Source of the DNA: an uncultured Pelagibacteraceae bacterium
Lineage (GTDB): Bacteria; Pseudomonadota; Alphaproteobacteria; Pelagibacterales; AG-422-B15
NCBI GenBank assembly: GCA_902619105.1
Contig: CACNCV010000001.1
Span: 82,706-146,705 of the forward strand
Length of the DNA: 64,000 nucleotides
Direction of reading: 5' to 3'
The position numbers and the translations under genes were made by a program. The notes beneath the pieces were generated by a model. That model ran no database searches. It saw only the letters and a program-made list of their open reading frames with translations, and was not told where the DNA came from. How positions within the stretch are numbered: the stretch's first letter is position 1; each line of letters begins with the position of its first letter. Shown here piece by piece: positions 1 through 64,000 of this stretch.

Positions 1-574
1 TTCCTTCTGCTGAAGAGTGCAAAATATTTTCATCAATACTGAATGGTTGTTCCCCTCTTTTATCTTTTGCTATTTCAATCCCGTGCTTATCAGCGTATTC
101 AACAAGTGACGTTCTTGATGATAAATCCCATTCTCTCCAAGGACTGATTATTTTTATATCAGGCTTATGATAATAGTATCCAAGCTCAAATCTTATTTGA
201 TCGTTTCCTTTTCCTGTTGCACCATGGGATACCGCATCGGCTTTAATCTGATTTGCAATTTCTATTTGTTTTTTTGCAATTAGAGGTCTTGCGATAGAAG
301 TACCGAGTAAGTAGTAGCCCTCATAAAGTGGATTAGCTCTAAACATTGGGAAGACATAATCACTTACAAATTCTTCTTTAAGGTCTTCGATAAATATTTC
401 TTTTGTTCCTTGCTTTTCAGCCTTTGCTTTTACTAAATCATAGTCTTCATCTTGACCTAGATTTGCAGTGAATGTTGCTACTTCACATTGATACGTTTCT
501 TTCAGCCACCTTAAAATGACTGATGTGTCTAAACCGCCTGAGTATGCAAGAACAACCTTATTTATTTTATTCAT
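1..574 (-). CDS. argG: Argininosuccinate synthase, N-terminal part (runs off the left edge)
   Basis: Reverse strand from CAT at 572-574 reads [41 protein letters not shown], then later [12 protein letters not shown] and [14 protein letters not shown], all ArgG signatures. Not in the ORF track. Overlaps the rlmN stop by 8 nt. Confidence 0.95.
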
Positions 575-1664
575 TCGCCCTGAGTTCACTTTTTCTAATT
601 TTTATACTAGAGGATTTTAATTGACCACACGCAGCCATAATATCTTGTCCCCTTGTTTTTCTAACTGGGCTTGCATAACCTGCATTTTTAATTATGTCAC
701 TAAATTTCTTGATTTCTTCTTTACTAGAACATTCATAAGGTGAATTAGGCAAAGGATTGAAAGGGATAAGATTTATTTTTGCTGGAATTCCAGAAATCAG
801 CTTAACAAGTTTACGGGCATCTTGCGCTGTATCATTTACTCCCTTCAACATGACATACTCAAATGTTATGCGTTTAGAATTTTTTGATCGAGGATATTCT
901 CTACACGCCTTTATAAGATCCTTAAGAGGAAATTTCTTATTTATTGGAACAATATCATTTCTTAATTCATCATTTGTTGCGTGTAAAGAAATTGCCAATC
1001 TTGAGTCAACTTCATGACCCCATTTAATAATTTCAGGAACGATGCCTGAAGTACTTAGGGTAATTCTCTTAGTAGATAATTGAATGCCTTCTTTATCTCC
1101 CATAATTTCAGCAGCATTTTTAACATTCTCATAATTATAGAGAGGCTCTCCCATTCCCATAAATACAATATTTGAAATTTTACGATTTTTTCCATTCGGC
1201 CAATCTGAAAGATTGTCCTTTGCTAAAAGAAGCTGTGAAATAATTTCACCTGAAGTTAAATTTCGAACTAGTTTTTGAGTTCCAGTGAAACAAAACTTAC
1301 AATTAAGTGTGCAGCCTACTTGAGATGAAACACATAATGTTCCTCGATTTTCTTCGGGAATAAAAACCGTTTCAATAAGATTATTATCATTTAATTCCAA
1401 AAGCCATTTCTGTGTTCCGTCTTTTGATATTTGATGTGATTTTATTTTTGGCCTTTGAATAATAAAATGATCTTTTAGTTTTTTCCTAAGGCCTTTCGAA
1501 ACTGTTGTCATTTTGTCAAAATCAGTTTCACCTCTAAAATAAAGCCAATGCCAAAGTTGCTTGGATCTGAATTTTTCTTTAGATTGTATTAAATCTTTAT
1601 TAATTAAAGTTTCAGATATTTCTTTAAGACTTAATCCTATTAAGTCGAGTTTATCTTCTGTCAT
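567..1664 (-). CDS. rlmN: Dual-specificity 23S rRNA/tRNA methyltransferase RlmN (radical SAM)
   Basis: [15 protein letters not shown] (CxxxCxxC), MGMGEP and C-terminal DIMAACGQL motifs. Confidence 0.97.
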
Positions 1665-1670
1665 TGTATT

Positions 1671-2189
1671 TTAAGAGCAGGCTTTATCGATTGCCGCCAG
1701 TGCTTTTGTAAATCCGATTAAAGAATATGTATCTGTAATTTTTGTTCCACGGCTTGAAGTGCTTTTAACTTTCACGCGCGCTCCATTTTTCATATCTTTA
1801 ATGAGTTGTTTGCCGTTCTCTCCATCTGCTAACCAAGCTCTTGATTCAACTGTAAAAAATTTATACTTACTGCTACCAATGCTCACCTCAACCATACTTT
1901 TGGGTTTAAATGTGAAGCCAGTATCCACACTCGGCTCATGAAAAGTCTTATCATCTTTGAAATTCGTAATCATCAGAGCATGCTCGCCTCGATTAAGATC
2001 GGACGGGTTCGTCGCTATTGGCTCTGAAATGATATAACAAATTTTTGCCGTGCCATCTTTAAACTCTTTAGCTTGCCATGCGCCACTTTTGCCAAATGAG
2101 CCCAGATGTACGACATCAATTACTGCAAAAGCACTTATTGAACTCAACAATAAAATTGATAAAATAAGTTTGAAATTTACTAATTTCAT
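1671..2189 (-). CDS. Invasion-associated locus B (IalB) family secreted protein
   Basis: Signal peptide, W...C near the N-terminus, and C-terminal DTYSLIGFTKAL...C. Sits in the ialB-rlmN-argG order typical of alphaproteobacteria. Confidence 0.8.
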   Translation of the reverse strand: MKLVNFKLILSILLLSSISAFAVIDVVHLGSFGKSGAWQAKEFKDGTAKICYIISEPIATNPSDLNRGEHALMITNFKDDKTFHEPSVDTGFTFKPKSMVEVSIGSSKYKFFTVESRAWLADGENGKQLIKDMKNGARVKVKSTSSRGTKITDTYSLIGFTKALAAIDKACS

Positions 2190-2219
2190 AATCGCTAATT
2201 TATATCGAGATTCACAATT

Positions 2220-3236
2220 ATGAAAGCAATTGTTTGTAAAGAATTTGGCCCTCCAAGCTCGCTTGTTTATGAGGATGTTGAATTACCTGAACTTAAAAAA
2301 AGTCAAATTCAGATAGATGTGCATTCTGCTGGAGTCAATTTTCCAGACACTTTAATTATTCAAGATAAATATCAAGTTAAACCCCCTCTTCCTTTTTCAC
2401 CAGGCGGTGAAATCTCAGGAGTCATTAGTGCGACAGGTGAAAGCGTTTCTGATTGGAAGGTTGGTGATGAGGTCGTTGCTATGATAGGCTTTGGTGGTTT
2501 TAGGGAACAAGTAATAACGAGTCCATCCAATATATTTCGAAAACCAAGTAGTATGGATTTTACCACCGCCTCTTGTTTTACATTAACTTACGGCACATCA
2601 CACTACGCTCTTAAAAATCGCGGTCAACTTAAGGAGGGTGAAAATTTACTTGTCCTAGGGGCTGCAGGTGGTGTTGGTATATCAGCTGTTGAAATTGGAA
2701 AAGCAATGGGTGCCAGAGTTATTGCCGGTGCATCTTCTGATGAAAAACTAGAAGTATGCAAAGAGTATGGAGCTGACGAAGTTATTAATTATGGAAAGTA
2801 TGATTTAACCAATAGAGATCATGTGAAAGAATTTAGAGCAGAAATTTCAAAAGCAACAGGTGGTAAAGGACCAGATGTAATCTATGACCCAGTTGGAGCA
2901 GATTTCACTGAGCCCGCTTTACGAAGCATTGCATGGAATGGACGCTTCTTAGTTATAGGTTGGGCGGCTGGTTATATTCCAAAAATACCAATGAATTTGT
3001 ATTTAATTAAAGGTTGTTCCGCTGTTGGTGTATTTTGGGGTCAATTTACAGCTTTAGAACCACAGGAGCATCTTGCCAACATGAACCAACTTACTGGTTG
3101 GTATGAAGAGGGAAAATTAAAAGCCCCAGTAACTGAAGTATTGCCGCTTGAAAAGGGTCAACAGGCTTTGGAGACAATTCTAGCCCGTAAGGCTACTGGA
3201 AAAATAGCACTAACAACATCTTTTTATAAATCATAG
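2220..3236 (+). CDS. NADPH:quinone oxidoreductase family (zeta-crystallin-like MDR)
   Basis: GVNFPD, PFSPGGE and LVLGAAGGVG nucleotide-binding motifs; no zinc-ligand Cys cluster. Confidence 0.9.
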   Translation: MKAIVCKEFGPPSSLVYEDVELPELKKSQIQIDVHSAGVNFPDTLIIQDKYQVKPPLPFSPGGEISGVISATGESVSDWKVGDEVVAMIGFGGFREQVITSPSNIFRKPSSMDFTTASCFTLTYGTSHYALKNRGQLKEGENLLVLGAAGGVGISAVEIGKAMGARVIAGASSDEKLEVCKEYGADEVINYGKYDLTNRDHVKEFRAEISKATGGKGPDVIYDPVGADFTEPALRSIAWNGRFLVIGWAAGYIPKIPMNLYLIKGCSAVGVFWGQFTALEPQEHLANMNQLTGWYEEGKLKAPVTEVLPLEKGQQALETILARKATGKIALTTSFYKS

Positions 3237-3266
3237 GTATCTAACGTAGACACGCTGGTTTACTAA

Positions 3267-6200
3267 ATGACACATCAAAATAATTATAAAATAAGCAAAA
3301 TTATATTTTTCTCATTTTTATTTATTTTTTTATTTCTTATTTCTAGTGCAAATGCAGCTGACAGGTTTTGGGTTGCTAGTGGGAGTGGAGATAAGATTTG
3401 GTGGGATAATAATAACTGGTCCAATCAATCGGGGGGTACCCCAGGGGCAAACCCACCGTCAAATTCCGATAAAGCCTATTTTGATGCCAATAGCACACTG
3501 GATGTTAACGTAACCACTAATGTCACAGTTAACAAATTAATTATGCGAGGTGGATACACTGGTACAATGAATATCAATATACCGAGTGGACAATTCACAG
3601 CTAAACAAGGGGTTACTCACAGTGGGGGGCATATAATAGTTTCAGATGGACTATTTAAACTTGGAAAAAAACAATATACCTTAGGTGCTGGCGGCAATAA
3701 TCCTACACTCACTTTTACAGGTAGTACTAGTACATTCAGATTAGATCACAATTTTGTAATGTATAACGGATCTACATTTACTGCTCCTGGAGCTGGTGCC
3801 TCTCGTTTTATTTTAAAAGGTGGCTTTCGACTTATGGGGGGAACATTTAATCATAATAACGGCACACTAAGGATGAACCCTAGATACGATGGTCCGGGTG
3901 AAAGTGCTTTAGGTGCAGGAATTACAATCTCTGGTGGTCCTGGTCCTAATAAAAATTTTTATAATTTAACTAAAGGCAATAATAAAAACGTAACTCTTTA
4001 CACCGATATTGAAGTAGAAAATAAATTACAGGTTGTTGGAACAGGAAGGCTCAGGGCTAATGGCCACGATATAACCGTTGGTGGTGATTGGGATATGCAA
4101 AATAGCACAAATTTTGTACCAAGTACTGGACAAGTTATTTTTAATGGATCCTCAGCGCAAACTATTGATATGCCAGATAATTTTAGCAATTTAACTATAG
4201 CCAATACTGCTGGGGTTGTATCGCTAACAGGAAACAGTCAATTAAGAGTTAGTGGAACACTTACCATAAACAATGAAGCTAATTTTGATATTAACGGTAA
4301 AAATTTAAGAAAAAATGCATCAACTACTAACCCAGTTACGCTTGTCAATAACGGTAACTTGCAACTTCAAGGAAATGAAACCGTTTATATTACACCAGAC
4401 ACTGATAGTGGAACTGTAACCTATGATGGTTCCGGGGCTACTGGCTTAGCAGCGGGTAACAGTTATTTTAATTTAGTTTTTAATCAATCAGGTACATCGA
4501 CACTTGATGCTAATTTAGATGTTAATGGCGACCTCACCATAACAAGTGGAACATTAGATGCGAGCACTAGTAACCATGATATTGCTGTGGGAGGCGACTG
4601 GACAAATAATGGTAGTTTTATATCTCGCTCAGGAACAGTAACTTTTGATAATAATTCAAATGTATTTTCTGGAGGCACTGGCGCAAGTAATGATTTTAAT
4701 GATGTTGTTTTAAGTGGTTCAGCAGGCAGCCAATCAGATAATATGAAAGTTAATGGAGATTTTACTATATCTTCTTCTGGTACTTGGTCAACGAACTGTA
4801 ACACACTCACAGTTGATGGAAATCAGGATGCAGGAATTGGTACAATAGCAAACTCGCTCACTCCGGATGTTGACTCATTTATCCCAGCGAATGGAAACTC
4901 AACACATGCTGCAGGAGATAATATAACAATTAATTTTAATACAGGATTAAGAAAAGCTAGTGACGATAGCGACTTAACTAATTCTAATATCGATGCCCAT
5001 ATTACACTAAAAGATACAAACTCAAGTGGAGCAGATATTTCTTTTGATGCAACAATTGATGCTTCTGATCAAGTCGTAACTATTAATCCTGACGCTAATT
5101 TTAACAGCTCTCAAGTTGTGTATGTTGCTGTTACTGATAACACTCTTGAAAACGCTTGCAATACAGCTTTGCCTGCCCACTCTGCAACATTTACAGTAGC
5201 TGATACTGAAGGTCCTACATTAAGTTCATCGAACCCTGCTGATGGGGCTACGACTATGGGAGTCAATTCAAATATAGTACTCACATTTAATGAATCTGTA
5301 ACTGCTATCGCAAATAAAAATATTACAATTTATTCAGGAGAAACTCTAATTGAAACTATTGAGGCAACAGACTCAAAAGTAACAGGTTCTGGATCATCAG
5401 AAATTACAATTAATCCTGCTACTACTTTAGATGAAAAAACTGATTATTATATTAAAATTGATTCAGGGTCATTTGAAGATAGTTCAGGCAATCTTTATAC
5501 CGGAATAACAAACGTTACTGACTTAAATTTTACAACTGCTGATACGACAGCCCCTGTTGTAACGATCACTCCATCAAACGGCCAAACAGGAATTGGAATG
5601 GACACCAACATTACGATCGAATTTGATGAAGCAATTAGAAAATCTGATGATAGTGAAATAACTGATACAAGCGTGGATGATCACATCATTCTCAAAGAAA
5701 CAGATTCTAGTGGAGCAAATATTTCTTTTGATGCAACAATTAATACCGCTAAAACAATCATAACGATTGATCCAACAAGTGATTTTTCAAGTTCACAAAC
5801 AATATATGCAGCCATTAAAGCCGAAGTTGAAGATTCTTCAGATAACACAATAAGTCTATCTGAAACATCATTTACAACTGCTACACCCACTAATCCTCCA
5901 ACAGTTTCTATAAGCGCTGAAGCAGGCGTTCCTGTGAATACTAATATTACAATTGAATTCGACAAATCAGTCAGGTTGCTAAGTGATGAGGAATTATTAG
6001 ATACCAATGTTGGCAGCTTAATATCTCTTAAAGATACGGATGTTAATGGTAATAATATTAGCTTTGTTGCAACAGTTAACTCCGCTAAAACAAAAATCAC
6101 CATCAATCCAGTAGGTAATTTTACAAGTGGGCAAACAATTTACGCTGCAATTGGAGCAACCGTTGAAGATTTTTTCGACAACGCTATTAGTGCTGCATCA

Positions 6201-9185
6201 GCAACATTTACGGTTGCAGACAATCTACCACCTACATATGTATTTAACCCTCCAGATACTGAAATAAATGTTGCAGTAAGTTCAAATCTGACAATTACTT
6301 TTAATGAAGCTGTAAGAAATATTAATGATACAGCTTTAACCGATAGCAATGTGGACAGTTTAATAACATTAAAAGATACCGACGCAAATGGATCGAATAT
6401 TGCATTTAACGCAACAATTGATGCAGATAAGAAAATTATAACAATAAACCCAACTAGTAATTTTTCTAGTGAGCAAGAAGTCTATTTAGCAATCGGTGCA
6501 ACAGTTGAAGATTCTTCAGATAATGCAATAACTTCGGGAAGTTCATCATTCACGGCAGTTGATTCAAATCCTCCTGATGTGGAATTCTTTCCAACCAACT
6601 CATCAACTGGTGTAGCAGTTAACTCTGATGTGACCATTTCTTTTTCTGAACCTATTAGAAACACAGACGATACACCCGTTACCGACTCAAATGTTGATGC
6701 TTTAATCACATTGAAACAAACTAATTCTTCTGGGTCGGATATATCATTCTCAGCTGTTATTGACGATGCAAAACAAATGATAACAATTACCCCATCAAGT
6801 GAGTTTTCAAGTGAGCAAGTTGTCTATGTGGCAATCGGTACAACTGTTGAGGATGAATGGGATAATGCAATAAGTGCGTCTTCGTCGACATTTACTACGG
6901 CAGATGCAACTGCACCAAGTGTAAACTTTGATCCTGAGGATACCGCAACTGGAATTCCCATTGAATCTAATGTTACACTTACATTTTCTGAAGCTATTAG
7001 AAACGTCGATGATACGGCTATTACAAATTCTAATGTTGGTGACTTAATTACTCTTGAATATGCATATGACGGTATACCTGTTGCTTTTTCAGCCACTATT
7101 GATGCGACAAAAAAAGTAATCACTATTAATCCTGATAGTGATTTTATAAGTGGTGAAGTTGTATTTGTGTCAATTGAGTCTGTAGAAGATAATTCAGGAA
7201 ATGCAATGAGTTCCACATCTGGTACCTTCAGTGTTACGGATGTCACTCCTCCAGTTGTTGCCTTCAGCCCTGCAAACTTAGCAACCAATGTATCTGTTGA
7301 TACAGACATTTTCATACTATTTGATGAAGAAATAAGGCTTATTGATAACTCCGATATAAATAATATCAATGTTGATAATCTCATAACTCTAAAAGATACT
7401 AATTCTAGCGGAGCCGACATATCTTTTGATGCAACGATTAATGCCAATAACAAACTAATAACAATCGATCTAACGAACGATTTATCTAGTGAGCAGATTG
7501 TATATGTTGGTATTGGTTCAACAGTTGAAGATTCTTATGATAATGCCATCTCAAATTCTTTTGCAATATTTACGGTAGGAGATTCTCTTCCTCCTACGGT
7601 AAGTATTGATGCTGTTATTACCGCCTCTATTGCTACCAATTCTGATATTACATTTACATTTAGTGAGCCTGTTCGAAATCTTGATGACTCTGAAATAACT
7701 AATTTAAACGTTGGAAGCTTAATTGCTCTTAAAGATACCGATGCCAATGGTACAGATCTTTCATTTACCGCTTCAATAAATTCAGCTAAGACTGTAATTA
7801 CGATTGATCCAACAAATAATTTTACAAGTGGTCAAATAATTTATGCCGCTATTGGTGCAACAGTAGAAGATTTTAATAATAACGTTATACCCGCCACTAG
7901 CAAAACTTTTACAGCAGAGTACTTAGTTGAGGATTTAACAAATCCCATGAGTGATAAGGATTTTGTTGGACTTCTGAAAGCTCAAGCTGAAACAGCAAAA
8001 AGATTTATTCAACAAACTACTTCTTCAATATTTAAACGTATAGAGTGGTTAAGAAGAAACAAAGATAAAAGTGAGTTATCCCATCAGGGTGTAAGTGTTA
8101 ATTTTAGTAACTCAGATCTGAATGGAATTTCAAACGCACTGCAATTTTCAAAACTCGTTAATCAATCTGGAGATTTATTTTCAAACAATTGGTCCGTATG
8201 GAGTGAAGGAAATATTTCCGTCGGTGAGATTGACTCTGATGGTATTTCTTCACTTAGAGACATTACAACAAACGGCATAACTCTTGGAATAGACAATAAA
8301 ATTGATGATAATCATATTTTGGGGGCTGCATTAAGAATCGGCAAAGATGATGTTAATGTTGGATCCTCAGGCCATTCTTTGGATACTAATGCATACAGCT
8401 TATCGTTTTACGCTACTGCGCCACACACTGATCAAACATATATTGATATAAATGTTGGGCTTGGATTATTAGAAATGGATCTTATTCGATCTCACGCATC
8501 TGGAACTATATTAGGTAATAGAGATGGAAAGCAATTGTATGGCTCTATAGTTTATAGTGCAGAGCTTGAGAAAAATGATATTAATTTATCGCCTTATGGC
8601 AGAATTGATGGAGGTTATACTAAGTTATCCAGCTTTAGCGAAAAAGGAACAATTGCTGCCTTAAGATATGACGAACAAACAATTAAAACAGCCATTATCT
8701 CTCTTGGAATATTAGCTGACGACGAAATAAAATTTAATGACTTAAATCTTAACACATACGGTCGACTTGAATACGGAAGAGATGTCAGCTCTTCTTCAAA
8801 TGCCAGTGTTTCTTACATAGCCTTGCCTAATACAATTTATTCTCTCAAGGTTGAAGATGAGAAATCTAGTAATATTAGAGCTGCACTTGGAACAGATATA
8901 GAAACCCCGAGCGAATGGTTTTATCAATTAGATTATGAGCTTAACTACAGACCAGGTTCTTCACAAATGAATAGCTTTAGCGTTTCGGCTTCTTACGAGC
9001 TAGATTTAGAAAGTATGATAAACCTATCTTTAAATAGTGAGCCATCGTCATATTCAACAGCAAGAATTGAGCTTGATTCAAGATTGATGAATGGATGGTT
9101 TTTAAATGGATCTTACGAATTCATAGATCGTTATGATCTAAGTAATGAAAATTCAATAAGTCTAAAAGCTGTAAGATATTTTTAA
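3267..9185 (+). CDS. Large secreted autotransporter-type surface protein: signal peptide, beta-rich N-terminal passenger, nine Ig-like (Big_5/SbsA-like) repeats, C-terminal outer-membrane beta-barrel
   Basis: Signal peptide ends ANA-A. About 113-aa repeats carry P.....I.I.F.E.(I/V)R and ITLKDT..G..ISF.ATI. An amphipathic helix (NPMSDKDFVGLLKAQ...) precedes alternating beta-strands that end in Phe. Confidence 0.88.
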   Translation: MTHQNNYKISKIIFFSFLFIFLFLISSANAADRFWVASGSGDKIWWDNNNWSNQSGGTPGANPPSNSDKAYFDANSTLDVNVTTNVTVNKLIMRGGYTGTMNINIPSGQFTAKQGVTHSGGHIIVSDGLFKLGKKQYTLGAGGNNPTLTFTGSTSTFRLDHNFVMYNGSTFTAPGAGASRFILKGGFRLMGGTFNHNNGTLRMNPRYDGPGESALGAGITISGGPGPNKNFYNLTKGNNKNVTLYTDIEVENKLQVVGTGRLRANGHDITVGGDWDMQNSTNFVPSTGQVIFNGSSAQTIDMPDNFSNLTIANTAGVVSLTGNSQLRVSGTLTINNEANFDINGKNLRKNASTTNPVTLVNNGNLQLQGNETVYITPDTDSGTVTYDGSGATGLAAGNSYFNLVFNQSGTSTLDANLDVNGDLTITSGTLDASTSNHDIAVGGDWTNNGSFISRSGTVTFDNNSNVFSGGTGASNDFNDVVLSGSAGSQSDNMKVNGDFTISSSGTWSTNCNTLTVDGNQDAGIGTIANSLTPDVDSFIPANGNSTHAAGDNITINFNTGLRKASDDSDLTNSNIDAHITLKDTNSSGADISFDATIDASDQVVTINPDANFNSSQVVYVAVTDNTLENACNTALPAHSATFTVADTEGPTLSSSNPADGATTMGVNSNIVLTFNESVTAIANKNITIYSGETLIETIEATDSKVTGSGSSEITINPATTLDEKTDYYIKIDSGSFEDSSGNLYTGITNVTDLNFTTADTTAPVVTITPSNGQTGIGMDTNITIEFDEAIRKSDDSEITDTSVDDHIILKETDSSGANISFDATINTAKTIITIDPTSDFSSSQTIYAAIKAEVEDSSDNTISLSETSFTTATPTNPPTVSISAEAGVPVNTNITIEFDKSVRLLSDEELLDTNVGSLISLKDTDVNGNNISFVATVNSAKTKITINPVGNFTSGQTIYAAIGATVEDFFDNAISAASATFTVADNLPPTYVFNPPDTEINVAVSSNLTITFNEAVRNINDTALTDSNVDSLITLKDTDANGSNIAFNATIDADKKIITINPTSNFSSEQEVYLAIGATVEDSSDNAITSGSSSFTAVDSNPPDVEFFPTNSSTGVAVNSDVTISFSEPIRNTDDTPVTDSNVDALITLKQTNSSGSDISFSAVIDDAKQMITITPSSEFSSEQVVYVAIGTTVEDEWDNAISASSSTFTTADATAPSVNFDPEDTATGIPIESNVTLTFSEAIRNVDDTAITNSNVGDLITLEYAYDGIPVAFSATIDATKKVITINPDSDFISGEVVFVSIESVEDNSGNAMSSTSGTFSVTDVTPPVVAFSPANLATNVSVDTDIFILFDEEIRLIDNSDINNINVDNLITLKDTNSSGADISFDATINANNKLITIDLTNDLSSEQIVYVGIGSTVEDSYDNAISNSFAIFTVGDSLPPTVSIDAVITASIATNSDITFTFSEPVRNLDDSEITNLNVGSLIALKDTDANGTDLSFTASINSAKTVITIDPTNNFTSGQIIYAAIGATVEDFNNNVIPATSKTFTAEYLVEDLTNPMSDKDFVGLLKAQAETAKRFIQQTTSSIFKRIEWLRRNKDKSELSHQGVSVNFSNSDLNGISNALQFSKLVNQSGDLFSNNWSVWSEGNISVGEIDSDGISSLRDITTNGITLGIDNKIDDNHILGAALRIGKDDVNVGSSGHSLDTNAYSLSFYATAPHTDQTYIDINVGLGLLEMDLIRSHASGTILGNRDGKQLYGSIVYSAELEKNDINLSPYGRIDGGYTKLSSFSEKGTIAALRYDEQTIKTAIISLGILADDEIKFNDLNLNTYGRLEYGRDVSSSSNASVSYIALPNTIYSLKVEDEKSSNIRAALGTDIETPSEWFYQLDYELNYRPGSSQMNSFSVSASYELDLESMINLSLNSEPSSYSTARIELDSRLMNGWFLNGSYEFIDRYDLSNENSISLKAVRYF
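4855..7920 (+). repeat. Nine tandem diverged Ig-like domain repeats of about 340 nt each inside the autotransporter
   Basis: Nine units counted in the translation, each ending in (F)T(V/T/A)xD-like sequence. DNA motifs such as ctaaaagatac...gatatttcttttgatgcaacaatt recur. Confidence 0.85.
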
Positions 9186-9206
9186 TTAATTATCTATGGT
9201 GTCCAC

Positions 9207-9491
9207 TTACTGTTTTTGATTCATTTCTCTGGCCATATCTAAGTCCAGATTTGTCACTCCACCAGCATCATGAGTTGATAAAGTAACTTCGACCGTACTG
9301 TAGACATTAAACCATTCTGGATGATGATCTTTTTTTTCTGCATAGATTGCCATTGATGTCATCCAACCAAAAGCTTCTTGAAAGTTACTAAACTTAAAAG
9401 TTTTTGTAATAGCACTTCGCCCTTTGACCATCTTCCAACCAGACAATCTTTTTAATTTTTTAGTAAGTTCAGCTTTAGATATTTTTTTCAT
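9207..9491 (-). CDS. phhB: Pterin-4-alpha-carbinolamine dehydratase
   Basis: DHHPEWFNVY and LSTHDAGGVT.LD motifs. Confidence 0.93.
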   Translation of the reverse strand: MKKISKAELTKKLKRLSGWKMVKGRSAITKTFKFSNFQEAFGWMTSMAIYAEKKDHHPEWFNVYSTVEVTLSTHDAGGVTNLDLDMAREMNQKQ

Positions 9492-10546
9492 TATGGTGCG
9501 GGATTTGGAATTTCTTTATGAATACTTCTTATCTCATTCATAATTTCTTTTGTAATATCAAGATCAACACTGTCTATACAGGTTTTTAATTGTTCCATTG
9601 TAGTCGCTCCAATAATTGTTGATGTGACAAATGGTTGAATGTTACAAAATTGAATAGCTAGTTGAGCAGGGTCAACTTCGTATTTTTTTGCAAGATTTAC
9701 ATACATTTCAATTGCCTGCTGTGTCTTATCTCCTTTATATCTCATCATTAAAGGACCATCGCCAAATAATGCAAGTCTCGAGCCTTGAGGCATCTGTCCA
9801 CCTAAATATTTTCCAGTTAATGTTCCTTGTGCTAAAGGCGAGTAAGCTAGCAAGCCCACTTGTTCGTGCATTGCAACCTCAGATAAACCAATTTCAAAAC
9901 CTCTATTAACCAAATTATAAGCATTCTGAATCGAGGCAACACGTGGAAGAGACTTTGTTTCAGCGAGCTCTAAATATTTCATAGTTCCCCACGGTGTTTC
10001 GTTAGATAAGCCAATCTGCCTGACTTTGCCCTGCTTGACTAATTCGCCAAGAGCCTCAAGAGTTTCCTCTAATGGAATTGAGTCAGATGAGTCCATATGT
10101 TTGTACTCAAGCCTTCCTGAAAATGCACCAAAAGGCCTATCAGGCCAATGAACTTGGTATAAATCAATGTAATCTGTTTGCAGTCTTTTGAGACTTTGCT
10201 CAACTGCATAGAAAACATGTTCTTTGGACAAACGAGGTATTTCCTCATTTTCTCTAAGCCACGACATTCCAGAACGACCAGCAACTTTAGTTGCAAGAAC
10301 AACCTTATCTCTGTTGCCTCTCGCTTTGAACCAAGTTCCAATATATTTTTCAGTTAAACCCTGAGTTTCAGCTTTTGTGGGAACAGCATAAATCTCAGCA
10401 GTATCGATAAAATTAACTTCGTGGTCTAAGGAGTAATCCAACTGATCGTGAGCATCAGCTTCAGTATTCTGTTCTCCCCAGGTCATTGTACCCAAGCATA
10501 TCAAGCTTACGTCAATATCTGATCTACCTAATTTTCTGTATTCCAT
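9491..10546 (-). CDS. NADP(H)-dependent aldo/keto reductase, Tas-like
   Basis: LGTMTWGEQN, FIDTAEIY, DLYQVHWP, IGLSNET and YSPLAQG.LTGKY motifs. Confidence 0.92.
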   Translation of the reverse strand: MEYRKLGRSDIDVSLICLGTMTWGEQNTEADAHDQLDYSLDHEVNFIDTAEIYAVPTKAETQGLTEKYIGTWFKARGNRDKVVLATKVAGRSGMSWLRENEEIPRLSKEHVFYAVEQSLKRLQTDYIDLYQVHWPDRPFGAFSGRLEYKHMDSSDSIPLEETLEALGELVKQGKVRQIGLSNETPWGTMKYLELAETKSLPRVASIQNAYNLVNRGFEIGLSEVAMHEQVGLLAYSPLAQGTLTGKYLGGQMPQGSRLALFGDGPLMMRYKGDKTQQAIEMYVNLAKKYEVDPAQLAIQFCNIQPFVTSTIIGATTMEQLKTCIDSVDLDITKEIMNEIRSIHKEIPNPAP

Positions 10547-11556
10547 TATTTTGTAATAAGTCCAAGTTCTTCAAATTGTTTTACAGTTTGAATAATTGCC
10601 TCATCAGCACTTTCAAAATTAAATTTTAAAATATTTTTAGCGTTTTCGGAATTAGTAAATTTTGTTTTACCAACAAAGCCCGATATTGCTCCAGCTTCTT
10701 TGCTAAATAAGCCAAGAAATTTCATTAAAATATTTGGAGCCTCGATTGAGGGGGCTTTTTTATAGCCATGTTCTCTTAAAAGCTTATTCATGTCAGATAG
10801 CCACATACACTTTTCAGCGAGTATGAATCTTTTTCCATTTGCATCTGGATGTATCATTGCTTCAACATGTGCTCTTGCCGTATCTTTAACAGTAACCCAT
10901 CCAAAATGAACTTTTGGCACAACGGGATAAGAGCCGTCCAACATTCTCAGAATAAAAACATTTGAAGTTCCAACATCATCAGATAACGATGGGCCTACAA
11001 CTAAAGTAGGGTTTATTGCAACGGCTTCTATTTTTTCATCGTCACTAAGACTGTTCAGGTAAGACCACATCTCTTTTTCAGCAATTGCCTTACTCTTGTT
11101 GTATGCGCCAATATTCTGACTTGGATCAGTCCAATGACTCTCATCATATATTTTTTCTTCATTCCCATAGCCCACAGCTGAGAACGATGAAGTCATAACA
11201 AATCTTTTAATCTTGTTCTTTATCGAGCTTTTAAGCGCCCTTAAAAGACCTTCCTTAGCCGGCTGAATGATCTCATTTTCATCATCAGGTGCCTTGTCGG
11301 TCAGTGGAGATGCAACGTGCAATACATATGTACAGCCAGCAACCGCCTCATCCCATCCTTCATCCTTTAGCAGGTCTAATTTACAAAACTCTAAATTATT
11401 CTTTGCATCAACTTCTTTTGCTATTGCCTGCCTTACTTCTGCTTCACGATTTTCAGAACGTAATGATGTTTTAACTGAGTATCCTTTTTTGAGTAATTCA
11501 GCTATACAATGCTGAGCAATGTAACCTGATCCTCCCGTAACTAAAACTTTTTCCAT
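10546..11556 (-). CDS. Extended SDR, NAD(P)-dependent aldehyde reductase / DFR-like (paralog 2)
   Basis: VLVTGGSGYIA, HVASP and YNKSK (YxxxK) motifs. Confidence 0.88.
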   Translation of the reverse strand: MEKVLVTGGSGYIAQHCIAELLKKGYSVKTSLRSENREAEVRQAIAKEVDAKNNLEFCKLDLLKDEGWDEAVAGCTYVLHVASPLTDKAPDDENEIIQPAKEGLLRALKSSIKNKIKRFVMTSSFSAVGYGNEEKIYDESHWTDPSQNIGAYNKSKAIAEKEMWSYLNSLSDDEKIEAVAINPTLVVGPSLSDDVGTSNVFILRMLDGSYPVVPKVHFGWVTVKDTARAHVEAMIHPDANGKRFILAEKCMWLSDMNKLLREHGYKKAPSIEAPNILMKFLGLFSKEAGAISGFVGKTKFTNSENAKNILKFNFESADEAIIQTVKQFEELGLITK

Positions 11557-11564
11557 ATATTATT

Positions 11565-12572
11565 CTACTTTTTAAGTATCTTACCCATGGATAGTGCCAT
11601 GTCACTTATTGTTTTTTCAACTGGTGTAGGTTCCCAATTAAAAATAGAAACTGTTGAGCTGTTATCAGTTTTATAACTACCTCTTCTGATATTTTTTAAA
11701 ATACCTTTCATTTGTAAATTGAACAATGCAAAAACTCTTAATAAAAAGGTTGGCATAACTTTAGTTGAAACTTTTTCAAAGCCACTATCTTTCACAATCT
11801 TTGCAATTTTTGTAATATGATAATCATTTGTTGAAGTTGTGAGTATTCTTTTACCATCGCTGGCTTCTGATTTAAGAGCTTTCACATGCAACATAGCTGT
11901 ATCTCTTACATCAGATATATGCATATATACATCTGGTAACGCAGGAATTTTTCCAAGTATCAGTCGAGCCATAAAACTAGCAGACGCACCCATGGTATCA
12001 TTACTTAATAGTGGACCCATGACAAAACCTGGATGAATAGTTGTCATTTTCAGATCTTTGTTTTCTGGTAAATTTATAAATTCCCATGCAGCTTTTTCAG
12101 CTAAAGTTTTACTTTTATTATATGCGCCGACGTCTTTATCTGCGTTGGTCCAATCATGACTGCTACAAATTTTTTGATTATGTCCGTAGGCAATAGCAAC
12201 AATTGACGACGTAAGAACAACTTTTTTTATACCAGCTTTCTTTGCAGCTTTAAGAGCTCGCATCGTTCCTTCTGTGGCTGGCTTTATGAGCTCATTTTCA
12301 TTTTTTGGTTCTCCAACAATAAAAGGCGAAGCTAAATGCATCATATAATCACAATCAGACGCACAACTGTCCCAACCTTCATCAGACATTAGATCAAGTT
12401 TACAAAATTCTAAATTATTATCTGGTATTTCCTTTTTTACTGCTTCTCGTACTTCATTTTCTCTATTCATATTTCGTAGAGAACCTTTAACAGCATATCC
12501 ATTTTTCAATAATTCACTAATACAGTGAAGTGCTATGTAACCTGATGCTCCTGTGACTAAAACCTTCTCCAC
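11565..12572 (-). CDS. Extended SDR, NAD(P)-dependent aldehyde reductase / DFR-like (paralog 1)
   Basis: GTG start; VLVTGASGYIA, HLASP and YNKSK motifs. Confidence 0.88.
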   Translation of the reverse strand: MEKVLVTGASGYIALHCISELLKNGYAVKGSLRNMNRENEVREAVKKEIPDNNLEFCKLDLMSDEGWDSCASDCDYMMHLASPFIVGEPKNENELIKPATEGTMRALKAAKKAGIKKVVLTSSIVAIAYGHNQKICSSHDWTNADKDVGAYNKSKTLAEKAAWEFINLPENKDLKMTTIHPGFVMGPLLSNDTMGASASFMARLILGKIPALPDVYMHISDVRDTAMLHVKALKSEASDGKRILTTSTNDYHITKIAKIVKDSGFEKVSTKVMPTFLLRVFALFNLQMKGILKNIRRGSYKTDNSSTVSIFNWEPTPVEKTISDMALSMGKILKK

Positions 12573-12692
12573 TTGAACTCCTAAGTATTTGTATTCATTT
12601 AATAAAATCTTGATAAATAATTACTTGTATTGATTACCTTTATAATTATGTATTAAAATACATAAAGCAATTTTTACAAGAGGTTTTTAAAT

Positions 12693-13427
12693 ATGGATTA
12701 TCAAACTAGAGCTCAATCAACGCCAGCAATCGACGAAGGTCTAAGGCAATATATGATGAGTGTTTATAATTACATGGCATCTGGTTTGGCCTTAACAGGT
12801 TTAGTTGCATACATGTTATTTCAAGCAACGGCAGTAATGGGTCCAACAGGAGAAATTGTTGGTCTCACAAACTTAGGCGTGACCCTTTATACTGGTCCAA
12901 TGATGTGGGTTGTTGCATTAGCACCTCTTGGAATTGTGATGTATATGAGTTTTGGAATAAGAGGCATGTCTGCTTCTAGAGCTCAGACAATGTTTTGGAT
13001 ATTTGCATTTTTAATGGGTTTATCACTTTCTACAATTTTCCTAACCTACACTGGTGCAAGTATAGCTAGAGTGTTCTTCATTACTGCAAGCACCTTTGGC
13101 GCAATGAGTATATATGGTTATACAACAAAAAGAGATTTAACTAATTTTGGATCATTTCTATTTATGGGACTGATTGGAATTATAATTGCATCAATTGTAA
13201 ATATCTTCATGCAATCACCTGCATTATATTATGGAATATCTATCCTTGGAGTACTAATTTTCGTTGGTTTGACGGCTTACGATACTCAAAAGATAAAAAA
13301 TATGTATATGGCATATGATAGCGGTGAAGTCGCTGCAAAGAAAGCTATTATGGGTGCATTAACACTTTATTTAGATTTTATAAATCTATTTATAATGTTG
13401 TTAAGACTTTTTGGCCAAAGAAGATAA
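12693..13427 (+). CDS. Bax inhibitor-1/YccA family membrane protein
   Basis: Seven hydrophobic segments; IDEGLR.YM..VY, YDTQKIK and ALTLYLDFINLF motifs. Confidence 0.93.
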   Translation: MDYQTRAQSTPAIDEGLRQYMMSVYNYMASGLALTGLVAYMLFQATAVMGPTGEIVGLTNLGVTLYTGPMMWVVALAPLGIVMYMSFGIRGMSASRAQTMFWIFAFLMGLSLSTIFLTYTGASIARVFFITASTFGAMSIYGYTTKRDLTNFGSFLFMGLIGIIIASIVNIFMQSPALYYGISILGVLIFVGLTAYDTQKIKNMYMAYDSGEVAAKKAIMGALTLYLDFINLFIMLLRLFGQRR

Positions 13428-13429
13428 GT

Positions 13430-13783
13430 TCAGGCTATACGTTTTACAGAAACTTTAAGGTATCGAGTGATATCTGATAGACTCTCGCTTACCTTAATTT
13501 TTTTGTTATTAAAATCGATTAACGTAAATGATATACGCTTTCCCTTATTTTTATTTTTAATTATTCTTAAAAAAGCATTCTCGAAAGTACTTCGATAAAT
13601 TGAAAAGACTGCAGTATATTTACCGTGATCTATTGCATAGTCTTTCCAATGTCCTTGGCTGACTTTTTGTGCGTATACGGAAAGTATCAGATTAAGCTCG
13701 GTTTTATGGAAACTCGTAAATTTATTTCTTGATTGATTAGAGCTTTTGAAGGTTTGACCGGTACTGATGTAATGTATTGTCAT
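13430..13783 (-). CDS. DUF2794 family protein
   Basis: F...EL..IL.VY...V..G.WKDYAID.....AVFSIYR pattern. Confidence 0.8.
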   Translation of the reverse strand: MTIHYISTGQTFKSSNQSRNKFTSFHKTELNLILSVYAQKVSQGHWKDYAIDHGKYTAVFSIYRSTFENAFLRIIKNKNKGKRISFTLIDFNNKKIKVSESLSDITRYLKVSVKRIA

Positions 13784-13864
13784 TGTTATCTTATGTTATC
13801 TTGAAAAATACCTAAAAAACACAGAAAATAGGGAAAATTTTCGAGATAACCTCACTTAAATTGC

Positions 13865-13892
13865 CTTGAATTTCGATGGATAATTCCAATAT
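13865..13892 (+). promoter_or_regulatory. Putative RpoH (sigma32) promoter of htpG
   Basis: CTTGAA (13865-13870), a 15-nt spacer, then CCAATAT (13886-13892). Matches the alphaproteobacterial RpoH consensus CTTGAA-N15/16-CCTATAT and lies directly upstream of a heat-shock chaperone. Confidence 0.6.
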
Positions 13893-13912
13893 AGATTTTG
13901 AGAGTAAATATT

Positions 13913-15799
13913 ATGCCTAAATCAGAAAAATTAGAGTTCCAAACAGAAGTCAGTCAGCTGCTGAAATTAATGATCAATTCTGTTTATTCAGAAAAAGAAG
14001 TATTTGTAAGAGAGCTTGTCTCCAATGCCTCAGACGCATGTGATAAACTTAGATATTTGGCTAATACTAAAGAAAAGTTAATCAAAGATGATCCAAATTT
14101 TAAAATACAGATTGCAATTGATAAAAAGAATAATTTGATATCAATTTCTGATAACGGAGTTGGTATGAATAAAAAAGATCTCGTATCTAATCTAGGAACT
14201 ATCGCTCGTTCTGGTACTGCCCATTTTTTGAAAGAATTGTCTGAGTCAAAAACTAAAGATCTATCTCTCATTGGTCAATTTGGTGTTGGATTCTATTCAG
14301 CTTTCATGGTTGCTTCCCAAACTAAAGTTATTACAAAAAAAGCTGGAGAAAATAAGATATGGGTATGGACTTCTGATGGGGAAAGCAGTTTTACGATTGA
14401 GGAGACTGAAGACTCAAGTCTTCTTGCTTCAAATAGAGGAACAACAATTGAACTAACTTTAACAAAGGACTCAAAAGAATATTTAGATAAAGATAGAATT
14501 CAAAATATTATTAGAAGGTACTCTGATCATATAAGTATTCCAATTTATATTAGTGATGGTTCTGAAAAAAAAGATGAAACTTTGGAGTCGGTTAATTCTG
14601 CGTCAGCAATTTGGACAAGACCTAAAAATCAAATTTCAGCAGAGCAATACAAAGAGTTTTATAATCATACAGGACAAATGTTCGATGATCCTTGGATGAC
14701 ATCACACTACAAAGCTGAAGGTAAAATTGAGTATACAGTTTTAAATTTTATTCCATCAACAAAGCCTTTTGATTTATATGACCCTGCTAGAGAAAATAGA
14801 TTAAAACTCTACGTCAAAAGAGTATTTATAACTGATAATTGTCCTGAACTTATTCCTCCTTATCTTCGCTTCCTTCGCGGCATAATTGACTCGGAAGATC
14901 TGCCATTAAATATTAGTCGTGAAATGCTTCAAAATAACCCTGTAGTTACTAAAATTAGATCGTCACTGGTCAAACGAACAATATCTGATCTAAAAAAGAA
15001 ATTAGCTAAAGATAGAGAGTCATACGAAAAATTTTGGGAAAATTTTGGCCCAGTTCTAAAAGAGGGTATTTACGAGGATTTTGAAAGAAAAGACTCAATC
15101 CTAGAAATTTCATTATTTAAAAACTCCAAGTCTAGCAAACTTATATCATTAAATGAGTACATAGAATCAATGGGAAAAAAACAAAAAGATATTTATTTTA
15201 TGACAGGTGATAATTATGAAAACATAATTAATAATCCAAGCTTAGAGGGCTACAAGTCAAGAGATATTAATGTCTTGATATTAGATGATCCTGTAGATAG
15301 TTTTTGGACATCATCAACTCCTTCGTATCTTGAGAAAAATTTTAAATCAGTAACAAGAGGTACTGACGATCTTGAAAAAATTGATGGTGAAAAAAAGGAC
15401 AATAAGGAAAATAAGTCTACAGAACCACTTATAAATTTATTAAAAGAAAAATTAAAAGAGAAAGTAAAAGATGTCAGAATTTCATCAAGGCTTACAGATA
15501 GTGCGGTATGCTTAGTCAGTGATGAAGGAGCAATGGACCCTCAACTCGAAAAAATCCTTCAACAGCATAATCAACTAAATCAGGGTTTATCATTAAAAGT
15601 TATGGAAATAAATCCAAATCACAAACTTATAAAAAAACTATCTAAAATGAGCAAAGATAAGAACAAGATTGGTGAAGTAGAAAATATTTCTATTTTGTTA
15701 TACGAACAATCAAAAATTCTCGATGGTGAAAAACCGTCGGATCCAATTGAGTTTTCAAAAAAATTGATAAATACAATTTATAGTGCAATTGAAAATTAG
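13913..15799 (+). CDS. htpG: Molecular chaperone HtpG (Hsp90)
   Basis: FQTEVSQLL, ELVSNASDA, DNGVGM, IGQFGVGFYSAF and DLPLNISRE motifs. ATG at 13913 is preferred over TTG at 13898. Confidence 0.97.
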   Translation: MPKSEKLEFQTEVSQLLKLMINSVYSEKEVFVRELVSNASDACDKLRYLANTKEKLIKDDPNFKIQIAIDKKNNLISISDNGVGMNKKDLVSNLGTIARSGTAHFLKELSESKTKDLSLIGQFGVGFYSAFMVASQTKVITKKAGENKIWVWTSDGESSFTIEETEDSSLLASNRGTTIELTLTKDSKEYLDKDRIQNIIRRYSDHISIPIYISDGSEKKDETLESVNSASAIWTRPKNQISAEQYKEFYNHTGQMFDDPWMTSHYKAEGKIEYTVLNFIPSTKPFDLYDPARENRLKLYVKRVFITDNCPELIPPYLRFLRGIIDSEDLPLNISREMLQNNPVVTKIRSSLVKRTISDLKKKLAKDRESYEKFWENFGPVLKEGIYEDFERKDSILEISLFKNSKSSKLISLNEYIESMGKKQKDIYFMTGDNYENIINNPSLEGYKSRDINVLILDDPVDSFWTSSTPSYLEKNFKSVTRGTDDLEKIDGEKKDNKENKSTEPLINLLKEKLKEKVKDVRISSRLTDSAVCLVSDEGAMDPQLEKILQQHNQLNQGLSLKVMEINPNHKLIKKLSKMSKDKNKIGEVENISILLYEQSKILDGEKPSDPIEFSKKLINTIYSAIEN

Positions 15800-15867
15800 A
15801 TCTGAAATTAGTACTATTTTAATGTTTATTTTGAAGTATAATTTAAAGTCAAACAAAAGGAAAAAGT

Positions 15868-16497
15868 ATGTTTAAAAATATTATTATCTCACTATCTTTA
15901 CTGCTAATGTCAATTTCTTTTAGTAATGCCACAGAACTTAACGAACAAGTTTTTTATAATGGCGAAATAAAGAACGCTTATAATCAAAATGATCTTCCTA
16001 TATTACCTGGTAATTGGAAAGTATATGATTTAGAAAAATCTGGTAGTGTTCCATCAGGAAATTTCTATGTATATGCAACTTTAGTTCCTGAAGAAGTCGG
16101 CCCTACCGATAATGCATTTAATTTTGATGGAATTAATTATGCAGTCTTGGGTTCAAAATCTGAAGAGACTTCATATAGAAAATCATTCTATGCTTGTGAT
16201 GCAGGATGGATTACTGATGCTGATGTGACAACCTCAAATATTGACTCCAGAGGCTCTGGAAATTTTGAAGAAACATGCTCAGTGATCGGTGAAATTAACC
16301 CTTTTTATACTTTTTTTTATACAGATTGTGACGAAATCTGTGTAGAAGTAAATTTTACATTACATAGACAAAACTACAGTATAAGTGATGGTGATTTTGC
16401 ATCAGCATCTGATCAAATTTTTAAAGCAATTAGAAATACTGTAAATGGTCAGGGGTCAAGTGACCTTAGTCAAATTTTGTCAAATTATAAATCCTAA
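15868..16497 (+). CDS. Hypothetical secreted protein (acidic, four Cys)
   Basis: 209-aa ORF with a clear signal peptide, filling the htpG-acnA gap. No family recognised. Confidence 0.7.
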   Translation: MFKNIIISLSLLLMSISFSNATELNEQVFYNGEIKNAYNQNDLPILPGNWKVYDLEKSGSVPSGNFYVYATLVPEEVGPTDNAFNFDGINYAVLGSKSEETSYRKSFYACDAGWITDADVTTSNIDSRGSGNFEETCSVIGEINPFYTFFYTDCDEICVEVNFTLHRQNYSISDGDFASASDQIFKAIRNTVNGQGSSDLSQILSNYKS

Positions 16498-16503
16498 TTA
16501 GGT

Positions 16504-19185
16504 TTAAGAATTTACTAATTCTTTTAAAACATATTGTAGAATGCCTCCGCTGTTGAGGTATTCTACTTCTGTAGAAGTATTTACTAATAATTTTATCTCA
16601 GTGGTTATATTTTTACCATTTTTATAAACTATCATTGCATTATAAAAAGATTGAGGTTTTAAATTATCTTTGATCCCACTTATTGTTATTTTTTCTGGGC
16701 CTTCCAATTTTAGAGATTTTCTATTCTCACCATCTTTGAATATAAAAGGGAGTACGCCCATTCCGATTAAGTTAGATCTATGTATTCTTTCATAAGATTC
16801 AGCAATTACCGCTTTAACACCAAGCAAATTAGTTCCTTTTGCTGCCCAGTCTCTTGATGAGCCCATTCCATAATCTTTTCCCGCAATGACAACTAATGGT
16901 GTTTTTGATTTATTGTATTTTATTGAGGCGTCATAAATTGACATTTGTTTTTTAGATGGATAATGAATGGTATATCCACCTTCAATGTTATCTAACATTT
17001 CATTTTTTATTCTAATATTTGCAAAAGTACCCCTCATCATTATCTCATGATTTCCTCTTCTGGCACCAAACGAGTTAAAATCAATTTTTTTTATTTTCTT
17101 TGATTTAAGATAATCACCGGCAGGACTATCTTCTTTAATGGCTCCAGCAGGGCTGATGTGGTCTGTTGTTACAGAATCACCAAATATTCCAAGAATATTC
17201 GCACCTTTAATGTCAGAGATACTATTTAATTCTGAATTTTTAAAAAATGGTGGATGTTGTACGTAGGTGGATTTTTTATTCCATTTGTATGTTAAACCAC
17301 TTGGAGATTTTACTGTATTCCATTTCTTGTCACCTTTAAAAACATTCTTGTAACGTTGCTTATATAAATTTGAATTAATAATTTTATTCATTACCATTTT
17401 TATCTCTTTTGATTTTGGCCAAATATCTTTTAGATAGACAGGTTGGTTATTTTTTCCATAACCTAGTGGATCCTTTGTTAAGTTAATCTTGGTTGAACCG
17501 GCCAGGGCGTAGGCAACAACAAGAGGGGGTGATGCGAGGTAGTTAGCCTTCACGAAAGGATTAATTCTACCTTCGAAATTTCTATTACCTGATAAAACAC
17601 CACTTACAATTAAGTCATTTTTTGTGATAGCGTCAGAAATATTCTCATCGAGTGGGCCAGAATTTCCTATACATGTTGTACAACCAAAGCCAACCAAATT
17701 AAAACCAAGTTTATCAAGATATTCTTGAAGTCCTGATTTCATTAAGTAATCAGTTACTACTTTTGATCCCGGGGCTAAAGATGTTTTTACCCAAGGCTTG
17801 CTTTTAAGCCCCATCTTAATCGCTTTTTGCGCAAGAATTCCAGCCCCAATCATTACACTAGGATTAGAGGTATTGGTGCAACTTGTAATAGCTGCAATAG
17901 CGACATGCCCATTGTCAATTTGAAATTTTTCATCTTTAACATGTATGGGGTTGTCAATATGCTTTTGACCAAACTCTTTTTTAAAAGATTTTATAAATGT
18001 ATCAGATACATTTGATAATAATATTTTATCTTGTGGTCGCTTTGGACCAGCTAAACTTGGCTCGATACTAGATAAATCTAATTGCATAGTTTCTGTGTAA
18101 ACTCTTTTGCTTTTTTTGTAGTCTTCCCATAAATCTTGAGCCTTCGCATATTTTTCAACAAGTTTAATTTCTTCGGAGGATCTACCGCTTACTTTTAGAA
18201 ATTTAATTGTTTCTTCATCGATCGGAAAAAAACCACAAGTCGCTCCATATTCAGGAGCCATATTTGAAATTGTTGCCCTATCAGGAACTGATAACTCTTT
18301 AAGGCCAGCACCATAAAATTCTACAAACTTTCCTACAACCCCTTTTTGTCTTAGTTGTTCAGTGATTGTTAAAACCAGATCTGTGGCTGTAATACCTTCC
18401 TTTATTTTTCCTTTTATTTCAAATCCTATAACTTCTGGAACGACCATTGAAATTGGCTGGCCTAACATCGCAGCCTCAGCCTCTATTCCGCCTACTCCCC
18501 ATCCAAGCACAGATAAACCATTTATCATAGTCGTATGGCTGTCTGTTCCAACCACAGTGTCTGGATAAGCTAAATTCAAATTTCTATTTTTTATTTTTTT
18601 CTTCTCAGACCAAACAGTCTTGGCAAGATATTCCAGATTTACCTGGTGGCAAATACCTGTACCAGGTGGTACAACACGAAAGTTGTTGAAGGATTTTTGC
18701 CCCCATCTCAAGAATTCATATCTTTCAATGTTTCTTTTATATTCTAAATCTACATTTGCTTTGTAGGAAGTTGCTGAGCCGTACTTATCAACCATCACGG
18801 AGTGATCTATTACTAGATCAACTGGCGATAAAGGATTTACTTTTTTAGGGTCTCCTTTCTCACTCATAATTGCAGACCTCATAGATGCAAGGTCAACAAC
18901 AGCTGGTACACCTGTAAAATCTTGCATTAAGACTCTTGCAGGTCTAAAATTGATTTCTCTATTGATTTTTTTATTAGTTTTCCAGTTATCAAAATCTTTG
19001 ATGTCATCCACACTGACAGTAGTGCCATCCTCGTTTCTTATGAGATTCTCCAAGAGTACTTTTATTGAAAATGGCAATGAAGAGATGTTTTTAAGACCAT
19101 TTTTTTCAGCAGCTTTGAAGCTGAAATAGGTGTAGGTTTTTTTTCCTATTTTTAGTGTTTTTTTTGTCTTAAAGCTGTCGTACAT
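16504..19185 (-). CDS. acnA: Aconitate hydratase 1
   Basis: DFTGVPAVVDLA, DSHTTM, AAITSCTNTSNP, GFGCTTCIGNSG and GNRNFEGR motifs. Confidence 0.97.
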   Translation of the reverse strand: MYDSFKTKKTLKIGKKTYTYFSFKAAEKNGLKNISSLPFSIKVLLENLIRNEDGTTVSVDDIKDFDNWKTNKKINREINFRPARVLMQDFTGVPAVVDLASMRSAIMSEKGDPKKVNPLSPVDLVIDHSVMVDKYGSATSYKANVDLEYKRNIERYEFLRWGQKSFNNFRVVPPGTGICHQVNLEYLAKTVWSEKKKIKNRNLNLAYPDTVVGTDSHTTMINGLSVLGWGVGGIEAEAAMLGQPISMVVPEVIGFEIKGKIKEGITATDLVLTITEQLRQKGVVGKFVEFYGAGLKELSVPDRATISNMAPEYGATCGFFPIDEETIKFLKVSGRSSEEIKLVEKYAKAQDLWEDYKKSKRVYTETMQLDLSSIEPSLAGPKRPQDKILLSNVSDTFIKSFKKEFGQKHIDNPIHVKDEKFQIDNGHVAIAAITSCTNTSNPSVMIGAGILAQKAIKMGLKSKPWVKTSLAPGSKVVTDYLMKSGLQEYLDKLGFNLVGFGCTTCIGNSGPLDENISDAITKNDLIVSGVLSGNRNFEGRINPFVKANYLASPPLVVAYALAGSTKINLTKDPLGYGKNNQPVYLKDIWPKSKEIKMVMNKIINSNLYKQRYKNVFKGDKKWNTVKSPSGLTYKWNKKSTYVQHPPFFKNSELNSISDIKGANILGIFGDSVTTDHISPAGAIKEDSPAGDYLKSKKIKKIDFNSFGARRGNHEIMMRGTFANIRIKNEMLDNIEGGYTIHYPSKKQMSIYDASIKYNKSKTPLVVIAGKDYGMGSSRDWAAKGTNLLGVKAVIAESYERIHRSNLIGMGVLPFIFKDGENRKSLKLEGPEKITISGIKDNLKPQSFYNAMIVYKNGKNITTEIKLLVNTSTEVEYLNSGGILQYVLKELVNS

Positions 19186-19244
19186 AGAGGTTTACTGCTG
19201 CTATATTTAGACTAATTTAACAAGCTATCAACATAAAGTTTATA

Positions 19245-19844
19245 ATGAACGTACTAAAAATTGAGGATTTGAGCTGTAAAAGAGGAGAAAGCAAAGTTCT
19301 CAATAATATTAATCTTACTATTAAGTCTGGTGAAACATTGGTTATAAAAGGACGAAATGGTTCTGGTAAAACTACCCTCTTAAGAATTTTATCCAATTTT
19401 ATCACATCCTATCAGGGCAAGGTATCATTGAATGATCTGAATATACTTGAGGACAATTTATATAATAATAAGTTTAACCTCATTGGCCAAAAGAACTCTC
19501 TTAAAGATAATCTTTCAATAAAAAAAAATTTAGAGCTATGGGATATTATCTTTAATGAAACTCTTGATCATGCAAAATTACTGGAACACGATAATCTGGA
19601 TCATTTAATTAATAGAGATGTTGGCTCATTAAGTGATGGTCAAAAAAAATGTATTTCTCTCCACAGACTAAACTATAATAAATATGAATTTTGGTTTTTA
19701 GATGAACCGTTTGTTTATCTTGATGAAGTCAACACAAACTCACTAATAGAAAAAATTAATCGGTTTAACAAAAATATGGGAATAGTTATACTTACTTCTA
19801 ATATTAACTTGCCAAAAAAATTTCATAAGGAAGTTAATATCTAA
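19245..19844 (+). CDS. ccmA: Heme ABC exporter ATP-binding subunit CcmA
   Basis: Walker A GRNGSGKTT, signature LSDGQKK, Walker B WFLDEP; first gene of the ccm operon. Confidence 0.88.
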   Translation: MNVLKIEDLSCKRGESKVLNNINLTIKSGETLVIKGRNGSGKTTLLRILSNFITSYQGKVSLNDLNILEDNLYNNKFNLIGQKNSLKDNLSIKKNLELWDIIFNETLDHAKLLEHDNLDHLINRDVGSLSDGQKKCISLHRLNYNKYEFWFLDEPFVYLDEVNTNSLIEKINRFNKNMGIVILTSNINLPKKFHKEVNI

Positions 19845-19845
19845 T

Positions 19846-20469
19846 ATGTTAAACTTAATTAAAAGGGATCTATTATTATCGTTTTATTCAAGTGCTAATT
19901 TCTTTTTCACAGTATCTTTCTTTGTACTAATTTTAATATTAATTCCATTTGCCTTTGGTACTCAAAGTGATCAGCTTAAACTTTTGTTTAAAGGTGTAGT
20001 TTGGATTGCACTAGCTTTATCAATCATAATTACAGTTGATAGAATTTATAACGCTGATTATGAAGATGGTAATTTAGATATTATTATGCAGAAAAATAGG
20101 ACGATAGAGTATTTAGTAATCAGCAAATATGTTACCCATTGGTTTATTTACTGCCTTCCACTCTTAGTAATCCTACCAATATTGAGTTTTCTATTTTATT
20201 TGGATTATTTAGAGACTATACAAATATTTATAAACTTATTCATAGGTTCATTTGGCATGGTTTTCATTGCGAATTTTGTTAGCGCACTAACGCTTGGTGC
20301 CAAAAGAACAATTTTTTTGAAAGCAATTATAATGATACCGCTATTTGTACCTTTTATCATTTTTGGCTCTGATGCTGGTTCTTGGTCAATTCTATTAGGA
20401 TTATCAATGCTTTCTTTTGTTATCTCTATATATGTAACCGCTTATGGTCTGCGTCTTTATGGAGAGTAG
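19846..20469 (+). CDS. ccmB: Heme exporter permease CcmB
   Basis: Hydrophobic throughout; DYEDG.LD and SKY..HW motifs. Confidence 0.88.
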   Translation: MLNLIKRDLLLSFYSSANFFFTVSFFVLILILIPFAFGTQSDQLKLLFKGVVWIALALSIIITVDRIYNADYEDGNLDIIMQKNRTIEYLVISKYVTHWFIYCLPLLVILPILSFLFYLDYLETIQIFINLFIGSFGMVFIANFVSALTLGAKRTIFLKAIIMIPLFVPFIIFGSDAGSWSILLGLSMLSFVISIYVTAYGLRLYGE

Positions 20470-20503
20470 GCAATGCCTCAAGTCGTTATATATATATTAG
20501 AAA

Positions 20504-21205
20504 ATGTATATCAAAATTAATAATAATCATATTGAGCTTATCAAGTCTGCAAATCCATACTTAATTTTTGCGACAACTTTTGTATTTATTATAGGTTTAT
20601 ACTATTCACTTTTTCAGTCTCCTCCAGATTATATTCAAGGAGACTCGATGAGAATTATGTATATTCATGTTCCTTCTGCATGGTTTGCTCTTATGACTTA
20701 CTCAATTTTAGCTGGTTCATGCGTTCTTTGGTTTATAACCCGAAACCCCCTTTTTAATGTTGTTGCAAGATCAATTGCTCAAGTAGGAATGGTTTTTACT
20801 TTAATGTCATTGATTACTGGAAGTATATGGGGCAAGCCTACATGGGGTGTATGGTGGGTATGGGACGCAAGACTAACTTCTATGTTAATATTATTTTTTC
20901 TTTACATCGCTTATATCTTTCTTTGGCAGGCTATATCAAATAAGGAGCTTGCTTCAAAAATATCAGCGGCACTAGCAATAATAGGTTTTATCAATATACC
21001 AATAATTAAATTTTCAGTTGATTGGTGGAACACTTTGCATCAACCTGCTTCAATTTCAAAACTTTCTGCACCAAGTATTGATGTAAGTATGCTAATTCCA
21101 TTATTTTTAATGACAGCTGCCTGTTTTTTATTTCTAGTAACAGTATCATTAATTAGATTCAGACTTGTTCTGATTGAAAATAAAATGTTAAGGACCAGCA
21201 ACTAA
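20504..21205 (+). CDS. ccmC: Heme exporter / cytochrome c biogenesis protein CcmC
   Basis: YIHVPSAW, WWD-domain WGKPTWGVWWVWDARLT and WWNTLHQ motifs. Confidence 0.96.
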   Translation: MYIKINNNHIELIKSANPYLIFATTFVFIIGLYYSLFQSPPDYIQGDSMRIMYIHVPSAWFALMTYSILAGSCVLWFITRNPLFNVVARSIAQVGMVFTLMSLITGSIWGKPTWGVWWVWDARLTSMLILFFLYIAYIFLWQAISNKELASKISAALAIIGFINIPIIKFSVDWWNTLHQPASISKLSAPSIDVSMLIPLFLMTAACFLFLVTVSLIRFRLVLIENKMLRTSN

Positions 21206-21360
21206 TGAATGAATTATTAGATATGGGTGGATACGCAATCTTTGTTTGGTCCTCATATGGTATTTTTTTCTTTTCTTTAATTATATTTCTTTTAATCAAT
21301 ATATTAAATTTAAGGAAATACGAAAAAATTTTTAATAAAACAAAAAAGAAAATTGACTAG
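21205..21360 (+). CDS. ccmD: Heme exporter protein CcmD (51 aa, absent from the ORF track)
   Basis: ATG overlaps the ccmC stop (TAATG). Translates MNELLDMGGYAIFVWSSYGIFFFSLIIFLLINILNLRKYEKIFNKTKKKID, with the CcmD signature MGGY..FVW.SYG, one TM helix and a basic tail. Confidence 0.9.
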   Translation: MNELLDMGGYAIFVWSSYGIFFFSLIIFLLINILNLRKYEKIFNKTKKKID

Positions 21361-21790
21361 TTTAGTAAAAAGCAGATTAATTAAATTCCTCTTAAGTTTA
21401 ATTATTGTTTTAATTGCAGTATTGATAATTATTTTTAATTTAAGGGATAATATAATTTATTTTTACGGCCCAACTGAACTTTTGAAAAATCCAGATAAAC
21501 AAGGTCAAATAATGAGGTTGGGTGGCCTTGTATCTGTAGACTCCGTTCAAAACGAAACTGACAGCATCTTTTATTTCAGTATTACTGACGGTGATAACGA
21601 AATTGAAGTTAAATACGAAGGTATTCTGCCAAATTTATTTGCTGAGGATAAGGGGGTAGTTGTTGAGGGGGTTTACATGAATGATGGTAGATTTATTGCA
21701 AATAAAGTCTTAGCTAAGCATGACGAAAACTATATGCCTCCTGAAGTCATGGAAACACTTAAAAAATCTGGTAAATGGCAGGGTGAATGA
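21353..21790 (+). CDS. ccmE: Heme chaperone CcmE
   Basis: Y.GILPNLF.E..GVVVEG and the heme-binding LAKHDENYMPPE motif. Confidence 0.96.
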   Translation: MTSLVKSRLIKFLLSLIIVLIAVLIIIFNLRDNIIYFYGPTELLKNPDKQGQIMRLGGLVSVDSVQNETDSIFYFSITDGDNEIEVKYEGILPNLFAEDKGVVVEGVYMNDGRFIANKVLAKHDENYMPPEVMETLKKSGKWQGE

Positions 21791-23688
21791 GTTTATATAT
21801 TTTTTATATTTCAAATTTTTTACTACTTCTTTGTCTAACTGCATCACTAATGCAGTCTAGTAAAATTATAAATAATAAAATATTCACTAGACCTAGTGTT
21901 ATTGTGCTGGCCTATGTACAGTTAATCTCAATACTATCTTCTTTTTTAATTCTAATTTATCTTTTTCTCATTTCAGATTTTAATTTTGATTTAGTTTATT
22001 TCAATTCTCATTCTGAAAAACCACTTATATATAAATTCTCTGGCGTTTGGGGAAATCATGAAGGAAGTATGCTTTTATGGATATTAATTTTGGTCTTATT
22101 TAATTTTTTATTTGCCCTTTCGAGAAGAACTTCAGAACGCTTTAAAGAGATAACAGTTGCGATACAGAGTATTATGATCTTTGGATTTGTCGCATTTTTA
22201 TTTTTTTTATCAAATCCATTTACATTAAATCAAAATAATTTTTTTGACGGGATTGGTTTAAATCCTATTTTACAGGATCCACTCTTAGCAATACATCCAC
22301 CTGTATTGTATGTAGGCTATGTTGGTTTTTCTCTGGTATTTAGTCAAGCAATCACAGGATTAATTACTAAAGAAGTTGATCAGCAATGGGCTTCAATTGT
22401 TAAACCTTGGGTTTTTTCTGCATGGGCGTTTCTTACAGCTGGGATAGCCTTAGGCTCATTTTGGGCATATTATGAACTTGGCTGGGGTGGCTACTGGTTT
22501 TGGGATCCAGTTGAGAATGCATCGCTAATGCCGTGGATAGCTGCAACTGCATTAATTCACTGCGTATTGATACTTCAGAAAAGAAATGTAATGCAATCCT
22601 GGACTGTTATTTTAGCCATACTTACATTTTCACTGAGTTTAGTTGGAACATTTCTTGTCCGGTCTGGAATTCTAAACTCAGTTCACACCTTCGCTAGTGA
22701 TCCTGGAAGAGGTTTATTCATTTTATTATTTATTTTTCTTATACTTGCCTTTTCTTTTAGCTTATTTGCCTTCAACTCTGAAAAAATTAATAAGACAAGT
22801 AGTATGGGTTTGATCAGCAGAGGTACAGGCATACAAGTAAATAATTGGCTTTTGATAACCATATTAACAATTGTTTTTTTGGGAACCATGTATCCTCTTG
22901 CAACGGATTTATTACTTAATAAGAGCTTAACTGTTGGACCAAAATATTATTCAACGACTATTGCCCCCATCATAATACTTTTCCTCTTTTTTATGTTTAT
23001 TTCTCCACGTTTAGGATGGACTGACACAAAACTCTATAAAATAATAATTCAATTGCGATATCTCATCATTACATCATTAACTATAACATTGATAATCAGT
23101 CTATATTTTGAACTATTTAATTTGACTGAAATCCTAATTATTTTTTTTAGTTTACTTTTAATAATTTCTTCTATGACAGCTAGTATAAACTTTAATAAGC
23201 AAAATATTTTAGTAAGAACTAACTTAGGCCAAAATCTTGCACACGCTGGATTTGGTATCTTGATGATGGCAGTTGTAAGTAATGCTGTATATTCTGAGGA
23301 GAGAATTTATAACGCTAAAGTTGGAGATAATTTACAATTGAAAAAATATATTTTTAGTTTTGATAAAATAGAGCAAATTGAGGAAAGCAATTATAATTCA
23401 CTAAAAGCATATTTTCAGATGAAAAAGGATGGTAAGTTAGTAGATACATTCACTCCTGAAATCAGATTTTATTCAAACCCACCTACAATTACTTCAGAAG
23501 CAAGTATTTTGCATAAGTTTTTTTCTGATATTTACCTTGTCATGAATGTTCCTCAAGATCAGCAGTCAATAAGTGTCAGAATGCATATCAAACCTTTCAT
23601 GACAATACTTTGGTTAGGTACATTAATGATAATCATTGGTGGGATTATATCTGCTTCTATAAGAATCGGACGTTTCGATGAAAAGTAA
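21787..23688 (+). CDS. ccmF: Cytochrome c heme lyase CcmF
   Basis: WGNHEGSMLLW, HPPVLYVGY, WAYYELGWGGYWFWDPVEN and SVHTFA motifs. Confidence 0.96.
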   Translation: MSLYIFYISNFLLLLCLTASLMQSSKIINNKIFTRPSVIVLAYVQLISILSSFLILIYLFLISDFNFDLVYFNSHSEKPLIYKFSGVWGNHEGSMLLWILILVLFNFLFALSRRTSERFKEITVAIQSIMIFGFVAFLFFLSNPFTLNQNNFFDGIGLNPILQDPLLAIHPPVLYVGYVGFSLVFSQAITGLITKEVDQQWASIVKPWVFSAWAFLTAGIALGSFWAYYELGWGGYWFWDPVENASLMPWIAATALIHCVLILQKRNVMQSWTVILAILTFSLSLVGTFLVRSGILNSVHTFASDPGRGLFILLFIFLILAFSFSLFAFNSEKINKTSSMGLISRGTGIQVNNWLLITILTIVFLGTMYPLATDLLLNKSLTVGPKYYSTTIAPIIILFLFFMFISPRLGWTDTKLYKIIIQLRYLIITSLTITLIISLYFELFNLTEILIIFFSLLLIISSMTASINFNKQNILVRTNLGQNLAHAGFGILMMAVVSNAVYSEERIYNAKVGDNLQLKKYIFSFDKIEQIEESNYNSLKAYFQMKKDGKLVDTFTPEIRFYSNPPTITSEASILHKFFSDIYLVMNVPQDQQSISVRMHIKPFMTILWLGTLMIIIGGIISASIRIGRFDEK

Positions 23689-24202
23689 CCATTTAAAATT
23701 TTTACCTTTGGTTTTAATAATATTATTAAGTATATTCTTATTTTTTTCTTTAAATAATGACACATCAAAACTTTCAAGTCCTCTTGTTGGAAAAAAAGTG
23801 CCAGAATTTTCATTACCGAACCTTTTTGGGCAGAAAGAGCTTACAAATTTAGACTTAAATAGTGAAAATCCAATTTTATTAAATGTTTGGTCTTCTTGGT
23901 GTATACCATGTCGAGCAGAACACGACATATTAATGGTTTTGTCAGAACTGTATGAAGTAGAAATATTTGGTTTGAATTACAAAGATAATAATGAAGAAGC
24001 AAAAAATTTCATAAATGATCTTGGAAATCCATTTGTCAAAATTGGCTCAGATAATTCAGGAAGAACCTCTATTGATTTGGGAGTTTACGGAGTTCCTGAG
24101 ACTTATATTATTGCCAACGGTATAATTATTTATAAACATATTGGTCCAATTCATATGAATGAGATGGAAGAGAAAATTCTTCCAATAATTAGGGATAATT
24201 GA
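23678..24202 (+). CDS. ccmG: Periplasmic thiol:disulfide oxidoreductase CcmG/DsbE
   Basis: N-terminal anchor; WCIPCRAEH and GVYGVPETY motifs. Confidence 0.95.
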   Translation: MKSNHLKFLPLVLIILLSIFLFFSLNNDTSKLSSPLVGKKVPEFSLPNLFGQKELTNLDLNSENPILLNVWSSWCIPCRAEHDILMVLSELYEVEIFGLNYKDNNEEAKNFINDLGNPFVKIGSDNSGRTSIDLGVYGVPETYIIANGIIIYKHIGPIHMNEMEEKILPIIRDN

Positions 24203-24205
24203 AGT

Positions 24206-24562
24206 ATGATAAAGATAATTAAGATATTTTTACTCCTTTTTTTGCTACAAATTAATGCTTTAGCTGAAGATCCTAGGGCAATTGAGCTTTTTAAAGAGGT
24301 AAGGTGTCTTGTGTGCCAGGGTCAAACAATACACGAGTCTAATGCTGAATTAGCAGAGGATTTAAAAAAACTTATTCGTGAAAAAATTAGTCAAGGTGAG
24401 ACCGATCAGCAAATTAAAGTATATTTAGTCGAAAGATATGGCGATTGGATTTTGATGACACCACCATTTAACAGCTTAACTTATATATTATGGTCTCTTC
24501 CGTTCCTCATAATGTTAATTGGAGCTATTGCAATTTATAGACAAAAAAGAAGCCACGCCTAA
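24206..24562 (+). CDS. ccmH: Cytochrome c biogenesis protein CcmH
   Basis: VRCLVCQGQ (RCxxC), VERYGDWILM.PP and a C-terminal TM helix. Confidence 0.94.
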   Translation: MIKIIKIFLLLFLLQINALAEDPRAIELFKEVRCLVCQGQTIHESNAELAEDLKKLIREKISQGETDQQIKVYLVERYGDWILMTPPFNSLTYILWSLPFLIMLIGAIAIYRQKRSHA

Positions 24563-24634
24563 TTTTCGACAATTTGTAGATATCTTTTAAACAATTTGAA
24601 ATTTTATATTATAGTGTAATTAAAAGAGGTGTTT

Positions 24635-24934
24635 ATGAAATCAAAAATTTTTGCGTTTTTTCTATTTTTTTTCTTAGGTCTGAATTTTACTTTTGCTGGT
24701 GGAATTGATGATGAAGCAAAAGATTATGAGGATGTTGAGCTTACAACAAGGGAAGATATTTCTGAATTTCAAGAGTTACAAGAGCCATTATACGAGAAGC
24801 TTGAAGAAATAACTGCTGATGGATGCGATGGTGAAGGCAACGTTGTTAAATGGTCAGGTGGATGTGTAACTTGGTCAGGTGGTTATATACAAGATGGTGA
24901 AGAGGCCGATAGATTTGTAAGATACGGATCATAA
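24635..24934 (+). CDS. Hypothetical small secreted acidic protein
   Basis: AGAGG Shine-Dalgarno 5 nt before the ATG at 24635; signal peptide; Asp/Glu-rich body with two Cys and two WSGG motifs. Confidence 0.65.
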   Translation: MKSKIFAFFLFFFLGLNFTFAGGIDDEAKDYEDVELTTREDISEFQELQEPLYEKLEEITADGCDGEGNVVKWSGGCVTWSGGYIQDGEEADRFVRYGS

Positions 24935-24944
24935 AAATCTTTTT

Positions 24945-25430
24945 ATGAAAAAATTATTTTTTACAATTTTAATTTTAATATCCTATGGATTTAGTTCCCA
25001 AAGTAATGAAGAAAACATGTGGTCTATTTCATTAGGTCAATTTGATGTAAACGATACAGTTGACTCATTAGAATTAAGATTTGAATATTTGTATGGAAAT
25101 GACTTTTTAAAAAATAATTATGATCTTAAACCTTTCTTGGGTGCTATGAGAAACGGAGATAATGGAAAATATATTTATTCAGGTTTAAGAAAAGATATTG
25201 GAATTACAGAAAAATGGTTTTTTACTCCAAGCTTTGCGTTGGGATATTATGATCGAGGAGATAGTAAAGATTTAGGATATAATCTTGAATTTAGAAGTCA
25301 AATTGAGTTTTCATATAAACTTAAATCAAGTCGAATAGGATTTAATTTAAATCATATATCCAATGCAAGTATTGGTGATACGAATCCTGGCACAGAAAGT
25401 GCAACGATCTCACTCATAAGACCTTTTTAA
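24945..25430 (+). CDS. PagL-like lipid A 3-O-deacylase / acyloxyacyl hydrolase outer-membrane barrel
   Basis: Signal peptide, alternating beta-strands, LEFRSQIE.SY, catalytic HISNA, NPG.E and a terminal Phe. Confidence 0.85.
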   Translation: MKKLFFTILILISYGFSSQSNEENMWSISLGQFDVNDTVDSLELRFEYLYGNDFLKNNYDLKPFLGAMRNGDNGKYIYSGLRKDIGITEKWFFTPSFALGYYDRGDSKDLGYNLEFRSQIEFSYKLKSSRIGFNLNHISNASIGDTNPGTESATISLIRPF

Positions 25431-26299
25431 TTTTTAATAAAATTATTGGAAAATTGCTCAGGATCAAAATCAATAAGATCACTGATTTGCTCACCACTAC
25501 CAATTGCTAAAATTGGTATATTTGTTTTATTTGAAATTGATACAAGTGTCCCTCCTGCTGCATTGGAGTCAAATTTCGTCATAATAATCCCAGTTATTTT
25601 GGTAAATTTATTAAATTCTTCCACTTGTTTTAAGGCATTTTGCCCTGTAGTGGCGTCAATCGAAATTATTGAATCATGAGGAAGTGTTTCATCGTATTTT
25701 TTAAGCACTCGGTCAATTTTTCCTAATTGATCCATTAAATCAGTTTTGTTCTGAAGTCTTCCAGCTGTATCAATTATAACTACGTCAATATTATTTTTAT
25801 TTGCATATTCAATTGACTTAAATACCACACTTGCTGGGTCAGATTTATCAGCATCTCTCATAAAGTCCGTTCCTATTTTATCAGCCCATTCATTCAATTG
25901 TTCTGCAGCCGCCGCTCTAAAGGTATCAGCAGCAACCAACAGAACATTCTTTTTTTCTTGTTGAAATTGATTTGCCAATTTTGCAATTGTTGTAGTTTTA
26001 CCTGAACCATTTACTCCTACCATCAACATAACGTAGGGTTTTGTATTATTTTTATAGTCAATTTTATTTGTATTTGTGGATACAATTTCATTTATAATTT
26101 TACTAAGAGACGATTGAATTTCTTCCAGAGAAGGAGCATTAGAAAATTTTTCTTTTCCTAATTTTGTCGTAATGAGTTCTGATGTTTCAACATCAACGTC
26201 AGAAGTAATAAGAAGATCCTCAAAATCCTGTATTGTATTTTGATCAATTTTTTGATTTGCAAATACTTTTGCTAGGCCAGATTTTAAACTCTTAAACAA
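25427..26299 (-). CDS. ftsY: SRP receptor FtsY (NG domain only)
   Basis: GVNGSGKTTT, DTFRAAA and DTAGRLQNK motifs. Confidence 0.95.
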   Translation of the reverse strand: MFKSLKSGLAKVFANQKIDQNTIQDFEDLLITSDVDVETSELITTKLGKEKFSNAPSLEEIQSSLSKIINEIVSTNTNKIDYKNNTKPYVMLMVGVNGSGKTTTIAKLANQFQQEKKNVLLVAADTFRAAAAEQLNEWADKIGTDFMRDADKSDPASVVFKSIEYANKNNIDVVIIDTAGRLQNKTDLMDQLGKIDRVLKKYDETLPHDSIISIDATTGQNALKQVEEFNKFTKITGIIMTKFDSNAAGGTLVSISNKTNIPILAIGSGEQISDLIDFDPEQFSNNFIKN

Positions 26300-27548
26300 T
26301 TATATTTCCAATTAAGCCTTCTCGGCGCTTTCCAGTTACAAGCATTTTTATTATTTTACCCGCCTCAAAATTATCATCGAGGCAGACCTTGGCAAATGTA
26401 TCTGACCTACCCTGATTTTGACTTTCCACAATAAGGTTGATCTCTTTATTCTTAAGCTTATCGTAGTGCTCGATAATCTTTCTCTCGCCAATATTTCTGA
26501 GTATTTTTGCTCTTTTTTTTATAATTTCTCGATCTATTTGAGGCATTCTAGCAGCGGGCGTTCCATCTCTTGGTGAAAATGGAAATACGTGCAAAAAAGT
26601 AATATTACATTCATCTATAAGTCGCACTGAATTTAGAAACATTTCCTCCGTCTCTGTTGGAAATCCAGCAATTAAATCTGCACCAAATACAATATCAGGT
26701 CTAACAGTTCTGATGCGTTCTATTGCATTAATTGCATCTTCTCTTGAATGTCTTCTTTTCATTCTTTTTAAAATCATATTATCGCCAGCCTGCAGAGATA
26801 AATGAATATGAGGAAGTAAACGTTTCTCACTTCCGTATAGATTTATTAATTCATCATCTATTTCTGCAATATCAAGTGATGATAGTCTAAGTCTATTAAG
26901 TTGAGGCAACTTATTAAGAATAATTTTTACTAATTTTGATAATGAAATTTTTTTCTCTAAATCACTACCGTAGCTTGTGAGATCAACGCCAGTTAGCACT
27001 ATCTCCTTGTAGTTCTTCTCTAGAAGTAACTTTATTTGTTTTATAATATTTTTTGGATCTACACTTCTTGAATTACCGCGTCCATATGGAATAATACAAA
27101 ATGTACACCTATGATCACATCCATTTTGTATTTGCACAAATCCTCTTATTCTGTTTTTAACCTTACTTATAATTGGTGAAATTGCCTGTTCATTTTCAAA
27201 TATATCTCCTACTAAATTTACTGGCTTATTACTCTCTCTTATAGTTTTATAGGTTAAGGATTCTAATTTTTCTTTATTTCCAATGACGGAGTCAACTTCT
27301 CTCATTGCTTCAAAATCTTTTTTATGTATCTGTGCAGCACAACCAGTAAGAACAACTTGACTTTGTTGATTTTCTTTTTTTACTTTCCTAATTTCATTTT
27401 TCAGATCAGCTATAGTTTTATTTGTAACTGCACAACTATTAATAAAAATGTGGTTTTGAAGATTGTTATCTTTTGCGTATTTTCTTATAACTTCAGACTC
27501 ATAAAAATTCAGTCTGCACCCGTAAGTTTTAATTTCTGGATCTTTCAT
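26292..27548 (-). CDS. mtaB: tRNA threonylcarbamoyladenosine methylthiotransferase MtaB
   Basis: TYGCRLNFYESE, NSCAVT, QNGCDHRCTFC and D.I.GFPTET motifs; next to dapF/ftsY. Confidence 0.92.
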   Translation of the reverse strand: MKDPEIKTYGCRLNFYESEVIRKYAKDNNLQNHIFINSCAVTNKTIADLKNEIRKVKKENQQSQVVLTGCAAQIHKKDFEAMREVDSVIGNKEKLESLTYKTIRESNKPVNLVGDIFENEQAISPIISKVKNRIRGFVQIQNGCDHRCTFCIIPYGRGNSRSVDPKNIIKQIKLLLEKNYKEIVLTGVDLTSYGSDLEKKISLSKLVKIILNKLPQLNRLRLSSLDIAEIDDELINLYGSEKRLLPHIHLSLQAGDNMILKRMKRRHSREDAINAIERIRTVRPDIVFGADLIAGFPTETEEMFLNSVRLIDECNITFLHVFPFSPRDGTPAARMPQIDREIIKKRAKILRNIGERKIIEHYDKLKNKEINLIVESQNQGRSDTFAKVCLDDNFEAGKIIKMLVTGKRREGLIGNIIV

Positions 27549-27903
27549 TACTTATTTGATTTCGATTTTTTAAATATAAAGCAAATGCAAGAACTTCATA
27601 CAATATATGACTCATATGATAGATAAGAGGTAATTTAATAAAATTATAAAGCCATCTATACCTTGGAAGTTGAGACCATATCAGTAAAAAAGCATCAATT
27701 CCTTCTAATATCTTTCCATCATGTTTAGCATGAAGACGTCTTATCAATTGACTGGGTTCTTTTGAGGTTTCCTTTTCAGCAACTTTATTTTGAGTAATAT
27801 CGACCCAATCAATAACATTATTAAGTTTCTTATAGTGGTTTATTTCAAACCTACAGATACTGCATGAGTTATTGAAGTATATTTTAGTATTTTTATTTCT
27901 CAC
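27529..27903 (-). CDS. DUF393 / DCC1-like thiol-disulfide oxidoreductase
   Basis: YFNNSCSIC (CxxC) and G.DAF..IW motifs. Confidence 0.82.
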   Translation of the reverse strand: MRNKNTKIYFNNSCSICRFEINHYKKLNNVIDWVDITQNKVAEKETSKEPSQLIRRLHAKHDGKILEGIDAFLLIWSQLPRYRWLYNFIKLPLIYHMSHILYEVLAFALYLKNRNQISNERSRN

Positions 27904-28745
27904 AGCTTATATTTATCAGTAAAATTTATCTCAGTTGGACCCGTCATAATAATATTGTCACTACTTTTGTAATATATTTCTAAATCACCCCCTGGCAATG
28001 TTACTGTCACCTTATTTTTTATCAATCCCATTTCAATTCCTGCTACAGCTGTTGCACAAGCAGCCGTACCACAAGCATTTGTTTTTCCTGCACCCCTTTC
28101 CCATACGTTTAGTACAATGTGATTATCACTTTTTAACTTTGCAAAACTCACATTTATTTTTTCAGGAAATAAATTATCATTTTCAATTAATGATCCAAAA
28201 ATTTCAACATCATATTTCTCGATTTCATCATCAAAAAAAATAATATGTGGATTACCAATGTTAACTAAAAATGGTTTTTTTAGAGTAAGGTCTCTGATTG
28301 AAAAATTTATATCCAATGGATCGATATCTTTAGTTAAAGGGATTTCGTTCCATTCGAATTTTGGCTTACCCATATTTACACTTACTGTGACATCATCAAT
28401 CTTTTCACATGCAATTGTTCTTTCACGTGTTGTCAAGTTTATTTTATTACTCTTTGTTTCTTTCATTAAAAAGTTTGCAACACAACGCGAACCATTTCCA
28501 CAAGCATCTATTTCACTTCCATCTGAATTAAAAAATTTAACCAGTGGATTGCTGTTATCTTGCGACTTCCTAATCATGATTAGTTGATCGCAGCCAACGC
28601 CGTCTGTTCTGTTACAAATTAATTTTATTTGTTCTTCTGATAAATCAAATTCAGATACTCTTTGGTCAATAACAATAAAATCATTTCCCAGACCATTCAT
28701 CTTTACGAACTGAAACTCGTGCATAAACACTTTATATTGAGCCAA
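27900..28745 (-). CDS. dapF: Diaminopimelate epimerase
   Basis: KMNGLGNDF, GVGCDQ, ACGNGSRC, VNIGNPH and WERGAG.T.ACGT motifs. The true start may be a downstream ATG (MHEFQF). Confidence 0.96.
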   Translation of the reverse strand: MAQYKVFMHEFQFVKMNGLGNDFIVIDQRVSEFDLSEEQIKLICNRTDGVGCDQLIMIRKSQDNSNPLVKFFNSDGSEIDACGNGSRCVANFLMKETKSNKINLTTRERTIACEKIDDVTVSVNMGKPKFEWNEIPLTKDIDPLDINFSIRDLTLKKPFLVNIGNPHIIFFDDEIEKYDVEIFGSLIENDNLFPEKINVSFAKLKSDNHIVLNVWERGAGKTNACGTAACATAVAGIEMGLIKNKVTVTLPGGDLEIYYKSSDNIIMTGPTEINFTDKYKL

Positions 28746-28782
28746 TTTTGATTTTTCCAGTAAATAAGAAATTAAATGAATC

Positions 28783-28811
28783 TTGACATTAACCTACTGA
28801 AGTAATAAAAA
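28783..28811 (+). promoter_or_regulatory. Putative sigma70 promoter for the ffh operon
   Basis: TTGACA (28783-28788), a 17-nt spacer, then TAAAAA (28806-28811). Confidence 0.5.
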
Positions 28812-28844
28812 ACTCACGTTTTCCGTCAGAAATATTATTTCTGC

Positions 28845-28914
28845 GGTGCCATAAATAAAGGTATCGACACCAGTCAGCGAGTTTCGCCCATTGGTGCACT
28901 ACCTGCTGAAGGAG
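28845..28914 (+). ncRNA. Structured 5' leader of ffh (candidate member of the alphaproteobacterial ffh RNA motif)
   Basis: A GC-rich island in AT-rich DNA. Hairpin GGTGCC/GGTATC (28845-28865). Stem CACCAGT/ATTGGTG (28868-28896) encloses GCGA-GTT-TCGC. Ends at the GAAGGAG Shine-Dalgarno. Confidence 0.6.
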
Positions 28915-28922
28915 AGTTTATT

Positions 28923-30305
28923 TTGTTTGAAAACCTTAGTAATCGGTTTGAGGAAATATTTAAGAGTTTAAAAAAAACAGGTTCTATTGATGAGGCTTCT
29001 CTCGATAGTACAATGAGAGATATTAGAAGAGCTCTTCTTGAAGCTGATGTTGCATTGCCAATTGCAAAAAGATTTATAGAGGATGTCAAAAAAGAGGCGA
29101 TCGGAAAAGAAATCATTCGATCAATAACGCCTGCACAAATGATTACAAAAATTGTGAATGATCAATTAATTCAAATTTTAGGGCCAGATTTATCTGAATT
29201 TCAAATAAATGATAATCGAATTTCATCTTATTTATTTGCAGGACTTCAAGGTTCTGGAAAGACAACGACTGTTGGTAAAATCGGTAATTATCTCAAGAGT
29301 AATTACGATAAGAAGATTTTATTTGTTTCATTAGATACCACAAGACCAGCTGCTTTTGATCAGCTAAAAAAACTTTCTGAGTTAATTAATGTAACAATTT
29401 TACCCAAACTCGAAAATCAAATGCCTATTGATATTGTATCAAGAGCAAAACAATTTGCAGAATTACAGGAAATTGATTGTGTTTTATATGATACAGCGGG
29501 GAGAATGAATGTTGAAGAAGGGCTAATGAGCGAATTGAGTTTGCTGGAAAAAGAAATTAACCCTTTAGAAACGATACTTGTTTTAGACAGCCTAACTGGC
29601 CAAGAGGCAGTGAATGTTACAAGCGATTTTGCAAAAGCAATCAATATTACTGGTTCTATCCTTACTAGGATTGATGGTGATGCTCGAGGTGGGGCCGCAT
29701 TAAGCATGAAGTACATTACTGATTGTCCAATTAAATTTATGGGAGTTGGGGAGCAAGTCGATGACCTTGAAAAATTTCACCCAGAGCGAATTGCCAATCG
29801 TATTCTTGGAATGGGAGATATTGTAACCTTAGTTGAAAAAGCTGCTGAAACTGTTGATCAAGAAGATGCCCAAGCAATGGCCAAAAAATTACAAAAAGGA
29901 GAATTTGATCTTGAGGATTTGCTTAGTCAAATCAGACAGATGAAAAAAATGGGTGGCATTTCGGGTATGATGAAATTCATTCCTGGACTAAGTAATCTGA
30001 GCGACAAGATCCCACAAAATACTAATCCTGACAATTCAATCGCTCAACAAGAAGCAATTATTCTCTCAATGACAAAATACGAGCGAAGCAAGCCAAAGAT
30101 AATTAATGGATCAAGAAAAAAAAGAATAGCGGCAGGGTCGGGGACTTCAGTATCCGAAATAAATAAAATTCTTAAACAACATAGAAAGATGTCAGACATG
30201 ATGAAGAAGTTATCTAGAAAAGGGGGAGGATCAATTGATCCAAATATGTTAGCAGGCCAACTTGGAAGTGGCATGCCGAGTGATTTTTTAAAAAATAAAT
30301 TTTAA
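28923..30305 (+). CDS. ffh: Signal recognition particle protein Ffh
   Basis: TTG start MFENLS; GLQGSGKTTT, DTAGR, DGDARGGAALS motifs and a Met-rich M domain. Confidence 0.97.
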   Translation: MFENLSNRFEEIFKSLKKTGSIDEASLDSTMRDIRRALLEADVALPIAKRFIEDVKKEAIGKEIIRSITPAQMITKIVNDQLIQILGPDLSEFQINDNRISSYLFAGLQGSGKTTTVGKIGNYLKSNYDKKILFVSLDTTRPAAFDQLKKLSELINVTILPKLENQMPIDIVSRAKQFAELQEIDCVLYDTAGRMNVEEGLMSELSLLEKEINPLETILVLDSLTGQEAVNVTSDFAKAINITGSILTRIDGDARGGAALSMKYITDCPIKFMGVGEQVDDLEKFHPERIANRILGMGDIVTLVEKAAETVDQEDAQAMAKKLQKGEFDLEDLLSQIRQMKKMGGISGMMKFIPGLSNLSDKIPQNTNPDNSIAQQEAIILSMTKYERSKPKIINGSRKKRIAAGSGTSVSEINKILKQHRKMSDMMKKLSRKGGGSIDPNMLAGQLGSGMPSDFLKNKF

Positions 30306-30331
30306 TTATTAACAAATAAAAGGAGAATAAA

Positions 30332-30805
30332 ATGGCGTTAAAAATAAGACTATCGAGAGCAGGTTCAAAAAAAAGGCCTGTATACAGAGTTGTAGTTGCA
30401 GATTCAAGAAGTCCGCGAGATGGTAGATTTATTGAAAAGGTAGGATTGTATAATCCTCTTTTACAAAAAGATAATAAGGATAGAATCCAACTAAACTTAG
30501 AGTCAATAAAAGAGTGGATTTCTAAAGGAGCAAAACCAACAGATAAGGTTGCAAGATTTTTGGGAGAAGCCGGAGTAATACCAATGCCAGCACAAGGCAA
30601 TAATCCTAAAAAAGCTCAGCCAAAAAAGAAAGCACAAGAAAGATTAGCTGCAGCTGAGGAAGCAAAGAATCAGCCTACTCCTGAAGCTCCAGCAGAAGAG
30701 ACTCCAGCAGAGGAAGCTCCAGCGTCAGAAGCAAAAACTGATGAAGCTCCAGCAGAAGAGACACCAGCAGATGAAGCTCCAGCAGAAGAGGAGAAAAAAG
30801 ACTAA
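30332..30805 (+). CDS. rpsP: 30S ribosomal protein S16 with acidic Pro/Ala/Glu C-terminal tail
   Basis: [40 protein letters not shown]. Confidence 0.97.
30683..30802 (+). repeat. 60-nt-period tandem duplication built from EAPAE-coding units in the S16 tail
   Basis: gaagctccagcagaagagac(t/a)ccagcaga(g/t)gaagctccagc occurs at 30683 and 30743 (41 nt, two mismatches). Confidence 0.85.
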
Positions 30806-30816
30806 GCTTATTAATT

Positions 30817-31323
30817 ATGTCCCAATTGATAGTTATTGGAGAAGTAAGAGCAGTTCACGGTTTAAAGGGTCATTTCAAGATTACATCATATACAGAAACG
30901 CCAGACGATGTATTTAGATATGGCCCCTGTAGACTTGGGAAAAAATATTCAAATATCACTCTTAAAAAATTGAAAGAGTTAAAAACTGGTTATATTGCTA
31001 GTTGTGAACAAATTAAAACAAGGGAGTCGGCTGAAAAAATTGTAGGGCTTACAATAGAAATCGAACAATCGTATTTACCAGCTATAAAAAAATTAAACCA
31101 ATACTATTACCATCAATTAATTAATTTAATTGTAAAAACTAATGATGGAAAAAATATTGGAAAAGTAATATCAGTTCAGAATTACGGTTCATCTGATTTA
31201 CTAGAAATAAGAAAAAAAAATGCTAAAGACTACTTTATTCCAATAAGTGAAAACACAATTAAAAAAATTGATCTTATTAAAAAAATTATTATTACAAAAA
31301 ATATCAATGACTATATAGGCTAA
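30817..31323 (+). CDS. rimM: Ribosome maturation factor RimM
   Basis: IG.V.AVHGLKG and YYYHQLI.L motifs; located between rpsP and trmD. Confidence 0.93.
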   Translation: MSQLIVIGEVRAVHGLKGHFKITSYTETPDDVFRYGPCRLGKKYSNITLKKLKELKTGYIASCEQIKTRESAEKIVGLTIEIEQSYLPAIKKLNQYYYHQLINLIVKTNDGKNIGKVISVQNYGSSDLLEIRKKNAKDYFIPISENTIKKIDLIKKIIITKNINDYIG

Positions 31324-31325
31324 TA

Positions 31326-32042
31326 ATGTATCGAGTAAAAATTATCACACTTTTCCCAAATAGTTTTCCTGGTCTTTTAAATACAGGAGTCGTGGGTAAG
31401 GCATTAAAGAAAAAAATATGGTCATTAAAAACAATTGATCCGAGAAAATATTCAAAAGGTAATTACAAAAAAGTAGATGACACCACAGCCGGTGGCGGTC
31501 CTGGTATGATTTTAAAAGCAGATGTAATCGGAAAGTCTATTGATGCTTGTTACAAGAATATTAAATCTAAAGATAGTTATCCAATGATATATTTAAGTCC
31601 TCGCGGTACTCCTTTAACTCAAAGTAAAGTAATTAATTTTTCTAACATGAAAGGAATTAATATTCTCTGTGGTAGATATGAAGGTATTGATCAACGCATA
31701 CTCGATTTCTATCCTATTGAGGAAATAAGTATTGGAGACTATATACTGGCGGGCGGTGAAATAGCGTCCCAGGTTTTAGTGGAATCAATAGTGAGACTAT
31801 TGCCAGGAACACTTGGTGACATGAAGTCTGCTAGTTCAGAGACCTTCTCAAAAGACCTTCTTGAATACCCTCAGTATACAAGGCCTAAAAAATGGAAAAA
31901 TTTGACAATTCCAGACATATTGCTCTCTGGAAATCACAGAAATATTAGTGAGTGGCGCTTAAAACAATCTGAAAAACTGACACAGAAAGTTAGGCCAGAT
32001 TTATGGAAAAACTATAAAAAAAGCAAGACAAGGAAGAAATAA
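31326..32042 (+). CDS. trmD: tRNA (guanine37-N1)-methyltransferase
   Basis: VDD...GGGPGM, LCGRYEGIDQR, SIGDYILAGGE and LLSGNH motifs. Confidence 0.97.
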   Translation: MYRVKIITLFPNSFPGLLNTGVVGKALKKKIWSLKTIDPRKYSKGNYKKVDDTTAGGGPGMILKADVIGKSIDACYKNIKSKDSYPMIYLSPRGTPLTQSKVINFSNMKGINILCGRYEGIDQRILDFYPIEEISIGDYILAGGEIASQVLVESIVRLLPGTLGDMKSASSETFSKDLLEYPQYTRPKKWKNLTIPDILLSGNHRNISEWRLKQSEKLTQKVRPDLWKNYKKSKTRKK

Positions 32043-32069
32043 AGTATTAAAACACGGTGCGAGGCTACC

Positions 32070-32654
32070 ATGAACATCATAGAACAATTCGAAAAAGATC
32101 AGATAAAGTCACTAGTCAAAGGTAAGAAAATACCACAATTCCATCCGGGAGATACAGTAAGAGTGAATGTAAAGGTACGTGAGGGCACTCGTGAGAGAAT
32201 ACAGGCATTCGAGGGCGTTTGTATCAGAAAGAAAAATAGAGGTCTAAGTTCTTCATTTACAGTAAGAAAAATTTCTTTTGGTGAGGGCGTAGAAAGAGTG
32301 TTTCCAATCTTTAGTCCGTCTATTGACTCCATCTCGATTGTAAGAAGTGGACAGGTCAGAAGAGCTAAGCTTTACTATCTTAGAGATTTAACCGGTAAGA
32401 AAGCAAGGATCGTTGAGAGAATTCGAAAGAAGCAACCAGATCTTGCTAGTTTATATATTGATGAGAGTGAAGAAGTTGTTGAAGAAGAAATTGTTGCTTC
32501 TGATGAGCCTGCTCAAGATGAGAATGTTGAAGTTGCAGCTGATGCTTCTCAAGCTGAGGAAAAAACAGAATCTGAAGTTGATGAGTCTGCTCAAGAACAA
32601 GTTCCTGAAGATAATGCTGAAAGTTCAGAAGAATCAGAAACAACAAAAGAATAA
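32070..32654 (+). CDS. rplS: 50S ribosomal protein L19 with long acidic C-terminal tail
   Basis: [26 protein letters not shown] and [10 protein letters not shown] motifs. Confidence 0.97.
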
Positions 32655-32693
32655 TTACTTCTTTCTCTTTTTTTTTGTTAATCAAAGTTATTT

Positions 32694-34097
32694 ATGAGTA
32701 CTCCAAAGACATTATACGATAAAATATGGAATGATCATTTAGTGTCAGAAAATGAAGATGGAACATCAATCATTTATATTGACAGACATCTTGTTCATGA
32801 AGTTACAAGTCCCCAAGCATTTGAAGGGCTAAAAATTGCAAATAGATCAGTTAGAAAACCTAATTTTACATTAGCCACTGCTGATCACAATATTCCTACA
32901 ACAAATAGAGATGAGGGAATATCAGATCCAGAGTCTAAGTTACAGGTAGATACTCTTGAAGAGAATTGTAAGGAGCATGGAATTACTTTTCTTTCTATGT
33001 CTGATAAAAGACAGGGCATAGTTCACATTATCGGACCGGAGCAAGGTTTCACACAACCAGGAATGACTATCGTTTGTGGCGATAGCCATACGTCAACACA
33101 CGGTGCCTTTGGTGCTCTTGCATGGGGAATTGGAACTTCTGAAGTAGAACATGTTCTTGCAACTCAAACATTAGTGCAAACTAAAGCTAAGAATATGCAA
33201 ATTAATATACAAGGTGAACTGCCACTGGGTGTCACAGCAAAAGATATTGTTTTAAAGATTATTCAAACAATTGGAACTGCTGGAGGTACTGGGTATGTTA
33301 TTGAATACACAGGTGATGCGATCAAATCCCTAACAATGGAGGGAAGAATGACTGTCTGTAACATGTCAATTGAAGCAGGAGCAAGAGCTGGCTTAATCAG
33401 TCCTGATGAAAAAACAATTGAATACTTAAAGGGAAGACCATTTTCTCCAGCTGAAAATGAATACCAATCAGCATCAGATTATTGGTTATCGCTAGCTTCT
33501 GATGATGGTGCAGCTTATGACAAAACAGTAAATATTGATGCAAGCGACATCATTCCACAAGTCACTTGGGGCACAAGTCCTGAGGATGTAGTTTCGATTG
33601 ATGGATTGGTTCCAAACCCTGAGGATGAAAGCGATGAGACAAAGAAAAAATCAATGATTAGAGCTTTGGAATACATGGGTCTTGTTCCGAATACACCACT
33701 TAAAGAGGTTAAAGTAGATAAGGTATTCATTGGTTCATGTACTAATGGACGGATTGAAGACCTGAGAGCTGCATCAAAAATTGCAAAAGATAGAAAAGTT
33801 GCGGACCATGTAAATGCAATAATCGTTCCTGGGTCTGGTTTAGTTAAACAGCAGGCAGAAGAGGAGGGTTTGGACAAAATATTTATTGAGTCAGGTTTTG
33901 AATGGAGAGAGCCTGGATGTTCAATGTGTCTTGCAATGAATGCCGATAAACTTAAACCTCAAGAAAGATGTGCTTCCACTTCAAATAGGAACTTTGAAGG
34001 TAGGCAAGGAAGAGGGGGTCGTACTCATTTAATGAGTCCAGCTATGGCTGCTGCTGCGGCTATCAATGGAAAACTATCAGACAGTAGAGAGATATAA
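32694..34097 (+). CDS. leuC: 3-isopropylmalate dehydratase large subunit
   Basis: [36 protein letters not shown] and [12 protein letters not shown] motifs. Confidence 0.97.
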
Positions 34098-34723
34098 TGG
34101 AAAAATTTAAAAAAATAGAAAGTAATGCAATTCCTTTACCAATGGTGAATGTTGATACTGATATGATTATTCCAAAACAATTTCTCAAAACAATTAAGCG
34201 AACAGGTTTAGGTAAAAATTTATTTTATGAATTAAGATATGATGAAAAAGATGCACCTATAGATTCGTTTGTCCTTAATCAAGATAAATATAAAGACTCT
34301 CAAATTTTGATTACTGGTAAAAATTTTGGCTGCGGATCATCCCGTGAACATGCACCCTGGTCAATCTTAGATTATGGTATTAAATGCATCATCGCTTCGA
34401 GCTTTGCGGATATCTTTTATAATAATTGTTTCAAGAATGGTATTCTTCCAATCAAATTAGATGAGTCTGAAGTAACTAAATTACAAAAAGCAGCGGAAAA
34501 CAGTCTTAGTTTTACAATTGATTTAGAAAATCAGATGATTTCTTATTTTGATAAAAATATAAATCATGAGGTAAGTTTTGAACTTGATAAAGCCAAAAAA
34601 ACTAGCCTATTAGAGGGTTTAGACGATATTGGATTGACACTAGCTAAAGATAATCATATTTCTGATTTTGAAAACAAGCAAAAGTCAAGAACACCCTGGT
34701 TATATAGCCAGCAAATAAAATGA
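34097..34723 (+). CDS. leuD: 3-isopropylmalate dehydratase small subunit
   Basis: [13 protein letters not shown] and [13 protein letters not shown] motifs. Confidence 0.97.
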
Positions 34724-35829
34724 GCAATTCTTATAAATTATTAGTCTTACCTGGCGACGGTATAGGGCCTGAAGTAATGAAGGAGGTCATAAAGGTTGCT
34801 AAGAGTATTGGTGAACTTAGTAAAGTTAAATTTGAGATAGAAGAGGACGATATTGGTGGATCTGCCTATGATCGCTATGGCACCCCTCTATCTGATGAGA
34901 CTCTTGAAAAAGCTAAAAAATCTCACGCAGTTTTACTTGGTGCTGTGGGCGGAGAAAAATGGGATAATTTAGATTTTTCTCTTAAACCTGAACAAGGCCT
35001 TTTGAGAATTAGAAAAGAATTAGACTTGTTTGCAAACTTAAGGCCTGCTCTATGTTTTGAGTCAATGGTTGACGCCTCTTCTCTTAAACCAGACTTAGTA
35101 TCAGGTCTCGATATATTAATTGTTAGAGAGCTTACTGGTGGTATTTATTTTGGTGAACCAAGAGGTATTGAAGATAAAGGTAACGGAAATCGTGTTGGAA
35201 TTAACACTCAATCTTATAGCACTGAAGAAGTTAGAAGAGTTGCACGTATAGCATTTGAACTTGCAAGCAAAAGAGGTAACAGGGTTACTTCTTGTGAAAA
35301 ATCAAATGTAATGGAGTCTGGAATATTGTGGAGAGAAGAAGTCTCTCATGTGCATGAAAATGAATATTCAAATGTCGAATTATCTCACATGTATGCAGAT
35401 AATTGTGCCATGCAATTAGTTAGAAACCCTAAACAATTTGATGTTATTGTCACTGATAATTTATTTGGAGACATTCTTTCAGATGAGGCGGCCATGCTCA
35501 CAGGGTCGCTTGGAATGTTGCCCTCTGCTTCTTTGGGTGCAGTCGATAGTAATAATTTTAGAAAGTCTTTATACGAGCCAGTTCATGGGTCTGCGCCAGA
35601 CATAGCAGGTAAAGGAATAGCAAACCCAATTGCATCTATTCTTAGTTTTGCGATGTGTTTAAAGTACTCATTTAATATGGACAAGGAGTCAGATCTCATA
35701 AATAAGGCTGTAAATAATGTACTTGCCAGTGGCTTTAAAACTGCGGATTTAATAGGCAATGATAACAAAAACCTATCAACAGTTGAAATGGGTGATCAAA
35801 TATTAAATCAATTAAAAGAAAACTTTTAA
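34720..35829 (+). CDS. leuB: 3-isopropylmalate dehydrogenase
   Basis: [19 protein letters not shown] and [12 protein letters not shown] motifs. Confidence 0.97.
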
Positions 35830-35832
35830 ATT

Positions 35833-36849
35833 ATGAATTTTAACATTGCTATAGTGGGTGCCACAGGAAATGTCGGAAGAGAAATGTTAAATATTCTCTC
35901 TGAAAAAAAATATGATGTGTCAAAAATATTTCCTGTAGCTTCTAGTAGAAGTGAAGGCATGGAAATTGAATTTGGGGAGGATAAACTAATTGTAGAATCT
36001 ATTGAAAAGTTTGATCCTTCAAAAGTAGAATTGGCACTCTTCTCTGCAGGAGCTAGTGCCTCAAAGGAATGGGCACCAAAGTTTGCAGAAAAAAACTGTA
36101 TTGTTATAGATAACTCTAGTCAATTTAGAATGGAAGAAGATATTCCTTTGGTCGTGCCTGAGGTTAACCCAAGTGATCTAAATAATTATAAAAAAAGAAA
36201 TATAATTGCTAACCCAAACTGCTCAACAATTCAATTGGTGGTTGCCTTAAAACCATTGCACGAAATTTCAAAAATAAAAAAAGTTATTGTATCAACTTAT
36301 CAATCTGTTTCGGGTGCAGGTAAGGCTGGTATGGACGAGTTGTTTGAGCAAACAAAAAATATGTTCTCTGATGATATTAAAGATAATGTTAAGTTTACAA
36401 AACCAATTGCCTTTAATGTCATACCTCATATTGATAAATTCATGGATGATGGATACACAAAAGAAGAATTAAAAATGAGACAAGAAACTCATAAAATTTT
36501 AAGTAGTGAGATCAGCTTTAGCGCTACATGTGTTCGCGTTCCTGTATTTATTGGTCACTCTGAAGCTGTAAATATTGAGTTTGAAAACAAAATTTCAGTA
36601 GAAGAAGCACGTGAAGCTATTAAAAATGCTCCTGGGTGCACGCTACTTGATGAAAGAGCTGATGGAGGTTATGTAACTCCAAAAGAGTGTGCTGGAAATG
36701 ATGACACTTACGTATCGCGAATTCGAGAGGATACGTCTACAAAAAATGGATTATCTATTTGGGTAGTTTCTGATAATTTAAGGAAAGGTGCTGCTTTAAA
36801 TACAATCCAAATCGCTGAAATGCTAATTGAGGAACATTTATCTAAATGA
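35833..36849 (+). CDS. asd: Aspartate-semialdehyde dehydrogenase
   Basis: GATGNVG, IANPNCST, TYQSVSGAG and DNLRKGAALN motifs. Confidence 0.97.
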   Translation: MNFNIAIVGATGNVGREMLNILSEKKYDVSKIFPVASSRSEGMEIEFGEDKLIVESIEKFDPSKVELALFSAGASASKEWAPKFAEKNCIVIDNSSQFRMEEDIPLVVPEVNPSDLNNYKKRNIIANPNCSTIQLVVALKPLHEISKIKKVIVSTYQSVSGAGKAGMDELFEQTKNMFSDDIKDNVKFTKPIAFNVIPHIDKFMDDGYTKEELKMRQETHKILSSEISFSATCVRVPVFIGHSEAVNIEFENKISVEEAREAIKNAPGCTLLDERADGGYVTPKECAGNDDTYVSRIREDTSTKNGLSIWVVSDNLRKGAALNTIQIAEMLIEEHLSK

Positions 36850-38804
36850 GACAAGATGTAAGAAAACCAAGAAGAAGCGTACTTTATGTTCCTGGATCTA
36901 ATCCAAAAGCATTAAAAAAAAGTAGTACTCTTGATGTAGATGCAATTATTTACGACTTAGAAGACTCAGTAGCTGCAAATGCCAGAAATGATGCACGCAC
37001 AGCAATTATCGAAATTATAAATTCTGGTGTAAACAAAAATAAGGAACAGGTGATAAGAGTAAATGCTTTGGATACTGATGATGGTAAAATAGATATTAAG
37101 GTCTTGGACAAATGTAATCCCGATGCAATATTAATTCCTAAAGTAAATGAAGCTAATGATGTTAAAGCTTTTGAAAAATATCTTAAAAATAAAGAAATTA
37201 AAATTTGGGTTATGATGGAAACAGCTTTATCCATTGTAAACGCGTATGATATCGCAAAATCATCAAAATACTTAAAATGTTTTGTAATGGGAACTAATGA
37301 CTTGTCTGCAGAGTTGGGTATAGAGGAAGAACTAAAAAGAACTGCATTAGTCACAAGTTTTGAGAAATGTATGATGGCAACAAAAGCCTACAAATTATCA
37401 CTACTTGATGGAGTTTTTAATGACATCAGAGATGCTAATGGCTTTGAAGAAGAGTGCATCTATAGTCATGGTCTCGGATTTGATGGTAAAACCTTAATAC
37501 ACCCCGGACAAATACAAATATGCAATAAAATATTTACCCCTACGGCTGAACAACTAGACAAAGCAAAACGAATTGTCGCAGCCTTTGAGGATGCAAGAAA
37601 AAAGGACCCAAATGTTGGAGTAATTACGTTTGAAGGCAGTCAGATAGAGGAATTACACGTAAATCATGCAAAACGAATTATAGAAGCAGAATTGCTTGTT
37701 TCAAAAGTTACAGAACTAGATCAATCGGAAGTTATACAAACTTCTTCAAGTAAATATAAAATTGGTAACTTTTTTGAAAATTTTAAGCTAGGACAAAAAA
37801 TAATACACGCAACTCCACGGACAATAACATATGGAGATTGTGCACTTTATACAGCTTTATACGGTTCAAGGTACGCCCTGCACTGCTCAGATGAGTTTGC
37901 AAAAAAACTCTCATTAGAAAAATCACCAATTGACGATTTTCTTTTATTTAACATAGCTTTTGGTAAAACTGTCCCAGATATCTCTTTAAATGCAATTGCC
38001 AATTTAGGTTACGCAGAGTGTAAGTTTTTAAAGCCAGCTTATCCAGGAGATACAATTAGTTCAACTTCAGAAGTGATTGGCATTAAAGAGAATTCAAGTG
38101 GAGAAAATGGAGTAGTCTATGTCCACTCCGTAGGTACTAACCAGCATGACGAACCAGTTATTGATTATAAAAGATGGGTTATGGTTAGAAAAAAAAATAG
38201 AAACCTAAATAAAGCGGAACCGTCTATACCGGAATTAAATAAAGAGCTTACAAGTGAGGAGGTTGTAGAAATTGCAAAAAAATATGATTTTGATTGTACA
38301 GGATATGATTATAAAGCCTCTGGCTCTGATCTTTGTTATGAGGATTATTCTATTAACGAAAAAATAAATCATATTGATGGTATGACAGTTGAAGAGGCTG
38401 AACATATGATGGCAACAAAATTATACCAGAACAATGCAAAAGTTCACTTTAACCATTTTGTTGAAAAAGGTGGCAGGTTTGGAAAAAGAATTGTTTACGG
38501 TGGTCACGTTATAAGTTTAACAAGAGCTTTATCGTTTAATGGACTTTCAAATGCTTTTAAAATTATTGCGATCAACGGTGGAACCCACGCATCACCGTGT
38601 TTTGCGGGAACAACTGTTTTTGCTTGGAGTCTGATTTTAGACAAAGTCGAAGTATCAGAGTCATTAGGTGCTATTCGAGTCAGAACAAATGGAATTGGTG
38701 ATGCGCAGGCTTATCAGTTTCAACACCAAGATAGTAACAAGCGTTTTGATCCGTCCGTTTTGTTAAGTCTTGATTATTGGGCTTTAATTCCAAGAAAAAA
38801 ATAA
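36846..38804 (+). CDS. mcl2-mch: Fusion protein: N-terminal CitE/Mcl2-like (malyl-CoA thioesterase/lyase family) domain plus C-terminal Mch-like mesaconyl-C1-CoA hydratase (double hot-dog MaoC)
   Basis: N-domain (about aa 1-282): RRSVLYVPGSN, YDLEDSV, VIRVN, MMET, MGTNDL, GFDGKTLIHP. C-domain (about aa 305-652): GNFFENF, FGKTVPDISLNAIANLGYAE, YPGDT, ENSSG..GVVYV, HMMAT..YQN.AKVHF, VYGGHVIS..RALSFNGL. Confidence 0.85.
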   Translation: MRQDVRKPRRSVLYVPGSNPKALKKSSTLDVDAIIYDLEDSVAANARNDARTAIIEIINSGVNKNKEQVIRVNALDTDDGKIDIKVLDKCNPDAILIPKVNEANDVKAFEKYLKNKEIKIWVMMETALSIVNAYDIAKSSKYLKCFVMGTNDLSAELGIEEELKRTALVTSFEKCMMATKAYKLSLLDGVFNDIRDANGFEEECIYSHGLGFDGKTLIHPGQIQICNKIFTPTAEQLDKAKRIVAAFEDARKKDPNVGVITFEGSQIEELHVNHAKRIIEAELLVSKVTELDQSEVIQTSSSKYKIGNFFENFKLGQKIIHATPRTITYGDCALYTALYGSRYALHCSDEFAKKLSLEKSPIDDFLLFNIAFGKTVPDISLNAIANLGYAECKFLKPAYPGDTISSTSEVIGIKENSSGENGVVYVHSVGTNQHDEPVIDYKRWVMVRKKNRNLNKAEPSIPELNKELTSEEVVEIAKKYDFDCTGYDYKASGSDLCYEDYSINEKINHIDGMTVEEAEHMMATKLYQNNAKVHFNHFVEKGGRFGKRIVYGGHVISLTRALSFNGLSNAFKIIAINGGTHASPCFAGTTVFAWSLILDKVEVSESLGAIRVRTNGIGDAQAYQFQHQDSNKRFDPSVLLSLDYWALIPRKK

Positions 38805-38852
38805 TTTACTGTCGTTTAATCACCGGCAATTTGGTATATATAAATATTACTA

Positions 38853-39230
38853 ATGAGCAGTCCCTTATCACCACATTTGCAAGTTTATAGATGGCAAATT
38901 ACATCAATACTATCAATTCTTCATAGAATAACGGGTATAGTTTCATCATTAGGTGTAATCATATTAATAATATTTTTATATTCAATTAGCGCTGGCGAAG
39001 AAACTTTTCAATTTATAATTTCCTTATCAGAAAATATTTTTATAAGAACAATATTAATAGGTCTTACGTTTTCATATTTGTTTTATTTTTTAAATTGCTT
39101 GAGGCACTTATTCTGGGACGTTGGCATTGGGCTTGAATTAAATACTGCCAAATTGACAGGTTGGATTACAATTTTGTTTACTGTTTTGCTCACTGTTCTA
39201 TTTTGGGTTTTAATTATGATTGGATATTAA
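38853..39230 (+). CDS. sdhC: Succinate dehydrogenase cytochrome b556 subunit
   Basis: PLSPHLQVY, SILHRITG and LRHLFWD.G.G motifs. Confidence 0.95.
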   Translation: MSSPLSPHLQVYRWQITSILSILHRITGIVSSLGVIILIIFLYSISAGEETFQFIISLSENIFIRTILIGLTFSYLFYFLNCLRHLFWDVGIGLELNTAKLTGWITILFTVLLTVLFWVLIMIGY

Positions 39231-39564
39231 CTCTATGTCTGCCAAAAATACTTGGAAACTTCATCGATGGAGCACGATTTTACTGCTACCACTCATTGTT
39301 TATTTATTTATAAAAATAATACACCTTTCCACTCTGCCATATCAATTAATTTTGAGTGAATTAAGCAACTTATGGGGTGTAGGGTTTATATTGATTTTCA
39401 CGGTCTTAGGATTAATTCATATGAATACTGGTGTGCATGAAATCCTTGATGATTACGTTCACTCTGATGTGGTTAAAAAGATATTAAATGTAATAATTTC
39501 AATATTTTTTTTACTAATACTAGTTTTTGTTTGTTTGTCTCTACTACTAATTTTTATAGGTTAA
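39220..39564 (+). CDS. sdhD: Succinate dehydrogenase membrane anchor subunit
   Basis: Three TM helices and H...G...ILDDYVH. The start may be ATG at 39235. Confidence 0.92.
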
Positions 39565-39568
39565 CTTA

Positions 39569-41344
39569 ATGAATTACGAAATTGAATATCACGATTACGA
39601 TGTAGTTGTTGTCGGTGCTGGTGGATCTGGTTTGAGAGCGACAGTAGGCGCTGTTGAGAATGGTTACAAGACTGCTTGTATTTCAAAAGTATTCCCAACT
39701 AGAAGTCATACGGTTGCAGCACAGGGAGGCATTTCTGCTGCACTTGGAAACATGGGTGATGATGATTGGAGATGGCACATGTATGATACTGTGAAAGGCT
39801 CTGATTGGCTTGGGGATCAGGATGCAATTGAGTATTTGTGCAAAAATGCACCAAAAGCTGTTTTAGAATTAGAGAACTATGGAGTTCCATTTAGTCGAAC
39901 AGAGGATGGAAAAATTTATCAAAGAGCCTTTGGAGGGATGACCAAAAATTATGGCGAAGGTACTGCACAAAGAACATGTGCTGCTGCTGATCGAACTGGC
40001 CATGCAATAATTCATACTTTATACGGGCAATCATTAAAACATGACGTTGACTATTATATTGAATATTTTGTTTTGGACTTATTAATGGTTGAGGGTGAAT
40101 GCAGGGGTGTTGTTGCATGGTGTTTAGAGGACGGTAAATTACATGTATTTAACTCTAAACAAACAATACTAGCGTCTGGTGGATATGGCCGTGTTTATTT
40201 TTCTGCAACTTCAGCTCACACCTGCACAGGTGATGGTAACGCAATGGTTTTAAGAGCTGGATTACCTCTTCAAGATATGGAATTTGTTCAATTTCACCCA
40301 ACAGGTATTTATGGCGTCGGTTGTCTTATAACAGAGGGCGCAAGAGGAGAAGGCGGTTATTTAGTAAACAGTGAAGGCGAACGTTTCATGGAGAGATATG
40401 CACCATCAGCGAAAGACTTAGCTTCAAGAGATGTTGTGTCTCGTTCTATAACAAAAGAAATTTTAGAGGGTAGAGGCGTTGGCAAAGATAAGGATCATGC
40501 TTATCTACATCTTGATCACATAGACTCAGATATATTGGAAGAAAGATTGCCTGGTATTTCAGAGTCCGCAAAAGTTTTCGCAGGAGTTGATGTAACCAAA
40601 GAGCCAATTCCAATTATACCTACAGTTCATTATAATATGGGTGGAATTCCAACAAATTTTCATGGAGAAGTAATGAACCTCGAAAAAGGAAATGAAACAG
40701 TCGTACAGGGTTTGATGGCAGTTGGTGAAGCTGCTTGTGTGAGTGTTCATGGTGCAAATAGACTCGGATCAAATTCTCTAATTGATTTAGTGGTTTTTGG
40801 CAAAGCAGCAGCAGATAGAATAAATGACACGGTAAATAAAGATGAACCCAATAAGGAAATTCCAAGCCATGTAATCGATGAAGTCATTGCAAGGTTTGAT
40901 AGTACACGATCTTCTGATGGGGATATTTCAACTTCAGAATTAAGGTCTCAAATGCAGAGAGTTATGCAGAAACACTGCGCTGTTTTTAGAGATGATGAGA
41001 TTATGTCTGAAGGAAAAAAACTTATCGAAGAAACTTGGTTAAACTCAGAAAATATTAAAATTAAAGACAAATCACTAATATGGAATACTGATTTGTTAGA
41101 AACACTTGAATATAAAAACCTAATTGCACAAGCTGTAGTTACAATGAACTCCGCACTAAATAGAAAAGAAAGTAGAGGGGCTCACGCTCGAGAAGACTAT
41201 AAGGAAAGAGATGATAAAAATTGGATGAAGCATACAATGTCATGGCTGAATGATAAGAGTTGTGAACTGGATTATAGATCAGTTCACGAATACACATTAT
41301 CAAATGAAGTTAAATATATTGCGCCAAAGGCCAGAGTTTATTAA
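39569..41344 (+). CDS. sdhA: Succinate dehydrogenase flavoprotein
   Basis: [30 protein letters not shown] and [11 protein letters not shown] motifs. Confidence 0.98.
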
Positions 41345-42120
41345 TGGTCCAGTTTAATCTTCCCGACAATTCTAAATTAATAGACGGTGATTATTACAAG
41401 TCTGAAAAAAGCAATGGGAATATTAAAAAATTCAAAATTTACCGTTGGTCTCCCGACGATGAAAAAAACCCAAGGATGGACACTTATGAAGTTGATCTAG
41501 ACGATTGTGGTCCGATGGTATTGGATGCAGTTATGAAAATCAAAAGTGAAATTGATACTTCATTAACCTTTAGACGATCATGTCGCGAGGGCATATGTGG
41601 TTCTTGTGCAATGAATATTGATGGGACAAACACACTCGCTTGTACCAAAGCAATTAGTGATATGAAAGGTGACATAAAAATTTATCCTCTGCCTCACATG
41701 CCAGTTATAAAAGACTTGGTTACAAATTTAAAAACACTCTATAAGCAATTAAAGTCCATCAAGCCATGGCTTATGAATAAGAAACAAAACGCAAACGATA
41801 CTGAAAATATTCAATCAAGAAATGACCGTGAAAAATTAGATGGCTTGTATGAATGCATCTTGTGTGCATGTTGTTCAACTTCATGCCCAAGTTATTGGTG
41901 GAACAGTGACAAATATTTGGGCCCTGCGGTCCTGCTTCAGTCATATCGCTGGTTACAAGATAGCCGTGATGAGGAAAGAAAAGAGAGATTAAAAGAATTA
42001 GATGATACGTTTAAAGTTTACAGATGCCACACAATAATGAACTGCACTCAAGCTTGTCCAAAAGGTCTCAACCCCGCAAAGGCTATTGCTGGTATCAAAC
42101 AAATGATAGCACAGCAGTAA
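41344..42120 (+). CDS. sdhB: Succinate dehydrogenase iron-sulfur subunit
   Basis: [22 protein letters not shown] and [12 protein letters not shown] motifs. Confidence 0.98.
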
Positions 42121-42213
42121 TCAAATTACTGTAAAATCAAAAAGAATACTTACCAACAGAACTAAAATAATAATTGTAACTACGATAAAATAATTAACCA
42201 CTATAAATCTCAA
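42121..42213 (-). CDS. Candidate small single-pass membrane peptide (26-30 aa), absent from the ORF track
   Basis: From TTG 42213 (or GTG 42201) to TGA 42121: (L)RFIVVNYFIVVTIIILVLLVSILFDFTVI. 23 of 30 codons have T in position 2. Confidence 0.45.
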   Translation of the reverse strand: MRFIVVNYFIVVTIIILVLLVSILFDFTVI

Positions 42214-42276
42214 TGGCGGGCAGTTGATTAGGGGATTTTATGAAAATATTACGTACCCACCATTGAGCTATTTATA
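42202..42276 (-). other. Long imperfect inverted repeat / RNA hairpin
   Basis: Arms are tataaat-ctcaatggcgggca (42202-42222) and tacccaccattgag-ct-atttata (42254-42276), giving 21 pairs plus a 2-nt bulge. The two C/A mismatches become G-U pairs on the minus strand. Confidence 0.75.
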
Positions 42277-42335
42277 TAAGTGTAAAACTTTCTAATTAAA
42301 CTCTAATAAGTTTGCCAAAATGACAGAGCTCGAGT

Positions 42336-42578
42336 TCAATATTTTTTCTGGATTTTGACAACAAAACTGCCTTCATGCCAACTCTGTTCAATGTACTGTA
42401 TTTGGTGACTGCTTTCTGCCCAATGAGGAAACTCTTTTCTGATTTGTCCACTTTTACCTGTTATGACCTCTACTTTGGGTATACTTCCTTGATAAGCTTC
42501 GTAAATAAAGTCAGTGAATTCTTGATAAGCATCCTCAAGTGTAAATCCATGAAGGTCAAGTTTTCTCATAATTTTCAA
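42336..42578 (-). CDS. Stand-alone Smr/MutS2-C domain protein
   Basis: KLDLHG.T...A, VITGKSG.IR.E...W and GSF.V motifs. Confidence 0.85.
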   Translation of the reverse strand: MKIMRKLDLHGFTLEDAYQEFTDFIYEAYQGSIPKVEVITGKSGQIRKEFPHWAESSHQIQYIEQSWHEGSFVVKIQKKY

Positions 42579-42619
42579 ACATTGCCATTAGTTGTATTTA
42601 ATCTAGAATATTTCATTAT

Positions 42620-43627
42620 ATGAAAAATTCTTATACTAAACCTAATCTCGATACTAAGTATTTTGATGATTTATTCAACTCACTACCTTCAATGGAAAAT
42701 AAAACAGTTGCTATAACAGGCACAACTTCTGGGCTTGGATTTTATGCTGCTGAGTCAGTAGCTAAGCTTGGTGCTAAAGTCCTACTATTGAATCGTCCTT
42801 CAACTAGAGCTGAGTCATCTTTAAATTTACTTAGACAAAATTGTGCAAATGGAAATTTCCACAGAGTAGATTGTGATCTACAAAGTTTTGACTCGGTAAA
42901 AACTGCATTTTCAAAAATTAATGAAATATGTAGCGATGGCCTTGATGTATTATGCAATAATGCGGGCGTAATGGCTCTTAAAGATAAAGCCACAATCGAC
43001 GGCTTTGATGTACAAATGCAAACTAATCACTTGTCCCATTTTCTTCTAACTAAATTATGTATGCCCTTACTAGAAAAAGCATCACAATTAAGGGATGAAG
43101 CAAGAATAGTTAATCATTCTAGTATTGCACGCTTTCAAACAAAAAGACTTAAAGAAAAGTTTCTTGAAAAAAAAGGCGGCAACTTAGGTGGAGATGGAGG
43201 TAATTTGATGTTTGGTGGTGGCCGATGGGAGCGTTATGCCCAGACAAAGCTTGCTAATGCTGCATTCACTGCATGTTTGCATGAAAAGTTGCAAAAAAAC
43301 AATTCAAAAATTAGAGCGATGGTTGCTCATCCGGGTCTTGCAGAAAGTGATTTACAATCTACAACAGTAGAGGATGGCGGAATGGGCAGTTTTTTTACAA
43401 AATATTTAATGAAGTTTGGGCAGTCTGAAAAAGATGGAACTTTGGGTCTCCTAAGATGTATTGCAGATCCTAAAATTAATTCAGGCTCAATGGTAGGGCC
43501 TGGTTTAAAAGGAATGAAAGGTAAAGCAAAATCTTTTTCACTTGAGTCTTTTTATGATAATCCTAAAGTCAAGAGCATGCTGTGGGCCAAAAGCTGTGAG
43601 GCTATAGGCGAAAGTTTTGAAATTTAG
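42620..43627 (+). CDS. Classical SDR oxidoreductase, retinol dehydrogenase/WWOX-like
   Basis: ITGTTSGLG, CNNAGVM, DGFDVQMQTNHLSHFLLT, YAQTK (YxxxK) and HPG motifs. Confidence 0.88.
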   Translation: MKNSYTKPNLDTKYFDDLFNSLPSMENKTVAITGTTSGLGFYAAESVAKLGAKVLLLNRPSTRAESSLNLLRQNCANGNFHRVDCDLQSFDSVKTAFSKINEICSDGLDVLCNNAGVMALKDKATIDGFDVQMQTNHLSHFLLTKLCMPLLEKASQLRDEARIVNHSSIARFQTKRLKEKFLEKKGGNLGGDGGNLMFGGGRWERYAQTKLANAAFTACLHEKLQKNNSKIRAMVAHPGLAESDLQSTTVEDGGMGSFFTKYLMKFGQSEKDGTLGLLRCIADPKINSGSMVGPGLKGMKGKAKSFSLESFYDNPKVKSMLWAKSCEAIGESFEI

Positions 43628-43636
43628 GTAATTTAA

Positions 43637-46154
<2,518 letters not shown>

Positions 46155-47312
46155 ATGAATATACACGAACATCAAGCAAAGGAATTATTTGACGGTTATG
46201 ATATACCTGTGTCCATAGGAAGTGTTGCATATGAAAAAAGTCAGATAAATGAAGCAGTGGGAAAAGTTAAGGGTCCAATTTGGGTTGTTAAAGCACAAAT
46301 TCATGCAGGTGGCAGAGGTAAAGGTGGAGGCGTTAAAGTAGTTTCTTCAAAAGAAGAAGCTGTAAATGAGGCTGAAAAAATGTTTGGTATGAATTTAATA
46401 ACGCCTCAAACAGGCCCAGCAGGAAAAGAAGTAAAACGTATCTACATTGAAAATGGGTCGGATATTAAAAAAGAATTATACCTTTCTTGTTTATTAGACA
46501 GAGCGACAAGCAAAGTTGCCTTTATTGTATCTAAGATGGGAGGTATGGACATTGAAGCAGTTGCAAAAGATACCCCAGAAAATATAACAACAGTTCAAAT
46601 AGAGCCTTCAATAGGTGTTACTGAAAATGATGTAAATACAATTAGTAAAGCTTTTGAACTCAAAAAAGATCTTGAGGGCCAACTTTCTGATCTTATAAAA
46701 AATATGTATAAATTTTTTTTAGAAAAAGATGCTAGTCTTGTTGAAGTTAATCCTTTGATTATAACTGAGACTGGCAAACTATTGTGTCTCGATGCTAAAG
46801 TTAATTTTGATGATAATGCTTTATACCGCCATCCAGAAATTGAGGAATTAAGGGATGAGAATGAAGAGGATGAATATGAAAGAGAGGCATCAAAATATGA
46901 TCTCGCATATATAAAATTGGATGGGAATATAGGCTGTATGGTCAATGGCGCAGGCTTGGCAATGGCTAGCTTAGATATTATTAAAATGTATGGCGGTGAG
47001 CCCGCCAACTTTCTTGATGTTGGTGGTGGAGCTTCTAAAGAAAAGGTTTCGAGTGCATTTAAAATTATTCTTTCTGATAAAGGTGTAAAAGGCATCTTAG
47101 TTAATATCTTTGGCGGGATCATGAGATGTGACATCATTGCTGAAGGAATTGTTGCTGCTGCAAAAGAATTAGAAATTTCTGTACCGCTTGTAGTTAGACT
47201 TGAAGGCACAAATGTTGATGAAGGTAAGAAAATTTTAGATAATTCAAGTATCGAAATTATTTCTGCCAATGATTTAGATGATGCAGCAAAAAAAATAGTC
47301 AAGCTAGTTTAA
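46155..47312 (+). CDS. sucC: Succinyl-CoA synthetase beta subunit
   Basis: [23 protein letters not shown] and NGAGLAM motifs. Confidence 0.97.
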
Positions 47313-48193
47313 TGTCAGTAATAGTTAATAAAGATACAAAAGTTATTTGTCAGGGTTTCACTGGATCACAAGGTACCTTTCATTCAGAACAGGCAATTAA
47401 ATACGGCACTAACATGGTTGGTGGAGTTACTCCTAAAAAAGGAGGAACTGAGCACTTAGGGTTACCAGTATTTGATACAGTAAAAGAAGCTAAAGATAAA
47501 ACGGAAGCAAATGCCACTGTAATTTACGTTCCTCCCCCATTTGCCGCAAAAGCAATTTTAGAAGCAATAGATAGTGAGATGGAGCTAATAGTTTGTATAA
47601 CAGAGGGAATTCCTGTTATGGATATGCTAGAGGTCAAAGATAAGTTAAGATCTTCCAAATCACGTCTCATTGGCCCCAATTGTCCGGGAGTCATAACTCC
47701 TGATGAGTGTAAGATTGGTATAATGCCAGCGCATATTCATCAAAAGGGAAACGTAGGAATTGTATCTAGGTCTGGAACACTAACTTATGAAGCAGTTTAT
47801 CAAACAACAGTGGAAGGTCTTGGACAATCCACCTGTATTGGAATAGGGGGCGATCCAGTGAATGGAACAAACTTTATTGATTGTTTGGAACTTTTCTTAT
47901 CTGATCCGGAAACTGAATCGATAATCATGATTGGTGAAATTGGTGGTTCAGCTGAGGAAGAAGCAGCTGAATTTTTGAGAAAAGAAAAGATAAAAAAGCC
48001 AACCGTTGGATTTATTGCAGGAACTTCAGCCCCTCCAGGAAGAAGAATGGGACACGCTGGAGCAATTGTATCTGGAGGGAAAGGTGGAGCAGAAGATAAA
48101 ATTGAAGCTATGAAGAGTGCTGGGATTCAAATTTCAAATTCTCCAGCAGCTTTAGGATCAACTTTACTTGAGGTATTAAAGAATCAAAACTAA
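47312..48193 (+). CDS. sucD: Succinyl-CoA synthetase alpha subunit
   Basis: [25 protein letters not shown] and RMGHAGA motifs. Confidence 0.97.
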
Positions 48194-48207
48194 AATTAAG
48201 CTGCTTA

Positions 48208-51168
48208 ATGACAAAGTCATCCATAAACGACATTTTTGATAAAACATCTTTCCTGCACGGTGCAAACGCAGTTTATATCGAACAAATGTTCGAAAGATTT
48301 CAAAATAATCCCGCTGATATACCAGATGATTGGAGAATTTTTTTTTCTGGCATTACAGATAACTTAAATCAACAAAATATTCTTCGTGCTAGTTGGGCAT
48401 CTCAAAATGTAGAAACCAAAAATGAAGAAGATACTTTAGAAAATATTAATGATAGTGAAATCAAAATAGAGTCCCAAACATTAAATAAAGATAACATTGT
48501 TACGAGTGAAGCATTTAAAGAACAGGTTTTTGACTCAATAAGGGCAATAAGACTTATCAGAGCTTATAGAGTTAATGGTCATCTTGCATCAAATCTGGAT
48601 CCACTAAATTTAAAAGAAATTAAAACATATTCTGAACTCGATTATAGAAATTATGGTTTCAAAGAAAATGACCTTGATAAAGAAATTTTTATTGACGGTA
48701 GTCTTGGTCTAAACTTTGCTAAACTCAGAAATATAATTGACATACTTAAGGAAACTTATTGCGGATCTATAGGTGTTGAATTTGTTCATATTCAAGATGC
48801 TGATCAAAAGCAATGGGTTCAAGAAAGAATAGAGGAAGTTAGAAATAAAACACAGTTTACCTCAAACGGTAAGAAAGCAATATTCAAACGTTTGCTTGAA
48901 GCTGAAATGTTCGAGCAATTCCTTGATAAAAAGTTTATAGGTACCAAAAGGTTTGGGCTCGTTGGCAGTGAGTCGACTGTCCCAGGCATCGAGCAAATAA
49001 TTAAACAAAGCTGCTTAGCAGGAGTCGAGGACATATACATAGGAACCGCACATCGTGGGAGATTAACCCTTCTTTCATCTGTTATGGAAGTTCCCTTGCG
49101 ATCAATTATGGCAAAATTTGAGGGTGGAGGAGAGGATCCCAATGAAGTTTTAGGATCCGGGGACGTGAAGTACCATTTAGGGATTTCAAGTGATAGAGAG
49201 TTTGATGATAAAAAAATTCATCTTTCCTTGACGCCAAATCCATCACATTTGGAGGCAGTGGATCCCGTAGTGATAGGAAAAGTTAGAGCTGAGCAAACAT
49301 TGCTTCAAGATAAAACAAACGACAGAGTAATAGGACTATTAATTCATGGCGATGCTGCTATGGCTGGGCAAGGTGTTGTTGCAGAAACTTTTGCGATGTC
49401 GCAATTACGGGGTTTTCGCACAGGAGGTACAATTCATTTTGTTATTAACAATCAAATAGGTTTCACCACAATGCCCCATTATGGTCGTTCAGCTCCATAC
49501 TGTACCGAAATAGCAAAAATTATACAGGCGCCAATATTTCATGTTAATGGAGATGATGTTGAAGCAGTCGTTCATGTATGTAGACTAGCAGTTGAATTTA
49601 GAAATAAATTTAAAACCGACGTTGTAGTAGATATGTTTTGTTATCGTCGATCTGGCCATAATGAAATGGATTTACCAGAATTTACACAGCCACTAATGTA
49701 TCAAAAAATTAAATCTCACCCGTCTACTCTTAAAATTTATGAAAAAAAACTTATTGAAGAAGGTGTTTTAACTAATGACGATGTTGAAAATGAAAGATCA
49801 ATTTACGCCAGTAAATTGAATGAAGAGTTAAAATTTGCAAAGTCGTATAAGCCAAATAAAGCTGACTGGCTTGAAGGTTCATGGAAAGGTATAACGGTAG
49901 CGTCAATCGATGCAAGAAGAGGTAAAACAGCTATTACTGAAAATGAGCTATTAAAAATTGGGAAAGAAATACATACCATTCCAGAAAACTTTAACCCGCA
50001 TAGAAGAATAAAAAAAATTTATGATGATAGATTATCAAGTATACAAACAGGTAATGGAATTGACTGGGCAACTGCTGAGTCTCTTGCATTTGCTTCATTG
50101 TTATCAGAAGGTTATGGAGTAAGGCTTTCAGGTCAAGACTCGGGCAGAGGCACTTTTAGTCAAAGACATGCAGTTCTTTATGATCAAGTAAGTGAGAAAA
50201 GATTTGTACCATTGAGACATTTTAGAGAAAAACAAGGATTTTTTGAAATCATTGATAGTTTTTTATCTGAGTATGGTGTTTTGGGTTTCGAATATGGTTA
50301 TTCACAAGTTGATCCAAGAACTCTAGTGCTTTGGGAGGGTCAATTTGGTGACTTTGCAAACAATGCTCAGACAATAATTGACCAATTTATAACTACTGGC
50401 GAGAGAAAATGGTTAAGAATGTCAGGTCTGACATTGCTTTTGCCACACGGCCATGAAGGCCAGGGGCCTGAACACACAAGTGGAAGATTAGAGAGATTTT
50501 TACAAATGTGTGCCGAGGACAACATTCAAGTTGTTAATTGTACTTCACCCGCAAATTATTTTCATGCTCTTAGAAGACAGCTTCATAGAGATTTCAGAAA
50601 ACCACTAGTTATCATGACACCTAAATCTACATTAAGGCACAAAAAAAATACATCTAGCATTGAAGAATTTACAAATGGATCAACCTTTCATCGAATTTTA
50701 AGAAAAGAACTGACTTCAGAACAAAAATCAAAAGTAAATAGATTGCTTTTATGTTCTGGAAAAATATATTTTGAGCTTGATGATCATCTTGAAAAATTAA
50801 AAAAAGATAATGTACACATTTTAAGATTTGATCAATTGTATCCATTTCCTTATGAAGTTTTAAAAGAGGAATTAATACAGTTTCCAAATGCTGAAATATT
50901 TTGGGTTCAAGAAGAGCCATCAAATATGGGAGCATTCAGATTTGTTAAACATCGAATTGAGTCAGTATTACAGGGAATAACAGGAAAATATAAAGAATTA
51001 CTATTTATAGGTAGAAAGGCATCCGCATCTCCTGCTACTGGTATAGCTAATCGTCATGCAGAAAACCAAGCCAATATTATAAAGCTAGCTTTAGAGAGCG
51101 ATATAAATGAAATTAAAAAACACAAGGATGGCGTAACATTAGTTAAATTTAAACTGCCGATTGAATAA
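48208..51168 (+). CDS. sucA: 2-oxoglutarate dehydrogenase E1
   Basis: AHRGR, GDVKYHLG, NPSHLE, HGDAAMAGQG and WEGQFGDF motifs. Confidence 0.97.
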   Translation: MTKSSINDIFDKTSFLHGANAVYIEQMFERFQNNPADIPDDWRIFFSGITDNLNQQNILRASWASQNVETKNEEDTLENINDSEIKIESQTLNKDNIVTSEAFKEQVFDSIRAIRLIRAYRVNGHLASNLDPLNLKEIKTYSELDYRNYGFKENDLDKEIFIDGSLGLNFAKLRNIIDILKETYCGSIGVEFVHIQDADQKQWVQERIEEVRNKTQFTSNGKKAIFKRLLEAEMFEQFLDKKFIGTKRFGLVGSESTVPGIEQIIKQSCLAGVEDIYIGTAHRGRLTLLSSVMEVPLRSIMAKFEGGGEDPNEVLGSGDVKYHLGISSDREFDDKKIHLSLTPNPSHLEAVDPVVIGKVRAEQTLLQDKTNDRVIGLLIHGDAAMAGQGVVAETFAMSQLRGFRTGGTIHFVINNQIGFTTMPHYGRSAPYCTEIAKIIQAPIFHVNGDDVEAVVHVCRLAVEFRNKFKTDVVVDMFCYRRSGHNEMDLPEFTQPLMYQKIKSHPSTLKIYEKKLIEEGVLTNDDVENERSIYASKLNEELKFAKSYKPNKADWLEGSWKGITVASIDARRGKTAITENELLKIGKEIHTIPENFNPHRRIKKIYDDRLSSIQTGNGIDWATAESLAFASLLSEGYGVRLSGQDSGRGTFSQRHAVLYDQVSEKRFVPLRHFREKQGFFEIIDSFLSEYGVLGFEYGYSQVDPRTLVLWEGQFGDFANNAQTIIDQFITTGERKWLRMSGLTLLLPHGHEGQGPEHTSGRLERFLQMCAEDNIQVVNCTSPANYFHALRRQLHRDFRKPLVIMTPKSTLRHKKNTSSIEEFTNGSTFHRILRKELTSEQKSKVNRLLLCSGKIYFELDDHLEKLKKDNVHILRFDQLYPFPYEVLKEELIQFPNAEIFWVQEEPSNMGAFRFVKHRIESVLQGITGKYKELLFIGRKASASPATGIANRHAENQANIIKLALESDINEIKKHKDGVTLVKFKLPIE

Positions 51169-51194
51169 TAATCTTAAAGTGTTAAATATTAAAT

Positions 51195-52433
51195 ATGTCT
51201 GTTAAAATCAAAGTTCCTTCTCTCGGAGAAAGTGTTGTAGAGGCAACGGTTGCAAAATGGTATAAGAATGAAGGTGACTATGTATCCGTCGATGAACCAT
51301 TGCTTGAGCTTGAAACAGATAAAGTAACTCTTGAAGTTCCTTCGCCATCAAATGGCTGTATACAAAAAATCAATGTAGAAGAAGGTTCTACTGTTGAAGT
51401 TGGTGCAATCTTAGGGTCTATTGATGAAAATGCATCTATAGACCAAAAAGTTAAACAGTCAGAACCAGTAAATGAAAAATCAGTTACGACTCCAGAAAAA
51501 ATTATTCCTGAGGAAGTAGAGTCTCCACCAAAAGAAGAGATGCCCATCCAAATTGATAATTTAAATAATCAAAAATTATCCCCTGCTGTAAGAAAAATTG
51601 CTGCTGAAAAGAATATAAATATTAATACTGTAACCTCCTCAAGAGAGGATGGTAGAATTACTAAATCTGACGTCATAAATTATCAAAATATAGAAAAACA
51701 AGAAAATACTCCTCAAACAATTAGACAAACCGATAAAAGAGAAGAACGAGTGCCCATGTCGCGTTTAAGGCAAACCATAGCGAAACGTCTAAAGGATGCT
51801 CAGAATAATGCTGCCATGCTTACAACATTTAATGAGGTTGATATGAGTGAGCTTATAAAGACACGCAATGATCATAAATCAGAATTTGAAAAAAAGTATG
51901 GCGTGAAATTAGGCTTCATGTCTTTTTTCGTGAAAGCATGTATAACTGCGCTGAGAGATATTCCTGAAGTAAATGCTGAAATTGAAAACAACGACGTCAT
52001 TTATAAAAACTTTTACAATATTGGTGTTGCTGTTGGAACTGATCAAGGCCTCGTCGTACCCGTTGTTAAAGACGCCGATAAAAAATCTCTTGTTGAAGTA
52101 GAAAAAGAAATCTATCAACTGGGACAGAAAGCTCGTTCTGGCCAATTAAGTATTGAAGATATGCAGGGTGGCACATTTACAATATCCAATGGTGGTGTTT
52201 ATGGATCTTTAATGTCAACTCCAATATTAAATCCACCTCAATCAGGAATATTGGGAATGCATAAAATAGAAGAAAGACCCATAGCTATTGAAGGTGAAAT
52301 AACAATTAGACCTATGATGTATCTTGCCCTTTCATACGATCATAGAATAGTAGACGGTAAAGGAGCCGTAACTTTTTTAGTCAGAGTTAAAGAGGGTCTA
52401 GAGGATCCAAGTAGATTATTATTAGGAGTTTAA
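51195..52433 (+). CDS. sucB: Dihydrolipoamide succinyltransferase E2
   Basis: Lipoyl ETDKV, E3-binding SPAVRK and catalytic DHRIVDG motifs. Confidence 0.97.
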
Positions 52434-52434
52434 T

Positions 52435-53826
52435 TTGGAACAATTTGATATTACAGTGATTGGCAGCGGACCTGCTGGTTACGTTTGCGCAATTAGGGCA
52501 TCACAACTTGGATACAATGTTTGTTGTATCGAAAAGGGACAAACGCTTGGCGGTACCTGCTTAAATATTGGATGTATTCCCTCAAAATCTCTATTGCATT
52601 CTTCTCATTTATTTCATCAAGCTTCAGAACTTAATCAATTAGGCATTAATTTTGATAACGTATCGTTTGATCTAAATAAAATAATGAAATCTAAAAATGA
52701 AAGCGTCGAGTCACTTACAAATGGTATCGATTTCCTTTTTAAAAAAAATAAAGTTACAAGAAAATTGGGATTTGCGAAGTTCATTGACAATGAGCAAATT
52801 GAGATTTTAAGTGGCGATAATTCCGAGGTTATTAAATCATTTAAAACAATTATTGCTACAGGTTCAGAAGTTGTTTCACCTGAGGGAGTGGTCATTGATG
52901 AAATTGATATCTTATCATCCACTGGAGCTTTAAGTTTATCGTCTGTTCCAAAGCACTTAATGGTTATTGGCGCAGGTTACATTGGTTTGGAAATGGGATC
53001 TGTTTGGTCAAGACTAGGGTCAAAGGTAACTGTTATTGAATATGCAGACCGAATACTCCCTGGAATGGACCAAGAAATTTCTGATGCTTTTCAAAAAATA
53101 CTCATTAAACAAGGATTTGATTTTAAACTTTCTACTGCTCTAAGAAAGGTAAATAAAAGCAGCGGTTCGCTTTCTGTTTCGGTTGAAAACAATGGTCAAA
53201 CTCTTGATATGGATTGTGACAAAGTTTTAATATCGACTGGTCGAAAACCTTACACTTTTGGTCTGAACTTAGAGAAGATAGGGGTAAAAACGAATGATAA
53301 AGGCTTTATTGAGACTAATCAGCATTTTAATACTTCTATTGAAAATATTTATGCAATCGGTGATTGTAAAATAGGACCAATGCTTGCCCATAAAGCTTCG
53401 GAAGAAGGAACTGCTGTAGCTGAGATTATTGACGGTCAGGCTGGACACGTTAACTATAATACAATTCCATCAGTTATTTATACTGCCCCAGAAGTTGCAT
53501 CAGTTGGAAAAACAGAGGAAGAATTAAAGAGAAACAACATCACATACAAAATAGGTAAATTTCCGTTTTCAGCAAATGGTAAAGCTAAAGTGATGAATGA
53601 AACAAGTGGGTTTGTGAAGATCTTATCTGATAAAAATACAGATGAAGTATTAGGTGTTCATATCATTGGAGCAGACGCCGGCAACCTTATTGGCGAACTC
53701 ACAATTGCAATGGAATTTGGAGCATCAGCTGAGGATATCGCAAGAACGTGTCACGCACATCCAACTCTAACAGAATCAATAAAAGAAGCTGCGTTAAACG
53801 TGGATAATCAAGCTATTCATATTTAG
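52435..53826 (+). CDS. lpdA: Dihydrolipoamide dehydrogenase E3
   Basis: GSGPAGY, GGTCLNIGCIPSK and HAHPTLTE motifs. Confidence 0.97.
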   Translation: MEQFDITVIGSGPAGYVCAIRASQLGYNVCCIEKGQTLGGTCLNIGCIPSKSLLHSSHLFHQASELNQLGINFDNVSFDLNKIMKSKNESVESLTNGIDFLFKKNKVTRKLGFAKFIDNEQIEILSGDNSEVIKSFKTIIATGSEVVSPEGVVIDEIDILSSTGALSLSSVPKHLMVIGAGYIGLEMGSVWSRLGSKVTVIEYADRILPGMDQEISDAFQKILIKQGFDFKLSTALRKVNKSSGSLSVSVENNGQTLDMDCDKVLISTGRKPYTFGLNLEKIGVKTNDKGFIETNQHFNTSIENIYAIGDCKIGPMLAHKASEEGTAVAEIIDGQAGHVNYNTIPSVIYTAPEVASVGKTEEELKRNNITYKIGKFPFSANGKAKVMNETSGFVKILSDKNTDEVLGVHIIGADAGNLIGELTIAMEFGASAEDIARTCHAHPTLTESIKEAALNVDNQAIHI

Positions 53827-54403
53827 CTTTCTTTTTTGTTATTAGTAAAGTCATCAAGTACAGCCAGACTGCTACAACTACATGATAAAAATGCCAGCTA
53901 AGATTTGGTTCAAACAGCTGAACCTGTCTAATAATAAAATTAACCAGTATTATTGAAAAAATGAAGCTTGATACGAAACGAGAAGAAATTTTTTCTCTTG
54001 GTATCAAAAAAGAAAAAATTATTCCAAGAACAAGCCACATAACAGCATACATAATGATTAAACTCTTTGCTTGAAAGAAAATATATATACTTATCAATGC
54101 CATTATCAGTGCAAAAATTAAAATTATCTTTTCATTAAGGAACTGACTTTTTTTAATGACGTCTATCGTGATGAGTGGTACTCCGAATAGAAGTGATAGA
54201 GCTGTGAACAATTGGTGTGAAGACTTCAGCTCGGTATGCATGTTCAAGCCAAACCTAAGGGTTGCTAAAAAAGCTGCGACTGCCAGTACTAAAACTCCAG
54301 CAGCAGCAAAGTTTAGCTTATGTTGCAAAAAGACTCTTATTGAGTATGCACCAGCTATTACAATCAGTATTTCAGAAAGAGCAAAATGAGCTGGAGGTGT
54401 CAT
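53813..54403 (-). CDS. Hypothetical multi-pass membrane protein
   Basis: About seven hydrophobic segments and a C-terminal WHFYH motif. Start is coupled to the upstream stop (TAATG). Confidence 0.75.
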   Translation of the reverse strand: MTPPAHFALSEILIVIAGAYSIRVFLQHKLNFAAAGVLVLAVAAFLATLRFGLNMHTELKSSHQLFTALSLLFGVPLITIDVIKKSQFLNEKIILIFALIMALISIYIFFQAKSLIIMYAVMWLVLGIIFSFLIPREKISSRFVSSFIFSIILVNFIIRQVQLFEPNLSWHFYHVVVAVWLYLMTLLITKKKAKYE

Positions 54404-55323
54404 TAATGACTTTTAACTGCCCTGTTATAGTCTTCTTTAATTTGAGTTGAAGTTTTTCGAGTTCCGTCATGCGACCATCCAGGAGGGCCGAAAAGATACA
54501 TAAATCTATCTTTAAGCGAAATACCCCGCATTGAAATGTCTTTAAATATATTTGCATATTCTTCAAATAATATCCTGAGAGGATTCAAAGATGTCATTGG
54601 AACCACCAATCCATAGTCACAAGGTTCTTTTGGATCTTCAGCAACAAATGTTCCAAACATTCTATCCCAAACCATTAGTGTTCCAGCATAATTTGCATCA
54701 AGGTATTTCGGATTTCTTGCATGATGAACTCTATGGTGTGAAGGTGTGTTAAATAAATACTCATACCAGCGTGGTAACTTATATATAGTTTGAGTGTGGC
54801 ATAAATATTGGTAGTAACCGTTTATAAACACACAGAATAAAACCATTACTGGATCAAAGCCAATGATTACAAGTGGTATTTTGAGCATTCGAGTGCCAGT
54901 GAAGTGTTTTGTAAATGGTTGTCTTGCACCCACATCAATGCCCATTCTTTCTGAAGAGTGGTGAGTTCGATGCAGCCCCCAGCCCCATCGCCATCGATGA
55001 CAAATTCTGTGATGTAAATAAAAAGTTAAATCATCAAGTATGAAGCATAAAACTAAAGCACTTAAAGTAAATGGGAATGTATAAATCTGAAATTCCTTAG
55101 CCCAAAATAGAGCTCCTAGTGTTATAAACGCAAATATCCCATTAACGGGGTAACTCAAAACTCCCATGGACATATTTAATATCCATTCTTTAAAATCATT
55201 TTTACCTTTCAATTTAAAGAAATATATAGCTAATGTTTCTATAACTGCAATTCCAATTAAAATTGGTACCAATAACCAAAAAAGCTCTAGAGCGGAATAT
55301 TGGAACAAAAAATCAACTGACAT
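54403..55323 (-). CDS. Fatty acid hydroxylase / sterol desaturase superfamily di-iron enzyme, alkylglycerol monooxygenase (AGMO)-like
   Basis: His boxes HHRICH, HRTHHSSE, QYLCHT and NTPSHHRVHH, followed by NYAGTLMVWDRMFGTF, YGL..P...NP and PPGW. Confidence 0.85.
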   Translation of the reverse strand: MSVDFLFQYSALELFWLLVPILIGIAVIETLAIYFFKLKGKNDFKEWILNMSMGVLSYPVNGIFAFITLGALFWAKEFQIYTFPFTLSALVLCFILDDLTFYLHHRICHRWRWGWGLHRTHHSSERMGIDVGARQPFTKHFTGTRMLKIPLVIIGFDPVMVLFCVFINGYYQYLCHTQTIYKLPRWYEYLFNTPSHHRVHHARNPKYLDANYAGTLMVWDRMFGTFVAEDPKEPCDYGLVVPMTSLNPLRILFEEYANIFKDISMRGISLKDRFMYLFGPPGWSHDGTRKTSTQIKEDYNRAVKSH

Positions 55324-55708
55324 TTTTAAAACTCTCTAACATGTTACCCATCATCTTGTGTATTATATTAACACCCTGGAGTGGTCTGATAAATACTTTA
55401 AATTCAGTAATAAGTCCAGCTTCATTCCATGTGATAAGGTCGATTCCATTAATATCAGTATCTTCAATAGTCAAAGTAAATTCAAGGCTTGCGTTTGTTT
55501 TTCCAATTATTTCTTTATGATATTTAAAATTCGATGCATTAAATACTTCTGATGCAGCCATTAAATATTTTAATGTGATATCTTTTCCTCGCTGAGGTGT
55601 GTACACAACTGGAGAATAAAAAATAACATGCTCATCTAATATCTCTGTCAGAGCATTATAGTCTCGAAGATTAACAACATCATGCCATCTTGATATTGGG
55701 TTTTGCAT
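55313..55708 (-). CDS. NTF2/SnoaL-like family protein
   Basis: WH.......AL...L....IFYSPVV.TP..G, LEF.......NGIDLI.W...G.I..FKVFIRPL pattern. Confidence 0.85.
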   Translation of the reverse strand: MQNPISRWHDVVNLRDYNALTEILDEHVIFYSPVVYTPQRGKDITLKYLMAASEVFNASNFKYHKEIIGKTNASLEFTLTIEDTDINGIDLITWNEAGLITEFKVFIRPLQGVNIIHKMMGNMLESFKNVS

Positions 55709-55729
55709 ATATATTAATATATAATTTAT

Positions 55730-56647
55730 TTATTTCTTAGCAAGCGGATGGGTTTTTGAATATGCTTCATATAGTCGCTCAGTCTCAACTTTGGTATATC
55801 TTTGAGTTGTGGAAAGACTGCTATGTCCCAATAATTCCTGAATTGTTCTCAAGTCTCCACCTGAGTCCAGCAAATGTGTAGCAAAACTATGTCTCAACGC
55901 ATGAGGGGTTGCAGTTTCAGGTAAAGACAAATTATATCTAATTTTTTCCAAAGTATATTGAATAATTCTCGGACTAAGACGGTTCATTCTTTTACCTAAA
56001 AAAAGTGGATCACCATTTTCAAAATCTTTTGGACACTCTTTTATATATTCCTTTATTTCGCGCTTAATAAATTCCATTATAGGCACAAGTCTTTCTTTAT
56101 TACCTTTTCCTTTAATAACCAGATATTCATTTTCATTAATATCATCATAATTTAAATTTAATGCCTCAGATATTCTCAATCCACATCCATATAAAAGCAT
56201 AAGGATTGACTTATTTCGTAATCCTACCCATTTCTCTTTTTCAATTTCTTGCGAATATTTAATAGCTTCAATTGCAAGATCAGCTGAAATTGGTCTGGGC
56301 AAAGACTTTTTTGCTTTAGGAGATTTCAAGGATTGTATCGTACTATTTTTTATTTTTTCATTCTTTACTAAGAAATTAAAAAAAGATTTTAATGATGATA
56401 TCACTCGTGCAATTGATGTAGTTCCAATGCCTTGATTTCTTAAAAAGGATAAGAAACTTCTGAAGTCAGAAATTTGCATACTATCAAGATCACTCATTGA
56501 TAAGCTACCCCCAAAATGATCCTTTGAAAAAATTATAAATTTTTCAATGTCATTTTTGTAGCTTATAAGCGTGTTGTCACTTAAGTTTCTAACTTTCTGT
56601 AAATTCTCAATCCAATCGTGAAAGCATTCTTTAACTTGATTATTCAC
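55730..56647 (-). CDS. xerC: Chromosomal tyrosine recombinase XerC
   Basis: LYGCGLRISE, GKGNKER, TPHALRHSFATHLL and LLGH.SLSTTQRY motifs; conserved position next to tal-priA. Confidence 0.9.
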   Translation of the reverse strand: MNNQVKECFHDWIENLQKVRNLSDNTLISYKNDIEKFIIFSKDHFGGSLSMSDLDSMQISDFRSFLSFLRNQGIGTTSIARVISSLKSFFNFLVKNEKIKNSTIQSLKSPKAKKSLPRPISADLAIEAIKYSQEIEKEKWVGLRNKSILMLLYGCGLRISEALNLNYDDINENEYLVIKGKGNKERLVPIMEFIKREIKEYIKECPKDFENGDPLFLGKRMNRLSPRIIQYTLEKIRYNLSLPETATPHALRHSFATHLLDSGGDLRTIQELLGHSSLSTTQRYTKVETERLYEAYSKTHPLAKK

Positions 56648-56650
56648 ACA

Positions 56651-57307
56651 CTAAAGAATTTTTTGATTTGTTTTTTTCCAATCATCAAGAAAAGCTTTTA
56701 AACCCTTATCTGTTAAGGGATGCTTATATAGCTTTTCAAGCGTTGCAGGCGGCAAGGTAACTACGTCAGCACCAATCATTCCAGACTCAATAACATGATC
56801 AACAGTTCTAACTGAAGCAACTAATATTTTTGTTTTAATATTTTTATAATTTGAATATATCGCTTTGATTTCTCTAATTAGGTTCATTCCATTTTCACCT
56901 ATATCATCTAACCGTCCAACAAATGGAGATATATATGTTGCTCCACATTTAGCAGCAATTAATGCCTGTGCAGCTGAAAAACATAGGGTTACATTGGTCT
57001 TGATCTTTTTGCTGCTTAGTATCTTACAAGCTTTAAGTCCTTCTTCTGTTAAAGGTAACTTAATAACAATATTTTTAGATATCTTTGATAGTATTTTTGC
57101 TTCCGCAATCATTCCCTTGCATTCTATGGCCGTAACTTCAGCACTAATCGGCCCTTTTATCATTTTAGAAATTTCTTTAAGTATTTTTTTAAAATCTTTT
57201 CCTGATTTGGCCACTAATGATGGATTGGTTGTAATTCCATTAATCAAGCCGGTTTCTTTAAATTTTCTAATTACTCCTACATCTGCTGTATCTAAAAAGA
57301 ATTCCAT
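56651..57307 (-). CDS. tal: Transaldolase / fructose-6-phosphate aldolase (short TalC/FSA type)
   Basis: [35 protein letters not shown] and ASVR motifs. Confidence 0.92.
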
Positions 57308-57365
57308 AACAAATAATATTTTGACTGATATATTTATATCATAGTTAGAGATTCAAACAAAATTT

Positions 57366-59360
57366 ATGAATAAAAATATTTACTATATAGATGTCTTATT
57401 AGCTCACAATGTAAGTGCAGAATTTACCTATAAACATGAAACGATTGAAAAACCTAGAGTTGGAATGATTGTTTTAGCTCCTTTGCGCTCAGGAGAAAAA
57501 ATTGGAGTTATCACCAAAGTAAACAGTGTTTTGAATGATTCAAAAATAAAGTTGAAATTTATAAAAGAAATTTCACCCGAATATAGACTGAGTCCAAAAA
57601 TGATAAAGTTTTTAAATTGGGTTAGTAATTACAATTTAATTGATAGAGGGTTAGTTCTCAAAATGATTTTGTCGCATAGTAAATTTTATTTTAAAAAGAA
57701 AAAAACAAAAGAACTCACTTTGAATATTAAAAAAAATGTTAAGACAATAAAGCTAAGTTTGGAGCAAAAAAGGGCTTCTCAAGATATACTAAAAATTTTT
57801 CAACAACGAAATTTTAAGCCTGTCCTACTTGATGGTGTCCCTGGATCAGGAAAAACAGAAGTCTATTTTGATGTTATAAAAAATTTTGTTAAAGACGGTG
57901 AACAAGTTTTAATTATGTTCCCAGAAGTTTCATTGACAGGAGATTTTGTAAATAGAATTGAAGAAAGATTGGGGTTTTCACCAGTAGTTTGGCACTCAAA
58001 GATAAGTACTGCTTATAAAACAAAAGTATTAAAGAGCATTATTGATGGCACTTCTCAAATTATTGTTGGTGCTCGTTCCTCTTTATTTCTACCATACAAA
58101 AACTTATCAATGATTGTATTAGATGAAGAACATGACAGCTCTTATAAACAAGAAGAACAAGGTATATACCACGCACGGGATATGTCAGTCGTTAAGAGTT
58201 CAATAGAAGATATTCCAATTATTTTAGCAAGTGCTACCCCATCACTCGAGACAATTTTTAATGTGACGAATAAAAAATATAATAAAGTTTCGATCAAAAA
58301 TAAGTATTTTAATCAAGAAGAAAATGAAATTTTCATAGTCAATATGAAAAAGGAAAAATTAAAAAAAGATCAATGGTTATCTGAAAGACTCATTAAAGAA
58401 ATCAGTCAGACATTGAAAAAAAAACAGCAGACATTGCTTTATATCAACAAAAGAGGATATGCACCCGTAATTATTTGTAAGTCATGTGGGCATAAAATAA
58501 CATGTAAAAACTGCTCCAGTTACTTAGTAGAACATTTAAATAATAAAAAATTACTATGTCATCACTGTGGTCATAGTATTTTAACTAAGGGCTTAGAATG
58601 TCCTTCATGTCAAAATAATGATAGCCACTTTATTGATTATGGAGCCGGCATTGAAAAAATATTTACAGAAATTTCAAAAACTTTTCCTTTGGCAAAGATA
58701 TGTCTATTCTCTAGTGATCATATAAAATCCCAAGATGAATTAGAAATTAAGGTAAAACAAATTAAAGATCATGAACATGATATTATTATTGGAACTCAAC
58801 TTATAACTAAAGGTTATCACTTTCCTAACCTTGCATGTGTTGGAATAATTGATGCGGATATGACATTGAAAGGTGGTGATCTGAGGGCTTCTGAAAAAAC
58901 TTATCAGGCCTTATATCAAGTATCCGGAAGAGCGGGACGGGCTCAAACAAAAGGAAGAGTGATTATTCAAACATATTATCCTGAAAACGAAACTATTCAG
59001 TCTCTTGCACAATTAGATCGAGATGCATTTTATGAAAATGAAATATATTATCGCAAGCTTAATAACCTTCCACCCTCAGGAAAAATGGCAGCAATAATTG
59101 TTAGTGGAAATAATATTGCCAAGGTGAGGGAGCAATGTAGTATCATGTTTGGTTCTATTCCAAATATTTCAGAACTTGAAATATATGGTCCTGCGCCAGC
59201 CCCATTATCCAAGTTAAAAGGACGCCACAGACAGAGATTTTTGATACATGACAAAAAAGCCAGAAATATGCAAAAAATAGTCAATGCTTGGCTCAAGAAT
59301 TCCAAATCATTATCGAGCGTAAACATATCTGTGGATATCGACCCATTTAGCTTTGTATAA
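57366..59360 (+). CDS. priA: Primosomal protein N' (replication restart helicase)
   Basis: GVPGSGKTEVY, DEEH, SATPS, four CxxC zinc motifs, QVSGRAGR and GPAPAP. Confidence 0.96.
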   Translation: MNKNIYYIDVLLAHNVSAEFTYKHETIEKPRVGMIVLAPLRSGEKIGVITKVNSVLNDSKIKLKFIKEISPEYRLSPKMIKFLNWVSNYNLIDRGLVLKMILSHSKFYFKKKKTKELTLNIKKNVKTIKLSLEQKRASQDILKIFQQRNFKPVLLDGVPGSGKTEVYFDVIKNFVKDGEQVLIMFPEVSLTGDFVNRIEERLGFSPVVWHSKISTAYKTKVLKSIIDGTSQIIVGARSSLFLPYKNLSMIVLDEEHDSSYKQEEQGIYHARDMSVVKSSIEDIPIILASATPSLETIFNVTNKKYNKVSIKNKYFNQEENEIFIVNMKKEKLKKDQWLSERLIKEISQTLKKKQQTLLYINKRGYAPVIICKSCGHKITCKNCSSYLVEHLNNKKLLCHHCGHSILTKGLECPSCQNNDSHFIDYGAGIEKIFTEISKTFPLAKICLFSSDHIKSQDELEIKVKQIKDHEHDIIIGTQLITKGYHFPNLACVGIIDADMTLKGGDLRASEKTYQALYQVSGRAGRAQTKGRVIIQTYYPENETIQSLAQLDRDAFYENEIYYRKLNNLPPSGKMAAIIVSGNNIAKVREQCSIMFGSIPNISELEIYGPAPAPLSKLKGRHRQRFLIHDKKARNMQKIVNAWLKNSKSLSSVNISVDIDPFSFV

Positions 59361-59444
59361 AATTCGAATTGCGACATTCCAATACTTGAAAAATATGAGA
59401 GTTAATGGTACGGAAAGAGTGAATTTTTAAGGAATTTCCACATA

Positions 59445-60005
59445 ATGGCTAACGCAAGTACAAGACAAATCGCATCAGTTGATAGATATGCTAATGCATT
59501 ATTTCAGCTGGCAAAAGAGGCCAAAGTACTCGAAACTGTTTCCAGTGAACTTTTAAATTTAAAAAAAATATTGAATGAAGATGATACTTTATTATCCATG
59601 GTTAAAAACCCTTCAATCAGCAAATCTAATAAATTCAATTTTTTTAATTCACTTTCTGAGAAAATTGAAATGTCTAAGCTGGCAAAAAATTTTATTGGAG
59701 TAATAATTAATAAAAACCGAATAAACTACTTAATGGATATAATAAATTCATTTGAAAAATTAATGTCTGGACTTAAGGGTGAGATGTCAGCAACAATTAC
59801 TTCAGCTAAAGTTCTAAAAGAAGAAGAATTAAAGCATATTAAAGATAAACTCAAAGATAAGTTTAGTTCAGAATTTAATATTAACACTATAGTTGATGAG
59901 ACTTTAATAGGGGGTCTTAAAATACAAGTTGGCAGTCAAATGATTGATAGCAGTATTAAAAATCAACTCCAAACATTAAAAGAAAAAATGAAAGAGGTCG
60001 CTTAA
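59445..60005 (+). CDS. atpH: ATP synthase F1 delta subunit
   Basis: RYANALF, VDE.LIGG..IQVGS.MID.S motifs; first gene of the atp F1 operon. Confidence 0.95.
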
Positions 60006-61531
60006 TGGACATACAACCATCAGAAATATCAAAAATACTCAAAGAAGAAATTAAAAATTTTGGATCTGACTCTGAAATTACAGAAGTTGGTCAAGTTCTT
60101 TCAATTGGAGATGGTATCGCAAGAATTTATGGACTTGATAATGTTCAGGCCGGTGAAATGGTAATGTTTGATGATGGTACAAGAGGAATGGCCCTTAACC
60201 TGGAGGATGATAATGTAGGTGTTGTACTATTTGGAAGTGATGCAAATATTAAAGAAGGTGATACGGTCAAAAGGACAAATTCTATTGTTGATGTTCCTGT
60301 AGGTAAGGAGTTGCTTGGAAGAGTTGTAGATGCACTTGGAAATCCAATAGATGGAAAAGGAAACATTGAGTCACAAAATAGAAGTCGTATTGAAGTTAAA
60401 GCGCCAGGTATAATACCAAGAAAATCGGTATCTGAACCAATGCAAACAGGTCTTAAAGCGATCGACAGCTTGATTCCAATTGGTAGAGGGCAACGTGAAT
60501 TAATTATTGGTGACAGGCAAACTGGAAAAACAGCAATTGCTATTGATACTATCATAAATCAAAAATCTATTAATGAATCTGGCGATGAAACTAAGAAACT
60601 TTATTGTATTTATGTAGGTATAGGTCAAAAAAGATCTTCAATTGCTCAAACAGTGAAAGCCTTAGAAGACGCTGGTGCCATGGAATATACTACAGTTGTT
60701 GCAGCAACAGCAAGTGACGCTGCTCCACTACAATTTCTTGCTCCTTATACTGGTTGTTCAATGGGTGAATATTTCCGCGATAATGGAATGCATGCTCTAA
60801 TAATTTATGATGATTTATCAAAACAAGCAGTAGCTTACAGACAAATGTCATTACTTCTTAGAAGACCTCCAGGACGTGAAGCATTCCCAGGAGATGTATT
60901 TTATCTTCACAGTAGATTACTTGAGAGAGCAGCCAAGATGAATGATGAAAATGGAGGGGGTTCATTAACAGCTTTGCCTGTGATTGAAACTCAAGCAAAT
61001 GATGTTAGTGCATTTATACCAACAAACGTTATTTCAATCACTGATGGTCAAATTTTTCTAGAAACTGAATTGTTTAACCAAGGTATCAGACCTGCAGTTA
61101 ATGTAGGTTTAAGTGTGTCCCGAGTTGGTTCTGCAGCACAAACCAAGGCGATGAAGAAGGTTGCAGGCTCGATAAAACTTGAACTAGCCCAGTACCGTGA
61201 AATGGCAGCATTTGCCCAATTTGGTTCAGACCTAGATGCCTCGACACAGAAGCTATTAAATAGAGGTTCTAAACTTACCGAACTATTAAAGCAAAACCAG
61301 TATTCACCGATGACAATTGCAGAGCAAGTTGTCTCAATTTTTACTGGTGTGAACGGTTACTTAGATGATCTGGAGTTGAATCAGATAAGGGATTTTGAAA
61401 AAGATTTATTTGAACTTATAAAATCATCTCATTCAGATATTATTGAGTCTATCAATTCATCTGGAGACTTGAACGAAGAAACTTCCAGTAAATTAACATC
61501 AATAATTGAAGAGTTTAAAAAAAATAGGTAA
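60005..61531 (+). CDS. atpA: ATP synthase F1 alpha subunit
   Basis: GDRQTGKT and [21 protein letters not shown] motifs. Confidence 0.98.
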
Positions 61532-62416
61532 ATGCCAAGTTTAGACGATCTAAAAAAACGAATTGGTAGCGTTAAGTCTACTCAAAAGATAACTAAAGCC
61601 ATGAAAATGGTTGCGGCTGCAAAATTACGGCGTGCCCAAGAATCTGCTGAGTCAAGTCGTCCTTATTCTGAGACCATGGAAGATCTTATATCATCTATAT
61701 CATCTGGGTACTCTCCAACTTCAAATGAAAGAAATTTATTAACCGGAGATAATAAGGACTCAATTCATATGTTGATTCTCTTTACATCTGAGAGAGGACT
61801 ATGTGGTGGATTTAATTCAATTGTCACTAAATCACTTCGAGATAAAGTAGCAAGTCTTGAGGAGTCAGGCAAACAAGTAAAAATTATTTGTGTCGGAAAA
61901 AAGGGTTATGACATTATTAAAAGACAGCATGAAGAAAAAATTGTCGAAGTTGTTGATATGAGATCTGTTAAGTCTGCTTCTTATCAGGATGCAAAAAATA
62001 TAGCCGACAAAATAATAAAAATGTATTTTGACGAAGAATTTGACAAATGTTCTATCTTTTATAATAAGTTTAAATCAGTAATATCACAGATTCCAACTGA
62101 ACAACAAATTGTTCCAATTGATATTCCTGAAAATGAGTCAGATACAACGAAAAATGATAATACTTTTTTTGAATTTGAACCTGGTGAGAGTGAAATACTC
62201 GATGAACTACTCCCGCTGAACTTTACAATACAAATATTTAAAGCTTTACTTGAAAGTGCAGCCAGCGAACAAGGTGCTAGAATGAGCGCTATGGATAATG
62301 CATCAAGAAATGCGTCTGATATGATTGATAATTTAACACTATTTTATAACCGTTCCAGACAAGCTGTTATTACTAAAGAGCTTATTGAGATAATTTCTGG
62401 AGCAGAAGCAGTTTAA
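61532..62416 (+). CDS. atpG: ATP synthase F1 gamma subunit
   Basis: KITKAMKMVAAAK, SERGLCG and YNRSRQA.IT.EL.EI.SGA motifs. Confidence 0.98.
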   Translation: MPSLDDLKKRIGSVKSTQKITKAMKMVAAAKLRRAQESAESSRPYSETMEDLISSISSGYSPTSNERNLLTGDNKDSIHMLILFTSERGLCGGFNSIVTKSLRDKVASLEESGKQVKIICVGKKGYDIIKRQHEEKIVEVVDMRSVKSASYQDAKNIADKIIKMYFDEEFDKCSIFYNKFKSVISQIPTEQQIVPIDIPENESDTTKNDNTFFEFEPGESEILDELLPLNFTIQIFKALLESAASEQGARMSAMDNASRNASDMIDNLTLFYNRSRQAVITKELIEIISGAEAV

Positions 62417-62420
62417 TTAA

Positions 62421-63857
<1,437 letters not shown>

Positions 63858-63862
63858 CTTGA

Positions 63863-64000
63863 ATGTCTGATCAATTTAACTTTAAATTAGTAACGCCAGA
63901 AAAAATATACCTTGAGGGTGATGCTCAAATGGTTGTCTTGCCTGGCGCGGAGGGTGATCTTGGAGTACTTCCAAACCACTCAAATATTATTACATCTCTT
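63863..64000 (+). CDS. atpC: ATP synthase F1 epsilon subunit, N-terminal part (runs off the right edge)
   Basis: MSDQFNFKLVTPEKIYLEGDAQMVVLPGAEGDLGVLPNHSNIITS; follows atpD. Confidence 0.95.
   Translation, partial: MSDQFNFKLVTPEKIYLEGDAQMVVLPGAEGDLGVLPNHSNIITSL

Follow-up and report, generated by a model that had tools for sequence, protein, structure and literature searches.

The type Va (classical) autotransporter encoded in the window, i.e. the whole stretch of 64,000 nucleotides that was analysed, has a beta-domain with four beta-strands beyond those of any solved autotransporter, and these strands are conserved across many marine bacteria. They form a C-terminal extension whose origin by duplication, as an ancient copy of the last four strands of the barrel, is well supported by comparisons of sequence profiles.

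Gene organisation and the canonical barrel

The gene is the sole one with a PF03797 domain in this 1.24-Mb SAR11 genome. Its features are as follows.

3267..9185, + strand: whole autotransporter gene, 1972 aa plus stop (translation, PF03797 search)
3267..3356, + strand: putative Sec-type signal peptide, aa 1-30, ...ISSANA/AD (read from the translation)
5202..7810, + strand: passenger stalk of about nine Big_5 Ig-like repeats, about aa 646-1514, ends approximate (Pfam)
7956..8057, + strand: long linker alpha-helix, aa 1564-1597, pLDDT about 94 (AF2, conservation in class B)
8076..8183, + strand: low-confidence segment adjoining strand 1, aa 1604-1639 (AF2)
8190..8999, + strand: canonical autotransporter barrel, strands 1-12, aa 1642-1911 (Pfam, TIGR01414, AF2, fold matches, EstA)
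8823..9002, + strand: source copy of the duplication, strands 9-12, aa 1853-1912 (profile comparison)
9003..9182, + strand: extension, aa 1913-1972, second copy of the double hairpin (homologue ends, profile comparison)
9015..9038, + strand: extension strand 13, aa 1917-1924 (AF2, family columns)
9051..9083, + strand: extension strand 14, aa 1929-1939 (AF2, family columns)
9096..9131, + strand: extension strand 15, aa 1944-1955, W1944 being its first residue (AF2, family columns)
9147..9182, + strand: extension strand 16, with the terminal ...AVRYF (AF2, family columns)

Passenger and barrel are on one polypeptide, with the Big_5 repeats upstream and the AF2 helix at aa 1564-1597 as linker. 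The putative signal peptide, as read from the translation, has K8 and K11 in a basic n-region, then about 15 hydrophobic residues as its core, and ANA/A at aa 28-31. In the passenger, Pfam finds PF13205 in nine stretches (E 2.9e-81) and PF19078 at aa 1439-1514; a Pfam scan of the whole protein returns only Big_5, Autotransporter, CopC, Big_12 and Big_10.

PF03797 matches aa 1644-1890 over positions 1-254/255 of its model (E 3e-34, 119-124 bits, cut-off 26), while TIGR01414 (42 bits, cut-off 16) reaches its model end, 427/432, at about aa 1907. EstA is the sole match of a profile search against the PDB sequences, and phmmer with the barrel fragment found no match there. By about aa 1907-1912 the matches to PF03797, TIGR01414 and the solved EstA barrel have all come to their end, and 60 residues remain. 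The original prediction, made from the DNA alone, had counted 12 canonical strands, and their end at aa 1911/1912 is agreed on by PF03797, TIGR01414, the ends of 73 classical homologues, EstA and the DSSP assignment of the AF2 models. The reading frame was also correctly seen to run 60 aa (aa 1913-1972) past the canonical stop at 9002, and the terminal Phe is indeed supplied by the second copy only (L1912 vs F1972). Strand 12 ends in ...SASYEL, with L1912 at the position of the classical terminal Phe. Across the family this old terminal-Phe position is Pro or Ser in 73/103 sequences.

The extension is an ancient copy of strands 9-12

The last strands of the two copies had been proposed to align without gaps, and such an alignment is found between aa 1884-1912 (nt 8916-9002) and aa 1944-1972 (nt 9096-9182), with 10/29 identity. 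However, its BLOSUM62 score of 32 lies only about 1 SD above the shuffled-sequence maximum (27.4 +/- 4.8). The single-sequence repeat is therefore too weak alone and was replaced by a profile comparison. With hhalign, the class A profile of the extension (aa 1913-1972) can be aligned with that of aa 1845-1912 in register (E 7e-7), and it also matches strands 9-12 of independent classical autotransporters (E 1.8e-7). All other 60-residue windows of the barrel gave E > 0.005 against the extension profile.

A DNA-level repeat between the copies was not found, apart from two short chance matches. This rules out a recent duplication, and the duplication of the double hairpin is therefore ancient. 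A circular permutation, where the extra strands would be found ahead of strand 1 in classical relatives, was rejected, as the 50-60-aa inserts at that place are helical and contain the canonical alpha-linker motif. The origin by strand duplication, as first proposed, is thus upheld by the profiles (E ~1e-7), but between an enlarged barrel and a separate sheet, the two outcomes proposed with it, the evidence points both ways.

The extension marks a large marine family

The lengths of the C-terminal extensions are bimodal. Among the 141 matches (150 homologues were retrieved out of roughly 1,200-2,400), 73 extend 0-9 aa and stop at the canonical end, while 65 carry 50-64 additional residues, so that the homologue search named as a check in the original prediction does recover the same extension. 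A second, word-indexed homologue search with a profile gave little extra diversity. We refer to the extended proteins as class A, defined by 50-64 residues past the canonical end, the pattern ...[YF]-x-[PS]-(5 residues)-[YF]... at the 12/13 turn and a terminal Phe; the terminal residue is aromatic in 61/65 of them. The query protein extends by about 60-61 residues and has both Y1910 and F1972, while its residue in the aromatic column 1918 is Ile; its identity to the members is 31-98%. One relative, P0012, a single cluster representative, is longer by about 30 residues, which would suffice for a further hairpin, and also ends in Phe.

In the species genomes, the extension is present with Phe as the last residue in 80 out of 80 complete loci, found by a scan with an alignment of 11 closer sequences. 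The extended loci are from Pelagibacteraceae, Thioglobus, Piscirickettsiaceae, Rhodospirillaceae and Paracoccaceae, and the length and pattern of the tail are conserved across Alpha- and Gammaproteobacteria. The extension is therefore not peculiar to this gene but marks a large marine family.

The classical relatives, class B (P0065, P0071, P0077), share with the query a homologous upstream helix, a barrel that is about 30% identical and a YER..D(S/T) motif in strands 11-12. In contrast to the query, they end in ...L-x-F at the position of aa 1912, and they have a helical insert of 50-60 aa (AINEAARLRED.IGSLNP) ahead of strand 1. The linker helix at aa 1564-1597 is thus kept in both classes, while the canonical alpha-linker motif just ahead of strand 1 is missing in the query and in class A. 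In the query, the segment aa 1604-1639 stands where class B has its canonical alpha-linker of 50-60 aa.

Membrane-like features of the extension

The extension strands have the largest difference between hydrophobic and polar faces of the domain, 2.5-3.7 Kyte-Doolittle units, and each of them has about four lipid-facing hydrophobic residues, like strand 12. Aromatic residues are conserved in columns 1910 (91%), 1918 (89%), 1944 (80%) and 1972 (100% Phe), which would all be located at periplasmic strand ends. The connection between strands 12 and 13 is a fixed turn of 5-7 residues, identical in length in 101/102 sequences and the most invariant of the domain, whereas the 13-14 and 15-16 connections, putatively extracellular, vary in length. 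At position -2 of the new terminal motif, Arg, Lys or Ser is frequent in place of a hydrophobic residue, which speaks against an enlarged barrel. Conversely, the amphipathicity, the girdle of aromatic residues, the shift of the terminal Phe and the invariant length of the 12-13 turn speak for strands that are embedded in the membrane and would be continuous with the wall. The Phe of strand 16 is presumably the relocated beta-signal.

Predicted structures and residue coupling

An AlphaFold strand count had been named as a check, and two independent AF2 runs, on proteins that are about 38% identical, both give the 12 canonical strands plus four more (strands 13-16), i.e. 16 long strands according to DSSP. 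The alignments behind the models contain only 66-96 sequences; the pLDDT is about 81 overall, 80-98 in strands 1-12 and 59-78 in the extension strands. A miscount of earlier strands, or a disordered and unconserved tail, had been foreseen as possible refutations of the original prediction; neither is found, because the extension is ordered, conserved and non-canonical.

Structurally, both models superpose on the solved 12-stranded barrels NalP, BrkA and EspP with a TMt (TM-score normalised to the target) of 0.74-0.82, and an RMSD of 3.3 A for BrkA. From idealised geometry, the TM-score against a 12-stranded barrel can reach 0.65-0.68 for a barrel of 16 strands and 0.80 for one of 14 strands. 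The observed values exceed the bound for 16 strands, and they imply that AF2 closes a 12-stranded barrel and places the four extra strands elsewhere. There are no 16-stranded barrels among the top 50 structural matches.

Mean-field DCA (Meff 77) gave no signal for a pairing of strands 1-12 (z -0.4) or 1-16 (z -1.9), and strands 1-12 of a class B control gave z 0.0; in the pooled set (Meff 143) the 1-12 pairing has z -0.5. Because the class B control, taken as 12-stranded, failed too, DCA is uninformative about the closure at this depth. The separation-corrected hairpin coupling at the 12/13 turn (z 2.4) is above that of all canonical periplasmic turns, a weak signal as noise peaks are similar. 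Hairpin coupling signals at 12-13, 13-14, 14-15 and 15-16 describe one meander.

Possible arrangements of the four strands

The chances are about even that the barrel has been enlarged from 12 to 16 strands. We suggest that in an ancient ancestor the last double hairpin (strands 9-12) of a type Va beta-domain was duplicated in tandem, and that the copy persists as four strands which are short, strongly amphipathic and linked by tight turns of conserved length. The invariant terminal Phe, presumed to be the C-terminal assembly signal, would have shifted to the new last strand; the old last strand, now the fifth from the end, would have lost its own Phe, and Pro, Ser or Leu stand there today. 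Strands 13-16 would then be in the outer membrane and in the same sheet as strands 1-12, so that strand 1 would pair with strand 16 to close a barrel of 16 strands. The new terminal strand would be the one bound by BAM, and the old beta-signal might act internally, as a '-5' signal.

That barrels can grow by duplicating a double hairpin is accepted (PMC6340704), and BamD is documented to recognise internal signals on the '-5 strand' (PMC10945584). If the barrel is wider, it would have to be plugged in another way, in agreement with the loss of the alpha-linker ahead of strand 1; however, it is not obvious how a shorter linker would seal a wider pore. No type Va barrels with more than 12 strands have been reported (PMC9289746), literature searches on 14- or 16-stranded type Va barrels and on C-terminal extensions of autotransporters returned no account of the feature, and strand number is not a topic of a 2025 paper in ISME J about the autotransporter adhesins of SAR11. 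It is perhaps the case, at slightly under an even chance, that class A is the first natural case of a type Va family whose translocator has 16 strands, where the beta-signal was handed to the new last strand and the old one was kept as a '-5' internal signal.

Alternatively, the barrel may be a classical 12-stranded one that closes between strands 1 and 12 via the internal motif h-x-h-x-Y1910, with the copy forming a separate small sheet at the periplasmic mouth; we consider this plausible but rather unlikely. Such a sheet could be a cap, mediate dimerisation, or dock BAM, TAM or a chaperone through beta-augmentation, and it would functionally replace the helical insert that classical relatives have ahead of strand 1. 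Internal beta-signals followed by periplasmic domains are known, e.g. in OmpA. The TMt values of the AF2 models against 12-stranded barrels, above the ideal bound for 16 strands, point to a separate sheet, as do the lower pLDDT of the extension compared to the canonical strands, the aromatic column 1910, which preserves the Phi-x-aromatic internal signal, and the insert that class B has, and class A lacks, at the periplasmic end of strand 1 next to it. However, AF2 may just reproduce a memorised 12-stranded fold from its small alignments. A soluble 40-residue sheet would also have no visible partner for a face of nearly all Leu, Ile, Phe and Val, the hydrophobic pattern is stronger than in true membrane strands, and the connection to strand 12 is a fixed tight turn and not a linker. 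Neither the invariant terminal Phe nor the loss of the old one is explained by this arrangement.

The four strands could also be membrane-embedded without widening the monomer, either in an inter-subunit barrel or sheet (e.g. 3 x 4) or in a barrel of 14 strands that takes up one hairpin, but this is improbable. The membrane-like amphipathicity and the terminal Phe agree with both variants. Four strands are what each subunit contributes in a trimeric autotransporter (YadA is discussed in PMC6340704), and for 14 strands the ideal TM-score against 12 strands is near the observed values and the P0012 variant provides an example of the necessary length. However, the coupling joins strands 12-13 through 15-16 as one meander, which speaks against both; the protein has no YadA-anchor Pfam match and no coiled coil, and P0012 is only one cluster representative. 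Finally, a chance similarity of generic amphipathic hairpins, the tail being dispensable or disordered, would agree with the marginal single-sequence score, but it can nearly be dismissed given that the family profiles match strands 9-12 only, that the tail is conserved in two proteobacterial classes and that its four strands are predicted in both AF2 models.

Comparison with known systems

Like the type Va beta-domains (NalP 1UYN, EspP 2QOM/3SLJ, BrkA 3QQ2, EstA 3KVN, AaaA 9OQA, Hbp 3AEH), the query matches PF03797 end to end and also TIGR01414, and it has the same order of signal peptide, passenger, helical linker and C-terminal barrel; it is with the first 12 strands of the query that the solved barrels superpose. 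It differs from them in the 60 residues past their end, in having the terminal Phe on strand 16 and not on strand 12, and in lacking the canonical alpha-linker motif just ahead of strand 1. In the fold searches, the AIDA-I transport unit 4MEE is a weaker autotransporter match (TMt 0.50-0.54). Celik et al. 2012 described 'long-type' group 13 barrels (AIDA-I, Ag43), of more than the usual length and with repeated barrel motifs, and a beta-motif that can be internal to the barrel domain; there, the suspicion of extra strands came only from the repetition of sequence motifs (PMC3419190). Unlike in the query, these extra motif copies do not form a four-strand C-terminal appendix after a complete PF03797 match. 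The internal motif of EstA is in strand 8 of a 12-stranded barrel.

The event resembles the double-hairpin shifts described earlier (Remmert 2010; Franklin et al. 2018, PMC6340704) in its growth unit of four strands, with strands 13-16 corresponding in register to 9-12. However, the barrels reported there with double-hairpin shifts all have 8 strands, and those with single-hairpin shifts 12, 14 or 16 (PMC6340704), while the event here is family-specific, affected the C-terminal end of a secretion barrel of 12 strands and has left both the ancestral (class B) and the derived (class A) form extant.

If the barrel has 16 strands, it would share this number with Vb FhaC/TpsB and Vd PlpD. Those are Omp85-family barrels with POTRA domains, whereas the query barrel is PF03797, and the whole-protein Pfam scan has no match to POTRA or PF01103. 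There is no match to YadA_anchor in that scan either; instead, the extension is homologous to strands 9-12 of PF03797. If the extension is a separate sheet, the query would resemble OmpA-type proteins in having residues after the last barrel strand. The C-terminal domains of OmpA-type proteins are alpha/beta folds joined by a linker, while the extension is a meander of four amphipathic strands that shares its ancestry with the barrel wall and is attached through a fixed tight turn.

Implications

Models of type Va secretion assume a 12-stranded barrel, whose narrow helix-plugged pore and seam between strand 1 and strand 12 set BAM assembly and passenger exit. These models would be tested by a widespread family in which four strands were added to the wall, or in which a periplasmic sheet was derived from the barrel. 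Such a family raises the questions of which strand is bound by BAM, how closure is achieved, by what the pore is plugged and whether an Ig-like passenger is exported more easily through a wider one. Barrel growth by a double hairpin is here caught with its 'before' and 'after' forms extant, where it is otherwise inferred only from deep comparisons. If the barrel does have 16 strands, classes B and A would be a matched pair for the effects of barrel size on passenger secretion and on BAM-mediated closure. In SAR11, the most abundant heterotroph of the sea, class A is the standard autotransporter, and little is known about the surface biology of this organism.

Gene, domains and surroundings

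The autotransporter is encoded by a single long open reading frame:

3267..9185, + strand, autotransporter gene, 1972 aa

The protein contains nine Big_5 Ig-like repeats (Pfam, E 2.9e-81), followed by an autotransporter beta-domain that is complete (PF03797 at aa 1644-1890, model 1-254/255, E 3e-34). It is the only gene with PF03797 in this 1.24-Mb, ~34% GC genome, and its close homologues carry the names Pelagibacterales or Pelagibacteraceae, which places the organism in SAR11. A PIG3-type quinone oxidoreductase lies upstream (window 2220-3236), while a pterin-4a-carbinolamine dehydratase, an aldo-keto reductase and an SDR epimerase/reductase-family gene follow downstream on the opposite strand (window 9207-12572), i.e., both flanks consist of housekeeping redox genes. 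This differs from the coastal SAR11 autotransporter adhesins, which are reported to lie next to type IV pilus / type II secretion genes (PMC12636525).

The extension lies past the end of classical barrels

An exhaustive phmmer search with aa 1551-1972 against 1.8 billion representatives gave 2405 matches. The best 150 were re-aligned locally and 141 of these reach the canonical barrel end. The number of residues past the aa 1911 position is bimodal, with 0-9 residues in 73 proteins (class B, classical) and 50-64 in 65 (class A, extended); the rest are two fragments or fusions and one protein with ~30 residues. The latter, P0012 (a metagenomic representative of 611 aa), is the only intermediate form, and its tail is one extra, likewise Phe-terminated hairpin (...KWSLSLNNN LKSNENDFNLYYNSSF). 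It may be a 14-stranded variant.

In the alignment, the terminal L-x-F of class B matches Y1910-E-L1912 of the query. The TIGR01414 model ends (427/432) at ~aa 1907, and the sequence of the 12-stranded EstA crystal structure is exhausted at family-profile position ~633/689. The canonical stop at ~aa 1912 in the original prediction is thus where PF03797, TIGR01414, the 73 classical homologues and EstA agree. The extension (aa 1913-1972) therefore starts only after the point where all solved autotransporter barrels have ended.

Evolution by strand duplication

The original prediction also proposed that the extension repeats the preceding strands. The two segments that it quoted are found at aa 1884-1912 and aa 1944-1972, with 10/29 identical residues and no gap. 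As single sequences their similarity is marginal (score 32 vs a shuffle maximum of 27.4 +/- 4.8). With family profiles, however, the 60 C-terminal columns match the 60 before them in register (probability 85-92%, E 5.7e-6 to 7e-7), as well as the final four strands in the profile of the independent class B (E 1.8e-7), while 20 other 60-column windows across the barrel all give E > 0.005 against the extension profile. The similarity is therefore clear at the profile level, and an origin of the extension by duplication of strands 9-12 is well supported, in line with the proposal. Franklin et al. 2018 (PMC6340704) call such an event a "double hairpin shift". No repeat was found between the two copies at the DNA level, so the duplication must be old.

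A second internal repeat, stronger than the terminal one, is present inside the canonical barrel (window 8547-8795), where aa 1761-1789 (IVYSAELEKNDINLSPYGRIDGGYTKLSS) match aa 1815-1843 (ILADDEIKFNDLNLNTYGRLEYGRDVSSS) at an offset of 54 (score 56 vs a shuffle maximum of 27 +/- 5). It is a single-hairpin shift of strands 6-7 vs 8-9.

Family spread

Searching one genome per species gave 234 related loci. Among the best 80, which were inspected, all complete ORFs carry a Phe-terminated tail of +50-64 residues, i.e., the ~60-aa extension sought in homologues is a family trait. Single-cell genomes of Pelagibacteraceae account for most of the loci, and some of them have two copies in tandem; in AG-435-N15 and AG-410-P11 (loci L022 and L023) two extended-barrel genes follow each other on the same strand. 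The nearest relatives outside SAR11 (L009-L017) share 40-49% identity across the whole C-terminal domain and belong to Gammaproteobacteria (Thioglobus, Pseudothioglobus, Piscirickettsiaceae), Alphaproteobacteria (Rhodospirillaceae, Paracoccaceae) and one MAG labelled Binatia. This range points to a family that spread horizontally in the marine plankton.

The extended barrel is constant, while the passenger varies between Big_5 repeats and SGL/YVTN-propeller-like domains. The commonest SAR11 members are ~700-aa proteins (P0215, P0227, P0228, P0240-P0243, L053) with SGL/lactonase-type or YVTN beta-propeller signatures (PF08450, PF10282) and no Ig repeats; the profile matches the surface-layer protein 1L0Q (E 7e-15). 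Thus, the extended barrel pairs with unrelated passengers.

Location of the additional strands

AF2 was run on the query domain with a 66-sequence alignment (mean pLDDT 81, pTM 0.76). In the model, aa 1564-1597 form a helix of 34 residues and aa 1604-1639 a stretch of low confidence. These are followed by twelve long strands (aa 1642-1911, pLDDT 80-97) and, at the end, by four shorter ones (aa 1917-1924, 1929-1939, 1944-1955 and 1961-1970, pLDDT 59-72). The pattern recurs in a second run, for which a Ca. Pelagibacter communis protein (~38% identity) and 96 trimmed class A sequences were used (extension pLDDT 62-78), so both models give the expected 12 canonical and 4 extra strands. The top Foldseek matches in the PDB are exclusively classical autotransporter barrels (target-normalised TM 0.74-0.82, BrkA fitting best with 0.82 at 3.3 A); the top 50 do not include a 16-stranded barrel. 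In ideal geometry, the TM against a 12-stranded barrel is at best 0.65-0.68 for twelve strands of a 16-stranded barrel, 0.80 for a 14-stranded and 0.96 for a 12-stranded one, and real loops lower these values. Therefore, the barrel in both models is most probably closed by 12 strands, and the four additional strands are placed elsewhere, with modest confidence.

Sequence features were analysed in class A (103 non-redundant sequences). Within the domain, hydrophobic and polar faces alternate most strongly in the extension (2.5-3.7 Kyte-Doolittle units vs 0.04-3.2 in strands 1-12), and each of its strands has about four Leu/Ile/Phe/Val positions, like strand 12. Aromatics are conserved at columns 1910 (91%), 1918 (89%), 1944 (80%) and 1972 (always Phe in the alignment), which would be periplasmic ends under the usual topology. 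The last residue is Phe or Tyr in 61 of 65 class A representatives, and the classical terminal-Phe position is Pro or Ser in 73/103. The 12-13 connection is the least variable of the domain (identical length in 101/102 sequences); the 14-15 connection has 6 residues in 81 sequences and 9 in 17, and the 13-14 (5-10 residues) and 15-16 (8-13) connections are extracellular by topology. From sequence, these features are hallmarks of transmembrane barrel strands that a tight turn on the periplasmic side joins to strand 12. As each strand can pair only along its two edges, strand 12 cannot close on strand 1 if it pairs with strand 13. In mean-field DCA (Meff 77), where noise peaks reach ~3, the hairpin z is 3.8-4.6 for 13-14 and 4.8-5.8 for 15-16 vs 2.2-2.4 for 12-13 and 2.2-2.5 for 14-15; closure is beyond its reach, as none is seen even in the classical control.

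We prefer a 16-stranded barrel, at about even confidence. BAM would bind the new C-terminal strand, from which the sheet would grow backward through strands 15 to 1, after which strand 1 would close on strand 16, the homologue of its partner before the duplication. The sole interface that had to evolve anew would then be 12:13. The old signal strand would now be fifth from the end, the position at which BamD recognises internal signals (Germany et al. 2024, PMC10945584), a link that we infer. The main rival, rather unlikely in our view, follows AF2: a 12-stranded barrel would retain h-x-h-x-Y1910 as an internal signal, and the four strands would form a periplasmic sheet. Another membrane-embedded arrangement, with 14 strands or a barrel formed between subunits, is improbable. 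A chance likeness or a disordered tail was excluded.

The helix at aa 1564-1597 is common to both classes. Directly before strand 1, class B (P0061-P0151) has a helical insert of 50-60 aa with the familiar linker motif AINEAARLRED.IGSLNP at its end; class A lacks this insert and has ~40 poorly predicted residues instead (aa 1604-1639, window 8076-8183). Therefore, the plug of the pore would also be non-canonical in the extended family. None of our explanations accounts for a wider barrel together with a shorter linker.

Relation to known autotransporters

Type Va barrels have 12 strands according to reviews (PMC9289746). Celik et al. 2012 described internal beta-motifs and "long-type" AIDA-I/Ag43 barrels (PMC3419190), which are not the C-terminal appendix of this family. 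In a 2025 paper on large autotransporter adhesins in coastal SAR11, the models show "a beta-barrel translocator" and a strand count is absent. We found no earlier description in the literature of a C-terminal four-strand extension in an autotransporter family. The extension bears on type V secretion, on BAM and on barrel evolution.

Follow-up and report, generated by a model that had tools for sequence, protein, structure and literature searches.

Within the 64-kb stretch of DNA from an uncultured Pelagibacteraceae bacterium analyzed here (the window), a single reading frame joins mcl2 and mch, two old alphaproteobacterial neighbors, and the resulting fusion is real and specific to SAR11. In the reading that we favor, with a probability of about two in three, this genuine SAR11-specific fusion links a Mg2+-dependent domain of the Mcl2 clade to a mesaconyl-C1-CoA hydratase (Mch), in a protein that would handle C4/C5 dicarboxylyl-CoA esters without acting as a lyase.

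An intact mcl2-mch frame in SAR11

The ORF list and the sequence agree on one forward-strand frame (36846..38804) of 652 amino acids plus stop, in which a full CitE-like domain and a full double hot-dog domain are joined by a linker of about 20 residues (Table 1). Such an uninterrupted ORF had been described in the original prediction and is borne out by the ORF list, Pfam and 38 SAR11 loci, as is the overlap of its start with the asd stop (the ATG at 36846 and the asd TGA share ATGA, 36846-36849) and the adjoining position of sdh.

Table 1. Coordinates of the fused gene, its domains and residues, and flanking genes in the window
Feature	Position	Strand	Basis or remark
asd (aspartate-semialdehyde dehydrogenase)	35833..36849	+	stop overlaps fusion start (ATGA)
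Fused mcl2-mch gene	36846..38804	+	ORF list and sequence
N-domain, residues 1-285, CitE-like TIM barrel and C-terminal lid, putative (3S)-malyl-CoA thioesterase	36846..37700	+	Pfam, alignment, tree
Arg71 (37056-58), Glu125 (37218-20), Asp152 (37299-301), CitE-superfamily catalytic Arg and Mg2+ ligands	37056..37301	+	alignment
Glu268, at the lid position occupied by Asp in every characterized CitE-type lyase	37647..37649	+	alignment
Inter-domain linker, residues about 286-305	37701..37760	+	SAR11 locus alignment, dN/dS
C-domain, residues 306-652, predicted mesaconyl-C1-CoA hydratase / beta-methylmalyl-CoA dehydratase (Mch), double hot-dog	37761..38801	+	PDB and Pfam matches
Asn529 and His534, hydratase catalytic pair	38430..38447	+	alignment to MeMeaC Asn226, His231
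sdhC, sdhD, sdhA, sdhB	38853..42120	+	directly downstream of fusion
CoA-acylating methylmalonate-semialdehyde dehydrogenase, propionyl-CoA or acetyl-CoA source, same TCA supercluster	43637..45130	+	TIGR01722

A search for full-length homologues returned fused relatives. Our comparison took in 39 Pelagibacteraceae/Pelagibacterales loci, one per assembly, from SAGs and MAGs that represent GTDB species. All 38 complete loci, which span 77-100% identity, have an uninterrupted frame of 652-657 aa; the 39th is cut by a contig end. The protein of the Pelagibacteraceae SAG AG-909-G09 matched the window protein with 100% identity in the best tblastn segment and about 99% over the first 285 residues (BLASTP), and four fused clusters hold more than 1,400 database sequences. 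Because the same intact ORF occurs in all 38 complete SAR11 loci, a sequencing or assembly artefact is ruled out. Purifying selection is strong on the two domains (dN/dS of 0.03 in the N-domain and 0.04 in the C-domain) and relaxed on the linker (0.28). The linker (LLVSKVTELDQSEVIQTSSSKYK, residues 283-305, nucleotides about 37692-37760) contains no Met, as had been stated, and among SAR11 clades it carries in-frame substitutions and small indels only, never a stop.

Origin and neighborhood of the fusion

Loss of a stop codon between two genes had originally been argued to be an unlikely source of the frame. Comparison speaks against that argument: in a deeper SAR11-like low-GC lineage that is collinear over 20 kb, mcl2 and mch are separate genes with a stop and 4 nt between them, and many other Alphaproteobacteria have the two genes adjacent in the same order and separate, with asd upstream and sdhCDAB downstream. 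What the split lineage has in place of the linker is the stop, the 4-nt gap and an N-terminal Mch tail. The fusion is an evolutionary merger of neighbors and, because the collinear deeper lineage keeps the stop and 4-nt gap, the merger of the ancestral pair is placed within SAR11 by these sequence comparisons. Only one same-order fusion cluster was found among 1.84 billion representatives. The original prediction had allowed that such a fusion might already be widespread and characterized; it is widespread, within SAR11 only, and no published description of it came up in literature searches covering the fusion or SAR11. A reverse-order fusion of Mch with a Mcl1-like domain (P0144; 725 aa) was seen once, on a metagenomic contig with a GC content of 55%. 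Like the SAR11 protein it places Mch and a CitE-like domain on one polypeptide, but in the opposite order, and its CitE-like half (34% identity to 4L9Y) has an Asp lid, so that it appears to be a hydratase-lyase fusion of independent origin.

The arrangement of asd and the fusion start is alike in fused and split SAR11 lineages, while asd lies 1.3-3.8 kb upstream of the pair in other Alphaproteobacteria (1.3-2.6 kb in most loci). Downstream, sdhC starts 48 nt past the fusion end, with no terminator-like site between the two genes. The order mcl2-mch-sdhCDAB is kept in Rhodospirillales, Hyphomicrobiales, Magnetospirillaceae, Thalassospiraceae and Rhodobacteraceae, the last including a MAG, in line with the original remark that this neighborhood is shared with rhodobacters. 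The fusion sits in a TCA supercluster, with sdhCDAB adjoining and mdh, sucCD, sucAB and lpd near. The 497-aa aldehyde dehydrogenase gene further downstream (TIGR01722, 677.7 bits versus a cut-off of 448.5) has equal length and position in fused and split SAR11 lineages.

A C-domain with the Mch active site

The C-domain had been assigned as Mch from the start, and this assignment holds up. Pfam placed MaoC_dehydratas at residues 315-426 and MC_hydratase (PF19315) at residues 305-604, and the domain aligned as a full-length double hot-dog to Mch of C. aurantiacus (Caur_0173, PDB 4E3E; 8e-129, 56% identity) and to MeaC of M. extorquens (PDB 8HGN; 2e-116, 53% identity), to be read against the roughly 60% identity between characterized Mch enzymes (EC 4.2.1.148). 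All eight active-site residues are kept and are invariant in alignment A1: the catalytic Asn/His pair, and the malate-contacting residues F372, S380, N386, R443, Y551 and G552, which match F71, S79, N85, R142, Y248 and G249 of MeMeaC. We therefore regard the C-domain as a true Mch as judged from its residues. It differs from these relatives in standing behind a CitE-like domain without a start codon of its own; stand-alone Mch enzymes have been described as dimers (PMC5592240) or a trimer.

An Mcl2-type N-domain with a glutamate lid

The Pfam profile HpcH_HpaI matched residues 10-220 over its full length (8e-43). In alignment to the PDB lyases, the N-domain aligned in a single stretch to CLYBL and RipC and in two stretches to Mcl1/MclA, and no Mcl1-type insertion loops were found in it. 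Arg71, Glu125 and Asp152 align with R76, E141 and D168 in the lyase of R. sphaeroides and are unchanged in 89/89 aligned sequences and in alignment A1. By contrast, Glu268 stands opposite Asp in 5ugr, 4l9y, 5vxc, 3qll and 6aq4; the lid residue is Glu in all 84 close homologues and Asp in all five PDB lyases. Glu in place of the lid Asp has been described as unique to the Mcl2 (malyl-CoA thioesterase) cluster (PMC3832036). The N-domain also has in common with the Mcl2-type clade the motif G(F/M)DGK(T/S)LIHP. Its own form, GFDGKTLIHP (residues 211-220), is the commonest there (42 of 89 aligned sequences), the rest differing conservatively, while the corresponding motif reads G(F/M)xGKWAIHP in Mcl1/MclA, GFTGKQVIHP in CLYBL and GFSAKAAIHP in RipC. 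In a neighbor-joining tree without bootstrap support, which PDB references entered as aligned fragments only, the N-domain joined Rhodobacteraceae proteins named (3S)-malyl-CoA thioesterase rather than Mcl1, MclA, CLYBL or RipC. Its scores against NCBIfam lyase models were far under the cut-offs. Lid, missing insertions, motif and tree agree with the original view that this domain is closer to Mcl2/CitE than to Mcl1, and suggest an Mcl2-type domain that is a putative thioesterase rather than a lyase. The thioesterase assignment itself reportedly goes back to R. sphaeroides Mcl2, in the work of Erb et al. in 2010, as the sole characterized enzyme.

Mcl2 of R. (Cereibacter) sphaeroides (EC 3.1.2.30) shares with the N-domain a CitE-like fold of about 285 aa, the Mg2+ and Arg residues, the Glu lid and the motif, and in Alphaproteobacteria likewise lies upstream of mch and sdh. 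The SAR11 counterpart differs in making up the N-terminal half of a protein of 652 aa with a putative activity, and shares only about 36-41% identity with Rhodobacteraceae proteins that bear the name Mcl2 or (3S)-malyl-CoA thioesterase. The Mcl2 paralogues Mcl1 (R. sphaeroides, 4L9Y) and MclA (M. extorquens, 5UGR) belong to the same superfamily, with the same Mg2+ ligands and catalytic Arg, but have the lid Asp, the Mcl-specific insertion loops and GKWAIHP, and the window protein lacks all three. Human CLYBL (5VXC), which combines citramalyl-CoA lyase and malyl-CoA thioesterase activities and serves in metabolite repair, has the short CitE-like architecture without Mcl insertions and aligned in one stretch, at 1.5e-34 when only the N-domain served as query and at 7e-34 for the entire protein; however, it keeps the lid Asp, has lyase activity, is unfused to a hydratase and is only about 30% identical to the N-domain.

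Competing explanations for the fusion

[quoted passage not shown] This would refine the preferred reading rather than oppose it, and we hold it tentatively, as attractive, unproven and a minority possibility. Mch acts also on malyl-CoA/fumaryl-CoA, with about 5% malyl-CoA dehydratase activity in the Chloroflexus enzyme (PMC5592240), and the MeMeaC active site binds malate. [quoted passage not shown] Location within the TCA supercluster, retention of the pair in a streamlined genome, and the pairing of mcl2 with mch across Alphaproteobacteria, with no Mcl1-type lyase gene recognized beside the pair, point the same way. Against this, R. sphaeroides Mcl2 reportedly does not hydrolyze beta-methylmalyl-CoA, and the sdh-proximal position is inherited from the ancestor and may be without functional significance. 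Furthermore, fumaryl-CoA has never been shown as a cellular metabolite (PMC5592240), and the Mch side activity amounts to 1-5% of the main activity.

Unlikely, in our estimate, is a route of glyoxylate and propionyl-CoA that would draw on an Mcl1-type lyase from another gene and correspond either to the lower part of the ethylmalonyl-CoA pathway or to the 3-hydroxypropionate bi-cycle in its second cycle. In it, Mch would link beta-methylmalyl-CoA and mesaconyl-CoA, Mcl2 would free malate from malyl-CoA and the fusion would fix co-expression only. Both domains are orthologous to enzymes doing exactly so in R. sphaeroides and M. extorquens, the propionyl-CoA-making methylmalonate-semialdehyde dehydrogenase is encoded 5 kb further downstream within this cluster, and glyoxylate metabolism is a conserved trait of SAR11 subclade Ia (PMC3448164). 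However, SAR11 runs the glyoxylate shunt, with a canonical malate synthase, and, unlike Rhodobacter, has to our knowledge no ethylmalonyl-CoA pathway and none of the B12-dependent mutases which the full pathway requires. The genome search for pathway genes proposed originally was carried out over the 64-kb window, where mcl1, ccr, ecm and mcd, as well as mct and meh, were not found, and literature searches on the fusion or SAR11 gave no report of the route in SAR11.

The original prediction had offered two options, a fusion of non-consecutive steps, or an N-terminal lyase or lyase/thioesterase fed with beta-methylmalyl-CoA directly by the Mch half, so that one compact enzyme would assimilate acetate, glyoxylate or mesaconate. 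Consecutive steps are what fusions usually join, P0144 shows that hydratase-lyase coupling exists in nature, and the relative CLYBL is both lyase and thioesterase. The second option is nevertheless improbable: Glu268 contradicts a lyase, being the single substitution by which the thioesterase cluster differs from every lyase and malate synthase, and the missing loops, the clustering with Mcl2-named proteins and the low scores with NCBIfam lyase models also stand against it. The first option fits better. That the canonical ethylmalonyl-CoA pathway does not use the Mcl2 and Mch activities in succession nevertheless counts against the preferred reading, since it leaves no evident advantage in joining them.

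An itaconate or citramalate module, with an itaconyl-CoA (or mesaconyl-C4-CoA) hydratase and an (S)-citramalyl-CoA lyase, would resemble Ich/RipB and Ccl/RipC of Yersinia and Pseudomonas, a MaoC-type hydratase and a CitE-type enzyme that are separate proteins and act in consecutive steps on C5 dicarboxylyl-CoA esters. We consider it very improbable: the matches to RipC_Ccl (5e-46; 157 versus a cut-off of 375 bits) and RipB_Ich (9e-27; 94 versus 340 bits) are far below threshold, Ccl/RipC and CLYBL have the lid Asp where the fusion protein has Glu, and the C-domain shares 56% identity with a genuine Mch, an enzyme type whose single tested member was inactive on itaconyl-CoA (PMC5592240). Finally, junction-spanning ORF fragments do occur in error-ridden long-read contigs of other organisms (P0156, P0283), but 38 intact copies from separate SAR11 assemblies, the database clusters and the low dN/dS refute an artefact or decaying pseudogene here.

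Predicted role of the fusion protein

Under the preferred reading of a non-lyase Mcl2-Mch fusion, the N-domain would, by family, hydrolyze (3S)-malyl-CoA to malate and CoA, presumably without C-C cleavage because the lid Glu268 replaces the Asp that protonates the enolate in lyases. The C-domain would reversibly hydrate mesaconyl-C1-CoA to erythro-beta-methylmalyl-CoA via Asn529 and His534, and probably interconverts fumaryl-CoA and (S)-malyl-CoA too, more slowly, as other Mch enzymes do. The polypeptide is predicted to contain no lyase step, its two sites being separate catalysts that the fusion would hold at a 1:1 ratio, possibly within one oligomer. In the cell, such a protein may act on dicarboxylyl-CoA esters of the C4/C5 type where they border on the TCA and glyoxylate node.

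A single frame carries both domains

The fused mcl2-mch gene is one uninterrupted ORF, as the original prediction had it, and the ORF list and the sequence agree on a 652-aa product. Start codon and asd stop share the bases ATGA, and 48 nt separate the stop codon of the fused gene from the start of sdhC. A full-profile match to the Pfam HpcH_HpaI/CitE-like domain covers residues 10-220 (8e-43), and the C-terminal part matches MaoC at residues 315-426 and MC_hydratase (PF19315) at residues 305-604. The linker and the GFDGKTLIHP motif that had been pointed out earlier were both found in place, and the pairing of an Mcl2/CitE-type domain with an Mch domain was correctly recognized.

In a genome scan using one genome per GTDB species, 39 Pelagibacteraceae/Pelagibacterales loci were recovered at 77-100% identity, with an uninterrupted frame of 652-657 aa in 38 and the remaining one being cut by a contig end. 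The Pelagibacteraceae SAG AG-909-G09 gave a best tblastn segment of 100% identity and a BLASTP identity of about 99% over the first 285 residues. The linker (about residues 286-305) varies among the SAR11 loci compared, with small in-frame indels and no stop codon in any of them. Within the window's own clade, dN/dS amounts to 0.03 in the N-domain, 0.04 in the C-domain and 0.28 in the linker. An assembly artefact or a pseudogene is ruled out by the 38 intact frames, the stop-free linker and the low dN/dS of the domains. Two intact active sites, each separately conserved, sit on the single chain, and the fused protein is predicted to function as two domains tethered by a linker under weak constraint. 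An AlphaFold2 model of the full protein, built on an alignment of 20 fused homologues, reached a mean pLDDT of 44.8 and a pTM of 0.34 and is unusable for judging domain packing.

The C-terminal domain belongs to the Mch family

The C-domain aligns end to end with Mch of C. aurantiacus (4E3E, residues 2-351; 8e-129, 56% identity) and with MeaC, the Mch of Methylorubrum extorquens (8HGN, residues 4-348; 2e-116, 53% identity). It has the double hot-dog, MaoC-like build of about 350 aa and the PF19315 match of this family. Identities among characterized Mch enzymes are 60-62% (PMC10164722), and we judged the identities of 56% and 53% to be within the member range (about 60%). In the fusion, N529 and H534 take the places of Asn226 and His231, the catalytic pair of MeaC, and F372, S380, N386, R443, Y551 and G552 those of the malate-holding MeaC residues F71, S79, N85, R142, Y248 and G249; the catalytic pair and the six malate-contact residues are invariant among the 20 fused homologues. 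At the level of sequence, we thus take membership of the C-domain in the Mch family (Mch/MeaC, EC 4.2.1.148) as established. The domain is predicted to hydrate mesaconyl-C1-CoA reversibly to erythro-beta-methylmalyl-CoA. An itaconyl-CoA hydratase (Ich/RipB), a single hot-dog protein of about 175 aa, was rejected, because the RipB_Ich model matches the first hot-dog only and scores 94.1 bits (cut-off 340).

The N-terminal domain is of the Mcl2 type

The Mg2+ and Arg residues of the CitE-like superfamily are all present in the N-domain, an HpcH_HpaI TIM barrel with a Glu-Asp pair, a catalytic Arg and Glu/Asp ligands for Mg2+. [quoted passage not shown] In the fused protein this position is occupied by Glu268 (in GSQIEELHV). 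The lid residue is Glu in all 84 aligned close homologues, including the synteny-defined genes of other Alphaproteobacteria, and Asp in five of five characterized PDB lyases (MclA, Mcl1, CLYBL, RipC and Rv2498c).

Alignment of the N-domain with the short enzymes CLYBL and RipC was in one piece; with Mcl1 (4L9Y) and MclA (5UGR) it came in two stretches across an insertion, because the N-domain lacks the insertion of these enzymes. The motif G(F/M)DGK(T/S)LIHP is specific to the Mcl2-type clade. The synteny-defined gene of a Rhodobacteraceae MAG retrieves proteins of Jannaschia, Tropicimonas, Roseovarius and Paracoccaceae that are named (3S)-malyl-CoA thioesterase. In a neighbor-joining tree without bootstrap, in which the PDB references are fragments, the window domain falls in the Glu clade with the thioesterase-named proteins of Jannaschia, Roseovarius and Paracoccaceae and apart from CLYBL, Mcl1, MclA, RipC and Rv2498c. 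The order N-domain gene, C-domain gene, sdhC is that of this MAG and of many other Alphaproteobacteria. Given the lid Glu, the missing insertion, the motif, the named relatives and the lyase models below cut-off, the N-domain is classed as Mcl2-type and as a putative (3S)-malyl-CoA thioesterase, an assignment that hangs on one characterized enzyme and one signature residue.

Other activities of the superfamily fit less well. The malyl-CoA/beta-methylmalyl-CoA lyases share the metal and Arg residues, and it had been proposed that an N-domain of this kind takes beta-methylmalyl-CoA straight from Mch. The results do not support this: Glu replaces the proton-donor Asp of the lid, the lid-contacting insertion loop specific to Mcl enzymes is missing, and the NCBIfam haloarchaeal lyase model scores 50 bits, far below its cut-off of 500. 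For an (S)-citramalyl-CoA lyase (Ccl/RipC/CLYBL), the RipC_Ccl equivalog model gave 157.3 bits against a cut-off of 375, and the lid again has Glu for Asp. The citrate lyase beta subunit CitE (TIGR01588) gave 193.8 bits against a cut-off of 443.4, and neither citD nor citF was recognized among the roughly 30 larger window ORFs scanned against Pfam/NCBIfam.

Mcl2 itself reportedly hydrolyses (3S)-malyl-CoA and is devoid of lyase activity. The N-domain would likewise carry out Mg2+-dependent hydrolysis of (S)-malyl-CoA. In the ethylmalonyl-CoA pathway, Mcl2 acts after the separate lyase Mcl1 (PMC2948502). Two alternatives had been offered for the fusion at the outset. That it joins steps which are not consecutive in the canonical pathway fits better, the order there being Mch, Mcl1, Mcl2; that Mch channels its product to a fused lyase is contradicted by the Glu lid.

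The fusion arose within the SAR11 lineage from an ancestral gene pair

A search of a library of 1.84 billion cluster representatives returned the same-order fusion in one cluster only, that of SAR11. The other strong matches are stand-alone proteins of two kinds: Mch, with a length near 355 aa and 45-58% identity, and CitE-like proteins, with a length near 290 aa and 40-56% identity. The nearest stand-alone homologue of the N-domain, P0139, is 56-57% identical to it and is encoded on marine contigs of low GC (33%; the window has about 34%) whose gene order follows that of the window for 20 kb. The gene order there is dapF, ffh, rpsP, rimM, trmD, rplS, leuCDB, asd, the CitE-like gene (287 aa), a 4-nt gap, the Mch gene (355 aa), sdhCDAB, smr, aldehyde dehydrogenase, mdh, sucCD and sucA. 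Separate mcl2 and mch genes, adjacent and in the same order, are also found in Rhodospirillales, Hyphomicrobiales, Magnetospirillaceae, Rhizomicrobium, Thalassospiraceae and one Rhodobacteraceae MAG, usually with asd upstream or sdhCDAB downstream, or both. Since same-order separate pairs occur outside SAR11 and in the collinear split lineage, the mcl2-mch pair is ancestral in Alphaproteobacteria and its merger took place within the SAR11 lineage.

Compaction in SAR11 accounts for the tight ATGA junction with asd, since the distance to asd is 1.3-3.8 kb elsewhere (1.3-2.6 kb at most loci). Judged by their N-terminal sequences, the genes that separate asd from mcl2 in other Alphaproteobacteria look like pyridoxal-kinase-like and response-regulator-like genes, and they give no clue to a pathway. 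A PfkB/pyridoxal-kinase match occupies the same position at two loci on long-read metagenome contigs of GC 67% (L082 and L083). On these contigs sdhA, mcl2 and mch are fragmented, giving chimeric ORFs that resemble divergent fusions in protein databases. Two database proteins that extend across the junction, P0156 and P0283 (47-50% identity), come from such error-ridden GC 67% long-read contigs with sdhA in pieces and were rejected as evidence for more fusions.

By contrast, P0144 (725 aa; L004 163-2340, known from one contig with a GC content of 55% in an SRA assembly) has the reverse order, with an N-terminal Mch and a C-terminal Mcl1-like CitE domain that carries the lid Asp and is 34% identical to R. 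sphaeroides Mcl1. It seems to be a genuine fusion of a hydratase with a lyase, joining consecutive steps; it differs from the SAR11 protein and arose independently.

Annotation of the fused gene

More than 1,400 database sequences fall into four fused clusters, for which JGI uses the name "2-methylfumaryl-CoA hydratase". Public names cover one half of the protein, being either this one or "aldolase/citrate lyase family protein", or the Mch half alone has been called. An example of the latter, from an NCBI MAG, is P0434 (MFL2901178.1, a 355-aa "MaoC family dehydratase" placed in a fused cluster), whose annotation begins at the linker Met of its strain (L088 2110-4068; GCA_045567295.1, JBJLDE010000014.1), leaving about 890 nt of open and conserved CitE-like coding sequence unannotated. 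It is not a secondary split, as the 652-aa frame is open in that contig. Given such half-only annotation, metabolic reconstructions of SAR11 probably mishandle the fused gene. Literature searches on Mch fusions, and on SAR11 (Pelagibacter) in connection with mesaconyl-, malyl- and ethylmalonyl-CoA or with propionyl-CoA and glyoxylate, yielded no description of the fusion or of the pathway in SAR11. Both domains come from known, characterized families, and their fused architecture in this order is confined to SAR11.

The fused gene lies in a cluster of TCA-cycle genes

Most of the TCA-cycle genes lie in a stretch of about 37 kb inside the window, and the fused gene is located in the middle of this supercluster. 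A promoter and terminator scan of 32-43 kb gave counts at the level of shuffled sequence, with no terminator between asd, the fusion and sdhC, and these three genes are probably co-transcribed. The ORF at the sucA position in two collinear loci, the fused L084 and the split L086, matches 2-oxoglutarate dehydrogenase E1 families.

Coordinates and strands of the fused gene and of other genes in the window
Feature	Coordinates	Strand	Remarks
PIG3-family reductase	2220-3236		
Autotransporter	3267-9185	+	1972 aa
ORF	15868-16497	+	209 aa
TCA supercluster (acnA, sdhCDAB, mdh, sucCD)	16504-19185; 38853-42120; 45192-53826	-; +; +	acnA, sdhCDAB, mdh and sucCD scanned; third interval includes the putative sucA, sucB and lpd
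Fused mcl2-mch ORF	36846-38804	+	652 aa, single frame (ORF list, sequence)
SDR-family oxidoreductase	42620-43627	+	
CoA-acylating methylmalonate-semialdehyde dehydrogenase	43637-45130	+	TIGR01722, 677.7 bits vs cut-off 448.5
Putative sucA, sucB and lpd (three ORFs)	48208-53826	+	size and position
ORF	53813-54403	-	195 aa

Between sdhB and mdh, 5 kb downstream of the fusion, lies a gene for a CoA-acylating methylmalonate-semialdehyde dehydrogenase, and an aldehyde dehydrogenase gene of the same length holds the same position in L084 and L086. Such an enzyme is predicted to yield propionyl-CoA or acetyl-CoA near mch. Between sdhB and this dehydrogenase gene, an SDR-family oxidoreductase gene is present in the window's clade and in the clade of 83% identity (L005, L018) but missing at that spot from the clade of 78% identity (L032, L084) and from the split lineage (L086). 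This marks a clade-specific insertion or deletion in an otherwise collinear core region. Elsewhere, by far the largest gene of the window codes for an autotransporter that combines six Ig-like repeats of the Big_5 type with an autotransporter beta-domain at its C-terminus, and two ORFs (209 and 195 aa) had no Pfam/NCBIfam match at the thresholds used.

Possible roles of the fused protein in SAR11

SAR11 is the ocean's most abundant heterotroph, with a genome pared to essentials, and here it keeps, fused within a TCA operon and strongly selected, two enzymes known mainly from the ethylmalonyl-CoA and 3-hydroxypropionate pathways. Within the 64-kb window, none of ccr, ecm, mcd, epi, mcl1 or CoA-transferase genes was found; the PIG3-family reductase reached 102 bits with the Ccr model against a cut-off of 378. 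To our knowledge, SAR11 lacks the B12-dependent mutases that the full ethylmalonyl-CoA pathway needs, and an explicit statement that SAR11 has no B12-dependent enzymes was not found in the literature. The glyoxylate bypass is conserved in SAR11 subclade Ia (PMC3448164). If SAR11 lacks the rest of the ethylmalonyl-CoA and 3-hydroxypropionate pathways, the Mcl2-Mch pair must do something else. The pair may handle propionyl-CoA and glyoxylate independently of B12, or it may clear away malyl-CoA and fumaryl-CoA that TCA enzymes form as stray products.

A two-step route in which both domains share (S)-malyl-CoA may be drawn by analogy with characterized relatives, given that Mch enzymes also interconvert fumaryl-CoA and malyl-CoA (PMC5592240). 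For Haloarcula Mch, kcat/Km is 3.8 s-1 mM-1 in this reaction versus 254 s-1 mM-1 with beta-methylmalyl-CoA, and for Chloroflexus Mch the fumaryl-CoA/malyl-CoA activity is about 5% of the main one (PMC5592240). Malyl-CoA is moreover a documented side product of succinyl-CoA ligase and of the 2-oxoglutarate dehydrogenase complex, and the CitE-like CLYBL hydrolyses it (bioRxiv 10.1101/2024.09.25.614871). In such a route the fused steps would be consecutive, and the pairing of mch with mcl2 instead of a lyase gene, beside sdh across Alphaproteobacteria, would also be explained. A glyoxylate plus propionyl-CoA route, with Mcl1 encoded elsewhere, is the other possibility, and the methylmalonate-semialdehyde dehydrogenase encoded downstream of the fusion lends it mild support.

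Taking the shared-intermediate route further, the fusion could serve as a 'Rosetta stone' which marks Mch and Mcl2 as a functional pair independent of the ethylmalonyl-CoA pathway, that is, as a hydratase-thioesterase module turning the enoyl-dicarboxylyl-CoA esters fumaryl-CoA or mesaconyl-CoA into free malate or methylmalate and CoA via shared (S)-malyl-CoA. We give this reading roughly one chance in five. No new catalytic type is involved. The persistence of the fusion inside a TCA operon, in so small and globally dominant a genome, raises the question of how Mcl2 and Mch are used beyond the ethylmalonyl-CoA pathway, and as a single, easily expressed protein the fusion lends itself to testing the proposed roles. 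The fusion could also explain why it is mch and mcl2, not mcl1, that are neighbors throughout Alphaproteobacteria. A clean-up role would, if true, give bacteria an equivalent of the repair function that human CLYBL was recently suggested to have, and if the 'Rosetta stone' reading is true, the pair would constitute a CoA-ester repair or salvage route on the TCA cycle, conserved beside sdh across Alphaproteobacteria and made obligatory in SAR11.
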